DNA of 64,000 nucleotides from a virus. Taxonomy: Duplodnaviria > Caudoviricetes. The DNA is taken from IMG/VR virus record IMGVR_UViG_2866513116_000002, positions 17,938-81,937 of that record; one strand, 5' to 3'. Of this stretch, positions 1 to 64,000 are shown one piece after another. How positions within the stretch are numbered: the stretch's first letter is position 1; every line of letters starts with the position of its first letter. The translations under genes and the position numbers were made by a program. The notes under the pieces were generated by a model that was given only the letters and a program-made list of their open reading frames with translations, had not been told where the DNA came from and did no database searches.

Positions 1-69
1 GGTCAAGTTATTCCTCTATGGCCGTGCCTATTTGGGCGATGACGGCTGTGTTGCTTCGAAGGAGTTGGG

Positions 70-537
70 ATGAAAGACGATCCAGCAGCACTTATCCGGG
101 AGTGCACATCACAGATCAGGGCCGTGGTCGATGACCTCCTGACCGATCTCGCGGAGACGGAGAACGCGCGCCAGAGTGCCCAGGCGAAGGTGTTCGCTCC
201 GCAGCTACCGGAGCCTGACCCCACCAAACCGGCGAATTGGCGGTTCGCGGCCGACGTGATCGCGGCGGCGGATGGGTTTTCGCGATTCCGGGCGGACGAC
301 ACGTTGGTGGTGGTTCACCTACGTCGCGAAGCCGACCGTCTCGAAGCCGCCCAGCAGCAGGCCGACGCGGATGAGGAGCTGATCGAGAAGGCGGCGCGGG
401 TGCTATACGAGCGCACAGATTGGTCAGGATGTGCAGGGTCGGCCTGGGATGCACTCGACAGCGCGTATCAGAAGCCGTGGATCGACATGGCCCGTGCCCT
501 CCATGCCGCCAACCTCCTACGGGACGGTGAGAAGTGA
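70..537 (+). CDS. Phage hypothetical protein
   Basis: AAGGAG RBS before ATG; stop overlaps next start. Confidence 0.75.
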   Translation: MKDDPAALIRECTSQIRAVVDDLLTDLAETENARQSAQAKVFAPQLPEPDPTKPANWRFAADVIAAADGFSRFRADDTLVVVHLRREADRLEAAQQQADADEELIEKAARVLYERTDWSGCAGSAWDALDSAYQKPWIDMARALHAANLLRDGEK

Positions 538-1049
538 TCCTCCAGTCAGCTATCGAGCAGCACCGCCGTGAGCAGAACCCCGAAGGATATTGGGACGACG
601 ACCTGGGCAGCATCGACGACTATGCGCCGTTTGCCATGGCCCGCATTGTCGGCGGCATAGTAGCAAGCGAGCTTGGCGAGCTCGTCTCGTGGAGCAGCTT
701 CGACAACTGCCGTGAGCATGGGCTCACGGTATCGACTCCGGGCGGGTGGACATTCTGCTGGTACGAGCACCGCAACTCGGACGTGGTTCACATTGAGGGT
801 TGCCCTACCAGCGAAGTGCGCGAGTGGGGGCCGTATGGCGGTGATGACAAGTGGGACACCCTGGCCGAATTCTGGCCCGAGACCTATGAAGCCGTGGCGA
901 AGTGTCTCGTCGAGATGATTCGCCACACCATCGAGTCTTCAACTCGGCGTGCTGATTTGAAGGCGATCGGCCTGCGTCACGGGAATGTCGAACTGGAGCG
1001 TCGACGACACTGGGCGTCATTTGCGCGGGACGGCGGTGACCACGCATGA
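534..1049 (+). CDS. Phage hypothetical protein
   Basis: GTGA-coupled to neighbours in operon. Confidence 0.75.
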   Translation: MILQSAIEQHRREQNPEGYWDDDLGSIDDYAPFAMARIVGGIVASELGELVSWSSFDNCREHGLTVSTPGGWTFCWYEHRNSDVVHIEGCPTSEVREWGPYGGDDKWDTLAEFWPETYEAVAKCLVEMIRHTIESSTRRADLKAIGLRHGNVELERRRHWASFARDGGDHA

Positions 1050-1624
1050 GTTCGATGTTCGCAGACGCGTTCGCCGCAATGGGCGACGGGAAGCATCAGC
1101 CCTCTCGGAGGAATGGTTGGCTTGGCGGTGAGAGCCAGGATAAGGGCAGTAGGCAGCGCGAGACTCGCTGGCTCACTCCGAGCCCGATTGTCGATGCCCT
1201 GGGTGCCTTCGACCTGGATCCATGCGGGGCGCCTGGGCACACTTTGGCCCGTCGCACCTTCCAGATCGACGACGGGCAAGATGGCCTGGAGTTGCCGTGG
1301 GTGGGTCGGGTATTCCTGAATCCGCCATACGGCAAGCTCACCCTGCCATTCATGCGAAAGATGGCCGATCACGGGAACGGGACGGCACTCATCTTTGCGC
1401 GCACCGAAACGGCAATGTTTTTCGAGACTGTTTGGGACAGGGCGACCGCGATCCTCTTCCTCAAGGGCAGGGTGACGTTTCTTGACGCCCAGGGCGCGCC
1501 AGCGAAAGCCAACTCGGGTGCCCCTTCATGCCTGGTCGCATATGGGGCTGCTGATGCCACGGCACTGTATGAGTGCGGGCTAGATGGGATGTTCATTCGC
1601 CTGCGGGACGGCGGTGAGAAGTGA
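1046..1624 (+). CDS. Phage DNA N6-adenine methyltransferase (Dam-like)
   Basis: WLTP, FDLDPC, VFLNPPYG, ARTET and FLKGR motifs typical of phage N6A MTases. Confidence 0.9.
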   Translation: MSSMFADAFAAMGDGKHQPSRRNGWLGGESQDKGSRQRETRWLTPSPIVDALGAFDLDPCGAPGHTLARRTFQIDDGQDGLELPWVGRVFLNPPYGKLTLPFMRKMADHGNGTALIFARTETAMFFETVWDRATAILFLKGRVTFLDAQGAPAKANSGAPSCLVAYGAADATALYECGLDGMFIRLRDGGEK

Positions 1625-1917
1625 TGGCTCTCAATCCGAAGATCACCTGGCTTCTTGGGAAGCCCATTAACCCGTGTGGATGCCATGTGTGCGAGAACGA
1701 GTGGCTTCGCATCATGGATGAACTCGATCCTGATGGATGGATGAGTCGCCTGTCGCGGGGAATGATTTTGTGCCCCGAGTGTGGTTGCAAGCGCTGTCCA
1801 CGTGCGACCTATCACGAGCATTCGTGTACGCGCAGCAATGATTCGGGCCAGCAGGGATCGATATACGGCGGATTTGACGCTGGCGAGGGCGAGCCCGTGG
1901 ACGGCGGTGAGAAGTGA
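1621..1917 (+). CDS. Cys-rich (Zn-binding) phage hypothetical protein
   Basis: CGCHVC and CPECGCKRCPRATYH motifs; coupled junctions. Confidence 0.75.
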   Translation: MMALNPKITWLLGKPINPCGCHVCENEWLRIMDELDPDGWMSRLSRGMILCPECGCKRCPRATYHEHSCTRSNDSGQQGSIYGGFDAGEGEPVDGGEK

Positions 1918-2111
1918 TGGGGAACCTTAGCATTCGCAGTGGCTCACCACTGGACATTGAGGTCGACAGTTTCGACGAGGTGGTCATCGACGAGATGTAC
2001 TGGCTCACCTTAGATGAGGCCGAGGCGCTGGCTGAAGGGATTCTGTGTGCGGTAACGCTTATCCGCGAGCGTCGGCACAGCAAGCCCGTGGACGGCGGTG
2101 AATCCCGATGA
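1914..2111 (+). CDS. Phage hypothetical protein
   Basis: Coupled start and stop within junction repeats. Confidence 0.7.
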   Translation: MMGNLSIRSGSPLDIEVDSFDEVVIDEMYWLTLDEAEALAEGILCAVTLIRERRHSKPVDGGESR

Positions 2112-2296
2112 GCATGATGCACATTGCCTACGAGATTGACCGGCTGGCCGCACAGGCCAAGCGTGGCACCGAGCACGAAGACCATGACGGCTCGACATTC
2201 CCTCACGACCATTTCGGCCTGTATTGCGGGTGCGGGGCAGCGCTGGTGGATGCGTCCATGTTGCCGAGCGAGGAAGAGGACGGTGAATCCCGATGA
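2108..2296 (+). CDS. Phage hypothetical protein
   Basis: ATGA overlaps at both ends. Confidence 0.65.
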   Translation: MSMMHIAYEIDRLAAQAKRGTEHEDHDGSTFPHDHFGLYCGCGAALVDASMLPSEEEDGESR

Positions 2297-2562
2297 CCTG
2301 GCATCCCATCACCTGCGCCGAGCGTGAAGCACTCATCGACCAGGTGGGCCGTTCCTACAACGGGCCAGCAGCGCCGTACGTCCCAATCAGTGGCCGGAGT
2401 GATCTCGGCGGCGAATACGGCGATCCCTGCATCCTCACCATCTGGGGACATAGGGAGACGAAAGCGCCTCTGCTCAAGGACATTCGATACCCGGCACCCG
2501 ATTTCGATGGGCATGATTCGCGCCCGTGTGAACACTACCGATGGGAGGAGGAATCCCGTTGA
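2293..2562 (+). CDS. Phage hypothetical protein
   Basis: ATGA overlap; part of array. Confidence 0.7.
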   Translation: MTWHPITCAEREALIDQVGRSYNGPAAPYVPISGRSDLGGEYGDPCILTIWGHRETKAPLLKDIRYPAPDFDGHDSRPCEHYRWEEESR

Positions 2563-2795
2563 GCGACAGTGAAGCCCTAGCGGTCGAACAGTTCCCGGTC
2601 GAATACCGGGAGACCATGATCATCGCCTACCCGGTCATCGCGCAAATGAGCCGCAATGAGTTCTACTTCGCGAGCAGCCGTGCTCGTGACGAGGCGTTCG
2701 CTCGTGTGCTCGCCGCGAAGAACCTACGCCGCACACACGAGATGTTCCTGGAAGACCTGATGAAAGACGTGGAGAGGCGGACAAGGGATGAGTGA
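2559..2795 (+). CDS. Phage hypothetical protein
   Basis: TTG start overlapping upstream TGA after GAGGAGG RBS. Confidence 0.65.
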   Translation: MSDSEALAVEQFPVEYRETMIIAYPVIAQMSRNEFYFASSRARDEAFARVLAAKNLRRTHEMFLEDLMKDVERRTRDE

Positions 2796-3120
2796 CAACG
2801 TGATTGATACCGAACATCTCGAACGTCAGCGAGAGTTCTCGCTCCGCACATTCGGGCCGGGTCAGCGGCTAGCGGGGGTTCTCGACCACATTCGTAAGGA
2901 ACTCAAGGAGATTGAGGACAGCCCGGACGACATCACCGAATGGGCCGACCTGATCATTCTGGCGTTCGACGGCGCTATGCGATCTGGCCACGAACCCCAA
3001 GACATCATCGACGCGATCAAAACCAAGCAGACGAAGAACGAGCAGCGGGAGTGGCCAGACTGGCGGACTCAAGACCCGAACAAGGCCATCGAGCACGTGC
3101 GAGAGGCGGACAGGGGATGA
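2788..3120 (+). CDS. DUF550 / dATP-dGTP pyrophosphohydrolase (MazG-like) protein
   Basis: TFGPG...HIRKELKEIE...EWAD...KNEQREWPDWR...EHVR signature. Confidence 0.85.
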   Translation: MSDNVIDTEHLERQREFSLRTFGPGQRLAGVLDHIRKELKEIEDSPDDITEWADLIILAFDGAMRSGHEPQDIIDAIKTKQTKNEQREWPDWRTQDPNKAIEHVREADRG

Positions 3121-3362
3121 GCGACCCAGCCGTGGAGGCGGCATGGAGGGCATTCGGTGCGCTGTGGCCAGACCAAGGCCACTTCGAGTTTGACTTTGAT
3201 TCGAAAGACTATGCGCTGCTCACCGCCCGCGAGATGGCCGCACCGATCCGGGAGCTGCACAAGCCACGTGGCAGCGGCAGGTTTCAAGAATGCATTGAAT
3301 GCCACACGCCGTGGCCCTGTGCCACAGCGCGTCTCGTCTACACCGAGGAGGAACTGTCGTGA
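3117..3362 (+). CDS. Phage hypothetical protein with Zn-binding motif
   Basis: ELH...CIEC...WPCATA motif common in actinophage small proteins. Confidence 0.75.
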   Translation: MSDPAVEAAWRAFGALWPDQGHFEFDFDSKDYALLTAREMAAPIRELHKPRGSGRFQECIECHTPWPCATARLVYTEEELS

Positions 3363-3622
3363 GTGACGCAGAAGATCGGGCACAGGAATTGCTGTCCTAC
3401 TACGACTCGTGCCGCGGACGCGGCACGACCATCGCACTCACGGCGGACACCACTGACACCATCCGCGACCTCATAGCCGACCTCACCAAGGCCCGCAACG
3501 TGATCGAGCAGGTGCGGGAGGTAGTCGCCGAGATGTTGGAACAGCTCGTTTCTGGGCCGGAGCGTCGCGATGTCGAGCGAATCGCGAGCATCCTCGCCGA
3601 CGCTGAGGGGAGTGGACAGTGA
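3359..3622 (+). CDS. Phage hypothetical protein
   Basis: GTG start overlapping upstream stop. Confidence 0.7.
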   Translation: MSDAEDRAQELLSYYDSCRGRGTTIALTADTTDTIRDLIADLTKARNVIEQVREVVAEMLEQLVSGPERRDVERIASILADAEGSGQ

Positions 3623-4158
3623 GCGAACTACGCGACCTTGACGACATCCTCGACGATCGACGTCACCTCGCCTACGTCAGCGACGGCACCAGTGGCAGTG
3701 AGAAGGTCGGGCGACTGCTCAATGACGTTGCGCCACTAGTGGATGAGGTTAGGCGTCTCCATAACGTGATCGAGCGGGTGCGGGAATACCTGGAGAACGA
3801 CTGTGGACCATTCATCGCCGCAGATGGGTTCCAATCGTTTCGAGGGGCCGACCGTTCTCGCCTACTGGCCATCCTCGCCGACGCTGAGGGGAGTGGACAG
3901 CGCGCCAACGGGTTTGCGGTGGTGGAGCTGCCGAAGCCGACGGACACATATAACCACCTGACCGAAACATCAATGATGGGCTGGGAGATCCCATCGTGGG
4001 AACACTTCGTCGAAACCATCGGCAACGAAGTGCAACTGTCGTACAACGGAGAGCCCGAGGAACCGTTCAGCTCCGAGGTTGCCCGAGCGTTCGCCGCTGC
4101 CCTCTTGGCCGCTGCCGACGCTGCTGATCGTGCCGGGGACGACGGGGAGGGGCGATGA
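3619..4158 (+). CDS. Phage hypothetical protein, apparent fusion of two modules
   Basis: Internal copy of the 31-nt C-terminal junction of the upstream gene. Confidence 0.7.
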   Translation: MSELRDLDDILDDRRHLAYVSDGTSGSEKVGRLLNDVAPLVDEVRRLHNVIERVREYLENDCGPFIAADGFQSFRGADRSRLLAILADAEGSGQRANGFAVVELPKPTDTYNHLTETSMMGWEIPSWEHFVETIGNEVQLSYNGEPEEPFSSEVARAFAAALLAAADAADRAGDDGEGR

Positions 4159-5642
4159 GAACCGGCTCCCTCTTCTCCGGCTATGCCGGTCTCGACATGG
4201 CCGTCAACGCGCACTTCGGCAGCGAGACAGCCTGGTTCGTCGAGAAGGACGCCGCGCCCGCCCGCATCCTCGCCCACCACTGGCCCGACGTACCCAACCA
4301 CGGCGACATCACCGCGATCGACTGGGCGGCGGTCGAGCCCGTCGACATCCTCACGGGCGGCTTCCCCTGCCAGGACGTGAGCGCCGCCGGCAGACGGGCC
4401 GGTATTCGCGAGGGCACCCGGTCTGGTCTATGGTCCTACTTCGCCACAGCCATCAATCAGCTCAAGCCCCGAATGGTGGTGATCGAGAATGTCCGAGGAC
4501 TCCTATCAACCGCAGCCCATCGCCCAGTGGAATCCGTTGCGGATGCTATGGGAGACGGAGCAGGGAGACCTGTTCTCCGAGCACTTGGAGCCGTACTCGG
4601 CGACCTTTGCGACATCGGGTATGACGCGCAATGGACGACTGTTGCCGCTGCCGACGTCGGCGCCTGCCACCGACGAGAACGGGTCTTCATTGTCGCCACT
4701 CCTCGCGACGCCCCGCGCGTCTCGGGGCGCGAGTTCGAAGGCACTTCTGCCGACGCCGAGCGTGGCGGATGGGATGGGCGGGCATCTGACGAGATCGGGG
4801 AGCCGGTCGGACGAGTTGCTATTACCGGGAGTAGGGAAGCTCCTGCCGACGCCGGTGACCGAACCCGAGACAGGGAACGGGAACGCACGGAACCTCGGCA
4901 AGGAGGTGAGGTTGCTACCGACGCCGAGCGCATCGAACCCGAACGACGGCGAGGATCTGGCCTCGTGGGAGGCGCGCCGGGATCGTCTGAAGGCGCAGGG
5001 CTGCAACGGGAATGGGATGGGGACGCCGCTCGGCGTCGCGGTGCGGAAGCTGTAGCACTGCCCCCGACTCCGCGGGCTATGGATGGCCACGGGTCGATGG
5101 TTGCCCCGGCCGCGCGTCAGCACGTCGCCGACGGCGCCGGGTCGCTCCCCGAGGTGCTGGGCGTGCATCTACTCCCGACACCCAAGCAGACCGACCACAA
5201 GCACAACGACACCGCCGGCGAACGGGATCGGCGGAGCCCGTCCCTGGGTGCAGTGAACGCACTCCTTCCCACCCCGAATGCCAGCGACAGCACGGGCGGT
5301 GGTCAGCACCCCGACAAGCGTGAAGGGCACTCGCGTCAACTGATCGACTACGCGTTGACGGTGGCGACCGACTGGGGCGACTACGAGCCCGCGATCCGCC
5401 GCGCCGAGAAGGCTTCCGGACGTCCCGCGCCAGCGCCAACCGAGTTGAGCCGCAACGGCAACCCTCGACTGTCGTCCCGGTTCGCCGAGTGGATGATGAT
5501 GCTGCCTGAGGGGCATGTCACCGGAGTCGGGTTGTCGCGTAACGAGGAGTTGAAAGCCATTGGTAACGGAGTTGTTCCTGCGCAAGCCTTTGCGGCGCTG
5601 GGGATTCTGACGCCGATCGCCGAGAGCCTGGGGGTGGCCTGA
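4155..5642 (+). CDS. DNA (cytosine-5) methyltransferase
   Basis: FSGYAG (motif I), GGFPCQ (IV), ENV (VI), RRERVF (VIII), EWMM and IGNGVV (IX/X). Confidence 0.92.
   Translation: MRTGSLFSGYAGLDMAVNAHFGSETAWFVEKDAAPARILAHHWPDVPNHGDITAIDWAAVEPVDILTGGFPCQDVSAAGRRAGIREGTRSGLWSYFATAINQLKPRMVVIENVRGLLSTAAHRPVESVADAMGDGAGRPVLRALGAVLGDLCDIGYDAQWTTVAAADVGACHRRERVFIVATPRDAPRVSGREFEGTSADAERGGWDGRASDEIGEPVGRVAITGSREAPADAGDRTRDRERERTEPRQGGEVATDAERIEPERRRGSGLVGGAPGSSEGAGLQREWDGDAARRRGAEAVALPPTPRAMDGHGSMVAPAARQHVADGAGSLPEVLGVHLLPTPKQTDHKHNDTAGERDRRSPSLGAVNALLPTPNASDSTGGGQHPDKREGHSRQLIDYALTVATDWGDYEPAIRRAEKASGRPAPAPTELSRNGNPRLSSRFAEWMMMLPEGHVTGVGLSRNEELKAIGNGVVPAQAFAALGILTPIAESLGVA
4489..5055 (+). CDS. Nested +1-frame ORF inside the C5 MTase, with LLPTP repeats
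   Basis: 188-codon frame carrying four LLxTP repeat units of the same kind as the MTase C-terminal part. Confidence 0.5.
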   Translation: MSEDSYQPQPIAQWNPLRMLWETEQGDLFSEHLEPYSATFATSGMTRNGRLLPLPTSAPATDENGSSLSPLLATPRASRGASSKALLPTPSVADGMGGHLTRSGSRSDELLLPGVGKLLPTPVTEPETGNGNARNLGKEVRLLPTPSASNPNDGEDLASWEARRDRLKAQGCNGNGMGTPLGVAVRKL

Positions 5643-6313
5643 TGGGCCCCTACTACTCCGATGATCTCGTGACGCTGTATCACGGGGATTGTCTCGCGAT
5701 CACCGAGTGGCTGAAAGCTGATGTCCTGGTGACCGATCCGCCGTACGGCACACAGTTCTCGGGAGCCAATCCGAAGGGCGGCTACGGGCGGCGACAGAAT
5801 GCCGGGTTGGGGCCCGAGGGATTCACTATCGCCAACGACGGCACAACAGAGACCCGTGATGCTGCCCTCACAGCATGGGGTGATAGACCGGCAATGGTCT
5901 TCGGAAGCCCTCGGCTACCTGATCCACCGGGAGACTGGATTGACAGGCTCGTATGGGACAAGAAGCGACCCGGTATGAACGGTGGCCCTTGGCGCTATCG
6001 CCATGAATCCATCTACGTCACAGCGGGATTCGAACGACGAAACAACGAGAGTGTGTCGATACTCGCCGCTTGGCCCGACCAGAAGGACCATATTCACGCG
6101 AAACCGCTGGGCCTTATGAGCGCTCTCGTTGACTGCGTCCCAAGGGGCGCGGTGATCGCCGACCCATTCGCCGGTTCGGGGTCGACGCTCGTCGCAGCAG
6201 TCAATCAGGGCCGCAGGGCAATCGGTGTCGAGTTGGAAGAGAAGTACTGCGAGATCATCGCGCGGCGGCTGAGCAACCAGACGATGGCCTTTGACTTCGA
6301 GGCAGGTGCGTGA
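5642..6313 (+). CDS. DNA N6A/N4C methyltransferase (beta class)
   Basis: LYHGDC, TDPPYG, HAKP, DPFAGSGST motifs. Confidence 0.9.
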   Translation: MGPYYSDDLVTLYHGDCLAITEWLKADVLVTDPPYGTQFSGANPKGGYGRRQNAGLGPEGFTIANDGTTETRDAALTAWGDRPAMVFGSPRLPDPPGDWIDRLVWDKKRPGMNGGPWRYRHESIYVTAGFERRNNESVSILAAWPDQKDHIHAKPLGLMSALVDCVPRGAVIADPFAGSGSTLVAAVNQGRRAIGVELEEKYCEIIARRLSNQTMAFDFEAGA

Positions 6314-6462
6314 TGGGTCCGTACACATGCCGCTGGTGCGGCCTCGTCTTCGTCGGCCGAGGCACCACCCCGGCTGAGACCGCCGTGCAGCGCTGGTCCG
6401 ATCACACGTGGGAGCACTACACGGAATGGCGAGAAGGCTTAGACGCGAAGGCAGGTGCGTGA
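6313..6462 (+). CDS. Small phage protein, 49 aa (absent from the ORF track)
   Basis: MGPYTCRWCGLVF...EGLDAKAGA; TGATG-coupled at both ends and flanked by 17-nt repeats. Confidence 0.65.
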   Translation: MGPYTCRWCGLVFVGRGTTPAETAVQRWSDHTWEHYTEWREGLDAKAGA

Positions 6463-7475
6463 TGGCCGACCACACCGACATCGAGTGGACGGACCGGACG
6501 TGGAATCCGGTAACGGGTTGCGCCAAGGTATCTCCCGGCTGTGATCACTGCTACGCCGAGGGCATCGCTGAGCGGTTCCGCGGCGGGCCGGCGTTCCCGA
6601 ACGGCTTCGATGTCCAGCTTCGCCCGCATAAGCTGACCGAGCCGTTGCGGTGGCGGAAACCGTCAAAAGTGTTCGCGAACAGCATGTCTGACCTGTTTCA
6701 CGATTCGGTTCCCGACGAGTACATCGCGCAGGTGTTCGCCGTCATGGTCATCGCCGAGCATCACACGTTCCAAGTCCTGACGAAGCGGCATGGTCGGATG
6801 CGATCACTACTTAGCCGCAATGACTTCTGGCGCAGTGTCTACTTGGCGGCTATCGACCTGGGCGCCGACGATCCTGCTGACGTCTCGACAATCGCACCGC
6901 CGAGCAACGTGTGGCTCGGCGTCTCCACCGAGAACCAGCAGTGGGCCGACATCCGGATTCCCGCGCTGCTCGACACCCCGGCGGCGGTGCGGTTCGTCAG
7001 CGCTGAGCCGTTGCTTGGGCCGATCGAGCTGGAGTTCGTGCACTACTTCGACACCGACTGCAACGGCTGCTCGGGGATCATCTCTCCCGCACACGAACCA
7101 GCCTGTGGCAATGAACCTGGCCGCCACTGGGGTATCGACTGGGTGATCGTCGGCGGCGAGTCTGGCCCGAAAGCCCGCCCGATGCACCCGGATTGGGCGC
7201 GATCACTGCGAGACCAGTGCGCGGAGGCCGGGGTGCCGTTTCACTTCAAGCAGTGGGGTGAGTGGGTTCCCGAGTCGGCGAACCTCCACGCCGCCAAAGC
7301 CGCTGCCGCATTCCTCGACCTCGACGGCACAGTGCGGCCACTCGTCAACGGATACCCAACCACCCCGCCAATGAGTCGCGGAGAAGCCATCACGATCCGC
7401 CGCGTCGGTAAGAAACGCGCTGGCCGGGTGCTCGACGGGCGGACGTGGGACCAGTTCCCGGGCGGTGAGGCGTGA
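6462..7475 (+). CDS. Phage Gp37/Gp68 family protein (DUF5131)
   Basis: IEWTDRTWNPVTGC.KVSPGCDHCYAE, NSMSDLFH, LTKR, SAEPLLG, GGESG, FKQWG motifs. Confidence 0.92.
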   Translation: MADHTDIEWTDRTWNPVTGCAKVSPGCDHCYAEGIAERFRGGPAFPNGFDVQLRPHKLTEPLRWRKPSKVFANSMSDLFHDSVPDEYIAQVFAVMVIAEHHTFQVLTKRHGRMRSLLSRNDFWRSVYLAAIDLGADDPADVSTIAPPSNVWLGVSTENQQWADIRIPALLDTPAAVRFVSAEPLLGPIELEFVHYFDTDCNGCSGIISPAHEPACGNEPGRHWGIDWVIVGGESGPKARPMHPDWARSLRDQCAEAGVPFHFKQWGEWVPESANLHAAKAAAAFLDLDGTVRPLVNGYPTTPPMSRGEAITIRRVGKKRAGRVLDGRTWDQFPGGEA

Positions 7476-7828
7476 TGGGCTACCTACTCGGTCTTCTCAC
7501 ACTCCCCGCGATCGCGCTCGTTTGTGTGGCTCTGTGGGGCGCGTATCGGTGGCTGTGGCGTTGGTGGACAAGCCCAGTCGACCTTGACGAAGTGACCCGG
7601 GATCGCAGAGCGCACGTCACGGCGATCGTCGCATCCGAGCTGTGTGCCGCACGCCGCATGTGGCACATCAAGATCCCGGGCGGCGTCATGCTCGCGATCC
7701 GGTCCGGCGGTGTTGGTCACGACAAGGGCTACGGGTGGGTGCTACTCGACCGTCGGATGCAGGCATTCGAGAACGGAATCCGCGGCGCATTCGACGACCT
7801 CGACGAGCAGCCGGGCGGTGAGGCGTGA
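7472..7828 (+). CDS. Membrane-anchored phage protein
   Basis: N-terminal hydrophobic helix; flanked by 21-nt identical repeats. Confidence 0.7.
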   Translation: MMGYLLGLLTLPAIALVCVALWGAYRWLWRWWTSPVDLDEVTRDRRAHVTAIVASELCAARRMWHIKIPGGVMLAIRSGGVGHDKGYGWVLLDRRMQAFENGIRGAFDDLDEQPGGEA

Positions 7829-8439
7829 TGGCCACCGACCTGAAATTCATGATGCGGGTACACAATCTGATCCAGGACATCCACCTCGACGACGACCTCG
7901 ACGCCAACGCAAAACTGTTTTGCCTACTGGTCCTCGCGGACATCGCCCGCCGTCGCACACTCAGCCCGTCTGCACGACTGGCCGAGACGGTCGGGTGGAT
8001 AAACCGCATCGATGAGCGTGCCGGGCAGCCCTACTTCAGTCGCATGGTGATCCGTCGGGACGTCCCACGCTATGAGCGCGAACAGGACACCGGAGTGTGT
8101 GTTGGCGAGATGATCCGGCGTGACGGCCCATGCGGCAAGAAGGTGTACAAGACCATCGTCGACGTCGACCCCGCGACTGGGCGAGAAGTGCTCATTGGGT
8201 ACTGCACCCGCCACTGGAGCCTTGACCACGAGCAGCGAGCCAGGGAACAGCGCAGGCAATGGTACGAGAACGGCCGCCCTCGACCACCAGTCAACGCGGG
8301 AGGGGTTCTCCGGCGCCACCTCTCGACCGACTGGGATTACCTCTACGACTGGGCGGACCCGCACCGTGATCACGCCGAGGACGGCAAAGAACCCATACCG
8401 CCACGGCCAACACTGAGCCTCATTCAGGGCGGTGTCTGA
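7828..8439 (+). CDS. Phage hypothetical protein
   Basis: Coupled ORF with Cys/His motif (C..C..C.H). Confidence 0.75.
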   Translation: MATDLKFMMRVHNLIQDIHLDDDLDANAKLFCLLVLADIARRRTLSPSARLAETVGWINRIDERAGQPYFSRMVIRRDVPRYEREQDTGVCVGEMIRRDGPCGKKVYKTIVDVDPATGREVLIGYCTRHWSLDHEQRAREQRRQWYENGRPRPPVNAGGVLRRHLSTDWDYLYDWADPHRDHAEDGKEPIPPRPTLSLIQGGV

Positions 8440-8657
8440 TGCCCCGCAACCCTGATGGTCTACCCGCTGCACGGTGGCAGACGGTCGAATACGACAACGG
8501 ACACCGTAATCAACAGCGCTACCGGTCCGTGATACGCGGCAACCGGTACGAAACACGAGTCGACACCCGCCGCGACCCCACCTGTCTATGCCTCGCATGT
8601 CGGCGACGGTGCCTGGGGGAGACGACGAAGAAGGAGGAGGTGAACGAGAAGCAGTGA
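8439..8657 (+). CDS. Phage hypothetical protein
   Basis: TGATG coupling; C.C..C motif. Confidence 0.55.
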   Translation: MPRNPDGLPAARWQTVEYDNGHRNQQRYRSVIRGNRYETRVDTRRDPTCLCLACRRRCLGETTKKEEVNEKQ

Positions 8658-9541
8658 GAACGCATGGAAGGCTCCTCGTCTCGATTTGGCGCGACAAGGA
8701 CTTCGTCTCCTGCAGCGTTGAGGCCCAGCGCTGCTACATGATGCTGCTCGCGCAGAAGGACGTGAACAACGCGGGCGTCCAGCCGCTCATGATCCGCAAG
8801 TGGGCGCGAGGTTGTGAAGCGACCTCCGAGGACGACATTGTGCGAGCGCTCAATGAGCTACAGGGCGCTCGATTTGTCTGCTACGACGTCGACTCCGAGG
8901 AGTTGTTGATCCGTTCGTTCATCCGTAACGACGGAATCGTGAAGCAGCCGAACGTGCTCAAGAATGCGCTCCGGGTGGCCGAGCAAACCGAGTCGCCGAG
9001 GCTCCGTCAGGCGCTCTCCGACGAACTGCAAACTCTTGGCCGCAAGGACGCCTCAGAGGTGGCTTCGCGAATGGCTGTGGAAGGCAGCGGAAACCCTTTC
9101 GAGAACCCTTCGGAAACCCTTCCTGAACCCTTGAACCCTTCGGGAACCCCTCGCGAACCACGCGGAGATGGGGATGGGGAGGGGGTAACTAACAACGTTG
9201 TCTCACCTTCAGATTCCAAGAGAGTTTCCGCGCAGAAGCGCGGCACCAGACTCCCAGAGGGGTGGATGCCCGATCAGTCGGTGATCGCACAGATGCGCCA
9301 AGAGCGGCCAGACGTCGACCTCCAGGCAGAACATCGCAAGTTCGCGGATCACTGGAAGGCGGCCACTGGGAAGAACGCGACCAAGCGGGACTGGGACGCA
9401 ACCTGGCGGAACTGGATCAGGAATGCCCGCGGCAGTTCCCGTGTCGCGCCCATCTCGACCACCGACGCGCGTATCGCAGCCGCCCAGGCACTCAAGGATC
9501 GACCCGCCAACGTTCACCCCTTGCGAGGACTCGAAGCATGA
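8654..9541 (+). CDS. Phage replication initiator protein (lambda O-like organisation)
   Basis: SIW.D.DF N-terminus, central iteron linker, C-terminal RGTRLP...DWDATWRNWIR. Confidence 0.8.
   Translation: MRTHGRLLVSIWRDKDFVSCSVEAQRCYMMLLAQKDVNNAGVQPLMIRKWARGCEATSEDDIVRALNELQGARFVCYDVDSEELLIRSFIRNDGIVKQPNVLKNALRVAEQTESPRLRQALSDELQTLGRKDASEVASRMAVEGSGNPFENPSETLPEPLNPSGTPREPRGDGDGEGVTNNVVSPSDSKRVSAQKRGTRLPEGWMPDQSVIAQMRQERPDVDLQAEHRKFADHWKAATGKNATKRDWDATWRNWIRNARGSSRVAPISTTDARIAAAQALKDRPANVHPLRGLEA
9089..9151. repeat. Iteron-like repeats (AACCCTT x5 plus AACCCCT), putative phage replication origin
   Basis: Copies at 9092, 9104, 9115, 9126, 9134 and 9145, mostly ~11 bp apart, inside the initiator gene. 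Confidence 0.75.
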
Positions 9542-9876
9542 ACCGCAACCAGATCATCGACCTTTTGACCATCGCCTCGGCGTATGACCGCCGCACGATC
9601 GGGGAGGGCGACATCGCCGCCTGGTCGGAGGCGTCACGCCGCGCCGGGTGGCGTCTCGAGCTTGCGACGGACGCGATCCACGAGCACTATGCGCAGACCT
9701 CGAAGTGGCTGATGCCCGGTCACATTACCGAGCGGATCAAGCTCGCGGCCCGACAGCCTGCGCCGGTCGATGAGGCGATGCGACAGCTTGGCGCAGCCCC
9801 GCCGGCATCGGCCGAGCGCCGTGCCGAGGTGATGGCCGAGATCCGAAAGTTCGCCGATCGGAAGGCGATGCCATGA
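9538..9876 (+). CDS. Putative helicase loader/inhibitor-like protein
   Basis: LLTIASAYDRRT...AW...AIHEHY...MPGHI; position directly after initiator. Confidence 0.6.
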   Translation: MNRNQIIDLLTIASAYDRRTIGEGDIAAWSEASRRAGWRLELATDAIHEHYAQTSKWLMPGHITERIKLAARQPAPVDEAMRQLGAAPPASAERRAEVMAEIRKFADRKAMP

Positions 9877-10181
9877 CCAACAACATCCCTGCCGATCTCG
9901 CGCGCCTGGATGCGTCTCTCGGACCCGTGATGTGCGAGTGCGTATGCGCCGAGTGCCACGGCTCGCGGCCGGCCACCACGGTGGTGGTGATCCACGACTG
10001 CGGCAACACCCCGACGCGCAAGGCGATGCTCGCGTGTGAGTCCTGCGAACGGAACCTCGTCCGCGTGATGGCGCAGCAGATCCACGCTGCGGCACTCCGT
10101 GGGGAGATGTTCGCGTGCCGTGGTTGCGGGGTGCGCTTCCACTCAATCGCCGACTACGTGCTGGAGGTGAGCCCGCTGTGA
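9873..10181 (+). CDS. Zn-finger phage protein
   Basis: Several CxxC pairs. Confidence 0.7.
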   Translation: MTNNIPADLARLDASLGPVMCECVCAECHGSRPATTVVVIHDCGNTPTRKAMLACESCERNLVRVMAQQIHAAALRGEMFACRGCGVRFHSIADYVLEVSPL

Positions 10182-10399
10182 TCCCGATCCAGGCGGCTCT
10201 ACGCAACGCTGTGGGCTTCGTGGCCACTCTCACGGGTAATGACCACCCCCACGACGCCAGCGAAGCTCTCAGCGGCTCTCAGGCCCCGATTCGACCCACT
10301 CCACTCCGAAACCCGTCAAACCCCAGCGATCACCTGCCTGCCGACACCGTGTGGTGGGAGAACCAGGCTGATCGCATCGCAGAAAGGCTCGCGAGATGA
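10178..10399 (+). CDS. Phage hypothetical protein
   Basis: GGAGG RBS, GTG start, coupled. Confidence 0.55.
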   Translation: MIPIQAALRNAVGFVATLTGNDHPHDASEALSGSQAPIRPTPLRNPSNPSDHLPADTVWWENQADRIAERLAR

Positions 10400-10968
10400 A
10401 AGCACCACTACAAGGCGACATCGTCGTCGTCGACGTCGAGACCACCGGACTCAACCCGGAGGCCGACCAGATTTGGGAGTTCGCGGCGATCCGTCGCCAT
10501 GCCGATGGGTCGACGACTGAAACCCACATCTACCACCAGGCCCATTCGGACCTCGTGGCACAGATGCCCGAGCGATTCAAAGCCGACTACGACCAGCGAT
10601 ACGGGGTGGACGGCCACGCCTACTCGACCCCTGCCGCTGCCGCGATCATCCACGCGGCCTGCGATGGCCCCGGTGTTCATCTGGTCGGAGCCAATCCGCG
10701 CTTCGATCACGAGTTCCTGAGCCGGCTACTTGCTCGCAGTGGATTCGAGGCGCCCTGGGATTATCACGTCATCGACGTCGAATCCATGGCCCTAGGTTGG
10801 CTTTTGGCGAAAGGGCACCGGATCACGCTGCCGTTCAAGTCCGACAACCTGGCGGAGCGTTGTGGAGTGCGTGGAACGTTCGCGCGTCACACCGCATTAG
10901 GTGACTGCCGATGGGCGCTTGCGTGGCTGGAGCGGATTGAAGAACAGTCGGTGGTGATGGGGGCATGA
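10396..10968 (+). CDS. DnaQ-like 3'-5' exonuclease (DEDDh)
   Basis: VDVETTGL, GAN.RFD, HTALGD motifs. Confidence 0.9.
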   Translation: MKAPLQGDIVVVDVETTGLNPEADQIWEFAAIRRHADGSTTETHIYHQAHSDLVAQMPERFKADYDQRYGVDGHAYSTPAAAAIIHAACDGPGVHLVGANPRFDHEFLSRLLARSGFEAPWDYHVIDVESMALGWLLAKGHRITLPFKSDNLAERCGVRGTFARHTALGDCRWALAWLERIEEQSVVMGA

Positions 10969-11291
10969 ACCACCCACCCTGCTCTGTAGACGACTGCGGT
11001 CGAGACGGCATCAAACGAGGCATGTGCGAAGTGCACTACATGCGCTGGTACCGGAAGGCTATGCGCGATGGGACATTCGTGAGAGTTCAACGCCGGTCAG
11101 ACTCTATACCGCCCGAAGAGGGTGTCGAAGAGTTCGAGATGCTCATGCAACACACCACCGACATGCTGTTGGCCTGCCGACGGCTGGGGGTGCATCCACG
11201 CACCGTGATCCGATGGCATAAGCGTGCCGGAAAGCCCGTGCCACAGGGACTCTGGCAGGCGTACAACGTTGCATCGACTCGGGTTGCGTGA
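10965..11291 (+). CDS. Zn-finger plus HTH phage protein
   Basis: CSVDDC...RGMCEVHY followed by ACRRLGVHPRTV HTH. Confidence 0.7.
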   Translation: MNHPPCSVDDCGRDGIKRGMCEVHYMRWYRKAMRDGTFVRVQRRSDSIPPEEGVEEFEMLMQHTTDMLLACRRLGVHPRTVIRWHKRAGKPVPQGLWQAYNVASTRVA

Positions 11292-11659
11292 TGACTGCGA
11301 TGACTGACGAGTGTGATGCACTATGCGACGACATTGAGCGTGACCGCGACGCCCTGCGCCAGGCGTGGGATGACCACCACGACGCTGAGCAAGCTGAGGG
11401 TTTGTGGTGTGACCGCAATGATCTTCTGATTCGGATCGAGAAGTTGCGGGCCGAGGTGAAGCGGCTGACACCCCGCGAAATCACGACGGTGGTGGAGTTG
11501 GAGGCGTTGCCGAACGGGGGTGTGATCCGCTCCGACGAGGGCTGCATCTGGGAGAAAGACATCAGCGGATGGTATGAGCCGGGTTCTCGACATGAACACA
11601 TCGCTTCCGACCTCGCACTCCCCGCCGCCGTGCTCTACCTACCTGAAGGTGGTGAGTGA
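11288..11659 (+). CDS. Phage hypothetical protein
   Basis: ITTVVELEALPNGGVIR module typical of actinophages. Confidence 0.7.
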   Translation: MMTAMTDECDALCDDIERDRDALRQAWDDHHDAEQAEGLWCDRNDLLIRIEKLRAEVKRLTPREITTVVELEALPNGGVIRSDEGCIWEKDISGWYEPGSRHEHIASDLALPAAVLYLPEGGE

Positions 11660-11847
11660 CGTTGAAGGCCAAGCACAATGGCCCCTGTGCCGACGACTGC
11701 GGCCGTTGGATTCACGAGGGTGACGAGATCGAACACCGAGACAACGGTTGGGCTCACACCACATGCCCAGACCTGGCAGAGATGACCGGCGAGGCATCCG
11801 ATGCATGCCCCGACTGTCACCTTATCCACGCAGGGGAGTGCTGGTGA
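11656..11847 (+). CDS. Small Cys/His-rich phage protein
   Basis: AKHNGPC..CG..I..GD motif; coupled. Confidence 0.7.
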   Translation: MTLKAKHNGPCADDCGRWIHEGDEIEHRDNGWAHTTCPDLAEMTGEASDACPDCHLIHAGECW

Positions 11848-12248
11848 CCACCTACCGGCTCGACCTTCCGTGGACGAAACCGCCACTGTCGATGAACGAC
11901 CGCCGCAACCACTTCGCCCATGCTCGCATCGTCAAGCAGATCCGAAACACGGTGCACCTGTTAGCGATTGCCGCTCATCTGCCCCGCGATTGCGAGCACG
12001 TCACGGTACAATTGCACTACGCACCCAGAGATGAAAGACGCAGGGACACAGATAATTTGGTCGCCACGTTGAAGCCGATGTGCGATGCCCTGGCCAAGGG
12101 AACGACGGCGCATCCCGGATACGGTCTCGTCGAGGACGACACCCCGATGTGGATGTCGAAACCCGAACCGATCATCCATCCGAAGACAGGCACCGGAGTG
12201 GGGGAGATGTGGCTGGAGATCGAGGTGGAGATCGGGGTCGACGGATGA
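11844..12248 (+). CDS. RusA-like Holliday junction resolvase
   Basis: PPLSMN, RRRDTDN...K...DAL...DD catalytic pattern. Confidence 0.8.
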   Translation: MTTYRLDLPWTKPPLSMNDRRNHFAHARIVKQIRNTVHLLAIAAHLPRDCEHVTVQLHYAPRDERRRDTDNLVATLKPMCDALAKGTTAHPGYGLVEDDTPMWMSKPEPIIHPKTGTGVGEMWLEIEVEIGVDG

Positions 12249-12523
12249 CCGGATGGAAGCACGGCACCCCATCGGGCGCTCAGATGCACTACCGGATGGG
12301 CGAGAAGCCCTGCGAGGCTTGTCGAGCGGCGAAGAACGAGTACAACCGGAAAAAGAATCACCTGCGCCGCCTTGTCCACCGATGCATCTCAATCCCCGAA
12401 GGTGTGCTGGTGGAGTTGTACCTCAACGCCACTCCCGAAGCGCAGGAGCACCTGGAAGCCGTGATCGACCTGCCCACCTTGGATCGCATGGTCGCGGCAC
12501 ATGACGAGAAGGAGAGCGCGTGA
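12245..12523 (+). CDS. Phage hypothetical protein
   Basis: HGT.SG...H...GEKPC.AC motif. Confidence 0.7.
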   Translation: MTGWKHGTPSGAQMHYRMGEKPCEACRAAKNEYNRKKNHLRRLVHRCISIPEGVLVELYLNATPEAQEHLEAVIDLPTLDRMVAAHDEKESA

Positions 12524-13131
12524 ACCCCGAAGACGCGGTGCTCGACGAAATCGACCGGCTGGTGGACGAATCCCTCGCCAAACCGTGGGATCGGATCAGC
12601 GGCTACGACAACGACATCAATCAGCCTCAGTGTCGGTGCGGGCTCGACTGGCATGGGCTGCCGAGAGGGTACTGTCCCGGGTCGGATACGGAAGGTCCTA
12701 TCGACGATCCTTGGTCGCGAAGGCGTGCGAAGAGGTTGTCGAGCAACCTCGTCAATTCAGGGACAGTCTTTGTTGCTCAAGCCAGCCCCGACCCTGAGGG
12801 CCAAAGCTGGAGTCCTCTCGGGACGGTCACCGCTGGTCCTCGATTCACCTATGCGCCGGAGTTCTCGTTCTCCACACCTCAGTGGCCGCGTATCGGGCCG
12901 TCCTATGCCGAACTGTTCCATCGCGCCAGCGAGATCTTCCCCGAGATCTTCGCCGAACTGTCCGTGACGTTCCAGAACCTCACCGCCGCAGTGGAGACCA
13001 GTAGGGAGCGTCTTGGCGCCTGGCAAGAGCCATCCGAGGAGCCGCAGACACCCCAGCAGCGAGCACTCCCGCGCCCATCCACCACCCCGCCCATGTGGGC
13101 ACCGCGCGCCGACGGACGGAGACGACACTGA
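12520..13131 (+). CDS. Phage hypothetical protein
   Basis: LDEIDRLVD N-terminus and ALPRPSTTPPMWA C-terminus seen in actinophage proteins. Confidence 0.7.
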   Translation: MNPEDAVLDEIDRLVDESLAKPWDRISGYDNDINQPQCRCGLDWHGLPRGYCPGSDTEGPIDDPWSRRRAKRLSSNLVNSGTVFVAQASPDPEGQSWSPLGTVTAGPRFTYAPEFSFSTPQWPRIGPSYAELFHRASEIFPEIFAELSVTFQNLTAAVETSRERLGAWQEPSEEPQTPQQRALPRPSTTPPMWAPRADGRRRH

Positions 13132-14102
13132 TGCAGTGCACGAAGTGCGGTGGACGAGCAACGGTGTACCTGTGCCGTGAGTGCATCCGAGAATTGGACT
13201 CCAACCTCGAGCAAATCCCGTGGATCGCTGACCGACTCACCGAGGCGTACGCGAAGCAGAACGCGCTCTCTACGCCACCGGGACCGCGGCACATCGTGGA
13301 AGCCGAGGACGATGAACAGTCCCCGATGCCGTATGACCGGGTGGCCGGCGACACCTACAACGAGTTGCGCACCGTGCTGATGCGCTGGTGCCGTGACCTC
13401 GCCGACCTGATCGGTGTGGAGTGGCTGCCCGTGGATGCCGTGCCACTGGACTTCATCGGCCCACTACGGCCCATGATCCCGGCCAACAACACCGAGCGGA
13501 TCCCGGAGATCCCCGGCCAGTTCCGCATCTCCCGCCACTACATCCCCGACATCGCGGATCTGTCCCGGTGGCTCAACGTCCACCGCTTGGATCTCGCCAA
13601 CTCCGAGGATGCGGCGTTCGCGGCCCACGAGATCGACCGTGTGTGCCGCAAGGCGTTCCGGGTACTGAATCCGCCGAAGCGGGTCTACTGCGGCCCGTGT
13701 CCCACGGTGGTGGGCAAGGATGCCCGCAACCGCCCGTTGGAGTGTGCGCAAGGCCTGTGGGCCGACTGGGATGACGACAACGACCACGCAGCCACCCATG
13801 TGGAGTGCTGGAAGTGCCGCAAGCGACACAACGTCGACGAGCTGAAGAAGCACATCTACGCTCACGCCGATCACTTCTCGATGACGGTGGAGGAGCTGTT
13901 GAGCGTGCTCGACAACCTTGGGGAGCCGGTGCCGCAGTCCACGTTGTACCGGTGGATCAAGGAGGGCCGTGTGAGACCGCGCGGATATCAGCGTGATGGA
14001 CGGATCACACCGACGCGCCTGAGACGTGGTGACCCGGCGGTGTTCTCGCTCGCCGAGGTGCGTGGACTGATGGCACAGAACGAGAAACAGACGGTGGGAT
14101 GA
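13131..14102 (+). CDS. Zn-finger/HTH protein, putative late-gene transcriptional regulator
   Basis: CxxC pairs, GPCP, C-terminal HTH (TLYRWIKEGRV); last gene of the early operon. Confidence 0.7.
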   Translation: MQCTKCGGRATVYLCRECIRELDSNLEQIPWIADRLTEAYAKQNALSTPPGPRHIVEAEDDEQSPMPYDRVAGDTYNELRTVLMRWCRDLADLIGVEWLPVDAVPLDFIGPLRPMIPANNTERIPEIPGQFRISRHYIPDIADLSRWLNVHRLDLANSEDAAFAAHEIDRVCRKAFRVLNPPKRVYCGPCPTVVGKDARNRPLECAQGLWADWDDDNDHAATHVECWKCRKRHNVDELKKHIYAHADHFSMTVEELLSVLDNLGEPVPQSTLYRWIKEGRVRPRGYQRDGRITPTRLRRGDPAVFSLAEVRGLMAQNEKQTVG

Positions 14103-14148
14103 CTCGAAAGTCGAATACTCGCGTGGAGGTGTGAAAACCGAGCGGCGC

Positions 14149-14439
14149 TCAGGCCGAGTGCCGCTCGATGTACTCGCCAACAGCGCGGCGGATGACTTCG
14201 GCCGGCGCGACGCCCTCGGCAGTGGCCACGGCCTCCAGTTGCGCCCGGAGTTCCTGCGGGAGCCGCACTGATGTGGTGGGCGTCTTCCCTCGTGCGGGGG
14301 CGGTCTTCGGTGGCCGACCGGTGCGCAGGATCGCGTGGTTGACTTCGATCTCGCCAACGATCTCGTCGGCGGTGGGCGGGTTGGCCTCGAAGTCTGCGGC
14401 CATCTCCGCATACTCGTCATCGGTGAATCGTCGTTCCAT
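14149..14439 (-). CDS. Ribbon-helix-helix (CopG-like) antitoxin
   Basis: GRPP...TTSVRLPQELRAQLEAVATAEGVAPAEVIRRAV. Confidence 0.8.
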   Translation of the reverse strand: MERRFTDDEYAEMAADFEANPPTADEIVGEIEVNHAILRTGRPPKTAPARGKTPTTSVRLPQELRAQLEAVATAEGVAPAEVIRRAVGEYIERHSA

Positions 14440-14447
14440 CTTCTCTC

Positions 14448-14747
14448 TCACTTCCGTTGTGGCGCATAGGTGATATCGCCGAGGAGTTCAGCGATCCCGA
14501 GGTTGTTCACGAGGCTGCGGCGCAGCATCATCGCGTGGAACACCACAGCCTCGTCTTCGTCGGCCATGTCGGCCAGGACCTCGATGTAGGGCGCATTGGC
14601 GGCTGCTGGTCCGATGTGCAGGAACAGCACCGCGCCCTCACGCTTCGCCGGGAGGGAGATCCGGAGGGCGAAGTAGGCGAGGACCGTGCGGATCTCGTCG
14701 CCGGTGATCCCGTGCTGACGGGCGCTTGGGGTGATGGTGATCCGCAT
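14448..14747 (-). CDS. Putative type II toxin (BrnT/RelE-like)
   Basis: SARQHGI...IEV...VFHAM motif; immediately upstream of RHH gene. Confidence 0.65.
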   Translation of the reverse strand: MRITITPSARQHGITGDEIRTVLAYFALRISLPAKREGAVLFLHIGPAAANAPYIEVLADMADEDEAVVFHAMMLRRSLVNNLGIAELLGDITYAPQRK

Positions 14748-14753
14748 GAGATA

Positions 14754-14783
14754 AGTGTACTGCACTTACCTACGATAGTGCAA
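14754..14783 (-). promoter_or_regulatory. SigA-type promoter of the TA operon (leaderless)
   Basis: TTGCAC-18 nt-TACACT on the minus strand, ATG 7 nt downstream. Confidence 0.6.
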
Positions 14784-14899
14784 CACAATTTCTTGAGTTC
14801 GGGCAAATCATACTTGGACGTTTTCACTAGGCGTGTGTGAGAATGGATCTGCAGCACTACAGCTGTCCCCAAAACACACCTGATCAGTGGTGTGTACCC

Positions 14900-15034
14900 G
14901 ATCTTCCGCCGCGCCGCGTCAACGCCGTCTACTCATGCGGCAATGCCACGCCCATGACCGTCCTTCCGGCAACTCCGCGCGAGGCGTGAATCGGGTTCGG
15001 GCAGGACCCGAGTTGCAGCGCGGCGCGGCGGATC
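14900..15034 (+). ncRNA. Candidate structured RNA (strand assumed)
   Basis: 13-bp perfect closing stem 14906-14918/15019-15031 with internal hairpins; no ORF. Confidence 0.4.
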
Positions 15035-15115
15035 ACCCACCGATGAAACCGAGAAACCGATGACAGTTCTCCTCCATCTTCTTGTCGAATCACTCATCTG
15101 TGCAAGGCATTTGGC

Positions 15116-15331
15116 ATGAGTGCCGAGGCGCGCGCCGAGAAGACTGCAATTCTCACAGGCGCCATATTGGGCGTCGTGGCGATTCTGCTCCCGCTGGCGA
15201 TCGGGGTCGTGGCACTTAGTCGGGGTGGTGGATGGCTCACGTACTGCGCGGTCTACCTCGTGGTCGTTAGCTCCATCGACATCTTCCGATACTGCGTCCG
15301 CGGCGTCTCGTCCGATTCGAGACGACGATGA
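15116..15331 (+). CDS. Small two-TM membrane protein
   Basis: Two hydrophobic helices; coupled to next gene. Confidence 0.6.
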   Translation: MSAEARAEKTAILTGAILGVVAILLPLAIGVVALSRGGGWLTYCAVYLVVVSSIDIFRYCVRGVSSDSRRR

Positions 15332-15573
15332 GCCGCCAGAATCCGAATCCCGTCGCGCACCTCGACCAGCGCGCTGTGAAGACCCTCGCAGACCACCTGA
15401 GCCACCTGGAGCATCCGGGCCGCGGTGGAGAGCCGGCGAAGATCATGCGTCTCGTCCAGCTCGACGGCACCGGCCCGGGAACGGTGAAGATCAAGAAGGA
15501 TCTCGCCGAGGCGATCATCCACCACCTCTACGTCTCCGGATTCGAGCTGAAGCGACGCAGGGGACGCGGATGA
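15328..15573 (+). CDS. Phage hypothetical protein
   Basis: ATGA coupling. Confidence 0.65.
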   Translation: MSRQNPNPVAHLDQRAVKTLADHLSHLEHPGRGGEPAKIMRLVQLDGTGPGTVKIKKDLAEAIIHHLYVSGFELKRRRGRG

Positions 15574-15746
15574 TCGGCCGCAAGAAACCTCAGGCCATCC
15601 CACCCCGCGCACCAAAGCAGGGAAGCGTCGAGGCGTTGCTGAAGATGTTCACCCTCACCCTGCAGCGTGCCGGCGCCACTGTCGACGTCAAGGAGCCGCA
15701 AACCCGCACCGTCGTCATGACCATCAGTTGGCGCAAGGGTCAATAA
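15570..15746 (+). CDS. Phage hypothetical protein
   Basis: ATGA coupling; MIGRKKPQ start. Confidence 0.6.
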   Translation: MIGRKKPQAIPPRAPKQGSVEALLKMFTLTLQRAGATVDVKEPQTRTVVMTISWRKGQ

Positions 15747-16048
15747 TGGCCGTGCTGATCGAGCTCGAAGGTGACGAGTTCGTGTGCAAGTACGGCACGA
15801 TCTCATCTGCGCCGCCCGTCCTCTCGAGCGCGCCAGTGCCACTTGACATGGCTGGCTGGCTGCCAGACCTTCGGCCCGAAGATGTTCCGCCACCACCGCT
15901 GATGTTCCTCGGTACGAACATCGTCGGCACGGAGCCCTTCTACACCGTCGAGACCAACCGGGGCTCCTGGACATACCAACTCCACGAGATCGAGTGGTGG
16001 GACCGCGGTCTCGATCCCAAGTTCCGTCTCGGCGTCTGGCCAGACTGA
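15746..16048 (+). CDS. Phage hypothetical protein
   Basis: TAATG coupling. Confidence 0.65.
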   Translation: MAVLIELEGDEFVCKYGTISSAPPVLSSAPVPLDMAGWLPDLRPEDVPPPPLMFLGTNIVGTEPFYTVETNRGSWTYQLHEIEWWDRGLDPKFRLGVWPD

Positions 16049-16058
16049 AAGGCAGCCG

Positions 16059-16280
16059 ATGCACCCCGCAACACGACATTTGCTTGACCAGTTCCATTTC
16101 GACCACTTGCGCACCGACCATCTTCGTCGTGTGTCGCAGCAGTTCCACGACCTCGCACACGATCTCGCCGAGGTGCTCAATGACGGCCCCGAGCTGTCGG
16201 CTGGTCTGCGCAAGCTGCTCGAGGCCAAGGACTGCTGCGTACGCCAGGCCGTCATGGACGCACAACCGAAGGAGTCCTGA
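16059..16280 (+). CDS. Conserved small helical-hairpin phage protein
   Basis: F.FDHL...VS..F.DLA...GPELSAGLRKLLEAKDC.VR motif; GAAAGG RBS. Confidence 0.8.
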   Translation: MHPATRHLLDQFHFDHLRTDHLRRVSQQFHDLAHDLAEVLNDGPELSAGLRKLLEAKDCCVRQAVMDAQPKES

Positions 16281-16531
16281 TGCAGAAGGTTGACCGAGAC
16301 TGGTTGGCAGCCAACGACGCCCATCCGCACATCCTGCATCTCGCGGACGTTCTGAACGGCATCGTGGAGCACCTGACCCAGGAACGGCTCGAGCGCAATC
16401 CCCACGCTTTGGATGCGATCGCCGACGGAATCGCCAATGAGCACAACGCGGTGACGATCTCCATGCAGGCCACCGATGAGGCCACCACCGACGGAGAAGT
16501 TGAAGCCACCGACCCCTCCGGGGATGCCTGA
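16280..16531 (+). CDS. Phage hypothetical protein
   Basis: AAGGAG RBS; paralogous to N-terminus of next gene. Confidence 0.7.
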   Translation: MQKVDRDWLAANDAHPHILHLADVLNGIVEHLTQERLERNPHALDAIADGIANEHNAVTISMQATDEATTDGEVEATDPSGDA

Positions 16532-16995
16532 TGCGCATCGAGCGCGTCGACATCAGTTGGCTCGAAGCCCAACGCTGCGAGCCGCACATCATCCACATCA
16601 GCAACGTCCTCAACGCCATCGTTGAGGGATTGGAGCTCATCATGACCGCACAGGACGACATCAACGCCGCAGTCGCCGAGGAGACCGCCGCCGCGACCGC
16701 GATCGCATCGGCCGTCAGTTTCGTCGCCACCGAGGTCGCGAACCTCAAGGCCGCGAATCCCGCCGTCGACACCACCGCACTCGAGGCCGCGACCTCGGGT
16801 TTGACCAGCGCTGTGGCGACCCTGCCGCAGCCCGCAACTTCCGCATCGACCGGCGACACAACCGCTCCGGCTTCGGGATCGACCAGCACCGCGACGACCA
16901 CCGGATCGGGCGATGCCTCGACCACCGGTGCAGCGGCGAGCAGCGACTCGACTTCCGGCACCAGCGCCACCGGTGCGGAACCAACGTCGGCCTGA
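16531..16995 (+). CDS. Phage protein with Ala/Thr/Ser-rich tail
   Basis: TGATG coupling; low-complexity C-terminus. Confidence 0.7.
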   Translation: MRIERVDISWLEAQRCEPHIIHISNVLNAIVEGLELIMTAQDDINAAVAEETAAATAIASAVSFVATEVANLKAANPAVDTTALEAATSGLTSAVATLPQPATSASTGDTTAPASGSTSTATTTGSGDASTTGAAASSDSTSGTSATGAEPTSA

Positions 16996-17072
16996 CCACC
17001 GACAGCCGAACCACCCGCACGTCCGTAGCCAGCGCGCGGGTGGTTCGGCACCTTTCGTTACGGAGCAAACCG

Positions 17073-17387
17073 ATGAGCAAGAAGGAACTCAAGGCCCGCG
17101 TTCGCGAGCTGGAGATTGAGAACGCCACCCTGCGTGGCGAACTCGCCGCACACCGACAGCAGTCATGGACCGCGCCGTTCGTCGGCGACGTACCGCCATT
17201 GCCGACAGTCAGACCGTGGGTCTGGTGCGACGTCTCGGCATCGGGTGGCCAGATCAAGCACATCAACGACTACTCAGTGAGTCCGATGATGAACGACGCC
17301 GACTTCATGGAAACCGCGCTCGCCGCGTCACGCATTCAGCGTCAGACGCGGCACGACTTGGCCAAGCTGACCACCGAGCTGCTGTGA
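17073..17387 (+). CDS. Phage hypothetical protein
   Basis: GGAG RBS; N-terminal coiled coil. Confidence 0.65.
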   Translation: MSKKELKARVRELEIENATLRGELAAHRQQSWTAPFVGDVPPLPTVRPWVWCDVSASGGQIKHINDYSVSPMMNDADFMETALAASRIQRQTRHDLAKLTTELL

Positions 17388-17536
17388 CGACCCACTCCTG
17401 TGGTTGCACCGTGGACGGCACGCCGAAGTGCGCGTACGCCACCGGCCGCATTCCGGCATCGGGAGTCTTCAGCGTCCACGGCATTCCCCGTCCACCGGTC
17501 GTCGATGCGGGTTCGGCACACGACACACCAACACTT

Positions 17537-17586
17537 GGCGGGGCAAGGTTAGGCACGGCAAGCCGTGGCCTGGCATGGCATGGGAT
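17537..17586. repeat. Degenerate GG(C)NN pentamer tandem repeat, 10 units
   Basis: GGCGG GGCAA GGTTA GGCAC GGCAA GCCGT GGCCT GGCAT GGCAT GGGAT. Confidence 0.7.
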
Positions 17587-17617
17587 AGACACCAGCACAA
17601 CGAGGGAACGTGGACAC

Positions 17618-17935
17618 ATGGACAAGTGGCTGTCATGGATACCCACAGCACTGTCATCCAAGACGTCGATCATCATCGGCATCGCGATGTTCGCCTACCT
17701 CGTTGTGTTGGGTGCCGTCGGCATCCTGATCGGTCACCCGAGCCTCGTACCCGACAACGCACAGTTGGTCCTCGGGAACTATTGCAACGTGGCGAGCATG
17801 GTCGCTGCGGGCATCGCGGCAGGCGCCGGCCACAAGGCCGTGCAGAACCAACGCCGTGCACACGAGATGCACCAGCAGACCCACGAACTCCTCACCCAGA
17901 TCAGCGAACAACTCGACGTCCCAGATGCCGAGTAA
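17618..17935 (+). CDS. Membrane protein
   Basis: One or two TM helices; ATG after GAGGGA. Confidence 0.7.
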   Translation: MDKWLSWIPTALSSKTSIIIGIAMFAYLVVLGAVGILIGHPSLVPDNAQLVLGNYCNVASMVAAGIAAGAGHKAVQNQRRAHEMHQQTHELLTQISEQLDVPDAE

Positions 17936-18305
17936 GCCATCTCGACCATGCAGTAAGTGCGGTCGTAGAGCAGCGCCACAGAGCAACCTCTGTGACACCC
18001 ACACACGACAACGAGAACAACGACGAGGCAGTGCCGCCGACCGCGGGTACACCTCCGATGGTCACCAGTCCTTCCGCCGCTCAGTCCTCGCCCGGGATGG
18101 CTACCGGTGCACCTTCCCCGACTGCGACCACCGAGACCCCACCGGTCGGACACTCCACGCCGACCACCACCCCCACAGCCGCCGGGACCTCCTCGCACAG
18201 GGGCGCAACCCGAACGACCCCCGGTACGGCCGGACCCTCTGCCACTCCCACCACTCCTCCGAGACCGGACGCAAGGAAGGTCGAGGGAACCTCCACCGCG
18301 GGTAG
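17925..18305 (+). CDS. HNH endonuclease (packaging-associated, HK97 gp74-like)
   Basis: MP..P.RPC..C, RGSAADRGY, RDGYRC, ADHH, LCHSHHSSETG; directly before terminase. Confidence 0.85.
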   Translation: MPSKPSRPCSKCGRRAAPQSNLCDTHTRQREQRRGSAADRGYTSDGHQSFRRSVLARDGYRCTFPDCDHRDPTGRTLHADHHPHSRRDLLAQGRNPNDPRYGRTLCHSHHSSETGRKEGRGNLHRG

Positions 18306-18459
18306 CGCAGGGATCTCCGACCGGAGAGCCCTCCCACACTGGGGGAAGACCGGGAGAGCCCGACAGAGCACCGGGATGGACCCCACCATCCACCATCCCC
18401 ACCCCGGAGGGACCACACAGGACCCCGAGGTCACCACCCCCATGGGCTAGGGGGCACCC

Positions 18460-18530
18460 GAAACCTCTGCGCGTGGCACAAGAGGACCGCTTGGAAGCTC
18501 CCCGCGTGCCACTTCCAATTTTTCAAAAAA
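18460..18530. other. Putative cos packaging site
   Basis: Non-coding gap between HNH and TerS; GTGGCAC (18473-18479)/GTGCCAC (18506-18512) inverted repeat followed by an A/T tract. Confidence 0.5.
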
Positions 18531-18570
18531 TGTCAGAAATTCCCCCAATTACCGGGAGGTGATCGAAAAA

Positions 18571-19257
18571 ATGGCTGACCAGCATGTTTGCGTTGACTGT
18601 GGCCAGACCTTCGACCCTCCGGGAGGGCGGGGAAGGCCACCATCCCGCTGCGAGTCGTGCCGGGAGGGCCGCGGACCGAAGTCGGGGGCGTGCGCGCACT
18701 GCGGGAGCGAGATCAAGCCCGTGAAGGGTCGCGGTCGCGGTCGTCCGAACGCTTACTGCTCGGTGGATTGCCGTCGGCAGGCCCAGTGGGAGCGCGCCCG
18801 GGTGCGCGGCCACGGTGAAGAGACGCCCGATGACGTCGATTCGATCATTGACATCCGCCGCGCGCAGAAGTCCGAGCCCCGCGAGCCGTCGGCGGCCGCC
18901 ATTGGCGATGTGAAGCCGCCGTGGGGCCTCACCGAGGGCGCCGAGAGGGTCTGGATGGACCTTGCACCCGATCTGGTGCGCAAGAAGATCCTGACAGCGG
19001 CCGATGTGCACCTGTTTTCGGTCTACTGCGAGGCTGCGGCGATGTACAAGGAGTGCCGCGACCTCCTTGGTGACCGCTACATCGGCAAGGGCGCTGCCGG
19101 CGGGGACATCGTGTCGCCGTACTTCCAGGCCATGGTGAAGTGCCAGCAGCAGATGGTGCAGATCGGCGCCCGGATGGGCCTCACACCGGCCGATCGGGCC
19201 CGCCTTGCTTCCGCCGACGAGCCCGACGCCTCCGGCCTGGATGAACTGATCTCCTGA
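18571..19257 (+). CDS. Terminase small subunit, P27 family, with N-terminal Zn fingers
   Basis: PP..L...A..VW, YCEA, GLTPADRARL motifs. Confidence 0.9.
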   Translation: MADQHVCVDCGQTFDPPGGRGRPPSRCESCREGRGPKSGACAHCGSEIKPVKGRGRGRPNAYCSVDCRRQAQWERARVRGHGEETPDDVDSIIDIRRAQKSEPREPSAAAIGDVKPPWGLTEGAERVWMDLAPDLVRKKILTAADVHLFSVYCEAAAMYKECRDLLGDRYIGKGAAGGDIVSPYFQAMVKCQQQMVQIGARMGLTPADRARLASADEPDASGLDELIS

Positions 19258-19258
19258 G

Positions 19259-20938
19259 ATGGACCTGCCACCCTGTGGCCGGTCACTCGGTGGTCACACC
19301 TGCACCGAGGTGGGGGAGCACTTCTGCGTCCCGCGTGCCGATCACGCGCAGCGGTTCATCGAGACCGCGCTGAAGCACACCAAAGGCCGTTTCGCGCGGA
19401 CAGCGTTCACGCTCCTGTACTTCCAACGCGAGGAGATCGTCCGGCCGTTGTTCGGCACGGTCGTGTGGGACGAGGAGCACGAGTGCTACCGGCGCCGATA
19501 CCGCATCGCCTGGATCGAGATTGCCCGGAAGAACGGGAAGTCCGAGCTGCTGGCGGCGATCATGCTGACGGTCTTCTTCTGCGACGGCGAGTATGGCGCA
19601 GAGCTCTTCTCGATCGCCCGGGACCGGAAGCAGGCGGCGCTGATCTTCGACGTCGCGGTGCAGATGATCAAGTTCAACCCGGCGCTGGCGAAGCTGTGCA
19701 AGATCATCCCGAGCCAGCGACGCATCATCAAGACGAACTCGAACTCGATCTATCAGGTCCTCGCGAACGACGCGGCCGGTGCGCTCGGATCCAATCCGAG
19801 CGCGGTGGCCGCCGACGAGATCCTGGCGTGGCATGACGGCGGCATGTGGGAGGCACTGCGCACGGGCATGGGCTCGCTGGCGCGGGTGCAACCGCTATTC
19901 GTGGCCGCGACCACTGCCGGATATGACACCGAGAGCTTCGGGCACAAGGAGCACACCGAGATGCTCCGAGTCGCCGAGGATCCCAGCTACATGCCTCACT
20001 GCTTCTCCTACATCCGGGCGCTGCCGCGAGACGCCGACGCCTTCGACGAGGACAACTGGTCAATCGCCAACCCTGCGCTGAAGACTCCGGACAACCCCGA
20101 CGGGTTCCTCTCGATGCAGTCGATGCGGGAGATGGCTCTCGAGGCGAAGAACAATCCATTGAAGCTCAACGGATTCCTGCAGTTCCAGCAGAACCAGTGG
20201 ACCAACCAGGCTGTGCGGTGGATGCCGATGCACCTGTTCGACGGCTCTCGCGGGACTGTCTACCGATCGGCGCCCGACACGATGGAGCAGTTCGCCGGTC
20301 GAGAGTGCTGGATGGGGATCGACCTCGCCGGCCGCCAGGACCTTACGAGCATCTGCTACCTGTTCCCGGACGGCGAGTCGTGCGACGTGGTGTGGCGCCA
20401 CTTCTGTCCGGAGGGTGCGCTGACGCGGCTCGACGAGCGCAACTCGGGTCGGTTCTCTCGCGAGTTCGTCACGGAGGGATGGTTGACCGTCACCGAGGGT
20501 GACGTCCTCGACTTCGAGAAGGTGTACGCCCAGATCGAAGAGGACTCGCGCCGATTCCGCATCCTCGGCGCCGACATGGATGTGTGGTCGTCGGCGCCCG
20601 TGCTGCAGGCTCTCGAAGAACGGCTCTACACAGAGATTTTCGCCTACGCCAACGACTTCAAGCACATGAGCGACTCGATGCACCGCATCTTGGAACTCAC
20701 GACCGAGAAGAAGTTCCGGTGGCATGGGAATCCGTTGGCCCGGTGGTGTTTCGACGCCGTGCAGGCCCGTATCGCCGCATACGACCCGAATCTGATCCGT
20801 CCTGACAAGCCCAACCGCGACACCGAATCGAAGCGAATCGACGCCGTGCCGGCCGCCATCATGGCGGTCAACGCCTGGCAGGGCCGCGGTACCGCGTCGA
20901 CCTCGTATTACGCCGACAACGACGTCATGACCCTGTGA
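19259..20938 (+). CDS. Terminase large subunit
   Basis: ARKNGKS Walker A, ADE Walker B, TTAG, GIDLA, RIDAV nuclease motifs. Confidence 0.97.
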   Translation: MDLPPCGRSLGGHTCTEVGEHFCVPRADHAQRFIETALKHTKGRFARTAFTLLYFQREEIVRPLFGTVVWDEEHECYRRRYRIAWIEIARKNGKSELLAAIMLTVFFCDGEYGAELFSIARDRKQAALIFDVAVQMIKFNPALAKLCKIIPSQRRIIKTNSNSIYQVLANDAAGALGSNPSAVAADEILAWHDGGMWEALRTGMGSLARVQPLFVAATTAGYDTESFGHKEHTEMLRVAEDPSYMPHCFSYIRALPRDADAFDEDNWSIANPALKTPDNPDGFLSMQSMREMALEAKNNPLKLNGFLQFQQNQWTNQAVRWMPMHLFDGSRGTVYRSAPDTMEQFAGRECWMGIDLAGRQDLTSICYLFPDGESCDVVWRHFCPEGALTRLDERNSGRFSREFVTEGWLTVTEGDVLDFEKVYAQIEEDSRRFRILGADMDVWSSAPVLQALEERLYTEIFAYANDFKHMSDSMHRILELTTEKKFRWHGNPLARWCFDAVQARIAAYDPNLIRPDKPNRDTESKRIDAVPAAIMAVNAWQGRGTASTSYYADNDVMTL

Positions 20939-20948
20939 GGAGGTGCCG

Positions 20949-21254
20949 ATGCTGATCGCGCTCATCGTCTTCGCTGTCGCCGCTGTGGTGTCGGTGTTGG
21001 TGAATATCTTTCTCGCGCTACGGATTCGCGCCATCCGGAGTGACCCGCTGTGTCGGCGCATCCTGCAGCGCCTCGTCATCACCTCAGACGATCCTGTCTT
21101 CACCGGAGTGCTCCGAGAGGTGGGCCAGGGCCGGGATGGGCATGTGGTGTTCTCCGACTGCCAGCTCGTCGAGGGCAAGCAGGCGATCGCAGGTGACGTG
21201 ATCAAGGCGAAGTCGCAGATCGTGACCTACCAGGTGCCTCATGCTGCTGGCTAA
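20949..21254 (+). CDS. Phage protein with N-terminal TM helix
   Basis: GAGGAGG RBS; between TerL and portal. Confidence 0.7.
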   Translation: MLIALIVFAVAAVVSVLVNIFLALRIRAIRSDPLCRRILQRLVITSDDPVFTGVLREVGQGRDGHVVFSDCQLVEGKQAIAGDVIKAKSQIVTYQVPHAAG

Positions 21255-22749
21255 CGGCCTGCAGATCGCCCCGCAGGCCCTCGCTGAGGTCACCCCGCAG
21301 CTCGCCGAGTCCTACTGGTATCAGGACGGCGGCGCGCTGCAGCTAGAGCACACGTACGCGCTCTACGGCGAGATCTACCGCTCCGAGCCGTGGGTGGCGG
21401 CCGTGGTGAACAAGCGCGCCGACGCCATCGCGCGGTTGCCGATGCATGTGTGGTCCGACGACGGCCCAACCCGGCTACAGGTCACCCCTGCGCAGTCGGG
21501 ATACGCCAAGCTCATCGCGCAACCCTGCTACTACCTCGACTCGTACACGTTCTGGTCCTGGGTGGCCACCACCTACGACATCTATGGCGAGACATATCTG
21601 GCGATCGTGTTCGACGACAACGGTATTCCGGTGACGCTCATGCCCATGCACCCTTCGCGGGTCGCGGTCCGGCGAGATCCCGATACCGGAAAGCATGAGT
21701 ATCTCTTCATGGCCGGCAACGCCCTGGGGGCGGGGCTGGTGAAGTTCGGCGATGGGGAAGTCGTGCCGATCCGTTCGTACAACCCCGCCGGCACCGAGCG
21801 CGGGCTGTCGAAGATGGAGCCGCTGCGGTCGACGATCTTCGCTGAGGACTCGTCCCGGACCGCCGATGCGGCGATGAAGACCAACGGTGGTCGTCCGAAC
21901 GTCGTGCTGTCCACCGACAAGGTGCTGGGTCCAGACGGTAAGAAGCGGCTACGCGACAGCTGGAATCAGGCGCATGCCGGATCGTCGAACGCCGGTAAGG
22001 CTCTCGTGCTCGAGGATGGGGTGACCGCGTCCCCGGTGCAGTTGACGTCGGTGGAGCTGCAGATGATCGAGGCGCGCCACCTCAACCGCGAGGAGATTTG
22101 CGCGGTGTACGACGTCGCGCCGCCGATGGTGCACGACCTGACCCGAGCGACGTTCTCCAACATCGCCTCCCAGATGCGGGCGTTCTATCGGGACACCATG
22201 GCTCCGGTGATCGAGCGGTTCGAGTCGGCCTTCGATTTCTACGTGGGCCAGTTCTTCGATCCCAAGTTGGCGGTCCGCTTCGACGACGCCGATGTCACCC
22301 GAGGTGATTTCGAGCAGCGCGCCACCTCGGCGCAGGCGCTCGTCGTGATCGGCGCGCTCACGCCCAACGAGGCACGCGAACTCATGGGCTTCGGCCGGTT
22401 CAAGGACGCCAAGGCTGACAAGTTGTACGCCAACTCGGCGCAGCAGCCCCTCGGTGAGCCCACCGAGCAGATCCGCCTCACCGGGGAAGTGCTGAACGAC
22501 CCGGACGGCATTGCCGTGGCGCCTCCGGGGCCCACGACCGACGTTCCCGCGATCGCCGGTGGCACACATCAGATTCCGCAACTCACCGCCCCGTCAGCCA
22601 AGGCCGTCCGCGATCTCAAAGCCGAAGTCGGCCGCGGGAAGTCCATCGCCGACGCCGCCCGCGCGCTCGCGCAGAAGAGCCCCGACGACCTCAACGACAT
22701 CGCCGCCGCCGTCCTGACGGCGATGGCAGCCCAGCGCGAGAACGCATAA
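21241..22749 (+). CDS. Portal protein (HK97 family)
   Basis: IARLP, YGETY, GLS, LEDG, TFSN, LTPNEARE motifs. Confidence 0.95.
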   Translation: MLLANGLQIAPQALAEVTPQLAESYWYQDGGALQLEHTYALYGEIYRSEPWVAAVVNKRADAIARLPMHVWSDDGPTRLQVTPAQSGYAKLIAQPCYYLDSYTFWSWVATTYDIYGETYLAIVFDDNGIPVTLMPMHPSRVAVRRDPDTGKHEYLFMAGNALGAGLVKFGDGEVVPIRSYNPAGTERGLSKMEPLRSTIFAEDSSRTADAAMKTNGGRPNVVLSTDKVLGPDGKKRLRDSWNQAHAGSSNAGKALVLEDGVTASPVQLTSVELQMIEARHLNREEICAVYDVAPPMVHDLTRATFSNIASQMRAFYRDTMAPVIERFESAFDFYVGQFFDPKLAVRFDDADVTRGDFEQRATSAQALVVIGALTPNEARELMGFGRFKDAKADKLYANSAQQPLGEPTEQIRLTGEVLNDPDGIAVAPPGPTTDVPAIAGGTHQIPQLTAPSAKAVRDLKAEVGRGKSIADAARALAQKSPDDLNDIAAAVLTAMAAQRENA

Positions 22750-22843
22750 GAAAAACCGCCGATCGCATCGCCATTGGGTATCGGGCCGAACATGGATCAG
22801 CGGCTTTCACCAACTCTATACCGCCTGAACGACAGGAGACGCA

Positions 22844-24019
22844 ATGTTCATCCAGGATAAGGCTGTCGCCGACATCACCTCTTCCGGTGACGATTTCGGC
22901 CCCAACGGCGGATTCGAGGCGATCTTGTCGGCTCCTACCCTCGATCGGGACGGCGACGTGTTCGCAACCAATGAGTGGAAGACCCCGCTCCCGGACAAGA
23001 TCACCGTGGACGTCGATCATGAGATGTCCGTCTCGGGAACGATCGGCTCGGCGAAGCCCTACATCGCCGACGACGGCACCCTGCGCATACGCGCATCGTT
23101 CGCGAGCACCGCCAAGGCGCAGGAGGTCCGAACCCTGGTGCAGGAGGGCCACATCGACTCAGTTTCGGTGGCGTGCATGACCGACAAGACGCTCAAGAAG
23201 GCCGGCGAGCCGTGCCGGGAGCTGCTGAATGCCGGGGTGGTCGCGGTGCCGTCGAATCGTGAGGCCAAAATCCTTGCGTCGAAGGCCAAGGACGGCGGGA
23301 CCGTCAAGGCCGGCGCCCGAAACTCCAAGTCCGATCAACAGTGGATTCAGGCTGCGCACGACGCCACGATTATGGCCGGCGCCGACTGTGTCGAGGAGAT
23401 CTCCGACGACGGCGGTGAGGCCGACGGCGCCAACAAGTCCGCCGCCCGAGACAACGAGCCTGCGTTCGTCATCGGCGCGAAGGCGGTCAAGGGATCGTTG
23501 GAGGATCTCCAGTCCACCATCGGAGAAGCACTCGATGCCGCCTACGCCAACTCCGGTGCATCGTTCTCCTACCTCGTCGCTACCTTCCTGTCCGGTGACG
23601 GTGGGACGATCGTCTATCGCCTGTACCCGGCGAATGACGGCCCCTCGCAGACCCTCTCGCGTGCCTTCACTCTCGCGGAAGACGGGTCGGTGACCCTGTC
23701 GACTGAAGTTGAGGCGGTCGAACTCGTCACCACCACCACGATCGCCGAGAAGGCCGCAGGTCCCGAGCGAAAGCCCGAGCCCACCATCACCCTCGAGCAG
23801 TTCGAGCAACTGCTCGCCAAAGCCACCGGTCAGATGGCCGGTCCGCCACAACACGAGGCCAAGTCTCCCGTCGACGCTCCCGCAGATCCTCCCGCGCCCG
23901 AGGGCGCCGCTGGTGATGCCGCTGCGAAGGCCGCTGATGGTGCCGAGTCCGACGTGGCCGAGGAACTACCCACACACCTGCTGGACATGGTCAACGCGGC
24001 CAAGTCCCGCCTGGAGTAG
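22844..24019 (+). CDS. HK97-family prohead protease with scaffold-like extension
   Basis: DRDGD, DHE, SVSV, VPSNREA; position between portal and capsid. Confidence 0.85.
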   Translation: MFIQDKAVADITSSGDDFGPNGGFEAILSAPTLDRDGDVFATNEWKTPLPDKITVDVDHEMSVSGTIGSAKPYIADDGTLRIRASFASTAKAQEVRTLVQEGHIDSVSVACMTDKTLKKAGEPCRELLNAGVVAVPSNREAKILASKAKDGGTVKAGARNSKSDQQWIQAAHDATIMAGADCVEEISDDGGEADGANKSAARDNEPAFVIGAKAVKGSLEDLQSTIGEALDAAYANSGASFSYLVATFLSGDGGTIVYRLYPANDGPSQTLSRAFTLAEDGSVTLSTEVEAVELVTTTTIAEKAAGPERKPEPTITLEQFEQLLAKATGQMAGPPQHEAKSPVDAPADPPAPEGAAGDAAAKAADGAESDVAEELPTHLLDMVNAAKSRLE

Positions 24020-24064
24020 TTCCTCACCTGTCCGAAAGGCATTCGGACTCAACCCATCCCATAC

Positions 24065-24095
24065 AAACCCCCGCACTCACCGTGTGGGGGTTTTT
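24065..24095 (+). terminator. Stem-loop with T tail between protease and capsid genes
   Basis: AAACCCCCGCAC/GTGTGGGGGTTT followed by TT. Confidence 0.55.
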
Positions 24096-24114
24096 GCATG
24101 AAAGGACACCGATC

Positions 24115-25638
24115 ATGGCCACGGCCAAGCAGATCGAGACCCGTCAGCGTGAACTCGACAAGAAGATCGCCGACATCTACCAGAGCACCGAGCTCACCAC
24201 CGCCGAGAAGTCGTCTCAGCTCGATGCCATCGCCCCTGACTACGAGGCGCTGCAGAAGGAGTTCGAGCTGTCTGAGCGCGTCACCGAGATGCGCTCCAAG
24301 CTCAAGGCTCCCGACTCCGGTGCCGAAACCGAGGACGGCGCACCGATCCGGATGGCCACCGGCCGGATGGAGGCGCGGACCCTGCGCCAGACCAAGCGCG
24401 CGCTCGCCTACGCGCTGGCCAATCACCCGCAGATGCGCTCCGCCGTCGAGGAACTCGGCGGCATCGCTGTCGAGGGCAAGTCGCAGGGATTCAAGGGTGA
24501 GGCGTTCGAGAAAAAGTTCTCGGTCGAGCTCAAGGATTCCACCGCCGCCGGCAACGGCATGGGTGAGGGATTCTTCGGCGCCGGCCCGGGCGTGGCCGCC
24601 GGTCAGAACCTCTTCGCTCCGGGCGCCTGGGGTGAAGGCATCCTCCCGACGTTCCTCCCGGGCATTGTGCAGCAGCCGCTCTATGACCTGTCGATCGCCG
24701 ACATCCTGCCCGCGATCTCGGTGTCGACGCCGATGATGAGCTACCTGATGCAGGGGGCGACCGCATGGAACGCCGCGGAGACCGCCGAGGGTGCGGCCTA
24801 CCCGTTCAGCTCGGTCCAGTTCACCCGGGTCGATGAGCAGGTCGGCAAGATCACCAACGCCGCCGAGGTCTCCGACGAGGGTGTGCGGGATGCCCCGCAG
24901 CTGTTCTCGTTCCTGCAGAACGAACTCATCACCGGCATCGAGCGCCAGGAAGAGGTGCAGCTCCTCGCTGGCAACGGCTACCCGGGCGTCAATGGCCTGC
25001 TGAACCGTGCCTCGGGCTTCACTCAGGACGCCACGGCGGTGACCGCGGGTGCCGCCGTGAACTTCCCGGCCGTCGGCACCCCCGCCGCGGGCGTGACGTC
25101 GCAGGCCCTCACTGGTCTGCGGTACGGCCGCGTCATCGCCGGCTCTTACGCCAACTCGGCGGGCGCCTACCCGACCGGCGTGCAGATCGGCCTCGGCCTG
25201 CTGTCGGCGATCACGCAGGTGAAGTACAACAGCTGGATCGCACCCAACGCGGTGCTCATCAACCCCCTCGACTGGGAGCTGATGCGCAAGGCGACCGACA
25301 ACAACGGCCAGTTCTTCGGCGGCTCGTTCTTCGGCACCAACTACGGCTACGCACAGGGCGGCGGTACCACCCTGTGGGATACCCGCGTCGTGCAGACCCC
25401 GTCGATCCCGCAGGGGTCGATCTTGCTCGGTGGCTTCTACCCCGAGACGATCACCGCGGCCCGCAAGGAAGCCATCTCGGTGCAGATGAGCAACCAGAAC
25501 GGCACCAACTTCGTCGACGGCATGGTCACCGTGCGCGCCGAGGAACGCCTCGGCCTGATGGTGTTCAAGCCCGCGGCCTTCCAGCTGATCCAGCTGGCCA
25601 CCGGCACCTCCACCGTCGCGGCTCCGTCCGGCGAGTGA
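24115..25638 (+). CDS. Major capsid protein (HK97 fold)
   Basis: Coiled-coil delta domain, AEGAAYP, LLAGNG, INPLDW, RAEERLG; GAAAGGA RBS. Confidence 0.95.
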   Translation: MATAKQIETRQRELDKKIADIYQSTELTTAEKSSQLDAIAPDYEALQKEFELSERVTEMRSKLKAPDSGAETEDGAPIRMATGRMEARTLRQTKRALAYALANHPQMRSAVEELGGIAVEGKSQGFKGEAFEKKFSVELKDSTAAGNGMGEGFFGAGPGVAAGQNLFAPGAWGEGILPTFLPGIVQQPLYDLSIADILPAISVSTPMMSYLMQGATAWNAAETAEGAAYPFSSVQFTRVDEQVGKITNAAEVSDEGVRDAPQLFSFLQNELITGIERQEEVQLLAGNGYPGVNGLLNRASGFTQDATAVTAGAAVNFPAVGTPAAGVTSQALTGLRYGRVIAGSYANSAGAYPTGVQIGLGLLSAITQVKYNSWIAPNAVLINPLDWELMRKATDNNGQFFGGSFFGTNYGYAQGGGTTLWDTRVVQTPSIPQGSILLGGFYPETITAARKEAISVQMSNQNGTNFVDGMVTVRAEERLGLMVFKPAAFQLIQLATGTSTVAAPSGE

Positions 25639-25643
25639 TCTGA

Positions 25644-25674
25644 ACGCCGGGGCGTCCGCGTGGCGCCCCGGCGT
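25644..25674 (+). terminator. GC-rich hairpin after capsid gene
   Basis: ACGCCGGGGCG/CGCCCCGGCGT inverted repeat. Confidence 0.55.
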
Positions 25675-25703
25675 CCCACTCTCTCACCAGCGAAAGGGAT
25701 TCC

Positions 25704-25904
25704 ATGATCTCGGATATCGATCCGTGGCACATGAGCCTGCGGCGACCGTTCGGCAAGACCATCCCCACCGGTCGGCACGAACTCACCCCGGATGACCCCG
25801 ATGAAGAGACCGTCGAGGACGTCGCCGAGAAGGTGGAGCAGAAGGTCGTCGAGCGACCCGCGCCGAAGTCCACGAGCAAGACCACTGGGGCACAGGGTAA
25901 GTGA
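25704..25904 (+). CDS. Small phage head-associated protein
   Basis: GAAAGG RBS; position after MCP. Confidence 0.65.
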   Translation: MISDIDPWHMSLRRPFGKTIPTGRHELTPDDPDEETVEDVAEKVEQKVVERPAPKSTSKTTGAQGK

Positions 25905-26506
25905 CCACCCCGCAGTTCGCGGCGTCGGATGCGATGCTCGTCGCCCCTTCGACGATCACCGCTCCGGCGTTCACCCCTGCGCAGATGTCGACGGCAGTCG
26001 GTGTGGCCTCAGCGATGATCACCGGCTACACCGGTCGGTCGTTCGTGGCCAACGCCTCCGACACCGTGACCCTCACTGCATCGGCTGACGGCTTTCAGCT
26101 GCCCCAATACCCGGTCACCGCAATCACATCCGTGTCCATCCTCACCGATACCGGATGGGTGGTCTGCGATCCATCCACCTACTCGTCCGACGAGACCGGG
26201 TGGGTGACGATGCCGATGTCGGCGATGAACTACATGGTGGAGCTGGGGTCCACAACCCCCGCTCCACTGTTGCCCGACTACGGGTGGCAGGTGCAGGTGG
26301 TGTACTCCCACGGCTACACCACCGTCCCCACAGACATCGCCGCGGTGTGCACACATCTCGCAACCCAGTACCTCGACAATCCCTTCGGCTCGATCGAGCA
26401 GAAGGTGGGGGAGATTGCCGACCGCTACGCACCACAGCGCGCTGGCGATCTCGAGCCGTGGGTGACGAAAATCCTCGACCGGTACGCCGACGTGGGTGTG
26501 GCGTGA
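25901..26506 (+). CDS. Head-to-tail connector/adaptor
   Basis: AS..ITGYTGR, V.YSHGY..VP.DI motifs. Confidence 0.8.
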   Translation: MTTPQFAASDAMLVAPSTITAPAFTPAQMSTAVGVASAMITGYTGRSFVANASDTVTLTASADGFQLPQYPVTAITSVSILTDTGWVVCDPSTYSSDETGWVTMPMSAMNYMVELGSTTPAPLLPDYGWQVQVVYSHGYTTVPTDIAAVCTHLATQYLDNPFGSIEQKVGEIADRYAPQRAGDLEPWVTKILDRYADVGVA

Positions 26507-26859
26507 TCTACGGCAACGACTCCGGGACGTTCTCGGTGCCGTCTGCTGTGACGCAGCTGGACAAGCACTTCCAGCCGATCAACAACCCCGCCACCGTTTC
26601 CGTGCAGGGGCTGTCGATGCAACCGGTGTCCACCAGTGAGGTCATCTCCAATACGGATCTCACCATCGACGACTCCAAACTGCTGATCCCCGCGACACAG
26701 ATGCCGTCAGGAATCACCACCGAATGCACCTACACCCCAACCGGATCGACCGACATCTATCAGATCGTCGGTGAGCCGCGCCCGTGGACCAACCGACTCG
26801 GCATCCCGCACCACACCACGGTGTATCTCCGGAAAGCGAGGGCTACCAGTGGCGCTTAA
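26503..26859 (+). CDS. Head-tail stopper/closure protein
   Basis: QP, Y.IVGEP..W, HH motifs; synteny. Confidence 0.75.
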   Translation: MIYGNDSGTFSVPSAVTQLDKHFQPINNPATVSVQGLSMQPVSTSEVISNTDLTIDDSKLLIPATQMPSGITTECTYTPTGSTDIYQIVGEPRPWTNRLGIPHHTTVYLRKARATSGA

Positions 26860-27187
26860 CGTCTCCGAACTCGAGAAGGCGCTCGCCGGTCCGATGGTGA
26901 CCGCCGAGGTACTCAAGCGCACCGAGGAAGTCGCCGAGTACTGGCGATCCCTCACCCAGGGAGTGTTCGAGCACCAGAAGGAGCACACCCTGAAGTCGGG
27001 GTACGTCGAGGAGCCGGGGGATTACGAGCGCTCCATCCGGGCAAAGACCATCCGTCGCAAGGATGGATCAATCAAGGGGCGCGTGGAGTCCACAGACTAC
27101 AAGGCGCACTGGATCGAGTACGGGTCTTCGAAGATGCCCACCTACGCGTTCGCCGAGAAGACCCGAAGCCACTTCACCAATGGCTAA
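26849..27187 (+). CDS. HK97 gp10-like neck protein
   Basis: G.Y..SI, AHWIEYGS motif. Confidence 0.75.
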   Translation: MALNVSELEKALAGPMVTAEVLKRTEEVAEYWRSLTQGVFEHQKEHTLKSGYVEEPGDYERSIRAKTIRRKDGSIKGRVESTDYKAHWIEYGSSKMPTYAFAEKTRSHFTNG

Positions 27188-27581
27188 CTTCGTCTGGACC
27201 TTCCCGGACGCCGAGGATCTGGTGTGTTCCTACCTGAATCCTCTGTGTCCCAACAATGTCCGTCCCGAGATGGACAACTCCGCAGGGCTCCCCTTCGTGC
27301 TGATCCGCTGCATCGCGGCCGGTAACGACGGGGTCACCGACTATGCCAGCGTGCAAGTCGATTTTTTCCACAACAACCGATCGAGTGCCAATGACCTTGC
27401 TCAGCAGGGACATTCACTCATGGTCGACATCAAGTCGGCACCCATATCGGTCAACGGGCAGCTCGTGTCCATCGACCGATTCCAGGTCATCCAGAGGCCC
27501 ATCTGGATGCCCTACGACGACGAGAACCTCAAGCGGTTCGTCGGCCGCTACCAACTCGACACGCGCATCTGCGTGCTCTGA
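27180..27581 (+). CDS. Tail terminator
   Basis: PDAE, LPFV, synteny before major tail. Confidence 0.75.
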   Translation: MANFVWTFPDAEDLVCSYLNPLCPNNVRPEMDNSAGLPFVLIRCIAAGNDGVTDYASVQVDFFHNNRSSANDLAQQGHSLMVDIKSAPISVNGQLVSIDRFQVIQRPIWMPYDDENLKRFVGRYQLDTRICVL

Positions 27582-27592
27582 AAGGAATCATC

Positions 27593-28558
27593 ATGACTGA
27601 TGTGTTGTGGGCCGCTGGCAACACCACCAACTACAACCGCATCTTCAAGGCGCAGTTCGGATCTGTGTTCGCACGCGACTACGGCAACGCGTCCACCGCG
27701 CTGCTGCCGACGTTCACGCCGTTCACCTCCGACGGCCTCGCGATCGACTTCGCCCGACTGGCCACCCTCGGGTTCATCAACCTGGGGTCGTGCTCGTCCA
27801 ACGGCATCAAGTTCAACCCGAAGTTCACCACCTCCGAGGTCGATGTGTGGCAGACGCGCATGCCGGTCCGGTCGGACGTCGAGACCGACCAGGATTCGCT
27901 GACCGTCGAGTTCATGGAAGCCACCGCCGCGGTGGATGCCATCTACAACGACACCCCGCTGACTGGTCGGCCGGCGGACGGCTCGATCGGCTACAACATC
28001 GTCAAGTCCGGTGTGACGCCGCTGTTCCCGCGCCAGATCATCGTGATCGGCGTCGACCAGCAGGCTGGAGTCGAGGAGTACTCGGCCGTCACCTACGCGA
28101 TGGCGAAGCGAGACAAGGCCACCGGTCAGTCGTGGGATCCGAAGAACCCGGTGATGTCGGCCTACGATCCGGTCTCCTACATCGACCCGTTCTCCGGCCT
28201 GGCTCGCATCTTCTCGCGTGGCGGTCCGGGCTGGGTCAACTCCGGCGGCACCACCGGCGCCGTGGGCACGCCGGTCGCCGCCGCGCAGTCGGGCGACAAG
28301 GCCACCCTGACGTTCACCCCGCCGCAGACCGGATCGGGCGCCTACACCTACACGGTGCAGGAGACCACCGGTGGCAACACCACCGCGGTGTCGAGCGGCA
28401 ACGTCACGGTCACCTCGAGCTCGAGCAACAGCGTGGTGCTCACCGTGTCGGGCCTGACCACCGGCTCGGCCTACACCTTCACCGTCACGGCCACCTCGAC
28501 CACCAACGGGTCGGCCGCGACCTCGGCGCCGTCGAACAGCATCACCGCGACGAGCTGA
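27593..28558 (+). CDS. Major tail protein with C-terminal fibronectin type III domain
   Basis: LG..S..G, WQ; VSGLTTGSAYTFTVTA...SAPSN FN3 signature. Confidence 0.85.
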   Translation: MTDVLWAAGNTTNYNRIFKAQFGSVFARDYGNASTALLPTFTPFTSDGLAIDFARLATLGFINLGSCSSNGIKFNPKFTTSEVDVWQTRMPVRSDVETDQDSLTVEFMEATAAVDAIYNDTPLTGRPADGSIGYNIVKSGVTPLFPRQIIVIGVDQQAGVEEYSAVTYAMAKRDKATGQSWDPKNPVMSAYDPVSYIDPFSGLARIFSRGGPGWVNSGGTTGAVGTPVAAAQSGDKATLTFTPPQTGSGAYTYTVQETTGGNTTAVSSGNVTVTSSSSNSVVLTVSGLTTGSAYTFTVTATSTTNGSAATSAPSNSITATS

Positions 28559-28565
28559 TCACAGA

Positions 28566-28610
28566 CCGGGGCGGCGTGGGGTTTCTCATCGGTTACCCGC
28601 GCCGCCCCGG
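28566..28610 (+). terminator. Hairpin after major tail gene
   Basis: CCGGGGCGGCGTGGG/CCCGCGCCGCCCCGG inverted repeat. Confidence 0.5.
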
Positions 28611-28669
28611 CCCTTCGGGGCCACCCACAACCGATGACCTACCAACCGATGATCTGAAAGGAACAACCG

Positions 28670-29251
28670 ATGACACAGCCAGCACACGCGGCCCCGGAGA
28701 TCGTCAACGCCGAGGTGGTGGAGGAAAAGTCGCCGATCCGGCTCAAGAGCCTTCCGACGCGGATGACGCTCGAAGAGCTGCAGCTGCAGATCGCCGACAA
28801 GCTCGGCATCACCCCGTACGTCGACATCAATGTCGGCGGTCGCGACTACCGAGTCCACGGCATGCAGGTCATGCCCGATGACGCCCTGGAGCGCATCAAC
28901 GCCATGTGGCAGGACAAGGATCTCGACCCGTGGCCTGATGACACCCCGCCGCGCAAGGTGGCTGTCACCGACAAGGACGGGAAGATGACCGGCGAAGTCA
29001 TCGAAGTCCCGCGTGCAGGTAGGCCCAACACCGAGAACCCCACGATCGACGGAAAGACCGCCCCGAACCCGTCGGCTCGACTCGCTCGCTCGATCTTCGG
29101 CGTGGAGAAGTACGAGCAGTTCAAGGCCGACGGCGGCGAGTCGTACATGGTCGCCTGGGTTTTCAACGAGCTCAACGACATCGCGAAGGCCAAGGAGGAC
29201 GCCGAGAAGGGTGAGGCGGACCCAAAATCGCCCGCGCCCTCGGACTCCTGA
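28670..29251 (+). CDS. Tail assembly chaperone (gpG-like)
   Basis: Between major tail and tape measure; slippery site near its end. Confidence 0.8.
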   Translation: MTQPAHAAPEIVNAEVVEEKSPIRLKSLPTRMTLEELQLQIADKLGITPYVDINVGGRDYRVHGMQVMPDDALERINAMWQDKDLDPWPDDTPPRKVAVTDKDGKMTGEVIEVPRAGRPNTENPTIDGKTAPNPSARLARSIFGVEKYEQFKADGGESYMVAWVFNELNDIAKAKEDAEKGEADPKSPAPSDS

Positions 29252-29631
29252 GGCAGTTTCCCAACGAGATTGAAGCCGACCTCCTGTTCCGGACCCCGTA
29301 CACCATCGAGGACTGGTACAGGGGTCGGCTCTCATCGAGGGAACTCGTGGTGATCGTCACCCACCTCCCCGATGATTCCGCCACCAAGACGGCCATGCGC
29401 GAAGGCGATTGGTCTGAGGCCGAATACATGTCGGCCTTCACCGTGAACCAGCTGCTTCTCGTTCGCGCCGATCTTCGAGGCATGTTCGGCGGCCAGCAGT
29501 GGTCCCCGCCGCTCGTGAAGTCCCCGCAGCAACGGATCGCCGACGAGGCAAACCGCCAACAGGCGTCCTCGTGGAATGCCCACGTCACGGCTCAGATGCG
29601 TAACGCCCAACTCGCTCTCGAAGGGAGGTGA
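29221..29631 (+). CDS. Tail assembly chaperone gpGT extension via -1 frameshift
   Basis: C CCA AAA heptamer at 29221-29227; -1 frame open to 29631 (KIARALGLLRQFPNEIEADL...). Confidence 0.8.
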   Translation, partial: PKIARALGLLRQFPNEIEADLLFRTPYTIEDWYRGRLSSRELVVIVTHLPDDSATKTAMREGDWSEAEYMSAFTVNQLLLVRADLRGMFGGQQWSPPLVKSPQQRIADEANRQQASSWNAHVTAQMRNAQLALEGR

Positions 29632-29634
29632 TCA

Positions 29635-32600
29635 GTGGCTCTCGATTCGATCTTCGTCGACGTCCTACCCCGGTGGGATATGGCCGGCGTGCAGGCGTCC
29701 ATGGATGCGATGAAGGCGCGCTACGAGAAGTTTGGCCAGACTCTCTCGGATGCCATGGGGATGAAGGGGTCTCCCGCCGCCGCCCGTGCGGCTGAGCAGC
29801 AGGCCAGGCAGGTCGCCGCCGCACAGAAGGTCGTTGCCGACGCCATGACGAGCCAGTCCCGGCAGTCGCAACTGGCTGAGGATGCGATCTCAAAGCAACA
29901 GATCGCGCAGGCGCGTCTCAACGAGGTGCTGGCCAAGTATGGCGACACGTCGAGTAAGGCGATGGCCGCCCAGCTCAAGCTCACTCAGGCGACGCGGGAC
30001 GCCTCGGCGCAGACTGAACTCGCCACGAAGGCAACCACCGATTACGAAGCGGCGCAGGCGAGGCTCGCGAGAACCACCGAGGAGTCGGCCGCCGCCACCG
30101 ACACTCACGCAGCGCGGATGACGGCGCTCAACGGCACGCTGAAGACCGTCGCAACCGTCGGCATGGTCGGCGTGGTAGCTGCGCTCGCAGATGGCACCAA
30201 GCAGGCGGCCGAGTTCAATCGCACCACCGAATTGCTCGTCACCGGTGGAGGTTTGGATCCGAAGAACCTTGAAACAGTTCGGCAGGGCATCCTCGGCATG
30301 GCTGGTGACGTCGGCTACACCTCGGATCAACTTGCGACTGGCATGCGCAAGATCACGCAGGCGACCGCGTCGATGGGGCCGGCATTCTCCGCGCCTCAGG
30401 CGCAACTCTCTGCCCTGAAGGCGGCAGCGCAGGGTGCGTCCAACGAGAACGCCGATCTGTCCGAGGTCACCGATGCGCTGACCACGACGATGATCAACTT
30501 CAACGAGCCGATGTCGAAGTCGTCGACGATCATGTCGCAGATGGTCACCGCGGTGTCCAACGGCAAGACGACCTTCGATGAGTTCTCTCGGTCGCTAGGA
30601 ACCGTGGAAGGCGTTGCAGGGCAATATCATATCTCGCAGACCGAGCTGTGGGCCGACATGGACGAGTTCACCAAGCATGGCATCTCGGCAGAGCAGGCCG
30701 CGCAGGACCTCCAGCACGCGATCCAGGTTCTCGGGCGTCCAGTCTCCGGCGGTCAGGCCACTGCTCTGGGCATGCTCGGGCTGCAGGCCGACTCGCTGCA
30801 GAAGTCTTTGGGCACCAACGGACTCGCCGGCACCCTCGACATGGTCATGCAGAAGGTTGCTGCCATGCCACAGCTTCCCGGCGGCCAAGTGCTCATGTCG
30901 ACGTACAACACCTCGAAGGTGGACGCTCAACGTGCCCAAACGATGTACTCCGGGCTCAGCTCTGCCGATCAGCAGCAAGCCGACGCGCTCCAGGCCGATC
31001 TCGCGTCAGGCAAGAAGGCGTCCGCATTCGGCAAGGACAAGCAACTGCAGCAGTGGTTTTCGTCCTACCAGAAGTCTCAGGGATTCTCTGATCTGATCAA
31101 CAAGACGGGGACGAACGACACGTCGGCCGCAGGCCTGGTAAAGCAGGCCGTGGGCGACTCTCCGACACTCCAGACGGCCCTCATGCTCGGCGGCACGAAC
31201 TACGAAGACGTCCGTTCCATCCAGGGGCGCATCGCGGGAGCTCGACCTGATGCGAACGGCGACGTCAAGGACACCGCCCAAATGCACGCCACCACCTCGC
31301 AAGAGGTGAAGGACATCAAGTCGGGCATCAACTCGAGCCTAATCTCGGTCGGCGAGACGACTCAGGGACCGCTCAACTCGTTCCTCGGTGCCCTCAAAGA
31401 CGCGACGTCGTGGCTGTCGAAGCACTCCACGGTCCTGCAGTCGACGATCCTCTCCCTCGGCGCTCTCGGGGTGGCGGCAGCTGGCGTCAAGGGCCTGAAC
31501 ATGGCCGGGAATCTCTTCGGCGCCGACCATCTCGGCGGCTCGATGGTGAAGGGTGCGGCGCGCGGCATCGGCAGAGGAGTCTCGGCAGCAGGACGCGGCG
31601 TAGCTGGGGCCGCGCGCACTGTCGCGAACGTCCCGGGCGCTGTGGGGGACTACTGGAACTGGACCGGGAAGGCGAAGGCCGGTCAGGCCCTCGACACGGT
31701 GAAGGGGAAGGCTCGGGCCGGCCTGGACGCGGCGAAGTCTGGCGGCTCCAAGGTGCTGGAGGGTGCGAAGTCCGCCGGGTCGAAGACGCTCGACGTTGCG
31801 TCGGATCTCGGCACCGCCAGCGTGTCCGGGGCGAAGAAGGCGGGTACCGCGGTCGCCGAGCTTGGCGGCAAGGCGAAAACTGCGGTCACCGACCTCGGGA
31901 AGCTCGCCGGTAGCAACATCGCGAGCGGGTTCGAGAAGCTCGCCGGCGGCGCGTCCAAGGCCGCAAAGGGCGTCAAAGACCTCGAGGTCGGATCGAAACT
32001 GGCTTCGGCCGCAACGAAGGTGTGGTCTGGCATCCAGGCGGCCTTCAATATCATCATGGACGCCAACCCGCTGGCGCTCATCGTGATTGCAATCGCCGCC
32101 CTCGTCGCCGGAGTGGTGCTGGCCTACAAGCACTCTCAGACCTTCCGGGACATCGTCAAGGATGTTTGGAACTGGGTGAAGAAGGCGGCCGACGCGATCG
32201 GTAACGCCCTCACCAAGGCGTTCCGCGATGTCGTGGGATGGATCGAGAAGGCCTGGAACTTCGTCAAGAAGTGGCACGACGTGCTGCTCATCGCTCTCGG
32301 ACCGATCGGTCTGGTGATCGTCGGGATCGAGCAGATGGTGAAGCACTGGCACGACATCACCGATGCCCTGTCGGATGGGTGGAAGGTCATCTCGCAGGTC
32401 TTCTCCGATATGGAGTCGGGGATCCGGGACGGCATCGGCAAGGCGTGGAACTGGCTCTATGACGACGTGATCAAGCCGGTCGGCGACAAGATCGGGCAGG
32501 TCTGGACCGATATGCAGACCGGCGTGAAGGTCATGGTTGAGGCCTTCAAGCTGGAGTGGAACAAGATCATTTCGATCGTCGCCACGCCGGTGAATTTCAT

Positions 32601-35406
32601 TGTGAACACGGCATATAACGACGCGCTGGCTCCTCTGTGGAATGACATTGCTGGCGCGTTCGGTGCCCCGAAGCTGGATAAGATCAATTTCAGCCTTCAG
32701 TCGGCCGCAGGGTTCGCGGGCGGCGGTGTCCTGTCTCCGGGTCAGGGAATCCTGGTCCCCGAAGCCGCACGCGCCTTCGGCATCCGCTCTCCGTGGCCCG
32801 GTTACGAGCCTGGTATCGACTCGGTTCCCGTGCCGATCCGTGGTGGTGGCATGGCGGTCGTGTCGAAGGGTGAGGCACCGGTCGATCCGGCGCAGTTCGG
32901 CGGCGTCGGAAACCTGCTGGCGATCAATCACCTGTTCTCCGGCGGTCGGAAGAATGCCAACGGCATCCCTCCGAACCACTTCGCTCCGGGGGGCGTCCTC
33001 AGCTCCATCGGACACGCGCTATCGAGCGTCGGCAGCGGTGCCGTGAACCTCGGCAAGAGGGCCATCCACGCGACGGTCGACACCGCGGAGTTCCTGGCGA
33101 AAGTCGTCACCAATCCGATCGGCGTGATCAAGGACTATCTCAAGAGTGCCCTTGTGCCCGTGCAGGGGTCGGGATTGTCCTCGTTCGGGTCCCTCGTCGC
33201 GAAGGTGCCCGGTAAGGCTGTCGACGACATCGCGAATTGGGTTGCCGGGTGGGTGAATCGCAACCCCGATGCCGGTGCTGCGGCGGCTCTTCCTGCGTCC
33301 ATCGCCAACAATCAGCAGATAAGAGCGTGGATCTCTCAAGCTGAGCAGTTGACCGGTGTGGATTCATCGTGGACACCCGACATCCTTCGGATCATCGCCC
33401 GTGAATCTGGCGGTAACACGCACGCCATCAACCTCACTGACTCGAACGCAAAGGCCGGAGACCCTTCTCGCGGTTTGATGCAGACAATTGGGTCCACTTT
33501 CCGGGCATACCACCAGCCGGGTACCTCCACGGACATCTACGACCCGGTGGCGAACATTGCGGCGGCGATCAACTACATCAAGGGCCGTTACGGCGGCAAC
33601 CACGCCGAGGCGGCGGACGGCCACAACTATGCCGGCGGCGGGGTCGTCGATCCGATGCAGGAAATTCAGTCGCACGTCGGAACCCCTTACGGGATGGGTG
33701 GATTCAGCGCGAGTTCGCTGGACTGCACAGGCGCGACGAGCATGATCGTCAACGACTACCTCGGTGCGCCGGAGTTCGGCTCCCGCATGTCCACACCTTC
33801 CGAAGGTCAGTGGCTCTCCGCACGCGGCGCCCTTCCCGGCCGGGGCGGTGCCGACGATCTCACCGTCCTGTGGTGGGACGGCGGTACCGGCGGATTCAAC
33901 AACGGGCACTCCGAGGTCGTCCTCCCCGGCGGGCAGGTCGCTGAGGCGGGCGGTACCGAGCAGAACTTCCACATCGGCACTGGCACATCGCCCAACGACC
34001 CGCAGTGGACGAACGCAATGCACTTCCCCGCGTCGATGCTGCGTGGTGCGAAGAGTCAGCAGGACCCGAACACGCCGATGGGCATCGGGACGACTGGCGC
34101 CGGAGGTACGTCGGGGGGCACCTCGGGAGGTAGTTCTGGCGGCTCGTCGGGCGGCTCGTCGGGTGGATCATCCAACGACTTCGGCCAGACGCAGGGCGGT
34201 TTCGGCGCGCTCACCGACATGACCGATCCGTCGAACTGGACCGTCCACGGCCTCGGATCGTTCCTCGGCTCGACGATGATGAACTGGGCCCTGGGCAATC
34301 CGGTCGGCAAGGGCCTGCTCGCTGCTCAGCAGCAGGCACAGCAGCAGAACGCCACCTCTGCGACCACTGCGGCGACCGACTCCACCACGTCGTCTGCGGC
34401 GGCGACCACCGCGGCGACGACGGCCGCCACCGCGGGAGTGGATGCCACCGCCAAGGCCACCGAGCGACTGTCGAAGGCGCAGAAGACCTACAACGACGAC
34501 GTCGCGAAGTACGGGAAGAACTCGACTCAGGCGCAGACCGCGCAACTTGCGGTCACCAGCGCGCAGGAGGCGATCACCAACCATGCGGCGACGTCGGCGC
34601 AAGCGGCGACCGCTGCACAGCAGTCCTACGACAACCAGGTCAAGCGTGTCGCGATCGACCAGCAGAAGCTCAACGAGGCGATCTCGAAGTACGGTCAGAA
34701 CTCGAAGCAGGCCATCTCGGCGGCGAACACCCTGCGCAACGCTCAGGCCACCGAGGCGAAGGACAAGGCTCGGCTCGCACAGAAGCAGTCGGCCGCAGCA
34801 GCTACCGGACCCATGACGCCCACAGCCCCCACCGGGGCTACCCCGAGTGCGTCCGGCGACTCGTCGGCAAACTCGGACACCACCAACACCGCGGGCAGTG
34901 ACTCGACAACTCCGGACTACTCGGCGTCGTCGGACACCTCCGGTGCTGCCAACTACCAGTCCAGCGGCCTCGGTGTCGGCGGCGGGTTGGCCGGCGCCGC
35001 GATGGGCGCGGTCACCTCGGCCGCCGGTGCAGCGGGCGGACCTGCCGGTGCTCTCGCGGGCCTGGTGGGGGCGAATGCCGCCACCACGATCACCAACGGA
35101 GCGATCCAGTACGCCGGCAACATCGGCGGCGACCTCGCCGACGGTCTGCTCGAGACGTTCGGACTCACCGACCCCACGGACACGTGGCCCGGGAAGATCG
35201 CCACCGCTCTGGGGCAGGCGCACTTCGCCACGGCGAACACCGCCGGTCAAGCAGCATCTCCCGCGGTGTCGAAGCGTTCCACCGATTCTCGCGGAGGGGT
35301 GAGCGTCAACATTGGTGAGCAGCACGTCCACGGCGGTTCGGGCGACAAGGTCGCCAACGACATCTACCGCAAGATCAACTCCAAGGTCGGGAGTGGTACG
35401 CGATGA
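29635..35406 (+). CDS. Tape measure protein with lytic transglycosylase and NlpC/P60-like domains
   Basis: 1923 aa, Ala/Gly-rich, ANP motif, Trp repeats; RESGG...GLMQ...DPVANI; LDCTG...GH. Confidence 0.95.
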   Translation: MALDSIFVDVLPRWDMAGVQASMDAMKARYEKFGQTLSDAMGMKGSPAAARAAEQQARQVAAAQKVVADAMTSQSRQSQLAEDAISKQQIAQARLNEVLAKYGDTSSKAMAAQLKLTQATRDASAQTELATKATTDYEAAQARLARTTEESAAATDTHAARMTALNGTLKTVATVGMVGVVAALADGTKQAAEFNRTTELLVTGGGLDPKNLETVRQGILGMAGDVGYTSDQLATGMRKITQATASMGPAFSAPQAQLSALKAAAQGASNENADLSEVTDALTTTMINFNEPMSKSSTIMSQMVTAVSNGKTTFDEFSRSLGTVEGVAGQYHISQTELWADMDEFTKHGISAEQAAQDLQHAIQVLGRPVSGGQATALGMLGLQADSLQKSLGTNGLAGTLDMVMQKVAAMPQLPGGQVLMSTYNTSKVDAQRAQTMYSGLSSADQQQADALQADLASGKKASAFGKDKQLQQWFSSYQKSQGFSDLINKTGTNDTSAAGLVKQAVGDSPTLQTALMLGGTNYEDVRSIQGRIAGARPDANGDVKDTAQMHATTSQEVKDIKSGINSSLISVGETTQGPLNSFLGALKDATSWLSKHSTVLQSTILSLGALGVAAAGVKGLNMAGNLFGADHLGGSMVKGAARGIGRGVSAAGRGVAGAARTVANVPGAVGDYWNWTGKAKAGQALDTVKGKARAGLDAAKSGGSKVLEGAKSAGSKTLDVASDLGTASVSGAKKAGTAVAELGGKAKTAVTDLGKLAGSNIASGFEKLAGGASKAAKGVKDLEVGSKLASAATKVWSGIQAAFNIIMDANPLALIVIAIAALVAGVVLAYKHSQTFRDIVKDVWNWVKKAADAIGNALTKAFRDVVGWIEKAWNFVKKWHDVLLIALGPIGLVIVGIEQMVKHWHDITDALSDGWKVISQVFSDMESGIRDGIGKAWNWLYDDVIKPVGDKIGQVWTDMQTGVKVMVEAFKLEWNKIISIVATPVNFIVNTAYNDALAPLWNDIAGAFGAPKLDKINFSLQSAAGFAGGGVLSPGQGILVPEAARAFGIRSPWPGYEPGIDSVPVPIRGGGMAVVSKGEAPVDPAQFGGVGNLLAINHLFSGGRKNANGIPPNHFAPGGVLSSIGHALSSVGSGAVNLGKRAIHATVDTAEFLAKVVTNPIGVIKDYLKSALVPVQGSGLSSFGSLVAKVPGKAVDDIANWVAGWVNRNPDAGAAAALPASIANNQQIRAWISQAEQLTGVDSSWTPDILRIIARESGGNTHAINLTDSNAKAGDPSRGLMQTIGSTFRAYHQPGTSTDIYDPVANIAAAINYIKGRYGGNHAEAADGHNYAGGGVVDPMQEIQSHVGTPYGMGGFSASSLDCTGATSMIVNDYLGAPEFGSRMSTPSEGQWLSARGALPGRGGADDLTVLWWDGGTGGFNNGHSEVVLPGGQVAEAGGTEQNFHIGTGTSPNDPQWTNAMHFPASMLRGAKSQQDPNTPMGIGTTGAGGTSGGTSGGSSGGSSGGSSGGSSNDFGQTQGGFGALTDMTDPSNWTVHGLGSFLGSTMMNWALGNPVGKGLLAAQQQAQQQNATSATTAATDSTTSSAAATTAATTAATAGVDATAKATERLSKAQKTYNDDVAKYGKNSTQAQTAQLAVTSAQEAITNHAATSAQAATAAQQSYDNQVKRVAIDQQKLNEAISKYGQNSKQAISAANTLRNAQATEAKDKARLAQKQSAAAATGPMTPTAPTGATPSASGDSSANSDTTNTAGSDSTTPDYSASSDTSGAANYQSSGLGVGGGLAGAAMGAVTSAAGAAGGPAGALAGLVGANAATTITNGAIQYAGNIGGDLADGLLETFGLTDPTDTWPGKIATALGQAHFATANTAGQAASPAVSKRSTDSRGGVSVNIGEQHVHGGSGDKVANDIYRKINSKVGSGTR

Positions 35407-36407
35407 TCCCTCAGCTCACGCAATTCGGGATCAACTCTCTCCTTAGTGGTGCTGATCCGATCATCACATGGATCGACCGCAACGGTGACATCTGGCCGCT
35501 CTCTGGCGGATTGGCGCCGATCCCTCCGCTGGAGGGCGTCAACATGTCCTCCATCGAGGGGTTGATGGCGTCAATCAAGATGCTGACCCAGCAGGGGGCA
35601 CTGCAGGACGGTGACACGTGGATGGGTGCGGTCTACGACCCTGCCGAGATCACCGTCGATCTGGAGGTGTTCGCGAACTCGCCGTCGTCGTACCGAGACA
35701 TCACCCGGCGTCTCATCTCCGGTCTGGATCCGAAGTATCCGGGGAAGCTCAACTGGTTCAGCCCGGAGATGGGGGACTGGTGGCTGCCCGCGCGATTGGG
35801 GAAGCAGATCGACGCCACGTGGAAGACATCGCCTGCGCTGGTGGGGCATTCGACCATGGCGGTGCCGCTACACATCGACCAGGCGTTCTTCCAGTCCTAC
35901 GACTCAGTATCGGCTCCTGTGGGCCAGTCGGGCGGTTTCTCCTGCATGACCAACCTCGGTGATCAGGACGAGTGGGCGCGGTATCTGGTCTACGGTCCGG
36001 GAACTGTCACCTTCCACGATCCGGGCGGTGAGGTGACGTTTGGGCCGATCGAGTCCGGACAGATCGTGCTGGTCACGACGAAGCCCGGTGTCCGCGGGGT
36101 GCTGGACCTGACACCGAATCGGCCGACCACTGCGCAGATGTCGCATTGGCAAACCTGGCTGGAGAACATCATCGACCTGGCCACCAACAACAACGTGCCG
36201 CCGCTGTTGCAGACATTCGAGTCTTGGTTCGGAATCGTCCCGCCGCAGGGGAACTTGTATTCGCTTCTCAACGGTCGCTTTTCGACACCGGTGCCTGCTA
36301 CCCCTACCAAGCCCACGACCTGGTCGATGCCGATCTCTGTCACCGGCGGCACTGCGCACACTCAGGTGATCGGTGCGCTCACCCCACACCGGAAGTGGCC
36401 TGAGTAG
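35403..36407 (+). CDS. Minor tail (distal tail-like) protein
   Basis: Follows TMP; actinophage minor-tail features. Confidence 0.8.
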   Translation: MIPQLTQFGINSLLSGADPIITWIDRNGDIWPLSGGLAPIPPLEGVNMSSIEGLMASIKMLTQQGALQDGDTWMGAVYDPAEITVDLEVFANSPSSYRDITRRLISGLDPKYPGKLNWFSPEMGDWWLPARLGKQIDATWKTSPALVGHSTMAVPLHIDQAFFQSYDSVSAPVGQSGGFSCMTNLGDQDEWARYLVYGPGTVTFHDPGGEVTFGPIESGQIVLVTTKPGVRGVLDLTPNRPTTAQMSHWQTWLENIIDLATNNNVPPLLQTFESWFGIVPPQGNLYSLLNGRFSTPVPATPTKPTTWSMPISVTGGTAHTQVIGALTPHRKWPE

Positions 36408-36409
36408 CG

Positions 36410-38071
36410 GTGTACGCCGTCAAACCGGACCCGACACAGCTCACCGCAGCTCTGTACGGGCGGCCCGATGCTGCCATGAATGCGGCCCAGCAGGTGTGGG
36501 ACACATCGCCTTTGACCAATCCCGGCCAGGGTCAGGTCCTCGTCCAGATGCTCACCAATATGTACGAGTACGCCGGGGAGGCGTCGGACTACATTTCCAC
36601 CACAGCCACGTGGGTGGTCAACGACGTCGACACCGCCACGGTCACCCTGAAGGGGTCAGATCCGTTGGGGCCGTTCGCGTACAACTGCGACAAGACCGTG
36701 GTCCCGATCTTCATCACCTCAGGGTCGATGCGGTTCACCGGGCAGGTCGACACCTGCTCCCCGGACTTCTCCGAGGGTGAACTGAAGTGGACGATCCAGG
36801 TCAAGGGCGACTGGGACTGGTACAACCGAATCCTGGTGTGGCCCAACTTCGCCGCCCCGATCTGGCTGCAGGAGCCCAAGGAAGCCATCTACATCGGGCC
36901 CGCGATCTCATGCCTGAAAGCCATGGTCGGGGAACAGTGCATCCGCCTGCAAACCGGTCTGTGGGAGATGGCCAACAACATCACCGATCCCGCCGCATGG
37001 TTCGGGTCGATGCTGGAGAAAGAAGGACTTCTCACCCCATGCGCGGTGGTGCCCACCGACCCGCTGTTCGACACGTCGAAGTGGGTGGCGTTCTCGGCCA
37101 AGATGGACACGGCTGCCACGTTGATCCAGCAGGTGTGCAAGGACAATGGGCTCGTCTCCACGGCGGATGTGTGGATGCCGGGAGATGCACAGCCCACCGA
37201 CTGGTTCACCCTCACTCAGCCGACTGTGGTGTTCGACGTGAAGGACCGTTCGGGCATCACCGGACCGACGGGCACGATGGTCGACGGCCTCGTCGAGGAT
37301 GCCGTGGACCTCGAGCACTCGATGCTCGGCGACATCCTTACCCCGTTCCTCAACGCCGAAGGCGAATATGCGCCGGAGGGGGTGAACATCGCTCCCGCTT
37401 TGGGCGTGAACTTCGTCAAGCCGTGGGTGTTCTTCGACTGCGACAACCCACTTCGCAGCGGTGTCAAGGAGTTCCACGCTCCCGCTCATGCCCCGCTGGC
37501 ATGGCAGATCGTCGGCGGCGGGAAGTCACCCGACTGGGTCAACAACATCATCAACGCCACCGTCGAGTTCCTGCTCGGATCGGCGCTGACGGTCGTGGGT
37601 CTTGAGGGAATCCCCAACACCCTGCTCGACGGGGTGCTCGACGACGTGCTTTTGGCGTATCAGCTCATCGAGAACGAGCAGCGCCGGTCAGAGATGGGGC
37701 CGTACGGCAAGCCGGAGTACTTCTGCTCCACGGGATCGACCGCCTACACCCTCAACGAGGAGTTCGCCCTCGAAGGAGCGATGTGGGAGACGCGCGGCTA
37801 CAAGAGCGCAGAACTCATCTTCGACAACGGATTTCCATACGTCCTCGGCGTCGATCTGTTCCTCGGTGCGCTGGCCACGTGGAAGTTCATGAACGCGCTC
37901 TACACCGACTACGTCATGCAGATCACCCTCACCGACGACCGGGACAACCGGGTGCAGGTGACGGCGCAGATCGGTGACAACTCTTCCCGCCAGGACCCCG
38001 CCGAGATCATGCAGCGCAAGTTGGCCGGTCTGCAGACCGATCTCCAGATCGCGATGCTCTCGCAGAATTAG
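36410..38071 (+). CDS. Minor tail / baseplate hub protein
   Basis: GGKSPDWVN motif of actinophage minor tail proteins. Confidence 0.85.
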   Translation: MYAVKPDPTQLTAALYGRPDAAMNAAQQVWDTSPLTNPGQGQVLVQMLTNMYEYAGEASDYISTTATWVVNDVDTATVTLKGSDPLGPFAYNCDKTVVPIFITSGSMRFTGQVDTCSPDFSEGELKWTIQVKGDWDWYNRILVWPNFAAPIWLQEPKEAIYIGPAISCLKAMVGEQCIRLQTGLWEMANNITDPAAWFGSMLEKEGLLTPCAVVPTDPLFDTSKWVAFSAKMDTAATLIQQVCKDNGLVSTADVWMPGDAQPTDWFTLTQPTVVFDVKDRSGITGPTGTMVDGLVEDAVDLEHSMLGDILTPFLNAEGEYAPEGVNIAPALGVNFVKPWVFFDCDNPLRSGVKEFHAPAHAPLAWQIVGGGKSPDWVNNIINATVEFLLGSALTVVGLEGIPNTLLDGVLDDVLLAYQLIENEQRRSEMGPYGKPEYFCSTGSTAYTLNEEFALEGAMWETRGYKSAELIFDNGFPYVLGVDLFLGALATWKFMNALYTDYVMQITLTDDRDNRVQVTAQIGDNSSRQDPAEIMQRKLAGLQTDLQIAMLSQN

Positions 38072-38080
38072 GAGACTTCC

Positions 38081-39160
38081 TTGACCGCAACGTTTTACGT
38101 TCTCCCGTTCGGTAATCCGTCTTCGGGCACGTTCACCGCTGGCTTCACCGGCACTACCATGTCAACGGCGGCGTTGGCCTACGACGTGTCGGCCGCGAAC
38201 TTCCAGTCGGCGCTGGCGGCGATCGTCCCCGGCACCACGGTGACGGGCAGTGGTCCGTGGGTGGTCACCGTCCCCACGGGCTACACGCTGACGGTCAATG
38301 ACTCTGGGATGCCGCAGAATACGTCCATTGTGGTGCAGTCCACGGACGCCTTGTCGTGGTCGGGCAACATCATGATGAGCAACACCACCGACTATCAGTC
38401 GACGGGTGTGGCGACGGGCGTCTTCACCCCGGCCGGTGGCGTGGCGAATCTCCCGGCCTTGGTGGATGGACAGCCCGGGCAACCTCCGGAGCTGAACTTC
38501 CAGGCTACGCCGGTGAATCCGGGTAACCCGCCGACGATCTCGCAGACGCAGACCTCTCCAGGTGGCGCAGGGCAGCCGTCGGCGTACACGGTGACCATCG
38601 GTGTGCCCACAGGGCAGACGGGAGCCACCGGGCCAACGGCGACGGTGAGCACAGCCTCGGATGTGGAGGGCACGCCGTCGGACGGCGCCGCGCTGATCTA
38701 CTCGGGAGCCGACGAGAAGTGGAAGATCCAGGCGATCTGGGTGCCTGCCCTGTACTCATGCCAGAGCTTCACCGCTGGGACAGGGACGGGCTCGTCGACG
38801 GTAACCATCGCCTCTCTGGGCATCCCCGCGCAGCCGTTCGCGTGGCGTCCCCGCGTGACCGCGCAGGCACAGTTGACCGGCACGGTGAACACCCACCTGG
38901 ATCTCGCGGTGTACCTCAACGGGACCTCGGGCACGCAGGTCGGATACGGCCAAGGTGTCACCGGAGCACTCACGCAGACGGTCTCCTGCCTTCCCGCGTT
39001 CGGCTCGTCGATCTCCGGCTCGTCGGCCTACGCAGAGGTGGCGGCGGGAGCGACCGCAACCCTGTATTTCGTTGCGCTGCAAACAGCATCGACCACCGAT
39101 CAGTGGTCAGTGTCGGTTGCGCACGCCTCGTTTGAGATCGAAGTGGTGCCGCTCGCATGA
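38081..39160 (+). CDS. Minor tail protein
   Basis: Gly/Thr-rich, short collagen-like GQTGATG stretch. Confidence 0.8.
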   Translation: MTATFYVLPFGNPSSGTFTAGFTGTTMSTAALAYDVSAANFQSALAAIVPGTTVTGSGPWVVTVPTGYTLTVNDSGMPQNTSIVVQSTDALSWSGNIMMSNTTDYQSTGVATGVFTPAGGVANLPALVDGQPGQPPELNFQATPVNPGNPPTISQTQTSPGGAGQPSAYTVTIGVPTGQTGATGPTATVSTASDVEGTPSDGAALIYSGADEKWKIQAIWVPALYSCQSFTAGTGTGSSTVTIASLGIPAQPFAWRPRVTAQAQLTGTVNTHLDLAVYLNGTSGTQVGYGQGVTGALTQTVSCLPAFGSSISGSSAYAEVAAGATATLYFVALQTASTTDQWSVSVAHASFEIEVVPLA

Positions 39161-41085
39161 CCGAGCCCAGCTCGATCCTCAATGGGGTCGTCAAGACGTC
39201 GTGGCCATCGGACATGCTGCCGTCGGAGACCTCCAACGTCATCGACATGCTCCCGGCGATCTGGAAGGCGTTCTTCCTCGGGATCGTGGGCAACATCGCG
39301 ATCAACATCGCGAACGCCGCGGACATTGACGGCCTGGATCCGCTTGCACTCCTGCGGCAGTGGGGCCAGGAGCAGGAGCAAGCTGCCTCGAATGCGTTGG
39401 CGGCCGCGAACTCGGCACAGACCACGGCGACGTCGGCGCAGTCAACCGCCAACAATGCGTCCACGACGGCGAACACCGCGAACACGACCGCGACCAACGC
39501 GCTGAGTGCCGCGCAGAACGCGCTGCAGAACGCGGAGAATGCTCTTGGTCAGCTCGGCACGCTGATTGGTGATGTCCTCGGCGGGCAGTCGACGGCGGCC
39601 GATCTGGCGGCCTTCATTACCGGCCTCGACGGCATCATCGACCCGTCGCGGATCGCGCAGGTGTCGGCGTCGGCGATCGGCGCGGTCGGGACTCCGAATC
39701 TGCTGACCAATGGCAGCTTTGTCGATTCGGTGTCGATGGCGCCGGAGGGCTCGGGGTGGACGTGGGATGGCACCACCACTCACAGCAACACCGCACCCTC
39801 GGGGCACACCGACGGGTCGGTGACGACCACCGGCACTGGAGTGCAGCAGACCCTCGTGTCGAATGTGGTGGCGGTCAGTGCGGGCCAGTCTCTTTCGGTC
39901 GCCGGGTGGCTGAAGTGGTCCGGGGTCACCGCCTCAGGTTCGGCGTTCTCGCTGAACGTCATCTCCTACCTCGACGGTAATCAGTTGTCGCATCAGACGA
40001 TCGGCAGCGTTGTGTCCCCGTCAGCGGCCGGGTCGTGGCAGGAGATCACCGGCACCTACACGGTGCCCTCGGGTGCTGATCAGGTCCGCGTCCAGCTCGT
40101 GGTGACCGCGAATGTCACTGCGGGGCAAGTGTGGTGGGATGACCTGTCGCTGACAAAGACGCAGACGATCGACCAATCGCTGATCACCGACCTCGAGAAC
40201 GCGCTGTCCACAATCAATTCGACGTTCAACCAGATCGGGCAGACGCTAGAAGGCGAAGCCGTGACCGCAATCAGCACTGCGGTCACCAATGTGCAGAACT
40301 TCGCGGCTTCGCTGACCGGGTGGCAGTCAACAACGACCGCCAACGCGCAAGCCGTGGTCGACGGCATTATCAACGGAGCGACCAACGCATCCGGGTCTGG
40401 CTATGCGACCTCGGAGGTCCAAGCTGCCGTTGCCGGTCTCGCCACCGGGTATGCGACGCCCGCTTACGTGTCGAATCTGACGGATATGGCCACGGTCCCG
40501 CGTCAGTCGGTCATTGGATGGTCAACGCAGATACCGAGCGGATGCCCCCTGGTCTGTTCGTCGTCGGGGCTGCCAACGTTCCCTCCACAGGTGGACAAGT
40601 TCGGATCACCGGGCACGGGCACCGCCTACTTCACCCCCATTGTCTCGGACCGGAAGGGCACGCTGGGAAAGCTGCGATTCATCACTGGAGCGGACGGTGC
40701 ACTCTTCTCCATCGACGCATGGTTCCTCGACGTGTACGTCTACTCCGGGGGCACCCTCACCAAGGTGACGAGCAACGGAAACCTGAAGTCCGCCATGATG
40801 TCATCCCTTGGCGAGCAGAGTATCGACATTTCCTCCTTCGGAATCAACGTCGTGCCAGCTGAGATCCTGTTCGTCGCTCACCTCCAGCAGGCGCCCGGAT
40901 TGGCCCAGACAGCTCGCAGCTACGCTGCCGCCCCGAATAACGGAGTTCCACGGGCTGACGTTGTGCTGCAACACGCGTACTACACCCAGACCGGACTCAG
41001 CACACTGCCTCAGACCGTCAGCCTCTCCAGCCTCACGGGCGCAGATCGAATGATCCCCTGGGCGGCAGTCAGCGTTGTCTCGTGA
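39157..41085 (+). CDS. Minor tail protein with carbohydrate-binding-like domain
   Basis: NLLTNGSF...W.EITGTYTVP...WWDDL pattern. Confidence 0.8.
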   Translation: MTEPSSILNGVVKTSWPSDMLPSETSNVIDMLPAIWKAFFLGIVGNIAINIANAADIDGLDPLALLRQWGQEQEQAASNALAAANSAQTTATSAQSTANNASTTANTANTTATNALSAAQNALQNAENALGQLGTLIGDVLGGQSTAADLAAFITGLDGIIDPSRIAQVSASAIGAVGTPNLLTNGSFVDSVSMAPEGSGWTWDGTTTHSNTAPSGHTDGSVTTTGTGVQQTLVSNVVAVSAGQSLSVAGWLKWSGVTASGSAFSLNVISYLDGNQLSHQTIGSVVSPSAAGSWQEITGTYTVPSGADQVRVQLVVTANVTAGQVWWDDLSLTKTQTIDQSLITDLENALSTINSTFNQIGQTLEGEAVTAISTAVTNVQNFAASLTGWQSTTTANAQAVVDGIINGATNASGSGYATSEVQAAVAGLATGYATPAYVSNLTDMATVPRQSVIGWSTQIPSGCPLVCSSSGLPTFPPQVDKFGSPGTGTAYFTPIVSDRKGTLGKLRFITGADGALFSIDAWFLDVYVYSGGTLTKVTSNGNLKSAMMSSLGEQSIDISSFGINVVPAEILFVAHLQQAPGLAQTARSYAAAPNNGVPRADVVLQHAYYTQTGLSTLPQTVSLSSLTGADRMIPWAAVSVVS

Positions 41086-42137
41086 CCGGCTGGTCACCGT
41101 CGGGTCCGTCCGACCAGTCCCAACCGCTCAACGGATGGTCACCGCCCGGACCGCCGACTGTGACCGCGCCGCGCGTCGGCTGGTGGTACGAGCCCGTCGT
41201 CGCGGCTCTGCTCTCCGGATCGGGCCAGCTATCGGTCAGCGCGTACGTTCGCGTGCCAGCCGCCGTCAATCTCGCAGGAGCAGGACAGCTCTCGGTCGCG
41301 GCGTACGCCATCACCCCGGCCGCCGCGCAGTTCGCCGGAGTCGGAGCGCTCACCGCCACCGCCTACGCCCGCGTGCCTGCCGATGCGCAACTCATCGGCG
41401 CGGGTGTGCTCGCCGTCGCCGCTCAACGCTGGTACCAGTACGTCACTGCCGCCCTCGCCGGTAGCGGCGCATTGTCGGTGGGCGCCTACGCCAGAGTGCC
41501 CGCCACGGTGGCCCTCGCCGGTGCTGGAGCGCTCGCCGTCGGCGCAGCATTCCCAGCGAAGTCCGCGACCACCACCACCTACGCCACCGCAGGCACCTCG
41601 ACGTACACCATTCCCTGGTGGTGCCGCTACATCGACGTCATCATGGTCGGCTCAGGCGGTGGCGGATCCGGAGGCGACACCGGATTCGGTGCCACCGGCA
41701 ACGGCGGGTCGGCCGGATCCTGGACCGCGGTCACCCTCACCCGAGGTGTCGACATCCCTTGGAACGCAACCACACTGACCGTCACCGTCGGCACCGGCGG
41801 CACCGGCGGCGCCAAAGGCACAAGCGGCAACACCGGCACCGCCACCACCCTCACCTACACCGACCCGTCAGGCACCAGTCACACCGTCACCGCAGCAGCC
41901 GGAGCGGGTGCACCCTACGGCGGCGGCACCGGACAACCCGGCGCATCGCCGGGGAACGAGACCTACAACGGCGTCACCTACACCGGGGGCGGCACCGCAA
42001 CCTCCGGCTCGTCCGGCTCGGCTGGAAAGTCGCCCGGCGGTGGTGGTGGCGGCGGCGCGGGCGGCTACTTCGGTAGCGGCAGCCCCGGATTCAACGGCGC
42101 ACCAGGCGCATCCTGGCTCGTCGCGCGACAAACCTAA
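41082..42137 (+). CDS. Glycine-rich minor tail protein
   Basis: TYTIPWWC..ID...GGGGG; L.G.G.L repeats. Confidence 0.85.
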   Translation: MTGWSPSGPSDQSQPLNGWSPPGPPTVTAPRVGWWYEPVVAALLSGSGQLSVSAYVRVPAAVNLAGAGQLSVAAYAITPAAAQFAGVGALTATAYARVPADAQLIGAGVLAVAAQRWYQYVTAALAGSGALSVGAYARVPATVALAGAGALAVGAAFPAKSATTTTYATAGTSTYTIPWWCRYIDVIMVGSGGGGSGGDTGFGATGNGGSAGSWTAVTLTRGVDIPWNATTLTVTVGTGGTGGAKGTSGNTGTATTLTYTDPSGTSHTVTAAAGAGAPYGGGTGQPGASPGNETYNGVTYTGGGTATSGSSGSAGKSPGGGGGGGAGGYFGSGSPGFNGAPGASWLVARQT

Positions 42138-42148
42138 AGGAGACCCAC

Positions 42149-42490
42149 ATGGTCGCAGTCACCAGCACCAAGCAAACACTCGCCGCGTACTACGCCACTC
42201 TCGGACCGTATTTCGGCCTCGCAACCGGCAGTCCGGGAGCCACGGCTACGCCCGCCAACGAGGCATCCGGCGGCTCGTACGCCCGCGTCGCCACCACCTG
42301 GTCGGCCGGATCGGGCGGGGTGATGAACGGGAGTGCCGTCACCGTCAACGCCCAGGCTGGCACCTACACCTACGCCATCATGTGCTCGGGAGCGTCGGGC
42401 AACAACATGATCGACAACGTCGCCATCACCTCAACAGTCCTGTCAGCTCCCGGGCAAATCGTTCTGACACCGACCTACACACAGTCATGA
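42149..42490 (+). CDS. Minor tail/tail-fibre-associated protein
   Basis: ANEASGGSYAR motif; AAGGAG RBS. Confidence 0.75.
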   Translation: MVAVTSTKQTLAAYYATLGPYFGLATGSPGATATPANEASGGSYARVATTWSAGSGGVMNGSAVTVNAQAGTYTYAIMCSGASGNNMIDNVAITSTVLSAPGQIVLTPTYTQS

Positions 42491-42813
42491 CCGCCCCCGT
42501 CCACGGCGACGGCCGTCTCGCTATCACCGTGTGGCCCACCTTCATTGGCGTCATCGGACGCTGCGCCGACGGAACCCTCGGAGAGCCCACCCACCACCCC
42601 GACTATCGGCGATCCCAGATCACCTGGACCACAGGCGTACTCGTCACCGGACGCGCCCGGATCGCCGCCCCCGCAGGAGAGTGGACACACTTCGCCTACT
42701 TCCGTGGCCCTGGCGACCACGAGCCCGTCGGCGAGCCGGTCCCGATCGGTCAGTTCCCCATCCGCCTACCCGCAGGCGGCGTCATCGACGCCGATCCCAT
42801 CATCGTCAACTGA
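42487..42813 (+). CDS. Phage hypothetical protein
   Basis: ATGA coupling; EP...Y.R.QITW motif. Confidence 0.7.
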   Translation: MTAPVHGDGRLAITVWPTFIGVIGRCADGTLGEPTHHPDYRRSQITWTTGVLVTGRARIAAPAGEWTHFAYFRGPGDHEPVGEPVPIGQFPIRLPAGGVIDADPIIVN

Positions 42814-42823
42814 AAGGGCGACC

Positions 42824-43528
42824 ATGTCTCTCTTCGCCGACGTTTCGGAGTTCCAGAACGTCGTGAACGACTCGTACCCGTACCAGATCCTCTCGATTCG
42901 CGCGAACGATGGCACATACCGCGACGGACACTTCGCCGCCAACTATCTCTGGATGTGCGACGCTCTCAACAGCGGTCGTCTCGCGTGCGGAATCGTCTAC
43001 GCCTACTGGCGCACGAACTGGCAGGACACCGTCAACACGATGCGGTCGATGATCGACTCCTGCGGTGGCCTGCACCCCAAGGTCATCCTGATGATCGACC
43101 TCGAGCGCGGCGGCAACCCGGCCGGCGACGAGACCGGAGCCGTAGACGCGACGGTCGACGCCATGGCCGCCTACGCCGGGAACCTCAAGCGGGTCATCGT
43201 CTACGCGAACTCCGGCGACTTTCATGAGATGTGGGCGGAATACTCGACTCGGCTCCCACAGATCGGCGGCCTGATCGCGGCCGGGTACGGCGCCAATCCT
43301 GGCCTGCCGTACCAGATCGCCCACCAGTACACCGACGGAAGCGGTTACGGCGGTGGACTTCCCGAAGGAACGGCACCATTCGGGAACTGCGACATGAACA
43401 GTGCCGACAACCTCACCCCGCAGCAGTTCGCGTCGCTCTGCGGTGTCGGCCCGACGAACCCCGGAGGCATGACCGACGCGCAGTACGCCCAATTCGCCAC
43501 CTACATGGGGCAACTCGGACCCTCGTGA
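42824..43528 (+). CDS. Endolysin, GH25-like muramidase domain
   Basis: FADVSEFQ, MIDLE, HQYTDG, PFGNCDMNSA motifs. Confidence 0.85.
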   Translation: MSLFADVSEFQNVVNDSYPYQILSIRANDGTYRDGHFAANYLWMCDALNSGRLACGIVYAYWRTNWQDTVNTMRSMIDSCGGLHPKVILMIDLERGGNPAGDETGAVDATVDAMAAYAGNLKRVIVYANSGDFHEMWAEYSTRLPQIGGLIAAGYGANPGLPYQIAHQYTDGSGYGGGLPEGTAPFGNCDMNSADNLTPQQFASLCGVGPTNPGGMTDAQYAQFATYMGQLGPS

Positions 43529-43647
43529 CCACCGAGAGCGCCGCGGCCGAATGGCTCGCGCAGCAACGGCGCCGCACCGACGCCACCGAGCACGTCGCCC
43601 GACTACTCGCCAACAACGCCCAACTGAGACCCCTGAAAGGAATCCCG

Positions 43648-44025
43648 ATGTCCGATCCCGTCGCCAACGCCTCCCAATTGGGAGACGCACAGAGCACGTG
43701 GGGCAAGACCCCGCGTCAGCTCGCCGCCCAGTACAACGCCGACCAGTCCGACTGGGGCCGCGTCTCGATCGAGCGCGCCGCACTCCTCGCGGGCAACACG
43801 CAGTTGTCGTGGAGCCCCTACGCCAACGGCAACACCACCAAGTTCGACGTCGAAGCTCTGATCCGGGCGACCGACGCCCGCTCGGATGCCATGTACGTCG
43901 AGGCCGGCGCCGCATTCGGCGACCCCGATTCCATCTCTCGCCTCACCGCCGCCGCAGCAGCGGGAAACGCCCGCGCCATTGCGTGCTGCAAGCACCTCGG
44001 CCTCACCTACGGGAGCGCATCGTGA
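43648..44025 (+). CDS. Lysis-cassette protein, possible detached lysin C-terminal module
   Basis: GAAAGGA RBS; between lysin and holin; alternative GTG start at 43525. Confidence 0.6.
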   Translation: MSDPVANASQLGDAQSTWGKTPRQLAAQYNADQSDWGRVSIERAALLAGNTQLSWSPYANGNTTKFDVEALIRATDARSDAMYVEAGAAFGDPDSISRLTAAAAAGNARAIACCKHLGLTYGSAS

Positions 44026-44669
44026 AGTACAACAAGGCAATCTGGTCCGGGGCACTGTCGGTCGCCTCGGGGCTTGTGTTCATCTTGACCGTCGCACAGC
44101 CATACCTTCCGACGAAGGTTGGTGTGCCCATCGGCATCATCCTGCTGATCGCGATCCCCGTCGTCACCTACCTGGTGCCCAACTTCGACCGCATCAGGGC
44201 CGATGCGGAGAAGGTGCTGAAAGACGCCAAGACCGGCAACGTCACCGCAGTGGTGCACGACGGCGCCCTGTTCGTTCGTGAGGACCTGGAGCCCGCACTC
44301 ACAGCGGGGCAGGCATATCGGCAGAAGGTCGACAGCGAAGGAGCGACCGCGATCCTCTCCGGCGCAGACGGGCTGATCGGTGACGTCGAGCGCTATGCGC
44401 CAGCGCTCGGGAAAACCGTCCCTGCCGTCACCGAGGTGACCGCCGAGATACCGAAGGTCGAGCAGGCCGTGCACGCGGCGCGGGCAGGTCTCGCGGGCAT
44501 TGCGAAGTTCACGGATACCCCCATCGCCAACGAGGCGTTGGCAGCCGCATCGGAGGCCAGCGCTGTCGCCACCAAGGTCACCCCGATCGCCAACGTGGCC
44601 GTCGCCGACGCCGAGAAGGTGATGTCCGCGCTACCGGTGGCCGACCTCCGCAAGGCACTCGGGTTGTGA
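44022..44669 (+). CDS. Holin-like protein (2 TM plus Ala-rich tail)
   Basis: KYNKA...two TM helices...YLVPN motif. Confidence 0.75.
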   Translation: MKYNKAIWSGALSVASGLVFILTVAQPYLPTKVGVPIGIILLIAIPVVTYLVPNFDRIRADAEKVLKDAKTGNVTAVVHDGALFVREDLEPALTAGQAYRQKVDSEGATAILSGADGLIGDVERYAPALGKTVPAVTEVTAEIPKVEQAVHAARAGLAGIAKFTDTPIANEALAAASEASAVATKVTPIANVAVADAEKVMSALPVADLRKALGL

Positions 44670-45052
44670 CGGCTCAGGCGAAGCTACTCGCACACGAGTC
44701 GGCCCGGTGGCTTTCCGTGCTCCTCCTCGGATTGGCGGCTGTGCTGATCCTTGGTGGCCAGCAGCGAGTCTCGGGCCCGTCATACAAGTTCGTCCACGAC
44801 CTCGGCGGCTCCGACGTGTGGGGGCTGCTGTTCTTCGCCGGGGCGTTTGCGGTAGCCATCGCCAGCCTGAAGTGGCCCAGGGCGCTGAAGTGGGCGCTAC
44901 GCCTCGCCGCAGTGAGCTTCCTGCTCTTCGCCCTCGCCGGGATCGGCGCGGCCATCGCCTCGCCGATCGCCGGCCTCACCGGGATCGTGGTGTATCTCTG
45001 GCTGGCCTGCTGGGTCGTGTGGGTCGCAGCCGGGGTGGATGATGTCCGCTGA
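44666..45052 (+). CDS. Four-TM membrane protein of the lysis cassette
   Basis: Four hydrophobic helices; coupled. Confidence 0.75.
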   Translation: MTAQAKLLAHESARWLSVLLLGLAAVLILGGQQRVSGPSYKFVHDLGGSDVWGLLFFAGAFAVAIASLKWPRALKWALRLAAVSFLLFALAGIGAAIASPIAGLTGIVVYLWLACWVVWVAAGVDDVR

Positions 45053-45506
45053 CGAGCCCGCACCCCTTGTGTGGGTCGGCGTCCGGGGCGCTGCCCCGTT
45101 CGAGAAGGCCGTCTTCTGGGCAGGCGTCCTACTGGGCCTGATCAGCCTGTGTACCGAGGTGGATGTGTCCAACGCTCTCGCCGCGTCGTGGCCGCAGTAC
45201 TTCCGTATGGGCAACGACGTCTTCTATGCCATCTACGGGATCGGCGGCCTCATCGGCGTGGTGGCGACGTGGCGTACCTCGGACTGTCCCACGATCTCTC
45301 ATCGGCGTGCGACTTCCGAGGCGTGGGCGCTGTTCGTGTGCGCGATGGCTCAACTGGCCTACTCTGCTGCGGCATTCGATGCCGGACACGGCGGTATCCA
45401 CGGCGGTGTGGTTGGGGCACTCCTGGCCGCCGCCTGTGCAATTCGTATCCGGCAGATCCGGTCTGATCTGAAAAAACTACGGCAGGTGAGAGACGGTGAC
45501 GAGTGA
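45039..45506 (+). CDS. Four-TM membrane protein of the lysis cassette
   Basis: PFE motif; four hydrophobic helices; RIRQI end. Confidence 0.75.
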   Translation: MMSADEPAPLVWVGVRGAAPFEKAVFWAGVLLGLISLCTEVDVSNALAASWPQYFRMGNDVFYAIYGIGGLIGVVATWRTSDCPTISHRRATSEAWALFVCAMAQLAYSAAAFDAGHGGIHGGVVGALLAAACAIRIRQIRSDLKKLRQVRDGDE

Positions 45507-45829
45507 TCACGCAGGTAATCGCGATCTTCACAGCACTCTCCGGCGCGGGCCTGCTGTCGTGGATCGCGGCGCTGGTCAAGCAGTGGATGGACCGTGGGCA
45601 TCGACGAGTCCATGACGAGTCGATCGTGGCCGCCACCACCCGCAACCTCATCGAGCCCGTCCAACAGGAGTCGGAGCGTCGCCTGCAACGAATCGTGTTC
45701 CTCAAGAGAGTGATTCGGCGGCTGGACGACCACCTCGACGACTGCCGAGATGCGGCACGCAATGCGGGAATCACCCTGCCATTGATGGACGACGACCTCC
45801 GCAACCAGATCGACGAGATCGGAGAATGA
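45503..45829 (+). CDS. Single-TM coiled-coil lysis-cassette protein
   Basis: N-terminal TM then coiled coil. Confidence 0.75.
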   Translation: MITQVIAIFTALSGAGLLSWIAALVKQWMDRGHRRVHDESIVAATTRNLIEPVQQESERRLQRIVFLKRVIRRLDDHLDDCRDAARNAGITLPLMDDDLRNQIDEIGE

Positions 45830-46542
45830 CAATGCAGATCACCAAGGTCATCCGCTGCCGTGGGATCGGCGAAGACCCCACCGGCCACGACACAATGCTC
45901 GAGGGGGTCACCGATCTCATCCCCGGGATCGAGACAGTCGAGCTGCCCTGGTCGGCTCAATACGGCCCCGTGGGACGTGCAGGCCTCACCGGCGACGACT
46001 ACCTCCACGCCCTCCAGCAAGGCGTGGCCCTGGCGCTCGCCGAACTCGATCGAGGGCCCGCCGCCCTCTTCGGATACTCCGGGGGTGCCCAGCTCGCCCA
46101 CATGACCGCGGCGCACGGCCACCACAACCTGCAGGGTGTGGGATTCATCGCCGACCCAGCGATGCCGAAGGGGATCGGCCCCAACTACGGGGTGACCGGC
46201 GCCGACCCTGAGCCCATCAGCGTGCCCAAGCACTGGGTGTGGAACCCGCTCGACATCATCTGCCAATGTCCGGCCGACTCGCCGATCCGCGACGTCGCTG
46301 ACTTCTCGGAGTCCTTCTCCGCGCAGAACTTCCCCGGCTGGACCTGGGACATGCTCGACGACCTCCGATTCGGGCGCTGGCAGGTGCTGGGGAAGTACCT
46401 GTTCATCAGCCCTGTGGACCAGTGGAGGCGGTGGGGTGCGGCGATCGCCGGCGCCACTGGGTACCTCAATGGCACCGAGCATGTGGCGGCTTATCATGGT
46501 GCGCGCCAACGGGAGCTGGCCGACTGGGTGAAGTCGCTGTGA
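45826..46542 (+). CDS. Lysin B (cutinase-like serine esterase)
   Basis: RGIGE, GYSGG nucleophile elbow, ADP, DIIC, H motifs. Confidence 0.85.
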   Translation: MTMQITKVIRCRGIGEDPTGHDTMLEGVTDLIPGIETVELPWSAQYGPVGRAGLTGDDYLHALQQGVALALAELDRGPAALFGYSGGAQLAHMTAAHGHHNLQGVGFIADPAMPKGIGPNYGVTGADPEPISVPKHWVWNPLDIICQCPADSPIRDVADFSESFSAQNFPGWTWDMLDDLRFGRWQVLGKYLFISPVDQWRRWGAAIAGATGYLNGTEHVAAYHGARQRELADWVKSL

Positions 46543-46811
46543 AGCATCTGCCGCCCGAACGGGCGTGGGCGCTGATCGCGGCGTTCGTGGTCGCCTATGA
46601 CCTCGCATGCCATCGCGGGCAGACGCTCTCCGAGGAGGCCGACCGATGGACGAAGGCACACCCGGTGCTCGCTAGGGCCGGAATCCTCGCCGTCGCACTA
46701 CATGTCGCCAATGTCGTCCCTGATCGGCTCGACCCGCTGCATCGGATTGCCGAGATGCTCCCGAAGACGGAATGCGCGGCAAAATCGGAAAACTATTGTG
46801 CAACAACATAA
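46539..46811 (+). CDS. Small membrane-associated phage protein
   Basis: AW..I...V..YD....GQTLSE..DRW...HP motif. Confidence 0.7.
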   Translation: MKHLPPERAWALIAAFVVAYDLACHRGQTLSEEADRWTKAHPVLARAGILAVALHVANVVPDRLDPLHRIAEMLPKTECAAKSENYCATT

Positions 46812-46831
46812 TTGAGTGCTACAGTAAAGGC

Positions 46832-46980
46832 ACAAGTTCAGAGCGGGTGAGGTTCAGGAACATACACTGACGCCAACCGGGACCAGAGGCCAGCTCCTCC
46901 GTCACCGACCGGCCACAGATCAAGAAACACTGGGAGCCCAATCGCAGAGAGTCATGATGCGACACCCGCTCTGAGCCTGG
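46832..46980 (+). ncRNA. Candidate phage small RNA
   Basis: TG-N-TACAGT extended -10 at 46817-46825; 12-bp stem 46838-46849/46963-46974; downstream terminator. Confidence 0.45.
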
Positions 46981-46989
46981 ACAACCACT

Positions 46990-47032
46990 AAGCCGCCCCC
47001 GATCCACACGGATCGGGGGCGGCTTCGTTTTT
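46990..47032 (+). terminator. Intrinsic terminator, probably bidirectional
   Basis: 16-bp perfect stem AAGCCGCCCCCGATCC/GGATCGGGGGCGGCTT then CGTTTTT. Confidence 0.85.
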
Positions 47033-47038
47033 GCTCCC

Positions 47039-47608
47039 TCAGCGAGACCGCTTCGTCGTCACTGGCGTGGTGACCCGGTGCGCAAATCGCCGGTACGCAT
47101 TCTGACGTGCGATACCGAGCGCATCACCGATGTAGTCCCAGCTCATTCCCGCATCCCGTGCCGACTGCACGGCCTGCAAAAGGATCTGGTCGCTGGCCTG
47201 ATTCAGCCTTTCCGACGTCGCCAGAGCGGCGAGGAGCTGATCGTGTCGCCGGCCGAGTGAGAAGTAGCGCCCCTCGGCTGCGAGGTCGGACAGGGCCTGT
47301 AGCGCGGAGCGAAGGGAGGCGCCGGCTCCTGCGTCGAGCGCGTCCTGGTAGGCCCAGAGTGCGTCGTAGAGGTCGCGATCTTCCAAGACCGGGCGCCCCG
47401 CCGCGTCCCAGCGTCCATGGGTGTCGATCGCCAGTGCCTCTGCCGCCGTCGGCTGGTCAGGCAGGATGCCGTACTTCTCGACGGCATCTTGCAGCGCGGC
47501 GTAGACCTCGTAGCCGCTGGCGCTGCCGCCGGACGCGTACAGGGCTGCGGTGAATGCGGCGTGCTCGCTGTAGTCGCGAGGCATGTCCTCGGGGGTGTGT
47601 GTCATCAT
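47039..47608 (-). CDS. Moron protein with C-terminal HTH
   Basis: ARDAGMSWDYIGDALGIARQNAYRRF HTH. Confidence 0.8.
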   Translation of the reverse strand: MMTHTPEDMPRDYSEHAAFTAALYASGGSASGYEVYAALQDAVEKYGILPDQPTAAEALAIDTHGRWDAAGRPVLEDRDLYDALWAYQDALDAGAGASLRSALQALSDLAAEGRYFSLGRRHDQLLAALATSERLNQASDQILLQAVQSARDAGMSWDYIGDALGIARQNAYRRFAHRVTTPVTTKRSR

Positions 47609-47644
47609 GGTGATGACATTACACCGTCATCATCATGATGACAA
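47600..47644 (-). promoter_or_regulatory. Leaderless promoter overlapped by two palindromic operators
   Basis: TTGTCA-17 nt-TAATGT on the minus strand; GTCATCA-N3-TGATGAC at 47601-47617 and 47626-47642. Confidence 0.7.
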
Positions 47645-47654
47645 GGTGTAGCGA

Positions 47655-47960
47655 TCAGCCATTCGGTTCCCAGTCGTCCCCCAACACCTCGGCGATCCGC
47701 TTCACCAGCCCCGGCATCTCCCGCCGACGCCCGTACATCACCTCGTCGATCTCCACAGCCAGCGCTTCCAGCTCGGGGTCCGGTCGCGCCCACGCCGACG
47801 GATCACTCTCGAGCATCGCGGCCTGCTCGATGGCCTGACGCTGGCGCATCAGATCGCGGATATCGCGGGCGGCAGCGGAGAGGAGAGCGCGGTCGATCAC
47901 GGGGTGAGCGTAGATCTGGGGTGTGACACGCAATCGATTGACGGAAACTCGGGGATTCAC
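47655..47960 (-). CDS. Hypothetical protein (start uncertain)
   Basis: Helical ORF in moron region. Confidence 0.5.
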   Translation of the reverse strand: MNPRVSVNRLRVTPQIYAHPVIDRALLSAAARDIRDLMRQRQAIEQAAMLESDPSAWARPDPELEALAVEIDEVMYGRRREMPGLVKRIAEVLGDDWEPNG

Positions 47961-47998
47961 GTCGCGTCAGCACCCATAGGTGGGATAGAACATGACGT

Positions 47999-48598
47999 GT
48001 GAAGAAGGCAATCGGCGCAATCGTTGTACTCCTGGCCATCGGTTGTGCAGCCGGTTGCGGGACCAGTTCAGATTCGAGTACCACCGCCGGCCGACACAGC
48101 TCATCGGCCACATCGGCATCGACCGCGACAGAGACCGCGGACGTCCTCAACAAGGCGGTCGGGCAGTCGGCCGGATGGAACTGTGCTGACGCCTCCGACG
48201 AAAGCTGTTCACTCGCCTTCACTGTCACTGCACTCGACAGGGTGCCTTCGGCCAACTGCTCAGACAGCGCGCCTCCGCCTGCGGGTTCCGAGATCTACCG
48301 ACTGGCCATCGATGCGCAGGCCTACCATTCAACCCCGGCGCCCAACGCAACCTTGCCTCCGGGGTTCGTCATCTCCTCGGACAACTGGTACGCGATCGAC
48401 GCGGACGGATACGGCACGAAGGCCGATGTCGCCATTGGGTGTGGCGACTTCGATCCCGGACCTTTCTATCGGCCTCTCAGTGTTGGCCAAAAAGGCCGTG
48501 GAAGCATCCTGTTCGCTCTTCCTGCGGGCTCCCGCGAACTTGAACTGCGCGAACAAGGTACGCCGGGAACGTGGCGCTGGGCGCTGCCGGCGGCGTGA
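47999..48598 (+). CDS. Lipoprotein moron
   Basis: MKK plus hydrophobic signal, AAGC lipobox, Ser/Thr linker, Ig-like C-terminus (GQKGRGSILF). Confidence 0.8.
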   Translation: MKKAIGAIVVLLAIGCAAGCGTSSDSSTTAGRHSSSATSASTATETADVLNKAVGQSAGWNCADASDESCSLAFTVTALDRVPSANCSDSAPPPAGSEIYRLAIDAQAYHSTPAPNATLPPGFVISSDNWYAIDADGYGTKADVAIGCGDFDPGPFYRPLSVGQKGRGSILFALPAGSRELELREQGTPGTWRWALPAA

Positions 48599-48744
48599 GA
48601 TTCGTTCGGGGCGACCGCGTCCACATTCTCGGCACTGACCGATGGGGCAAGGTGGCGGGCGAGCTCCGACCGCTCATCGCGGTCGACCTCGACGACGGCG
48701 ACAGGGGAGTTTTCGCGGCCGAGGAACTGGAGCATCTGGACTGA
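48595..48744 (+). CDS. Small SH3-like protein, 49 aa (absent from the ORF track)
   Basis: MRFVRGDRVHILGTDRWGKV...VDLDDG...FAAEELEHLD; GTGA coupling. Confidence 0.6.
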   Translation: MRFVRGDRVHILGTDRWGKVAGELRPLIAVDLDDGDRGVFAAEELEHLD

Positions 48745-48752
48745 CCGTCATC

Positions 48753-48775
48753 ACCCACGGTTTACCCACGGTAAA
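48753..48775. repeat. ACCCACGGT direct repeats, candidate integrase arm-type sites
   Basis: Copies at 48753-48761 and 48764-48772, ~110 nt inside the att core. Confidence 0.5.
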
Positions 48776-48825
48776 TAACTGGAATGATGCGCCTCAATAG
48801 AGAGCAGACGGACAGGCGAAGTCTC

Positions 48826-50646
48826 TCACCTGCACCTAGGGCAACGGCATGGACCGCTAGGACCCAGGCGTACCAGCCGACGCATCGAGTAGGTCAGGGG
48901 TTCGATTCCCCTTAGCTCCACCAAAGTGTTCTTACTCGAACCGGTGCCCAAAAGGATGTCGGCGAGGGATAGAGCCAGATCAGAAGAAGACGAGTCGTCA
49001 CCTACAGCCACCGAGGCCTCCGCAAGGGGGTCTCGGTGCGTATCTGGCTCCGTGTAGCCAGCCATCACAGTGGTCGGTCTCGCCTTCCGCGTGAGCTGGT
49101 GCGCAGCATAGAAGTCGTCGAACGGCGGATTGTGACGGCTGCCCTGCACCCCATGCTCATCGACGTAAAAGTGCTGGTAAAACGCCTGGTTGAGGTTTCG
49201 CCGTATGGTGTCGTTCCCGTCGCGGTAGTAGACGGCTGGGTTGGACACGAGTTCGAGGGCTTCGATCAGCACTCCGGCTCCGGCGGCAATCTCAGCCGAT
49301 GTGTTGGCCAGTCCTGCCTCGGCTGATGCGCGGTCAGCCTGGATCTTGCGGAGTTTGGCCCTGACCTTGGCCTGCGGAAGGGCTTCGTCAGCGAGGACGT
49401 CGATGAGTCGGTCTTCCTTGGCTTCGAGTTCTTTGAGTCTGCGTTTCAGGGATGCGTGGAGTTCGGTCACGCTGCGTTGCTCGTCGGCCATGGCGTCCGC
49501 GAGTACTTCTCGAACGCGAGTAACAAAGTGCGGCGGAAGTGTCATCGCGAAGTAGTGATCTACGATCGCCTGCTCGACTCCTTCGGCGGGAAGGTGCGGG
49601 AGGTCGCAGACGCCGTCCTGACGTCCTCGACACAAGAAGTAGGCGTACCGCCGACCTGAGCGACCCCGGGCCTCTGTGAAGATGAGCCGGGATACCTGTC
49701 CGCGCTCTTCGCATCGGGCGCAGAACAGTGTGCCTTTGAGGTAGTGCTGGAGGACTCGGTCGCGCTGCCCTCCTTTGCTTCGTAGGTTCATGACGTCCTG
49801 CACACGGTCAAACAGATCTTGGTCAATGATCGGCTCGTGCCGCCCCTGGTAGATCTCACCTTTGTAGGTCACGTAGCCCAGGTAGTACTGCTCTCTGAGC
49901 ATCCTGTGCAGCCATTTGAATGTGACAGGGCGTTCGGGGAGCTTCGGAGTGGCCCGGGTGGTCAGCCCGAGATCAGCCATGGTCGCTTCGAGCCGCTCAA
50001 GGCCGTATTCCCCGGTGGCATACAGTTCGAATGCTTTGCGCACCAACGGTGCCCGTTTGGGGTCAAGCTGCACGGTGTTGATCTGTCGGCCTTCATGCTC
50101 GACGCGGACGTTCTGGTAGCCGAGCGGCGCTTTGCCTGTGGTGCCGCCGTTGATCGCCTTGTGCTGGAGCTTGATGCGAATGTCTTCGCCGCTGAGGCGA
50201 TTCTGCACCTCGTTGAAGATGTCGGTGACGGCTTCCATGGCGTCGGCATAGACACCATCACCGAAATCTTCACGTGCAGACACGAGTCTGACGTGGAGCT
50301 TGTCCAGGAGGCGTTTCGTTATTGCGGCGTCGATATAGTTCCGGAATGCGCGAGACCTCGCATATACGACGACATACCGAACGTCGGGATTCTCGCGCAG
50401 ATACGCGAGCATGTCCTGAAAGACTTGGCGCTTCTCGATTGTTGACGCCGAGACGCCGGGCTCAACGAACTCGCGTGCAACGATCGCTCCGATGCTGTCC
50501 GCCTTTCGCGTGCTGACCTCACGCTGGGTTGCGATGGAATTTCCATCCGGATCGATGTCAACGGCCGTATCCATCTGCTTCTTGCTCGACACGCGCAAAT
50601 AGAGCACGGCCTTCCCGGCGCCATCGGTGTTGGTCGCGTGAGTCAT
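48826..50646 (-). CDS. Large serine recombinase (integrase)
   Basis: YLRVSS catalytic motif, SRAFRN, APLGY, YYLG, HEPII, Zn ribbon, coiled coil; C-terminus VELRGIEPLT read from antisense tRNA. Confidence 0.93.
   Translation of the reverse strand: MTHATNTDGAGKAVLYLRVSSKKQMDTAVDIDPDGNSIATQREVSTRKADSIGAIVAREFVEPGVSASTIEKRQVFQDMLAYLRENPDVRYVVVYARSRAFRNYIDAAITKRLLDKLHVRLVSAREDFGDGVYADAMEAVTDIFNEVQNRLSGEDIRIKLQHKAINGGTTGKAPLGYQNVRVEHEGRQINTVQLDPKRAPLVRKAFELYATGEYGLERLEATMADLGLTTRATPKLPERPVTFKWLHRMLREQYYLGYVTYKGEIYQGRHEPIIDQDLFDRVQDVMNLRSKGGQRDRVLQHYLKGTLFCARCEERGQVSRLIFTEARGRSGRRYAYFLCRGRQDGVCDLPHLPAEGVEQAIVDHYFAMTLPPHFVTRVREVLADAMADEQRSVTELHASLKRRLKELEAKEDRLIDVLADEALPQAKVRAKLRKIQADRASAEAGLANTSAEIAAGAGVLIEALELVSNPAVYYRDGNDTIRRNLNQAFYQHFYVDEHGVQGSRHNPPFDDFYAAHQLTRKARPTTVMAGYTEPDTHRDPLAEASVAVGDDSSSSDLALSLADILLGTGSSKNTLVELRGIEPLTYSMRRLVRLGPSGPCRCPRCR
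48881..48923 (+). other. 3' half of tRNA-Ala(CGC): prophage attR core / element junction
   Basis: CGCATCGAGTAGGTCAGGGGTTCGATTCCCCTTAGCTCCACCA (anticodon, T-arm, acceptor 3' strand, CCA); no 5' half upstream. Confidence 0.88.
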
Positions 50647-50649
50647 AGG

Positions 50650-51087
50650 TCAGCACTCCTTCGGTGCGCAGGGACATTGTGGGCAGTGAGTGCTGCGTTG
50701 CGGGCAGCTTGCGGTGGACAGTCGGTAGTCGCCTCGTGTGCGGACTGCTCGTTTGGATCGCAAGTCATCGACGTAGTGCTCGGCCTCCTCGACAGCGGAC
50801 TCCGGTAGGTCGGCAAACTTGGCGTTCAGGTACGTGCCGAGGTCCGGCAGGTCGTCGGCGGTGAGCCACCCGACTGTGGTGAATAGTTGCATCGGGCTGA
50901 TACCAAGTACTTTTGCGATGGCGATCAGACTCTCGACTCGCGGTTTGGCGATCATGCCCTGCTCGATGCGCCAAACAGTTCCAGTGTCGACTCCGGCACG
51001 ACGAGCGACTTCGTTGACGCTCAATTTCAACTCGCTACGCTTGCCCGTCAGCAGGTTGATGAGTTTCACCGTTTGATCTGGCGTCAT
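50650..51087 (-). CDS. XRE-family HTH transcriptional regulator
   Basis: LSVNEVARRAGVDTGTVWRIEQG...IAKVLG; ATG at 51087. Confidence 0.88.
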   Translation of the reverse strand: MTPDQTVKLINLLTGKRSELKLSVNEVARRAGVDTGTVWRIEQGMIAKPRVESLIAIAKVLGISPMQLFTTVGWLTADDLPDLGTYLNAKFADLPESAVEEAEHYVDDLRSKRAVRTRGDYRLSTASCPQRSTHCPQCPCAPKEC

Positions 51088-51128
51088 TTCTATTAATTCC
51101 CCTTCTATTTCCCATTGTATAACGAGGC

Positions 51129-51144
51129 ATTGATTAAAATCAAT
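51129..51144. promoter_or_regulatory. Palindromic operator ATTGA-N6-TCAAT
   Basis: ATTGATTAAAATCAAT upstream of XRE gene; second copy at 56942. Confidence 0.6.
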
Positions 51145-51235
51145 AGAAATGCGCAATATAACGCCTAGATTGTTCGCAATTTCGGAACGGAATATTTCGG
51201 AACCTTTGCAGTTTCGAGGCGGTGCTATGCGCGGG

Positions 51236-51850
51236 TTATATGTTGGCATTGAATAGCCAGACTCCGCCCTCAGGGTCGTCGATGCTTGCAATGTCGCCGC
51301 TGGCTTCGAGGTCGCGGGCGATGGCCGCGTAGTCAATGTGGGTGTATTGCTGTACGTACTCGGGCAGCTTTTCCAGTTCCTGGGTGTAGCCGAGGTCGTC
51401 AGCGAATTGTTCGGCGTAGTCGGTGATGGATGCGTAGTGTCCGAGGTAGGCCTCCTGGAAGGCGTCGTCTGGGTCGCTGTCGTCGTCACGTGTGTGGCGC
51501 CACGCCGCGTAGGCGTAGCCGTGCTCAGCGATGCCACGCGCGAGTGCGGCGACGTGCTCGATGCGGTCGTATTCGCCGATCTGGCACTGTCCGAATTGGT
51601 CGTAGTCGTGGATGGCCCATTCTTCGGCGTCGGGCTCCTGTGAGGTGGCGAGCATGGTCGCGATGTCGGCGTAGATGTCGTCGGGGTCGCGGGCGGTGTT
51701 GAGCCAGGTGCCGTGGAGTCGTCCGTTGTTGTAGTCGGCCAAGCTGGCGACGTAGATCGACGGCTTTGGCGACGGGTCGCCTTCGTGGTGGCGCTCGGAG
51801 TCTGCGGTACCCGGCTGTGATGGTTCGTGAGGGGTTTCATTCATTCTCAC
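51236..51850 (-). CDS. ardA: ArdA antirestriction protein
   Basis: IYVASLADYNNGRLHGTW, EEWAIHDYD, YLGHY, IDYAAIARDL; highly acidic. Confidence 0.92.
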   Translation of the reverse strand: MRMNETPHEPSQPGTADSERHHEGDPSPKPSIYVASLADYNNGRLHGTWLNTARDPDDIYADIATMLATSQEPDAEEWAIHDYDQFGQCQIGEYDRIEHVAALARGIAEHGYAYAAWRHTRDDDSDPDDAFQEAYLGHYASITDYAEQFADDLGYTQELEKLPEYVQQYTHIDYAAIARDLEASGDIASIDDPEGGVWLFNANI

Positions 51851-51986
51851 CTCCTTTCGTGGTCATGGGTTGTTGACGGGCCGGGTCGGAACGCGGGGAG
51901 AGCGTGGTGCTCGGTCTCCGTGTCCCGACCCTGGCCCTGGGGTTGCGCCGTGAGGGTTCAGCGGCGTCCGTGTGATGCCGCGGGCA

Positions 51987-52313
51987 TCAGGATGTGGTGT
52001 CACCTCCCTTCGGGCTCCGGCGCGTACGAGACGTTCCGGGAGCGGGTTCGCCGCCGTCGGCGAACAGGGTGGCGATGGCTTCTTGGCGGGCGGCGGCTTC
52101 ACGCTCGATATCGGCGCGAGCTTGTGCGGCCTTGCCTGCCAGTTCCGGATCGTCCTTGGCCCGACTGATGTGCTCGGCGATGGCGATCTGGATTTCATCG
52201 GTGATGGTTCCGTCGCGCAGTTGGGCAATGAAGCTCAGCTGCGCGTGGACATCGGGCTTGAGTTTGATGCCAAGGGTTTTGACGCCTCGGTTCGACTCAT
52301 CGGGTGTGGACAT
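51987..52313 (-). CDS. RHH-like DNA-binding protein
   Basis: KTLGIKLKPDVHAQLSFIAQL; GAGGAGG RBS. Confidence 0.7.
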   Translation of the reverse strand: MSTPDESNRGVKTLGIKLKPDVHAQLSFIAQLRDGTITDEIQIAIAEHISRAKDDPELAGKAAQARADIEREAAARQEAIATLFADGGEPAPGTSRTRRSPKGGDTTS

Positions 52314-52397
52314 TGCGACCTCCTCGGTGCGCTGCGGCCGGTAACCACGGTGTGTGGTTACAGATAACGGCCGCATGACACCGACGAGGCATGAGGT

Positions 52398-53435
52398 TCA
52401 TGCAGCTGCCCCTTCGGGTGGTGCCCGGCGTTCTCGCGCGTCGGCGATCCGCTGTTCGGCGGCGGCAGCGAATGCTGGGTTGATCTCGATGCCCATCCAG
52501 TCGCGGCTGAGCGTCTCGGCGGCGATAGCGGTGGTGCCGCTGCCCATGAAGGGGTCGAGGACCAAGCCTGGCTCCTTGGCCGCGTGGCATCCGCAGGTCG
52601 GTGCAAGGGCGTCGCGGGTAGCGGTTCCGCCGAGCGCGCGGATGACGTTGCGCCGCCACGGTGCTCGGCAGCGCGTGCAGCGAGCTTCGGGGCAGCCGGC
52701 GGCGATCATGCGTTCGGCTAGCTTGAGCGGGAAGATCGCATGGTGGGCAGCCCGGTAGCCGCCTGGGGTGATCGTCCAGACGTCGCCGGGGTTCTTGCCG
52801 AGGGGATGACCGTTTCGTCCCTGGGCTTTGATCGACTGCAGGCCGCTGGCGGCCATCCCGTTCGGTCCGCGCCACGATTCCCGCGCCTGCCCTGTGGCCT
52901 TTGCAGTCTTGCGCTTCGACGTTGATCGGCTCCGTAGCGGTTGGCGGATGGCGTCGAGGTCGAAGAAGTAGCGGGGCTGCTTCGCGAGGACGTAGATGAC
53001 TTCGTAGGTGCAGTTGAGCCGGTCTGGCACGCTGGTCGGGACCGGGTTCGGCTTGGCCCAGACGATCTTGTTGCGGATGATCCAGCCGTTGTCCTGGAGG
53101 CGAAGCGCGAGTCGCTCGGGAGCCATCAGCAGGCTTTTGCGAGCGGCGCCCTGCGACGAGTGGCCTGAGTAGGTGTCGCCGACGTTGAGCCAGAAGGTGC
53201 CGGTCGGGACGAGGACACGGCGGACTTCATCACTGAGTGCTACGAGGTGGGTCACCCAGTCGTCGACGTGAGGTTCGAGCCCGATCTGGCCGTCAGCGCC
53301 GTAGTCACGCAGACGGAAGTACGGAGGACTGGTGACAACACAGTCGACCGAGCCGTCTGCCAGAGCCGAGAGGTGGGTCAGCGCATCGCCGACCACGATT
53401 CGGTTTCGCTCGACTGGTTGTTGATTCGCACTCAT
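52398..53435 (-). CDS. DNA N4-cytosine (SPPY) methyltransferase, beta class
   Basis: VTSPPYF, IVWAKPNP, H.AIFP, LDPFMGSGTT. Confidence 0.9.
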   Translation of the reverse strand: MSANQQPVERNRIVVGDALTHLSALADGSVDCVVTSPPYFRLRDYGADGQIGLEPHVDDWVTHLVALSDEVRRVLVPTGTFWLNVGDTYSGHSSQGAARKSLLMAPERLALRLQDNGWIIRNKIVWAKPNPVPTSVPDRLNCTYEVIYVLAKQPRYFFDLDAIRQPLRSRSTSKRKTAKATGQARESWRGPNGMAASGLQSIKAQGRNGHPLGKNPGDVWTITPGGYRAAHHAIFPLKLAERMIAAGCPEARCTRCRAPWRRNVIRALGGTATRDALAPTCGCHAAKEPGLVLDPFMGSGTTAIAAETLSRDWMGIEINPAFAAAAEQRIADARERRAPPEGAAA

Positions 53436-54427
53436 CGCAAACCTCCAGTGCCGAGGAGCGGTAGGAGGTCCTCTGGTGCGACGACGCGGAACAGCGCGGT
53501 CGGTAGCCGTCGGTCGGCAGCGATTGCGTCGGTGAGATCCTGGCGGCGTCGTTCGGCCCGCTCGGTGTTGGCGTGCGTCACCGACCAGACGACGAGCGGG
53601 AACGCACCGTGTTCGGACTGCTCGAAGCCGGTCTGGCGGTAAGCTTCGTACTCGCGGCACTTGGTGAGCAGTGTCGGGATGTGCTCGGTGCCGAGGTCGA
53701 CTTCGATGAACCAGGCAGAGACGAGGTCGTCGGTTGAGGCAGTTTCGGCGTATAGGTCGGGCTTGAGGATGCGGCGAGCCGATCCGATTCCGGTGAAGCG
53801 GCGCCAACTGGCAGGCTCGACGGCACCGTCGACCAGATCGACGTCCCCGGCTCGGTGGGCCACGACGAGGGCAACGTGGGCATCGGCAATGGCGAGGCGG
53901 TGGTTGACGAAGCGAGGGCTCGGATCGAACCGCAGGCGTCCGGTTCGCCGCCGGTTGGTTTTTCGGGCCAACATTCGATCTCCGGCTACACCGACGTGGA
54001 AGATGAGTCCCGCTGATCCGGCGCGTGTACCGCCGATCCGGCGATCGAGTGTGTCGAGGACGCGAAGTCCTCGTAGGCGGTTCAGCACCCGTCGGGCGAT
54101 GCGGTTGCGCGCGTTCGAGCTGATGGCGGCGAAATGGAGTCCTTCGATCTGGCGGACAGTGAGGAATTGGTGTTCATCGACGGACGCCAGGATTGCGCGG
54201 TCGCGGTCACTAAGACGGTCGGCGATGCGGTCGATGTCGGCGGCAGATAGCCGGCGCCGTGGCCGTGCGGACGGTGTGGTGCCCGTATGGGCACCATCAT
54301 TCCCTGACGGTACGGATGCGGATGATTCGTTGACCAGGGGTGATACGGACGGTGTGGACGACACGACCGGACCAGCGACCGGATCACCGTATGCTGCCTC
54401 ACCCGCCCCGTGTATCGCCCCGTTCAT
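53432..54427 (-). CDS. Replication-relaxation family protein
   Basis: LSDRDRAIL wHTH, H.LAIAD, LKPD, FIEVDLGTE, K...Y motifs. Confidence 0.88.
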   Translation of the reverse strand: MNGAIHGAGEAAYGDPVAGPVVSSTPSVSPLVNESSASVPSGNDGAHTGTTPSARPRRRLSAADIDRIADRLSDRDRAILASVDEHQFLTVRQIEGLHFAAISSNARNRIARRVLNRLRGLRVLDTLDRRIGGTRAGSAGLIFHVGVAGDRMLARKTNRRRTGRLRFDPSPRFVNHRLAIADAHVALVVAHRAGDVDLVDGAVEPASWRRFTGIGSARRILKPDLYAETASTDDLVSAWFIEVDLGTEHIPTLLTKCREYEAYRQTGFEQSEHGAFPLVVWSVTHANTERAERRRQDLTDAIAADRRLPTALFRVVAPEDLLPLLGTGGLR

Positions 54428-56625
54428 GCCTGCCTCCGTCGTCGCCGGGGGCCGCCGATGTCGTCGGCGTCGGTCGTGTGCTGCGCACCCTCGATGAGCG
54501 CGGTGAAGCTGGCTTCGATGTCGGCGAGCGGTTGTCCGTAGCGGTCGCGGCTGCGACGGCGAATGGCGGCGGGGTCGCTGCTGGTGGCTGGCGCGGGGTT
54601 GGTGGCTCCGGACGCCCAGGGCTGGACGGCGTTGTCGCGCACCAGGCTGGCGTAGATGTGGTGGGCCGGGAGCCGGGTGAAGTCCTCGACAGTGAGGACG
54701 GATTGCCCGGCCACCATTTCCTTGGCGTCACCAGCTTGGAGCTGGAAGCAGACGCGCGAGCGGGCGTTGTTGCGGAATGCGTCGAGCATCGACGATGGCA
54801 GCTGCTTCTCATACTGGTGAGCCAGGTGAAACCCGGCGCGCAGACTCCGAGCGGTTGCCAGGGCGTCGCCGAGATCGGTGGGAAGTCGGAGGTAGTCCTG
54901 CACCTCGTCGATGTAGATCATCACCGGGTCGCGTTGGTCTTCGGGTGTTCCGACGCGTTCGCGGATGGCTTGCCAGAGTTCGGCGACGACCAGCGCGCCG
55001 AGCAGTTGGGCGTTCTCCGGCCCAACAACACCTTTTTGGAGCGGGACGAGCAGCACCTTCTTCTCCGACAACGCCTGCCGCACGTTGAACTTCGGATGTT
55101 GTTGAGCCAGCACATCGCGAAGAGGCCTGCTCAGCAGCGGGCGCAGCTTGTTGCTCAGGGGTGCGATGGTGGTGGCGGTTGCTTCCGGCGACAAGCTGTC
55201 GAACCACTGCCAGAACGGCCCAGCGGCAAACGGGTCGGACTCCATGACGCCGCGGGTCAGGCGGCGGCGGAAGCCGGGATTGGTCAGCAGCAACGGCAGC
55301 ATGACGAGGCTGGCGTCGTCGCGGCGGGCGAGGAGATCGAGGCAGTTACGCAGGATGTCGGCCGATCGCGGCCCGAGACCGTCGCCCCAGATGGCTTTGA
55401 GGGTGCCGAACAGGGCGTCGGCCACCACCTCGGGTGAGCGCCCGTGACGGTTCTGGGCATCGAGCGGATTGATGCCGACGGGTGCTTCATCGAACAGGTC
55501 GAGCACGACGATGTCGCCCTGGCGCTTCTCCGGTATGCGGGCCAGGAGGTCGGCGATCAGGTCCTTCGGCTCGATGACCACCACGGGGCGGTCGGCTTCG
55601 AGGTCTTGGATGATGAGGTTTAACAGCAACGTCGACTTGCCGACGCCGTTCGGTCCGATCACCCATGTGTGCCGGAGTGCGTCGGTGACGTTGTAGCCGA
55701 TGGTGCCGTGCGCGCCTGGTGCGCTGGCTTCGGCGACGACGCGCACACCTTGTGTGAGGGCATTGCTTGGCCGGACGGGGCGAGGGTGGATCGGTGGCTG
55801 GCCGGGAAAGTGTTCGTCGCGATCGGCGATGGGCCACCCTGACAAGCGCGCTACTTCGGTGACGGTGAGGCGCTGGGATGGCGTGAACATTGACCATGAG
55901 GCGCGCGGTGTGTTGACGCGGGCGCTATTCTCTTGCCGCAGCATGATCCGAACGTCGGGTGCTTCGGTAGTCCCGATTGCCGCTGAGAGTCCGGTCAGCA
56001 GCACCTTTCGCCGCTCGGCGGTCCCTGCTTTTGCGCCGAGGCGGACGGCGGCGGTGAACGCGTGCTGGCCGAGCTTGTGTGTGAGGGCCTGTTTGGCGTC
56101 GGGGCGGTTCTCGCTGAGGACTCCGTGGATCAGCTTCGACACTGTGGGCTGGTTGTCGCGCATCAACGTCTGAGGCGGACTCTGGGGGTGATGGCGGGGG
56201 CCAAGCACGATCTGGATGGTGAGTTGTTCACCCTTCCCGACCGCAGTCAGGGCGTGCAGGATGGAGCGATGTGAGGCCACCGCGTCGACGGGCTCCAGTT
56301 GACGAAGGCTGGTACTCAACTGCACTCGGCGGGCCGTGGTGACGTGTTCCCGGTCGGCAGTATCGAAACTGGTGACGATGGCGCCATCGACGAGTTGCTC
56401 AACAGCACGCCGGACGGCCGCCCGGTGCCGGAGCTGACTCCCGATTAGGTATTCTACGCCAGTCACGTCGGCACGCGCTTCGAGGATCAGTTGAGGTGCA
56501 TGGGTCCGTGCAGCAAAGTGCCGCAGCAATCCGAACGCTGTCGTCTCTGGAAGTGGTTGCGGCCAAAACAGCTGTTGCCACACCATCGATCCCGCCGACA
56601 CGGTGGTCTCACCCAGCTCAGTCAT
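54424..56625 (-). CDS. TraD/VirD4-like coupling ATPase
   Basis: H.WVIGPNGVGKS Walker A, IEPK.DL, YIDEVQ Walker B, ARS...LAHQ. Confidence 0.88.
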   Translation of the reverse strand: MTELGETTVSAGSMVWQQLFWPQPLPETTAFGLLRHFAARTHAPQLILEARADVTGVEYLIGSQLRHRAAVRRAVEQLVDGAIVTSFDTADREHVTTARRVQLSTSLRQLEPVDAVASHRSILHALTAVGKGEQLTIQIVLGPRHHPQSPPQTLMRDNQPTVSKLIHGVLSENRPDAKQALTHKLGQHAFTAAVRLGAKAGTAERRKVLLTGLSAAIGTTEAPDVRIMLRQENSARVNTPRASWSMFTPSQRLTVTEVARLSGWPIADRDEHFPGQPPIHPRPVRPSNALTQGVRVVAEASAPGAHGTIGYNVTDALRHTWVIGPNGVGKSTLLLNLIIQDLEADRPVVVIEPKDLIADLLARIPEKRQGDIVVLDLFDEAPVGINPLDAQNRHGRSPEVVADALFGTLKAIWGDGLGPRSADILRNCLDLLARRDDASLVMLPLLLTNPGFRRRLTRGVMESDPFAAGPFWQWFDSLSPEATATTIAPLSNKLRPLLSRPLRDVLAQQHPKFNVRQALSEKKVLLVPLQKGVVGPENAQLLGALVVAELWQAIRERVGTPEDQRDPVMIYIDEVQDYLRLPTDLGDALATARSLRAGFHLAHQYEKQLPSSMLDAFRNNARSRVCFQLQAGDAKEMVAGQSVLTVEDFTRLPAHHIYASLVRDNAVQPWASGATNPAPATSSDPAAIRRRSRDRYGQPLADIEASFTALIEGAQHTTDADDIGGPRRRRRQA

Positions 56626-56866
56626 CGGCAGACTCCATTGCATCGGCCTGCTCTTCCGATGTCGACTTGTCCACGTGAGTTCCGGTCAGCGCCTGATCGA
56701 TATCTGCTTGTAGTTCGGCCTCGCGCATGGCCATCGCGATCACCGCACGGCTGAGCTTGCGGAGGTCTGGCTGGTCGCGCCGAACCCCGTGCACGACGAT
56801 CTGGCGATCTGACTTCGGCGTACCCCGAGCCCCACGCCGATAGTTTGTTCTTCCTGTTTTAGACAT
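56618..56866 (-). CDS. Small basic hypothetical protein
   Basis: GGAGG RBS; VRRDQPDLRKLSRAVI motif. Confidence 0.7.
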   Translation of the reverse strand: MSKTGRTNYRRGARGTPKSDRQIVVHGVRRDQPDLRKLSRAVIAMAMREAELQADIDQALTGTHVDKSTSEEQADAMESADD

Positions 56867-56941
56867 AGCTGTCCTCCAATGTGAATTACGTGATAAATGA
56901 ATGGGCCGCATTGAATTAGTGCAACTCGCCGGCTATTGTCT

Positions 56942-56957
56942 ATTGAATTAAATCAAT
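56942..56957. promoter_or_regulatory. Palindromic operator ATTGA-N6-TCAAT in AT-rich control region
   Basis: ATTGAATTAAATCAAT upstream of transfer operon. Confidence 0.6.
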
Positions 56958-57092
56958 AAGCAATAGACTCGGTCTGCATTTCAATTGTTCGAATCTCTAC
57001 TAACAGGGATGAATGTGAGACAAATTCATGAATGTGGAATTCACAACGTTGAGCATTTATGACATGGAATCGACCGCCGACAGCGTCGGGTG

Positions 57093-57287
57093 CTACCAGC
57101 CACGAAAGCGCCGATACACCAGAGCGCTGCTACTGCCGACGATCACGACGATGGCGATCGTGACACATAGCGGCACCCAGATCTCGCGCAAGATGTAGAT
57201 TGCTCCGGCCAGCGCCATGACGGCAATTAGGACAGTGATGCAGGTATCGAGTAGTCGGCCACCAAGCCCGCCGGGGTCGCCACTCAC
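57093..57287 (-). CDS. Small two-TM protein
   Basis: Two hydrophobic helices; coupled. Confidence 0.7.
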   Translation of the reverse strand: MSGDPGGLGGRLLDTCITVLIAVMALAGAIYILREIWVPLCVTIAIVVIVGSSSALVYRRFRGW

Positions 57288-57859
57288 GACGACTCCCGGC
57301 GTATCTCACGCAAAATGCCCTGCTCGAACCCGAACCGTTGGCACTCTAGATCGAACAGTTCCTGGTCGGCTGGAAACCGACGTGTCACCGCGTTGATGAT
57401 CACCTGGCCCAAAGTGTCGGCCTTCAGGAAGGCGTATTCTAAACTGCCTGAACTGAATCCGTCGCGCTCCAGCTCGGACAGATGCCAGAGTGCCAGCGCG
57501 TACTCATCAGGGAGCGAGAAGCTCAGGTCGTGTTCGACGTGGGCCACGTCGTGGACGTACCTCCACGCGAAGTTGGCGTCGGGACTGGTCAGGATCACCG
57601 AGGCCGAGTTCTCCGACGACACCCGCAGCGACGCACCCGACCGCTTCGAGCGAGCGAATGCCGCACACAGATCGGGGTAAGTCGATGGCGCGTCCGCACG
57701 GGGTACCCAGGCGAAGCCCTCGCGGCGGACAGTGTCCGTGGCGGTCTGCATCACCCAGCGCGTGAGATTGTCTCTCGCTCGTGCGATCTCTGCGGTGGAG
57801 ACGTAGTCGGATTGCGTGCCCACGAGCAGGTCGGTCAGATCTGGCGTGGTGTCGGTCAT
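57284..57859 (-). CDS. Hypothetical protein with HDxxH...E metal-binding motif
   Basis: NFAWRYVHDVAH...DE. Confidence 0.75.
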   Translation of the reverse strand: MTDTTPDLTDLLVGTQSDYVSTAEIARARDNLTRWVMQTATDTVRREGFAWVPRADAPSTYPDLCAAFARSKRSGASLRVSSENSASVILTSPDANFAWRYVHDVAHVEHDLSFSLPDEYALALWHLSELERDGFSSGSLEYAFLKADTLGQVIINAVTRRFPADQELFDLECQRFGFEQGILREIRRESS

Positions 57860-58113
57860 TGCACACCGCCCCGTCCGACGCAACGGGTGCACTGGCAGAC
57901 GATGCTGTGAGGTGCGGCGGCTTCCGCCATCTGCTGGATCGCTGTCGTCGTGAGTCGGTTGATCCGAGCCTCGGCCAGTCGGCGCTCGCGGTTGACGCGG
58001 GCGATCTCGGCGTGCCGGTCGGCTTCGTCGCAGAGGCTAGCAACGAAGCCGACCAGGAACAATACGGCCAGGAGTCCAGCGACCACGGCGAAGATGATCA
58101 GGAGCATAATCAT
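57856..58113 (-). CDS. Single-TM coiled-coil protein
   Basis: N-terminal TM; coupled. Confidence 0.7.
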   Translation of the reverse strand: MIMLLIIFAVVAGLLAVLFLVGFVASLCDEADRHAEIARVNRERRLAEARINRLTTTAIQQMAEAAAPHSIVCQCTRCVGRGGVQ

Positions 58114-58457
58114 CGGCGGTTCACCGCCCGACTGGTATCCGCGACGATCTGGCCGACGCCCATAACGGTCATCGTCTTGATGAAGTCCAGGTCGCCGGAC
58201 GCAGCTGGTGCCGCGAGGGCGAGCTGTTGCTGCATCTGTGCTACCAAGGCGACCTGCTGCATGGCGTAGGCACCGGTGCGGGCGACAGCATCGACCTTGA
58301 CCTGCTGAATCTCGCCAGCGGCGGCAATTCGGGCGGTCGTGATGTCAGTGCCGTGATCGATGGCGGCGAGGTCGCGGGCGGTCTGGCGGGCCAGCCGGCC
58401 ACCGGTGGTTGGTCGGCTTGGGAATGTGGACTGGGTGTATGGCTCGATTGATGGCAT
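58110..58457 (-). CDS. Hypothetical helical protein
   Basis: AAGGAG RBS. Confidence 0.75.
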   Translation of the reverse strand: MPSIEPYTQSTFPSRPTTGGRLARQTARDLAAIDHGTDITTARIAAAGEIQQVKVDAVARTGAYAMQQVALVAQMQQQLALAAPAASGDLDFIKTMTVMGVGQIVADTSRAVNRR

Positions 58458-58601
58458 TGGAATGCTCCTTCGCGAGTCGGGCTATCCGGCGTCTGCCGGA
58501 CACCACTTACGATTCAGCCGAACGGAGGACATACGCTAGGTCACAGACTGGGCATATACTGGGCTCTCACGAACTGCCGCCCGACCTGCGAAGGGAGCCT
58601 G

Positions 58602-59393
58602 GTGACCACGACGAAGCTTCCGGTGCAAAAGCAGCCGCCGCTGCTCGAAGACCTTGTCGAGCCACTCAAGGAGATCCTCAAGACGGGCTTGCCGGTCAGC
58701 TTCGACTTCGGCGACATGAATCTGCTGGCGCTTCGTGGAGTCGTCGCGCGATCTGTGATGCCACACGATCGGCTCAGCCGTATCAAGGCCCTCAACGAGC
58801 TGCTCGCCCGCCTGCTTGTTCATTACCCGGACGATTCGCTCGGTGAAGCAGCACGGATCGTGTTCGGTCTGGCACCGGGCGTTCGTGGTTTAACCCTCAC
58901 GCAGCGCAGAGAACGGGCAGCGTCAGAGATCGAGCGAGAGGCCGACCACTTTCGCAAACGCATCGAGCCCAAGATCGTACGTGAACTCGCTAGACAACTG
59001 CATAGCGACTCACAAAACTACGTCCCGCGCACGACGCCGACCCCGGAGCCGGTAGAAGTATCTGGCGATACGCCCTACATCGCGGTGGGAGACGTTGCCA
59101 GCCACGACAAGGCGCTGCGCGAAGAAGCGGTATCCCGGCTGTGGGCAAACGTATACGCACTGCGCGCCGAAATCCTGCGCGTCGAGCGGCTGAAGAACTG
59201 GCCGTACGACCCCACAGAACCGCAGCTCAGCCAAGACAAGCTCCACGAAGCGCTCAAGGCGCGTACGTCAGCACGGACCGACGCCCAGCGTGCAATCCAG
59301 GAGTTCGTCGCAGACCACGGATCGGCCATCACCTCAGGAGCCGCCGAGTTCAACGTCGAAGGACTTGAACGGCTGGTGAGATGGAACACATGA
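58602..59393 (+). CDS. Hypothetical protein, possible HTH regulator
   Basis: Divergent from 58457; AARIVFGL...LTLTQRRERAA resembles a sigma-region-4-type HTH. Confidence 0.7.
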   Translation: MTTTKLPVQKQPPLLEDLVEPLKEILKTGLPVSFDFGDMNLLALRGVVARSVMPHDRLSRIKALNELLARLLVHYPDDSLGEAARIVFGLAPGVRGLTLTQRRERAASEIEREADHFRKRIEPKIVRELARQLHSDSQNYVPRTTPTPEPVEVSGDTPYIAVGDVASHDKALREEAVSRLWANVYALRAEILRVERLKNWPYDPTEPQLSQDKLHEALKARTSARTDAQRAIQEFVADHGSAITSGAAEFNVEGLERLVRWNT

Positions 59394-59495
59394 GTCACGC
59401 CGCACCAGCTCTGCCACTGATGGGCCGCTAATGGCAGTGCGCAGAGGTGGGACTGAACGATGAATGACCATGGTTGTCGTTTCAAGGAAGTCCAG

Positions 59496-59612
59496 GTGTC
59501 TGTCAGCACAGACGCCCTCACAGCCTTGCCGACTACGAAGGTCACAGCCACGACACACAAAGCGATTACAATCTGCCTCCAGGCAGGACTTTTAACGAGC
59601 GAAGGCAACTGA
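59496..59612 (+). CDS. Candidate 38-aa Thr-rich peptide (50 aa if started at ATG 59460)
   Basis: AAGGAAG RBS then GTG; TGA overlaps the radical SAM ATG (TGATG). Confidence 0.35.
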   Translation: MSVSTDALTALPTTKVTATTHKAITICLQAGLLTSEGN

Positions 59613-60742
59613 TGACCCCTCTCTTGCAGCGGCACATCTCTAGTCGCGAGCACGCTGTCAATATCGAGCGTCCCGACTCGGGCGAGGCGGCTCGTTGGAT
59701 CGAGTTGTGGCGAGGAGACGCACTCGCATCGAGGCTGCGGATCTCGCTGACTGCGCAATGCAACTTCGGGTGCTTCTTCTGCCACAACGAGGGACAATCG
59801 ACCGGAAGCTCCGTGTTGCAGCGCAACCTCGGAATCGACGACTATATGCGGGTTGTCTTTGCCGCTGCCGATTCAGGCATCACTGATATTAAATTGACGG
59901 GTGGGGAACCCCTTCTCTATCGCGATGGGACGCGGGGGATTGTTGAGTTAGTCGATCAGTTGTCGAAAGTACGTGATTCGTATCCGATCAATATCTCGAT
60001 GACAACAAACGGCAGCCTACTTCGTCGGTATGCGCGCGACCTGAAGTCAGCGGGACTTGACCGCGTAACGCTTAGTATTCATTCGCTCAGCGAAGCGGGA
60101 TTCACTGCATTTATCGGGAAAACGGTTTCTAGCCGGTATCAGTCTCCTGAGGCGGCCCTCGCCATTCTGCGGGAGGTGAAGTTTACGCAGACTAAAATCA
60201 ACACAGTCGTGTTTGGTAGCGAATCTGCTGGTAGTCTATCGGAATTACGCGATATCGACCAACTTTCGAGGCAGTATAACGTTGTTGATCATCGCCTGTA
60301 CACCATAATTGATTCCGAACGCAATGGCGTGAGCGACGAGTGGGTCCGTTATTGGAACGACGGACGGCTCCCCATGGAAGTCAGTCGAGCCCTCAGTCTC
60401 AATACGCAGGACTCACAGATATTTTGCGATTCGGTTGAAGAGTATATCGGAACGCGGTCACCGGATTTGCTTCCTCGAAGCATTCTTAGGTTGAAGATCG
60501 GTGGTGCGTCATACAGCATCGAAGCTATGAAGCCGGGTCGCTTTGTCTCTCAAGGCCTTTCCGATGAGGGGCCATACGCACTGCGGCTAGCTGCAGATGG
60601 CACACTGCGCAGTTTTCTACCCCCGGTTGAGCGCGACCCAGCTCCGACCGAAAATCTGACATCCTCAACCGGTGTACTCGCGTCTGCTGAGGTGCTTCGT
60701 CGTTGCTTCGACACCGCCCGGGCAACGCTAGCAAAGAGCTAA
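59612..60742 (+). CDS. MoaA-like radical SAM enzyme lacking auxiliary-cluster cysteines
   Basis: LRISLTAQCNFGCFFCHNEG, KLTGGEPLL, MTTNGSLL, KINTV, LRLAADGTL. Confidence 0.88.
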   Translation: MTPLLQRHISSREHAVNIERPDSGEAARWIELWRGDALASRLRISLTAQCNFGCFFCHNEGQSTGSSVLQRNLGIDDYMRVVFAAADSGITDIKLTGGEPLLYRDGTRGIVELVDQLSKVRDSYPINISMTTNGSLLRRYARDLKSAGLDRVTLSIHSLSEAGFTAFIGKTVSSRYQSPEAALAILREVKFTQTKINTVVFGSESAGSLSELRDIDQLSRQYNVVDHRLYTIIDSERNGVSDEWVRYWNDGRLPMEVSRALSLNTQDSQIFCDSVEEYIGTRSPDLLPRSILRLKIGGASYSIEAMKPGRFVSQGLSDEGPYALRLAADGTLRSFLPPVERDPAPTENLTSSTGVLASAEVLRRCFDTARATLAKS

Positions 60743-60746
60743 CGGC

Positions 60747-62174
60747 GTGCCCACGGGTGTAGGCGAGTTTCGGTTAGGGAAGCTCGATGTCTGGTATATG
60801 CATGCAATCGATATATCTGCACTAACTTCGGAATGGGATACTCTCTGGGATACTCTAATTAAGGTAAGGTCCGCAGTAGATCTGAGAGACGCCGCATTTT
60901 CATTGATCGTGGATAGCAATGGTGTGGGTCGCTCATACTCCGAGGATATGCAGACATGGATGCAACAGGCCAGAGCGCGGCGCGGAAAAGCAATCTGGAA
61001 CGACGCCTTTCTCAAGGAAGAGGCGCCGTTCAAGATTGGTATTGACTCAAATCTATCCAGCGGGGACGTATCGCTACCAACCAATGAGCGCCTCTCGCGG
61101 GAGGCTACCGATGATCTGCATTACGCCCGGTTTGTATCGCACTCGATGAAGATCTACCCCGAGGGTGTCATAACGTACTCGATCTGCTACCGCCTCGTCC
61201 ACAAAGTTTCAACCTCGATCGACGCGGAAAATTCACAACCTCCCCTATCTACACCCCGCGCCATCGCTATTTTAGACGGACTAGAAGATGTATCCTGGTT
61301 ATCCTTCAAACAGCTCGTCCAAGACTGGCTCCGAGGGAATACCGTAGCTGAGGGACTTTGCAAGGCATTCTCGGTCGAATCAGAATTCGATTGTACCGAA
61401 CTGCAAATGAATGATTTCAAACGACGAAGTCGAACGCATAAGCTCTTGGTTCTTGAGGCGGTACTACGACCAGCAATCGATGGCGAGCATAGCGATTCCG
61501 GTTTCGACGGATGGTGCCGGGTTTCTCCTGAAGATGCGCTACTCGACCCGAGTGTAGCCGGGCTTCTAAACACGGCGACATGGTACAAGGAGTACCGGCC
61601 TAAGTACCTAATAGGGTTGGCTGAGAAGAACATTGGTTACCGCATCGATGAGATCTACCTGACAGACCGCAAAGCATCTTTGGTGTCCAATGCGGGGTTC
61701 TGGCACCAGGACAACCCTCTGCAAGAGTACAGAAAGGATATATGCATTGTCATCGAGTATTGGCTCGCCAAACTCGTTCAGGCACATGCGCTGTTACGAT
61801 TCCTGCAGGAGCATCGAACAATACGCGAAATTAGCAACGTTACCCCGTCGGAAGCTCTGGATCCCGTGGTTGTGTCAAAGCGGGCTGTTGCTCGACTCCG
61901 GGAATCGCTGGATCCATCTCGCTTAATCGACCATGGATTTACCACGGCGTTTATGATGCGGATGCGAACTGAAATGGAATTAGATACGCTGCTTCGGTTT
62001 ATTGACGAGCGCGTCGATGACGCCGCGACGAATATCGCCCTCCGGTCGGCGGTAACTGCGGAGGGTGTGGTCGCGCAGAAATCGCTGAAAATCGGATACT
62101 GGACGCTCGTATTTACGATCATCGTTCTCATCGTGACCTTGATCGGCGTGGCGGTAAATCCCTTCGTTACATGA
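60747..62174 (+). CDS. Large soluble domain plus C-terminal TM protein (CorA-like architecture)
   Basis: Long amphipathic helices leading into IGYWTLVFTIIVLIVTLIGVAV; start codon uncertain. Confidence 0.75.
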   Translation: MPTGVGEFRLGKLDVWYMHAIDISALTSEWDTLWDTLIKVRSAVDLRDAAFSLIVDSNGVGRSYSEDMQTWMQQARARRGKAIWNDAFLKEEAPFKIGIDSNLSSGDVSLPTNERLSREATDDLHYARFVSHSMKIYPEGVITYSICYRLVHKVSTSIDAENSQPPLSTPRAIAILDGLEDVSWLSFKQLVQDWLRGNTVAEGLCKAFSVESEFDCTELQMNDFKRRSRTHKLLVLEAVLRPAIDGEHSDSGFDGWCRVSPEDALLDPSVAGLLNTATWYKEYRPKYLIGLAEKNIGYRIDEIYLTDRKASLVSNAGFWHQDNPLQEYRKDICIVIEYWLAKLVQAHALLRFLQEHRTIREISNVTPSEALDPVVVSKRAVARLRESLDPSRLIDHGFTTAFMMRMRTEMELDTLLRFIDERVDDAATNIALRSAVTAEGVVAQKSLKIGYWTLVFTIIVLIVTLIGVAVNPFVT

Positions 62175-62200
62175 CATGCTATGGCGATAATTCTGCCAGT

Positions 62201-62226
62201 CACAATGTCAATTCGTTGACATTGTG
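62201..62226. terminator. 11-bp hairpin with TTCG loop (terminator or operator)
   Basis: CACAATGTCAA-TTCG-TTGACATTGTG, 27 nt after the stop; contains TTGACA. Confidence 0.55.
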
Positions 62227-62337
62227 GCCGGAATACTCTATATATAGGGCGAGAGTACTCTGAAATTCTGCGGTAGGTCTGCGTGAGCCGGAACCTGTCG
62301 CAGAAGCGATGGGAATCCTGCATCAAAGGAGACTCTC

Positions 62338-62505
62338 GTGAAGAGACCATTGTGGGTAGTTTTGTTGACCGCAGTTGCTATTTACTTTGCAGTAGGGGTG
62401 TCGACGACGTCCGTCCTCGATCTCGGTGCGAAGATGGCATTATCAGGTATAAGTATCTTGATAGTGCTGGTGGGAATGATTTCCATGTTCACCAGGCGCG
62501 ATTGA
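62338..62505 (+). CDS. Two-TM microprotein, 55 aa (absent from the ORF track)
   Basis: AAGGAG RBS, GTG start, MKRPLWVVLLTAVAIYFAVG...ISILIVLVGMISMFTRRD, followed by hairpin. Confidence 0.7.
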   Translation: MKRPLWVVLLTAVAIYFAVGVSTTSVLDLGAKMALSGISILIVLVGMISMFTRRD

Positions 62506-62512
62506 CGAAACT

Positions 62513-62549
62513 GGCCTTCTGAGCGCTACCGCTCAGAAGGCCTCTTTCT
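62513..62549 (+). terminator. Intrinsic terminator
   Basis: GGCCTTCTGAGCG-CTAC-CGCTCAGAAGGCC 13-bp stem then TCTTTCT. Confidence 0.7.
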
Positions 62550-62857
62550 AAGCTGAGGCTAACAATGTTCGCTGGAGCGCAGACCGAGGTTTAACTGCCG
62601 AACTGAACAGGGGAGGTCACTACGCGGCCTGGCCGTCATCGTGGGGTTTCATGGTAACGATTCGTTTCGCGCTCAACGGATGCCCGAGCCGGCACATCTG
62701 CGGGATACACGGCGTACCGGATCAGATGCTGAATTCAGAGCCGCGAGGTATGCGTCCCAACCGACATATCTCCGGCGTGTGAACGACTGTGGTTGTTGGA
62801 AGGCGATTCCTGCCCCAGTCTGTTGCTACGTGGTGAGGGCAATGTTCATGGATTCAG

Positions 62858-64000
62858 TCAGGCTGCCTCGTGCTGCGAATCGTCGCGAAGCACTTCTGTG
62901 TCGAGCGTCCAGGTGAACGTAAAACCGGCCTTCGGCATGAGCCACCCGATTGCTTCGACTGAGATCGTCCGTCCGGGAGTTCGGTCAGGACTGCGCGAGA
63001 GCTGTGTTGGCCGAGTGGTCGCAACTGATTCAATGACGCGCATGTCGACGATGTTGGTGTTCGTGTAGTCGAATGACACGGTCATGTTGCGTGCTGGCTG
63101 CGGCAACTCGAAGTAGAGACGATGTCCCCAAGTGGGCGTCACGGTACGGAACACTTGTCTGATGCGGATTGGCTCGTCGGTCTTTGCGCCTGCGTCGAGG
63201 TGGACTGAGTATGTCTGGCCGTCCTTGCGGACCGTGCGGCGGATGGGCTGTGGCCGGCCATCGACGGTGAGTTCGAGTAGTTCGTAGCTTTCGCGGCTGG
63301 ACGCGTCCATGCCTGGTCGAGGCTTCATGAACCAGGGTGACGTGGCCGGAATGTCAAGGAGCAGGTCGTTGTACTCGTCTCGGTCTGAAACACAGGCGAA
63401 GCGGCGGACGCTTCCCGATGGCACGGTGGTGTATTCCCACTCCACGGTAACGTCGAACAAAGCAGTACCCTCGGTGCTGCTCTCTAGTGCACTGGCGAGA
63501 CGGATACGAACTTCGACGTCGTGCCAGCGTTCGGCGGCGCGGATCGCCTGATCGCGGATCTCGCTGTAGATCTCGCGGGCGAACTGTTCGTCGCCTAAGC
63601 GCAGCGACATGACGTTGGCGGCGATGTCGTCGAGCAGCGCGGGGTTGGCTACGCGCTTGAGATCCTCGGGATGGATGGCGAAGCCTTCGACCACCGCGTC
63701 ACGCATGGCAGGCGCTTGCTCTTTGATGATCGTGCGGAACTGCTCGACGGTCGCCGCTTCCTGATCCTTGCGGAAGCTGTACTCGAACAGCGTGCCCAGC
63801 AGTCCAGCGCCAAACAATGTTCCGCCGAGCTCTCCGAGCGGCAGGGCGTGCAACCAGTTCCACGGACCGAGGTCGAGCGTTGCAAGCCAGCCGTTCAGGG
63901 TGATGAGGACGATTCCGGCGAGCGTCAGGATCACGGCGAGCAAGGCCGCTTTTGTCTTACGGAGTCGGAAAGCTAAGGAGGACTGTCGTTTTCGTGCCAT
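62858..64000 (-). CDS. Membrane protein with two N-terminal TM helices and a large soluble domain
   Basis: 380-aa ORF with high-GC codon usage; start at the window edge. Confidence 0.8.
   Translation of the reverse strand: MARKRQSSLAFRLRKTKAALLAVILTLAGIVLITLNGWLATLDLGPWNWLHALPLGELGGTLFGAGLLGTLFEYSFRKDQEAATVEQFRTIIKEQAPAMRDAVVEGFAIHPEDLKRVANPALLDDIAANVMSLRLGDEQFAREIYSEIRDQAIRAAERWHDVEVRIRLASALESSTEGTALFDVTVEWEYTTVPSGSVRRFACVSDRDEYNDLLLDIPATSPWFMKPRPGMDASSRESYELLELTVDGRPQPIRRTVRKDGQTYSVHLDAGAKTDEPIRIRQVFRTVTPTWGHRLYFELPQPARNMTVSFDYTNTNIVDMRVIESVATTRPTQLSRSPDRTPGRTISVEAIGWLMPKAGFTFTWTLDTEVLRDDSQHEAA

Follow-up and report, generated by a model that had tools for sequence, protein, structure and literature searches.

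Related linker sequences at consecutive early-gene junctions of an actinophage as probable boundary sequences for cassette exchange

The modular theory of phage evolution reportedly goes back, for the lambdoid phages, to Susskind and Botstein in 1978, and the work of Clark et al. in 2001 on HK620 is said to be linked to the boundary sequences of this group. As at the locus described here, the lambdoid boundary sequences are short junction sequences common to different phages that lie between unrelated genes, and modules are exchanged there; the hosts differ, being enterobacterial for the lambdoids and actinobacterial, of Gordonia type, in the present case. Compared with the lambdoids, the chain found here is denser (seven consecutive junctions and four more repeats), its core is the Shine-Dalgarno (SD) complement, and the linkers lie mostly in coding tails with overlapping stop and start codons. 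More generally, the origin of phage mosaicism is debated between homologous exchange at short boundary sequences and illegitimate joining at random followed by selection. The latter view dominates for actinophages, because boundary sequences have rarely been seen in them (PMC3029335, PMC3233612).

As for the actinophage precedents, mycobacteriophage Island3 offers the same type of event as proposed here: at gp67/gp68, the C-terminal residues and nucleotides of an inserted orphan gene repeat those of the gene upstream, and its authors explain this by recombination between short stretches (~50 bp) that resemble boundary sequences, as the first mycobacteriophage example (Pope et al. 2011, PLoS One 6:e16329, PMC3029335). 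Island3 has one gene and one repeat pair; the present locus has shorter repeats, of 15-31 nt, arranged in a chain, and its relatives show several joints that are independent of each other. In the Arthrobacter cluster AU phages, a 32-bp intergenic repeat occurs in a five-gene cluster, a region prone to insertions, deletions and translocations, and its authors interpret it in terms of boundary sequences (bioRxiv 10.1101/2020.01.10.891226); both are repeat arrays between consecutive small actinophage genes, but those of cluster AU are intergenic and of one type, while the present junctions overlap coding tails and comprise several types plus hybrids. Finally, the SAS/ESAS of cluster K mycobacteriophages have a 13-bp consensus, GGGATAGGAGCCC, and 11-19 dispersed copies, conserved across subclusters (PMC3203893); these repeats also lie a few nt upstream of starts, in the non-structural half, and have an SD core, but the similarity found here is confined to neighbors, falls into several types and is not tied to the gene. 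No junction sequence among those read resembles the SAS consensus. The route to mosaicism has therefore already been proposed, and the present locus is a clear example of it, dense and readable, in an actinobacterial prophage.

The window, i.e., the whole stretch of 64,000 nucleotides that was analyzed, comes from a temperate actinophage, most likely a Gordonia prophage, and all the features given below lie on its plus strand. The 3' end of an HNH endonuclease gene (1..73, with its start 265 nt left of the window) is directly upstream of the array; its product matches Pfam HNH PF01844 with 25.4 bits versus a cut-off of 21.4, and has 70% amino acid identity with the product of gene 72 of Gordonia phage Kuwabara. 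The array then opens with g1 (70..537), an open reading frame of 155 aa with the tail LRDGEK and a match to phrog_34595, and with g2 (534..1049; 171 aa, phrog_11149), which is a single-gene module. It continues with g3 (1046..1624; 192 aa), a Dam-like DNA N6-adenine methyltransferase (Pfam PF05869), with the open reading frames g4 (1621..1917; 97-98 aa, Cys-rich) and g5 (1914..2111; 64-65 aa), and with g6 (2108..2296; 62 aa, phrog_26886) and g7 (2293..2562; 89 aa, phrog_6625).

The linkers sit at the ends of these genes. J1, CGGGACGGTGAGAAGTGA (520..537), carries the GTG start of g2 at 534 and has 14 nt in common with J3 and J4; J2, GCGGGACGGCGGTGACCACGCATGA (1025..1049), has 15 nt in common with J3, GCGGGACGGCGGTGAGAAGTGATGG (1603..1627), which in turn has a 22-nt identity with J4 (1892..1920). 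J5, AGCCCGTGGACGGCGGTGAATCCCGATGA (2083..2111), and J6, GAGGACGGTGAATCCCGATGA (2276..2296), have 16 nt in common, and J7, GAGGAGGAATCCCGTTGA (2545..2562), in which the TTG start of g8 lies at 2559, has GAATCCCG plus TGA in common with both of them. A sequence-only reading had described seven motifs, starting at 520, 1026, 1604, 1892, 2083, 2276 and 2545, as supplying a stop and the next start: all seven strings are found there, reaching to 537, 1049, 1626, 1919, 2111, 2296 and 2562, respectively, the protein tails (DGEK, DGGDHA, DGGEK, PVDGGEK, PVDGGESR, EEDGESR and EEESR) are as it listed them, and every motif has the stop of one open reading frame overlapping the ATG, GTG or TTG of the next. 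Its further claim, that in most junctions one half matches the junction before and the other the junction after, is borne out by J4, a hybrid with the left half of J5 and the right half of J3; the hybrids switch at the shared core. Within the 4.5-Mb host genome the longer motifs are unique, save for one extra copy of GGTGAGAAGTGA, located on contig C28; the short core, GACGGCGGTGA, occurs 49 times. In annotation and protein-family work, the C-terminal 4-15 residues of these small proteins are to be assigned to the junction and not to the protein family.

Regarding the degree of likeness, genes were called with a simple codon-score caller, and the measure was the longest common exact run between the 34-nt gene-end windows of successive same-strand genes. 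The six successive pairs from J1 to J7 have longest runs of 8, 15, 22, 19, 16 and 8 nt; outside the prophage, the host control of 2077 adjacent same-strand gene-end pairs goes no higher than 11 nt, with 66 pairs at 8 nt or more, so that four of the six pairs (15, 22, 19 and 16 nt) exceed every host pair, while the J1/J2 and J6/J7 pairs, with just 8 exact nt each, are within host range. A run of at least 12 nt occurs in 7 of 47 adjacent early junction pairs (15, 22, 19, 16, 12, 17 and 21 nt) versus none of the 2077 host pairs; among the 81 prophage junctions taken together, 12 of 3240 pairs reach this length, all within a rank distance of three and seven of them adjacent. For the 32 adjacent late-gene pairs the longest run is at most 8 nt, and the linkers are confined to the early, non-structural half. 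Constraint from the ribosome-binding site and the start and stop codons does not account for the likeness, which is well beyond the host-genome level. A gene-blind count of local direct repeats of at least 14 nt (10 in 28 kb versus ~5 expected) is not discriminating; nine of these ten sit at junctions or in the g11/g12 repeat described below.

Subsets of the array are carried by Logan contigs from four public sequencing runs of four studies, referred to as X1-X4; no public run contains more than 7% of the words sampled from the stretch. Joint tables were built at 85% likeness, with joint sides of 24-164 nt, and metagenome joints with less than 95% likeness or with sides shorter than 30 nt may derive from other organisms. 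Five of the 15 listed joints fall in 520-2562, and each has both ends in a linker or at most 5 nt from one. In X1 a joint from 518 to 1025 leaves g2 missing; in X4, 527 is joined to 1899 with 255 other letters between, g2-g4 being replaced; in a relative, 1628 is joined to 2088, which brings the J3 side to J5; in both X1 and X4, 2108 is joined to 2560, with g6 and g7 missing together and g5 joined straight to g8; and in X3, 2298 is joined to 3097, i.e., from J6 to the linker at 3101-3120. Different joints thus reuse the same linker: J1 is combined with either J2 or J4, and J5 with either J3 or J7. In addition, among the relatives there is a CGG insertion behind 524 (J1), and X2 switches directly after 1039 (J2) to GAAGTGATGG plus another gene. 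The loose ends show g2 running on, immediately behind GGCGGTGA, into a spacer of the J3 type and a different gene, and a g1-type tail immediately ahead of J3-g4, the latter in X2 and X3. Of the 15 listed joints, seven are inside g1, g11 and g12 and have the appearance of diverged segments, not of events at linkers. Far from keeping a fixed gene order with breakpoints elsewhere, the relatives vary, and their gain and loss breakpoints are in the motifs; at the linkers, the differences between natural relatives amount to one to three genes.

Four more such repeats, missed by the sequence-only reading, lie further right, namely three adjacent-junction pairs and one 31-nt repeat. The linker beginning GAGAGGCGGACA (2772..2795) is paired with that at 3101..3120 (gene ends 2795/3120, 12 nt shared), from which a further joint in relatives runs from 3120 to 3337; the similarity of the g9 module to phages ends at 3096-3104. 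The linker AGGCAGGTGCGTGATGG (6300..6316) is paired with 6449..6465 over 17 nt (gene ends 6313/6462), and CCGGGCGGTGAGGCGTGATGG (7458..7478) with 7811..7831 over 21 nt (gene ends 7475/7828). As for the 31-nt repeat, copy 1 (3589..3619) is the end of g11, and copy 2 (3870..3900), within g12, has no stop, so that the duplicated gene is fused to a downstream domain; joints in X3 and X2, from 3623 to 3910 and from 3625 to 3902, lie near this repeat.

Genomes of the genus and Gordonia phages give a comparable picture. In G003, a species of the same genus, an unrelated 105-aa gene is preceded by CGGGACGGCGGTGAGAAGTGA and followed by GAGCCCGTGGACGGCGGTGAATCCTGATGA, so that the same two linkers enclose a different gene; two different upstream contigs (C40/C44) turn from diverged to identical ~30 nt before the stop there. 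G003 also contains J5 with one mismatch, behind a different gene, and homologues of g1 (42% amino acid identity) that end in the same linker. The g2 orthologues of phages DobbysSock and Kuwabara (75% and 69% amino acid identity, respectively) can be aligned from their start codon until ~50 nt ahead of the stop, beyond which they diverge, the nucleotide similarity to the phage orthologues running from 535 to about 1000 and no further. The DobbysSock orthologue, gene 51, is flanked by a 16-nt direct junction repeat, CGGGGCGGTGTACTGA, and phages Clark, Beenie and Mcklovin have one CGGGGCGGTGTACTGA copy and no gene 51. Homologues of g3, all distant ones from the genome contigs (25 found, up to 56% amino acid identity), have other tails in all eight whose gene ends were read, as have the g4 orthologues of two viral contigs (66% and 62% amino acid identity); in the sequences compared, tails follow the neighborhood and not the gene.

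The pattern of neighboring repeats also occurs in prophage-like loci of genome G017 (17 and 24 nt) and in the viral contig L177 (19 nt). Seven loci were examined, and a neighboring pair of at least 12 nt is present in four (the window, G017, DobbysSock and L177); none was found in G087, Kuwabara or the listed G003 gene ends. G087 holds a related prophage that has several genes in common with the present one and lacks similar neighboring junctions, so that the linkers are not needed for this type of genome. A protein search with g2 over 92 genomes of the genus matched the host genome (G000) alone, a protein query with g7 found no homologue in the 91 other genomes, and g5 had none in the viral contigs.

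Taken together, repeats lie at junctions between unrelated genes, they recur around other genes (in G003 and in X1-X4, the only relatives found), and the breakpoints coincide with them, with shared bases on both sides. The motifs are probably short conserved boundary (linker) sequences, and short-homology recombination between junctions would exchange cassettes. Each junction consists of a few non-conserved codons of the C-terminal tail, the SD core, a short spacer and the overlapping stop and start; given the 15-30 nt that neighboring junctions share, recombination between co-infecting or co-resident relatives could add, remove or swap one to three genes as a cassette, and every gene would stay translationally coupled through the exchange. 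Crossovers in or beside the shared SD core would yield hybrid junctions, which would explain why the two halves of most junctions match different neighbors, the preceding junction and the following one. At the level of sequence comparison, relatives have gained, lost or swapped genes at linkers; linker homology would have guided these exchanges rather than merely marking them, and any one of them may have been an insertion or a deletion. The sequence-only reading had pictured an array built by repeated single-gene insertion through short-homology recombination: the breakpoints at motifs in relatives agree with it, and its restriction to single genes does not stand, some events involving two or three genes (g6 and g7; g2-g4).

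The enzyme may be a Sak4-type AAA_24 protein, RecT of a partner phage or host RecA, or the adjacent HNH endonuclease may supply breaks. An annealase had been suggested left of the window, and a gene for a Sak4-type AAA_24 protein is indeed found ~0.9 kb to its left; YqaJ and RecT lie near the repeat loci of G017, and the annotations of DobbysSock, Clark, Beenie and Mcklovin place RecE/RecT a short way upstream. A bolder proposal, possible if doubtful, is that of a dedicated fast cassette exchange, in which the SD core would double as the crossover site for the annealing machinery of the phage (Sak4-type, with RecT in relatives), perhaps stimulated by HNH breaks; the shuffling of early accessory genes would then be fast enough to show up in one lysate or between co-resident prophages, and the arrangement would be selected for keeping acquired genes coupled. 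If true, this would amount to an integrase-free integron. The same signature is present in sequenced Gordonia phages amenable to laboratory culture (such as DobbysSock and Clark), which makes the question of homology versus illegitimate joining testable.

Unlikely, but the strongest of the competing explanations, is that the repeats are scars and not substrates: genes would have entered by illegitimate recombination, only in-frame coupled products would have survived, and re-entry just upstream of a resident junction would have duplicated it, so that the repeats record insertions without guiding any exchange. In phages at large, selection for intact genes makes the boundaries of modules coincide with those of genes, and breakpoints at junctions are therefore by themselves no proof of homology targeting; the absence of such repeats from the related prophage of G087, and the Kuwabara g2 orthologue, which has the shared junction on its left side only, also fit this explanation. 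What speaks against it is the recurrence of the same linkers around different genes in different genomes (G003, X1-X4), together with the use of one linker by several joints (J1, J5) and the switching of hybrids at the shared core, linker reuse being a prediction of homology-guided exchange; moreover, direct repeats of 15-30 nt, once there, are deletion substrates anyway.

Another explanation, which we hold to be quite improbable, is that of a selected element for translation initiation or coupling, like the cluster K SAS, with no role in recombination. The 3' end of the 16S rRNA is GGATCACCTCCTTTCT, and the SD cores of the junctions (GGCGGTGA, GACGGTGA or GGAGGA), placed at the position of the ribosome-binding site, are complementary to it; the predicted pairing has a mean of -13.3 kcal/mol for the seven junctions versus -8.6 for the other 74 prophage junctions (Mann-Whitney p 4e-4, the seven junctions being non-independent), in line with the earlier description of them as expression-ready. 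By DNA folding, all seven junction windows are less structured than their shuffles, with z from +0.15 to +1.44, and their confinement to the early, non-structural half resembles that of SAS (PMC3203893). A translation element alone, however, does not agree with a similarity that lacks a single dispersed consensus and is limited to neighbors within three genes, with at least five unrelated linker types in one prophage, or with an identity that reaches 11 nt upstream of the SD core into the tail codons (AGCCCGTGGAC); besides, the orthologues of g2, g3 and g4 bear very different junctions elsewhere, and relatives vary by whole cassettes at the motifs.

Very improbable is the tandem duplication of one small ancestral gene, followed by divergence of everything save the gene ends. 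All-versus-all BLASTP of 21 early proteins gives one real pair, g11 (3359-3622) and the N-terminal half of g12 (3619-4158), with E 9e-7, which are genuine tandem paralogues sharing the 31-nt end; no other related pair and no other gene-body similarity across tandem genes was found in this set, the g4/g5 match being a 7-residue tail and nothing else. The early proteins range from 50 to 495 aa, and separate genes match different PHROG and Pfam families; the seven consecutive genes, taken as unrelated from the start, thus prove to have no kinship apart from their tails.

The comparison with integron cassettes, drawn in the sequence-only reading as 'integron-like' behavior, is valid as an analogy alone: both are one-orientation arrays of promoterless cassettes with repeated joints, but integrons rely on the attC fold and IntI, neither of which was found here, and the exchange would be based on homology rather than site-specific. 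That the array, with its small genes in one orientation and its repeated junctions, is a true integron, i.e., a tyrosine recombinase acting on attC-like sites, can hardly be right, since none of the seven junctions has hairpin potential, no integrase, that of the prophage itself included, turned up in the 53 proteins that were scanned near the array (from -9900 to +20900 of the window, and at 47000-48000), and the linkers are of several unrelated types, at junctions within coding sequence. No Rfam family was found in 1-20000 of the window.

As for the searches with short patterns, no specific exact-pattern match to the linkers was obtained in the viral and metagenome contig collections, and BLASTN of J4-g5-J5 against phages gave only matches with E~10. 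The viral-contig matches to GRCGGTGAGAAGTGA (52 loci) and GGYGGTGAATCCYGATGA (17 loci) have flanks typical of unrelated phages (31-71% G+C), in no case with the extended linker, and their counts are no higher than chance by a rough estimate in which the collection size was assumed; GGACGGCGGTGAGAAGTGA occurs at five loci of metagenome contigs, none with any array protein, and these are therefore chance matches. The genus-wide pattern GACGGCGGTGAN{4,7}TGA has matches in 77 of 92 genomes, mostly in ordinary coding sequence, and it was this search that led to G017. One junction of a Gordonia phage, with the tail DGGDT, resembles J2.

Regarding the early-gene junctions, all seven strings of the sequence-only reading (J1 at 520, J2 at 1026, J3 at 1604, J4 at 1892, J5 at 2083, J6 at 2276 and J7 at 2545, the last reaching 2562) are present in the window where it had placed them and encode the protein tails that it listed; as it had also claimed, every string contains one ORF's stop codon, overlapped by the ATG, GTG or TTG start of the next. 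Each junction has a few tail codons to the left of a Shine-Dalgarno (SD) core and a spacer to its right, and tails and spacers assort independently. Most junctions share one half with the previous one and the other half with the next, with J2/J3 alike on the left, J3/J4 on the right, J4/J5 on the left, and J5/J6 on the right. Since the 16S rRNA ends in GGATCACCTCCTTTCT, GGAGGTGATCC is complementary to it; the common cores GGCGGTGA, GACGGTGA and GGAGGA are SD sequences located 3-6 nt ahead of the start.

This similarity exceeds what ribosome binding and stop/start constraints alone would produce. Genes were called genome-wide with a simple codon-score caller, and the 34-nt windows around stops were compared for all adjacent same-strand pairs: across 2077 pairs of host genes lying outside the prophage, the longest common exact run was at most 11 nt, while 7 of 47 adjacent pairs in the prophage early region reached runs of 12-22 nt. 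The six successive pairs from J1 to J7 have exact runs of 8, 15, 22, 19, 16 and 8 nt, and J1 has 14 nt in common with J3 and J4. The longer motifs are unique to their sites in the genome, except for one GGTGAGAAGTGA on contig C28 (position 110889). Beyond the initial seven, further repeats of the same kind occur at gene ends 2795/3120, 6313/6462 and 7475/7828, together with a 31-nt repeat at 3589/3870. Among the 81 prophage junctions, 12 of 3240 pairs have at least 12 nt in common, all of them no more than three genes apart and seven adjacent; for the late genes, none of 32 adjacent pairs exceeds 8 nt. The confinement of similar junctions to neighbours fits local recombination events and not a dispersed regulatory motif.

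The window is a portion of contig C18 in a 4.5-Mb genome with 66% G+C, and the prophage takes up its first ~47 kb. The repressor, a cro-like gene, an antirepressor and the early genes start ~9-10 kb left of the window; the terminase genes are at 18.6-20.9 kb, and large + strand ORFs, taken as late genes, reach ~46.5 kb. Because individual genes find their best matches in phages whose isolation hosts were Gordonia terrae or mycobacteria, the host is most likely a Gordonia.

As for the related phages, g2 (534-1049, + strand) has orthologues in Gordonia phages DobbysSock (75% amino acid identity) and Kuwabara (69%), and its alignment with both begins at the second base of the start codon and ends ~50 nt ahead of the stop, beyond which all three differ. 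Other tails also occur in two viral-contig orthologues of g4 (1621-1917; 66 and 62% amino acid identity) and in eight homologues of g3 (1046-1624, + strand), a Dam-like methyltransferase gene; the similarity of g9, an early gene for a dATP/dGTP pyrophosphohydrolase followed by C5 and then N4/N6 methyltransferase genes, to phage genes ends 16-24 nt ahead of its stop. The tails are not inherited with the genes. DobbysSock gene 51, the g2 orthologue, lies between direct repeats CGGGGCGGTGTACTGA; gene 51 is missing, and the repeat present just once, in the closely related phages Clark, Beenie and Mcklovin, and in PhorbesPhlower the junction is directly followed by the methyltransferase that in DobbysSock comes after gene 51. 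The neighbour-repeat signature was not found at the Kuwabara locus; it is present in IMG/VR contig L177, where gene ends 1548 and 1874 have the same 19 nt with tails EGEQQ, and which also holds a g4 orthologue.

Within the genus, genome G003, another species, has CGGGACGGCGGTGAGAAGTGA after a g1 homologue with just 42% amino acid identity, then an unrelated 105-aa gene, GAGCCCGTGGACGGCGGTGAATCCTGATGA (J5 with one change), a gene whose C-terminal half matches that of g12, and a C5 methyltransferase. Two separate G003 contigs both continue into the 3-kb contig carrying this series, the overlap being 77 nt long and beginning at the linker (L163, the end of C40; L004, C44; L022, C49), and they pass from diverged to identical sequence ~30 nt ahead of the stop; this suggests two co-resident prophages with an identical block in common, the linker being its left edge. 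A prophage of G017 carries the neighbour-repeat signature (17 and 24 nt); in this other species, neighbouring junctions repeat each other in two pairs, GCCGAGGCGGTGGACCA and GACGGCGGTGAGCGCGATGAGTGA, at 8100-9030 of L158 (contig C6), and two of the genes downstream begin alike, MTDRDVL and MSDRDII. The signature is absent from the G087 prophage, which has several genes in common with the window.

No public sequencing run contains the locus; four runs, each from a different study, have contigs with parts of it at 85-99% likeness. Joints are reported as tabulated from these contigs; metagenome joints of low likeness can derive from other organisms, though here other, related phages are just what is sought. 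Five of the 15 joints listed lie in 520-2562, and both ends of each are in, or at most 5 nt from, a linker: 518->1025, lacking g2; 527->1899, with 255 other letters between, where another small gene replaces g2-g4; 1628->2088; 2108->2560, found in two runs (sides of 60 and 164 nt) and lacking g6 and g7 (2108-2562); and 2298->3097. Three more are at further linkers (3120->3337, 3623->3910 and 3625->3902), and the remaining seven, inside g1 (70-537), g11 and g12, look like diverged segments. Loose contig ends also pass from g2 to a J3-type spacer with a different gene straight after GGCGGTGA, or have a g1-type tail directly ahead of J3 and g4.

The best reading is that short homologous junctions exchange with each other, often by crossovers at the SD core. 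Such exchange would insert, delete or replace one to three genes at a time as cassettes, leaving hybrid junctions, and recombinants would survive because every product stays translationally coupled. The cassette array built by short-homology recombination at expression-ready junctions, as first proposed, is supported by the repeats, their locality, the joints in relatives and the tails that do not pass on with their genes, all of which are observed; that homology guided the events, which enzyme acted, and in what direction and order they ran are inferences. Alternatively, illegitimate insertions could have left the repeats as scars that are not substrates; against scars alone, the same linkers are reused in different combinations and genomes. 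A translation element resembling the start-associated sequences of cluster K mycobacteriophages, described in PMC3203893, fits in part, namely in position and in SD strength (mean predicted 16S pairing of -13.3 kcal/mol for the seven junctions, which are not mutually independent, vs -8.6 for the other 74), but not in locality, the multiple linker types or the cassette differences. Compared with shuffled sequence, the junction regions have, if anything, less structure, and no Rfam family matched in 1-20000. Tandem paralogy is excluded outside g11 (3359-3622) and the N-terminal half of g12 (3619-4158), the only related pair when 21 early proteins were compared all against all by BLASTP, which bears out the claim that the genes between linkers are unrelated (they fall into different Pfam/PHROGs families or none). 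Neither attC-like structure nor, in the scanned proteins, an integrase turned up, which excludes an integron.

Concerning the enzyme for exchange between junctions, the suggested search for an annealase left of the window gave a candidate, a Sak4-type AAA_24 protein at -1881..-832 (PF13479, 37.8 bits; phrog_124 weak). Just upstream of the corresponding regions lie YqaJ and RecT in G017 and RecE/RecT in DobbysSock, Clark, Beenie and Mcklovin. An HNH endonuclease gene directly upstream of g1 and the linker array (window 1-73 plus 265 nt to the left; L002:1235-1573) could make breaks and so promote exchange nearby; the Kuwabara HNH endonuclease, 70% identical in amino acids, is two genes upstream of the g2 orthologue.

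For lambdoid phages, boundary or linker sequences were proposed long ago (refs 21 and 22 in PMC3029335). In mycobacteriophage Island3, the C-terminal 18 residues of gp68 and ~50 bp repeat those of gp67, the first event of its sort in mycobacteriophages according to its authors (PMC3029335); in Arthrobacter phages, a preprint describes an intergenic repeat of 32 bp within a cluster of five genes prone to indels (bioRxiv 10.1101/2020.01.10.891226). No description of these particular Gordonia linkers was found in searches of an open-access library, which cannot prove absence. The junction feature is real and its kind is already known; the locus adds an actinobacterial setting, a dense chain of linkers and an SD core visible as the switch point, and its culturable relatives make the mechanism testable.

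As for the tandem duplication of g11 (3359-4158), the second copy has CGC in place of TGA after the 31-nt repeat; without this stop, the duplicate is fused to a downstream domain (RANGFAVVELPKP...) that stands as its own gene, or follows another N-terminus, in G003, G017 and Kuwabara. The duplicate is absent from the relatives in runs X2 and X3. One early operon encodes three DNA methyltransferases, each of another class (Dam-like, C5 and N4/N6), and a DUF5131 protein (1046-1624, 4155-5642, 5642-6313 and 6459-7475), which may be an anti-restriction load. Two small genes at 14149-14765 run on the minus strand within the early region and may form a toxin-antitoxin or regulator pair; one of them encodes a ribbon-helix-helix domain. 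Finally, at 60001-62000, outside the prophage, G+C drops to 0.52 vs ~0.65 elsewhere.

Follow-up and report, generated by a model that had tools for sequence, protein, structure and literature searches.

What do a radical SAM enzyme and a membrane-anchored protein accomplish together when they are encoded as a tightly spaced pair on mobile DNA? The question is raised by the window, the whole stretch of 64,000 nucleotides analysed here, in which a preliminary description had singled out a two-gene operon as a candidate defence or signalling system. Re-reading of the sequence confirmed both ORFs and the 4-nt gap between them (60743-60746): gene A (59612..60742, + strand, ATG start, TAA stop) encodes a 376-aa radical SAM enzyme of a MoaA-derived clade (P0001), and gene B (60747..62174, + strand, GTG start, TGA stop) encodes a 475-aa partner of an unannotated family (P0002). 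Since residues 9-59 of gene B are conserved among its homologues, its long GTG start is favoured over a database call of 416 aa. Together the two genes form a self-contained cassette of 2.6 kb. Its GC content had been described as lower than that of the surroundings and indeed ranges from 0.508 to 0.550 in 500-nt windows between 59750 and 62499, compared to 0.636-0.690 (52000-56499) and 0.634-0.660 (57250-58749) outside. Overall, the contrast is 0.51-0.55 in the cassette versus 0.62-0.69 in the flanks.

Promoter and terminator scans around the cassette stayed at the level of shuffled sequence, the sole strong signal being a hairpin at 62513-62542. An 11-bp stem with a TTCG loop, read from the sequence 27 nt past the gene B stop (62201..62226, + strand), possibly marks the operon end or a processing site; it was not called by the terminator scan because it has no T run. 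A 55-aa two-helix ORF (62338-62505) was considered as third component and rejected, as eight of nine other loci have no hydrophobic small ORF within 700 nt past the partner. The exception, locus L012, has such an ORF, but it lies antisense inside a NUDIX gene that is found 7 nt past the pair.

Co-occurrence of the two genes elsewhere had been set beforehand as a test on which the proposed pairing could fail. Neighbourhoods were taken from 11 related loci, and in all nine with upstream DNA (L003-L010, L012) a gene A homologue was found directly upstream of the partner and on the same strand, which left the pairing unrefuted; L011 and L013 have no upstream DNA and were not counted. The nine paired loci represent eight independent cases, since L008 and L009 are near-identical, and as the pairing recurs in every testable locus it is not a product of chance. 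The spacing between the genes ranges from an 8-nt overlap to a 48-nt gap, and in each of ten further pairs the A and B homologues agree in source and in the length of the longest contig. Among 577 ORFs from the 11 loci, A and B turned out to be the only genes common to at least four loci. The pairwise identities among A proteins correlate with those among B proteins (r = 0.87, 28 pairs), with only 1 of 5000 Mantel permutations giving a correlation as high. This evidence, drawn from parts of the enzyme family other than one 11-member subclade, supports that A and B are a conserved, co-inherited unit.

What kind of enzyme does gene A encode? The preliminary description had called it MoaA-like, and MoaA (GTP 3',8-cyclase) is its best profile match (E 2.3e-34) as well as its top Foldseek match (1tv7_B, E 3.9e-12, TM 0.56/0.63), yet the enzyme stays below the equivalog cut-offs and falls into a clade of its own. 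The best NCBIfam match is again moaA, reached with the N-terminal half only (TIGR02668, 131.3 bits versus a cut-off of 325.25), and the other scores are also under the cut-off (TIGR02666, 125.4 versus 284.05; NF001199, 120.5 versus 231). In Pfam, PF04055 (80.9 bits) and PF13353 are the only matches, and PF06463 (Mob_synth_C) was not found in the scan. In the phylogenetic tree, the gene A clade is separated from 16 MoaA sequences with an SH-aLRT value of 100. In the structural comparison, MoaA is followed by viperins (Foldseek, E ~1e-9), and AbmM (8WM2, E 5.4e-28) and BlsE (7VOB, E 5.7e-22), both nucleoside-antibiotic enzymes, are the second and third PDB profile matches. All of these best matches act on nucleosides or nucleotides. 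The comparisons support the view that the enzyme is derived from MoaA, but is not an ordinary MoaA.

The residues of the predicted active site point in the same direction. The enzyme has 51 homologues. In an alignment of 40 members of its family (alignment A4), the cysteines of the radical SAM [4Fe-4S] motif, C50-x3-C54-x2-C57 (codons 59759..59782, + strand), are invariant in all 40, embedded in the family-invariant stretch CNxxCxFCHNEGQ and aligned with C24, C28 and C31 of MoaA. All enzyme motifs quoted earlier (CxxxCxxC, GGE, TTNG, KIN, LRL..DG) were recovered in P0001, where they read KLTGGEPL, TTNG, K195-I-N197 and LRLAADG besides the cysteine motif. CxxxCxxC, GGEPL, TNG, KxN and RLxxDG are shared with MoaA (Staphylococcus aureus 1TV7, 1TV8 and 2FB3; TIGR02666, TIGR02668). 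Equivalents of MoaA R17, K163, N165 and R268, presumably the triphosphate-contact residues, are invariant in the enzyme family, R268 being aligned with R325 of gene A. The one support for such a role used here is the title of entry 2fb2, which names Arg17/266/268; R266 is not conserved and corresponds to A323 in gene A. A C-terminal Gly-Gly, a motif of MoaA, is not visible in the gene A protein.

A further difference from MoaA concerns the auxiliary cluster, which binds guanine in that enzyme. Three cysteines located just ahead of QEGxYAxR are kept in seven of the 40 aligned family members and missing from the remaining 33. In the window, residues 313-333 (QGLSDEGPYALRLAADGTLR; 60548..60610, + strand) cover the site of these cysteines, which is deleted according to alignment A4; the MoaA-like RLxxDG comes next. 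Since there is no Cys triplet ahead of SDEGPYALRL, the absence claimed in the preliminary description stands. Cluster-bearing and cluster-less members are found on one tree, and the family therefore illustrates how an enzyme of cofactor biosynthesis takes on a new role once it has lost the cluster that determines its chemistry; it is of interest regardless of what that role is. In further contrast to MoaA, gene A is always paired with a membrane protein and has no molybdenum cofactor context.

The family of the partner comprises only 92 representatives among 1.84 billion proteins; P0002 has no Pfam or NCBIfam family, and none of 67 family members analysed has a Pfam match. A PDB search with the partner profile gave nothing below E 0.2, and the nearest named Atlas clusters are PF27233 and PF27230 (MJ0711_N and MJ1566_N), with no mention of MJ0711 or MJ1566 found in the literature searched. 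The AF2 model (pLDDT 83.8) contains a large soluble part of alpha/beta and helical structure, and its helix 412-474 extends into the sole hydrophobic segment at residues ~451-472 (codons 62097..62162, + strand; hydropathy scan), so the earlier picture of a soluble domain, long helices and a terminal membrane segment holds. A crude hydropathy scan detected a hydrophobic segment at the C terminus of 66 of the 67 members, with exactly one segment in 47 and two flagged in 12. A pair of cysteines forms a loop in the outside tail of 10 of the 67 partners, and D22, K81, D301, E302, Y328 and H396 are nearly invariant across the 67. The longest of the 92 representatives measures 573 aa in a search without length restriction, and no fused A-B form was found among them. 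Likewise, no longer form was found in proteins of 1004-2865 aa, the word-based searches having excluded lengths of 833-1003 aa.

Does this protein belong to the CorA-like channels, as had been suggested? Foldseek and VIA give some reason for the comparison, but each below the significance line. In the Foldseek search proposed earlier, the first ten rows for gene B are all CorA or ZntB at weak E values of 0.05-0.12 (8zak_A, E 0.05). CorA, ZntB or CmaX also account for 22 of 50 rows in the pdb_via comparison, with Z scores up to 7.1, a range that is common for helical models; the best match, 8tme_C (Z 7.1), aligns 183 residues of model positions 20-473 with chain positions 112-325. Comparison by hhalign of three alignments (A1, A2, A3) with nine actinobacterial CorA sequences yielded probabilities of 0.4-6.7%, covering the membrane helix only. 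In fold, the partner appears weakly similar to CorA/ZntB/Mrs2 (MIT) channels (PF01544) as regards its alpha/beta domain in the cytoplasm, its bundle of helices and the long stalk helix that leads into the membrane. However, those channels have two C-terminal membrane helices and a GMN-type loop, whereas the partner has one helix and the GMN motif occurs in none of the 67 members; its cytoplasmic part is ~200 residues larger and profile-level similarity to PF01544 is lacking. The label 'CorA-like' depends on this weak, sub-threshold likeness of fold.

The genomic surroundings point to a mobile lifestyle. The preliminary description had placed the cassette in the cargo slot of a mobile element. 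In partial support of this, a large serine recombinase, a Replic_Relax protein and a TrwB-like ATPase are encoded upstream (48826-56643), and a C5 methylase, a SacI-type endonuclease, GmrSD and an Mrr-like gene follow 6-11 kb downstream of the cassette. A search for direct repeats bounding the element found none of at least 13 nt between 47501-51000 and the downstream 17 kb. Mobile genes also occur at other loci, namely a TrwC relaxase (L003), an integrase (L006) and a transposase (L008). The partner was found in none of 60 related genomes, of which 36 belong to the same genus and 24 to the same order. The pair travels as a rare mobile unit in distant microbes.

At L003, the pair has RmrA/RmrT, HEC-09 and a type II methylase as neighbours at distances of up to 5 kb, and in both this locus and the window the pair resides among restriction and toxin-antitoxin genes on conjugative elements. 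Of the six loci with long flanks, two (the window and L003) clearly show such a defence context, which was not found among the scanned neighbours of the other four, L004, L005, L008 and L012. The scanned neighbours at L004, L005, L007, L008 and L012 are mostly housekeeping genes or belong to no recognised family (they include G6PD, aminotransferase, PMT, pectate lyase, TruB, aldehyde dehydrogenase and histidine kinase genes), and none of them gave a convincing PADLOC match. At L004 and L006, homologous EEP phosphoesterases adjoin the pair. Searches for relatives in viral and plasmid DNA gave 58 pattern matches in viral contigs, none of which was confirmed, no match at E <=0.001 in a BFVD fold search and no relative in a tblastn search of phage records and plasmids with the partner.

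Considering these findings, we tentatively read the pair as a self-contained, horizontally mobile two-gene module that most likely serves as a conflict system directed against phages or mobile elements, a reading that we regard as possible rather than probable. How could such a module work? Gene A keeps the predicted SAM-cleaving cluster and several putative triphosphate-contact residues but has lost the guanine-binding auxiliary cluster. It may thus use radical chemistry to alter the sugar of a nucleoside triphosphate, releasing a product other than the molybdopterin precursor. Gene B is predicted to be tail-anchored: its large domain would face the cytoplasm, a single helix at the C terminus would cross the membrane, and the tail outside would be short or Cys-looped. 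The layout loosely recalls CorA with its alpha/beta domain, helical bundle and long stalk helix running into the membrane. Upon infection, the nucleotide product of the enzyme would bind to the conserved polar pocket of the cytoplasmic domain of B, and the ligand-bound protein would oligomerise or open, depolarise the membrane and abort the infection. Against this scenario, nothing points to an infection sensor. Taken to its full extent, the scenario would describe the first immune signalling system with a second messenger made by a radical SAM enzyme, in which a MoaA descendant converts a (possibly phage-specific) NTP to a sugar-modified ligand that opens a single-helix, CorA-shaped pore to abort infection; we consider this unlikely as a whole. 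The pair might also exemplify a broader and so far undescribed tendency of MoaA-derived enzymes to be combined with membrane-anchored nucleotide-binding partners. Because the cassette is small and self-contained, and because the three cluster cysteines as well as the membrane helix are clear targets for mutation, testing the hypothesis is cheap.

The pair may be an antiviral system that is so far undescribed. In agreement with the preliminary description, the libraries and literature searched contained no system with such a pairing; a published account was not found, and supplementary candidate lists in defence-discovery papers could mention the pair. The PADLOC check proposed earlier returned no model fitting the pair: gene A matched the pVip models only, and weakly, and the sole match of gene B was a SAVED-TM model (E 0.013). 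A related idea comes from type III CRISPR, where CorA-family effectors are reported to be activated by SAM-AMP (PMC10600005, PMC12255297). By analogy, a nucleotide-derived signal might act here on a CorA-type membrane protein in antiviral defence, a likeness in idea only. In contrast to type III CRISPR, the signal would here be produced by a radical SAM enzyme instead of Cas10, Pfam or PADLOC scans of ORFs in the window and in L015 found no cas genes, and the partner fails the sequence tests for CorA with its one membrane helix and missing GMN. Radical SAM enzymes also appear as one part of multi-gene anti-phage systems in Ophion, consisting of OpnA, PHP and PRTase (bioRxiv 10.1101/2025.09.30.679545), in KpAvs2-Avap1-Avap2, together with the Avs2 STAND protein and DUF6375 (PMC11564622), and in HXS, together with an HxS-repeat effector (PMC13128918). 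None of the three is described with a CorA-like or tail-anchored partner, and we rejected all three as the same system since their partners differ. Should the pair prove to be a defence system, radical SAM chemistry would be added to cyclases, TIR domains and Cas10 as a source of antiviral nucleotide signals or poisons, and the partner would define a new, unannotated family of membrane effectors or sensors.

A different division of labour is conceivable, in which the enzyme, like a viperin, makes a chain-terminating or poisonous nucleotide from an NTP and the membrane protein is not the killer but a sensor, regulator or anchor that activates the enzyme when the envelope is perturbed or tethers it at the membrane. 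Besides the structural match to viperins, pVip models are the only PADLOC matches of gene A (64.7 and 53.3 bits, for models that carry no cut-offs in PADLOC-DB v2.0.0); the tight spacing and co-divergence of A and B would fit a physical complex, the Cys-pair loop in the outside tail could sense an external cue and the NUDIX and EEP neighbours fit nucleotide processing. Like gene A, pVips (NF038283) are radical SAM enzymes related to MoaA, and they act on NTPs, the predicted substrate of gene A. However, 64.7 bits are below the viperin equivalog cut-off of 180, gene A sits inside the MoaA-derived clade, its membrane partner is obligatory and no fusion of the two proteins occurs among the 92 representatives. 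To our knowledge, described pVips need no membrane partner. We consider such a viperin-like mode of action rather doubtful.

Alternatively, the pair might have no immune function and instead act as an accessory physiological module, in which a modified nucleoside or cofactor-like molecule is made and handled at the membrane (export, uptake or ion-linked sensing) and which is carried by mobile elements for a niche advantage. AbmM and BlsE, the next profile matches after MoaA, are likewise radical SAM enzymes with nucleoside or nucleotide substrates, the neighbours scanned at L004, L005, L007 and L012 are ordinary metabolic or cell-wall genes, and CorA-type folds are transporters. Yet, no other biosynthetic gene is common to the loci or conserved around the pair, whereas AbmM and BlsE presumably sit within multi-gene antibiotic clusters, and a protein with one membrane helix and no GMN would make a poor transporter. 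Rarity, patchy distribution, low GC content and contexts of mobile elements and restriction genes are moreover typical of conflict genes, and this physiological role appears improbable to us.

Still less convincing, and in our view quite improbable, is an addiction or stabilisation module, in which the membrane protein would be a toxin silenced by the enzyme or by its short-lived product, and a cell that loses the element would die. A tightly coupled, co-diverging two-gene unit on conjugative or integrative elements, at L003 even beside the toxin-antitoxin-type defence pair RmrAT, would suit such a role. Against it, both proteins are very large for a toxin-antitoxin system, the libraries searched contained no radical SAM antitoxin and several loci have no mobile-element gene among the scanned neighbours.

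Two further readings were rejected. There is a very slim chance that the enzyme modifies a small Thr-rich peptide encoded upstream (59460/59496-59612), with the membrane protein serving for export or immunity as in a RiPP-type pair: the upstream ORF overlaps the ATG of gene A (TGATG, 59610-59614) and SkfB and SuiB are among its lower Foldseek matches (E ~1e-8), but the small upstream ORFs at seven other loci visibly resemble neither the window peptide nor each other, no SPASM, twitch or RRE domain was found in gene A with Pfam and NCBIfam, and it is the nucleotide-contact residues of MoaA that are conserved instead. Least probable of all is an ordinary MoaA paralogue that makes 3',8-cH2GTP for the molybdenum cofactor, since the best family and fold match of gene A is offset by scores of 125-131 bits versus cut-offs of 284-325, the missing PF06463 and auxiliary-cluster cysteines and the separate clade; and while neither moaC, as claimed before, nor any other molybdenum cofactor gene is among the neighbouring ORFs scanned, a canonical moaA (C1:62633-63568) and moaC (C1:66074-66475) are already present on another contig of the genome.

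The radical SAM enzyme gene (gene A, 59612-60742, + strand; 376 aa, P0001) and the gene of its partner with a C-terminal membrane helix (gene B, 60747-62174, + strand; GTG start, 475 aa, P0002) are spaced by 4 nt. The GC content of the cassette is 0.508-0.550 over 59750-62499 compared to 0.636-0.690 over 52000-56499, which confirms the lower-GC two-gene operon of the preliminary description. A TTCG hairpin with an 11-bp stem, read from the sequence, lies 3' of gene B (62201-62226). The database entry for gene B (P0003) is shorter (416 aa); we prefer the 475-aa start since homologues conserve residues 9-59: V15, L37 and R41 are invariant in one partner-family alignment (A1), and D22 and L26 nearly invariant in another (A3).

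Pattern scans seeded with gene B yielded three genome loci (Acidimicrobiia MAG, Solirubrobacterales MAG and, as L005, Kribbella sp.) and eight metagenome loci, L006 among them. Employing tblastn, we found a gene A homologue directly upstream and on the same strand in all nine loci having upstream DNA, so that the co-occurrence expected in the preliminary description holds. Among these loci, L007 contains only the 3' part of the gene A homologue, and L009 is nearly identical to L008; the two other loci, L011 and L013, have no upstream DNA and were kept outside the pairing count. When all 577 ORFs of at least 70 aa from the loci and the window were compared, genes A and B were the only ones common to at least four loci, and the clusters common to three loci turned out to be antisense ORFs within the two genes. 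Pair by pair, identities among A homologues track those among B homologues (r = 0.87; 1 of 5000 permutations as high), and paired loci occur in every main subclade of the gene A tree covered by context data, which is all but one of 11 members. Ten further pairs of A and B homologues match in source and in the length of the longest contig, which is circumstantial and says nothing on adjacency. The A+B module itself is well supported. A search of 60 further genomes from the same genus and order found no gene B homologue.

Gene A belongs to a MoaA-derived family of its own. In Pfam it matches only PF04055 (radical SAM core, at residues 44-209) and Fer4_12, and the best NCBIfam models are three MoaA equivalogs, which match with their N-terminal halves only (120-131 bits; cut-offs 231-325). 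A word-based search gave, among the matches listed, 51 family proteins (P0011-P0061; E 1e-90 to 1e-32), most with a query coverage of ~80-90%, before scores step down to true MoaA proteins carrying PF06463 (E 2.6e-22 or weaker, coverage 42-65%). In a tree of 47 family and 16 MoaA sequences, the family forms one side of a branch with an SH-aLRT of 100. The AF2 model (pLDDT 87.9) is structurally closest to MoaA (1tv7_B, E 3.9e-12, TM 0.56/0.63), and the family profile matches MoaA (E 2.3e-34), AbmM (5.4e-28) and BlsE (5.7e-22) in the PDB. The same genome encodes a canonical moaA with Mob_synth_C on another contig, with moaC 3 kb away.

The CxxxCxxC motif and several of the MoaA-like nucleotide-contact positions are indeed kept. 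In the alignment, MoaA residues R17, C24/28/31, R71, N104, K163, N165 and R268 correspond to gene A R43, C50/54/57, K94, N133, K195, N197 and R325, all of which are invariant across the 40-sequence family alignment, whereas MoaA R266 is replaced by A323. We take these MoaA residues to hold the triphosphate, which the title of entry 2fb2 supports by naming Arg17/266/268. The auxiliary-cluster cysteines are missing from gene A, as previously described, due to a short deletion there, as in 32 others of the 40 aligned members. Three cysteines right before QEGxYAxR, at the position of the MoaA auxiliary-cluster binding site, are retained in the remaining seven (P0045, P0049, P0052, P0057, P0058, P0060 and P0061), and three of these enzymes (P0049, P0052 and P0060) are found in the same-source pairs. 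Since the cysteine-keeping enzymes are split over two subclades of the family tree, repeated loss of the auxiliary cluster is probable.

For gene B, no Pfam or NCBIfam family was found, the single PADLOC match is at chance level (E 0.013), a sequence search against the PDB gave nothing, and 67 family members matched no relevant Pfam family. A profile search against 1.84 billion representatives retrieved 92 proteins at E <= 0.001 (longest 573 aa), 60 of them at <= 1e-30. One of the 92, P0167, is from a Candidatus Heimdallarchaeaceae MAG and matches the family profile (E 2.1e-41), so that, judged by its sequence, the family extends to Asgard archaea. The AF2 model (pLDDT 83.8, pTM 0.83) combines alpha/beta elements with a helical bundle, and its 63-residue helix 412-474 terminates in the sole hydrophobic segment; residues 1-445 are taken as the soluble domain. 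A crude hydropathy scan detected a C-terminal hydrophobic segment in 66 of the 67 members, with exactly one segment in 47 and two flagged in 12. The tail past the membrane helix contains a Cys pair in ten of the 67, and a Cys pair at this position suggests that the tail is located outside the cell. Gene B had been described as a CorA-like effector, of which a possible architectural resemblance of the model stands, but not family membership. CorA/ZntB proteins occupy all of the first ten Foldseek rows, yet with E 0.05-0.12; VIA-align gave the same Z of 7.1 for the CorA proteins of C. jejuni, over 148 aligned residues, and T. maritima, over 183 (model 20-473 against chain 112-325), and CorA, ZntB or CmaX make up 22 of the 50 rows listed, interspersed with coiled-coil proteins of equal Z. 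Comparison of the family with nine actinobacterial CorA sequences by hhalign reached a probability of <= 6.7%, and none of the 67 members carries a GMN motif. The nearest named Atlas clusters are leads only.

The conserved cassette does not appear to include the small ORFs around it. A Thr-rich ORF (59460/59496-59612, +), whose stop overlaps the gene A ATG (TGATG), has no visible likeness among the small ORFs preceding gene A homologues in the seven other loci examined for it. Downstream, an ORF of 55 aa (62338-62505, +) encodes two hydrophobic helices; it has an AAGGAG-type ribosome-binding site, and a strong terminator hairpin of 13 bp comes after it (62513-62542). We ruled it out as a conserved part because eight of nine other loci examined have no small hydrophobic ORF after gene B; the sole exception, in L012, is antisense within a NUDIX gene. 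The adjoining 263-aa (58602-59393, +) and 380-aa proteins (62858-64000, - strand; N-terminal hydrophobic segment) have no family in Pfam or PADLOC and are not kept beside the pair in other loci.

As to function, which we infer, we favour a conflict system in which gene A would produce a sugar-modified nucleotide that would act via the membrane protein, gene B; the signal-to-pore version of this is tentative. The pairing was not found described in the literature searched, in which the radical SAM defence systems Ophion (bioRxiv 10.1101/2025.09.30.679545), Avap1 (PMC11564622) and HXS (PMC13128918) have other partners. A close rival, a viperin-like poison made by gene A with gene B as sensor or anchor, appears rather unlikely. 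Viperins are the next structural matches of the gene A model after MoaA (~1e-9), followed by BlsE and SkfB, and gene A scores 64.7 bits with the viperin NCBIfam model against a cut-off of 180.

The genomic context bears on a second close rival, a non-immune accessory function of the pair, which we consider similarly doubtful. Left of the cassette, the window encodes a large serine recombinase, an HTH protein, a Replic_Relax protein and a TrwB-like ATPase. The DNA extending the window to the right (L015) encodes GNAT and DUF6338 proteins and a defence cluster (L015 8598-14120, approximately window-equivalent 70563-76085) of a C5 DNA methylase, a SacI-family endonuclease, a GmrSD type IV enzyme (stretch with GC 0.49-0.52) and an Mrr_cat-like gene, followed by a Na/H exchanger at host-like GC. 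In the Acidimicrobiia MAG locus (L003), an RmrA/RmrT pair and a HEC-09/NYN-like gene (3267-5772) lie beside a TrwC relaxase, together with a type II methylase, just upstream of the cassette; an integrase (L006) and a transposase (L008) occur near other copies. Against a defence reading counts that the rest of the neighbours scanned in L004, L005, L007, L008 and L012 have housekeeping or unknown roles and gave no convincing PADLOC match, as does the finding of no relative in phage, viral or plasmid collections. Nucleotide phosphoesterases beside the pair in three loci may be optional third components. In L012, a NUDIX gene (2818-3330) begins 7 nt past the partner, and EEP-family phosphoesterases abut the pair in L004 (11599-12450, -) and L006 (327-1094); the two EEP proteins are mutually homologous and located on different sides of the pair.

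Separately from the cassette, a 20-kb stretch of the prophage had no megablast match among 50,697 phage records. A prophage minor tail protein (window 36410-38071, +) is ~49% identical to Mycobacterium phage counterparts and matches 2666 phage records, mostly of Mycobacterium and Gordonia phages.
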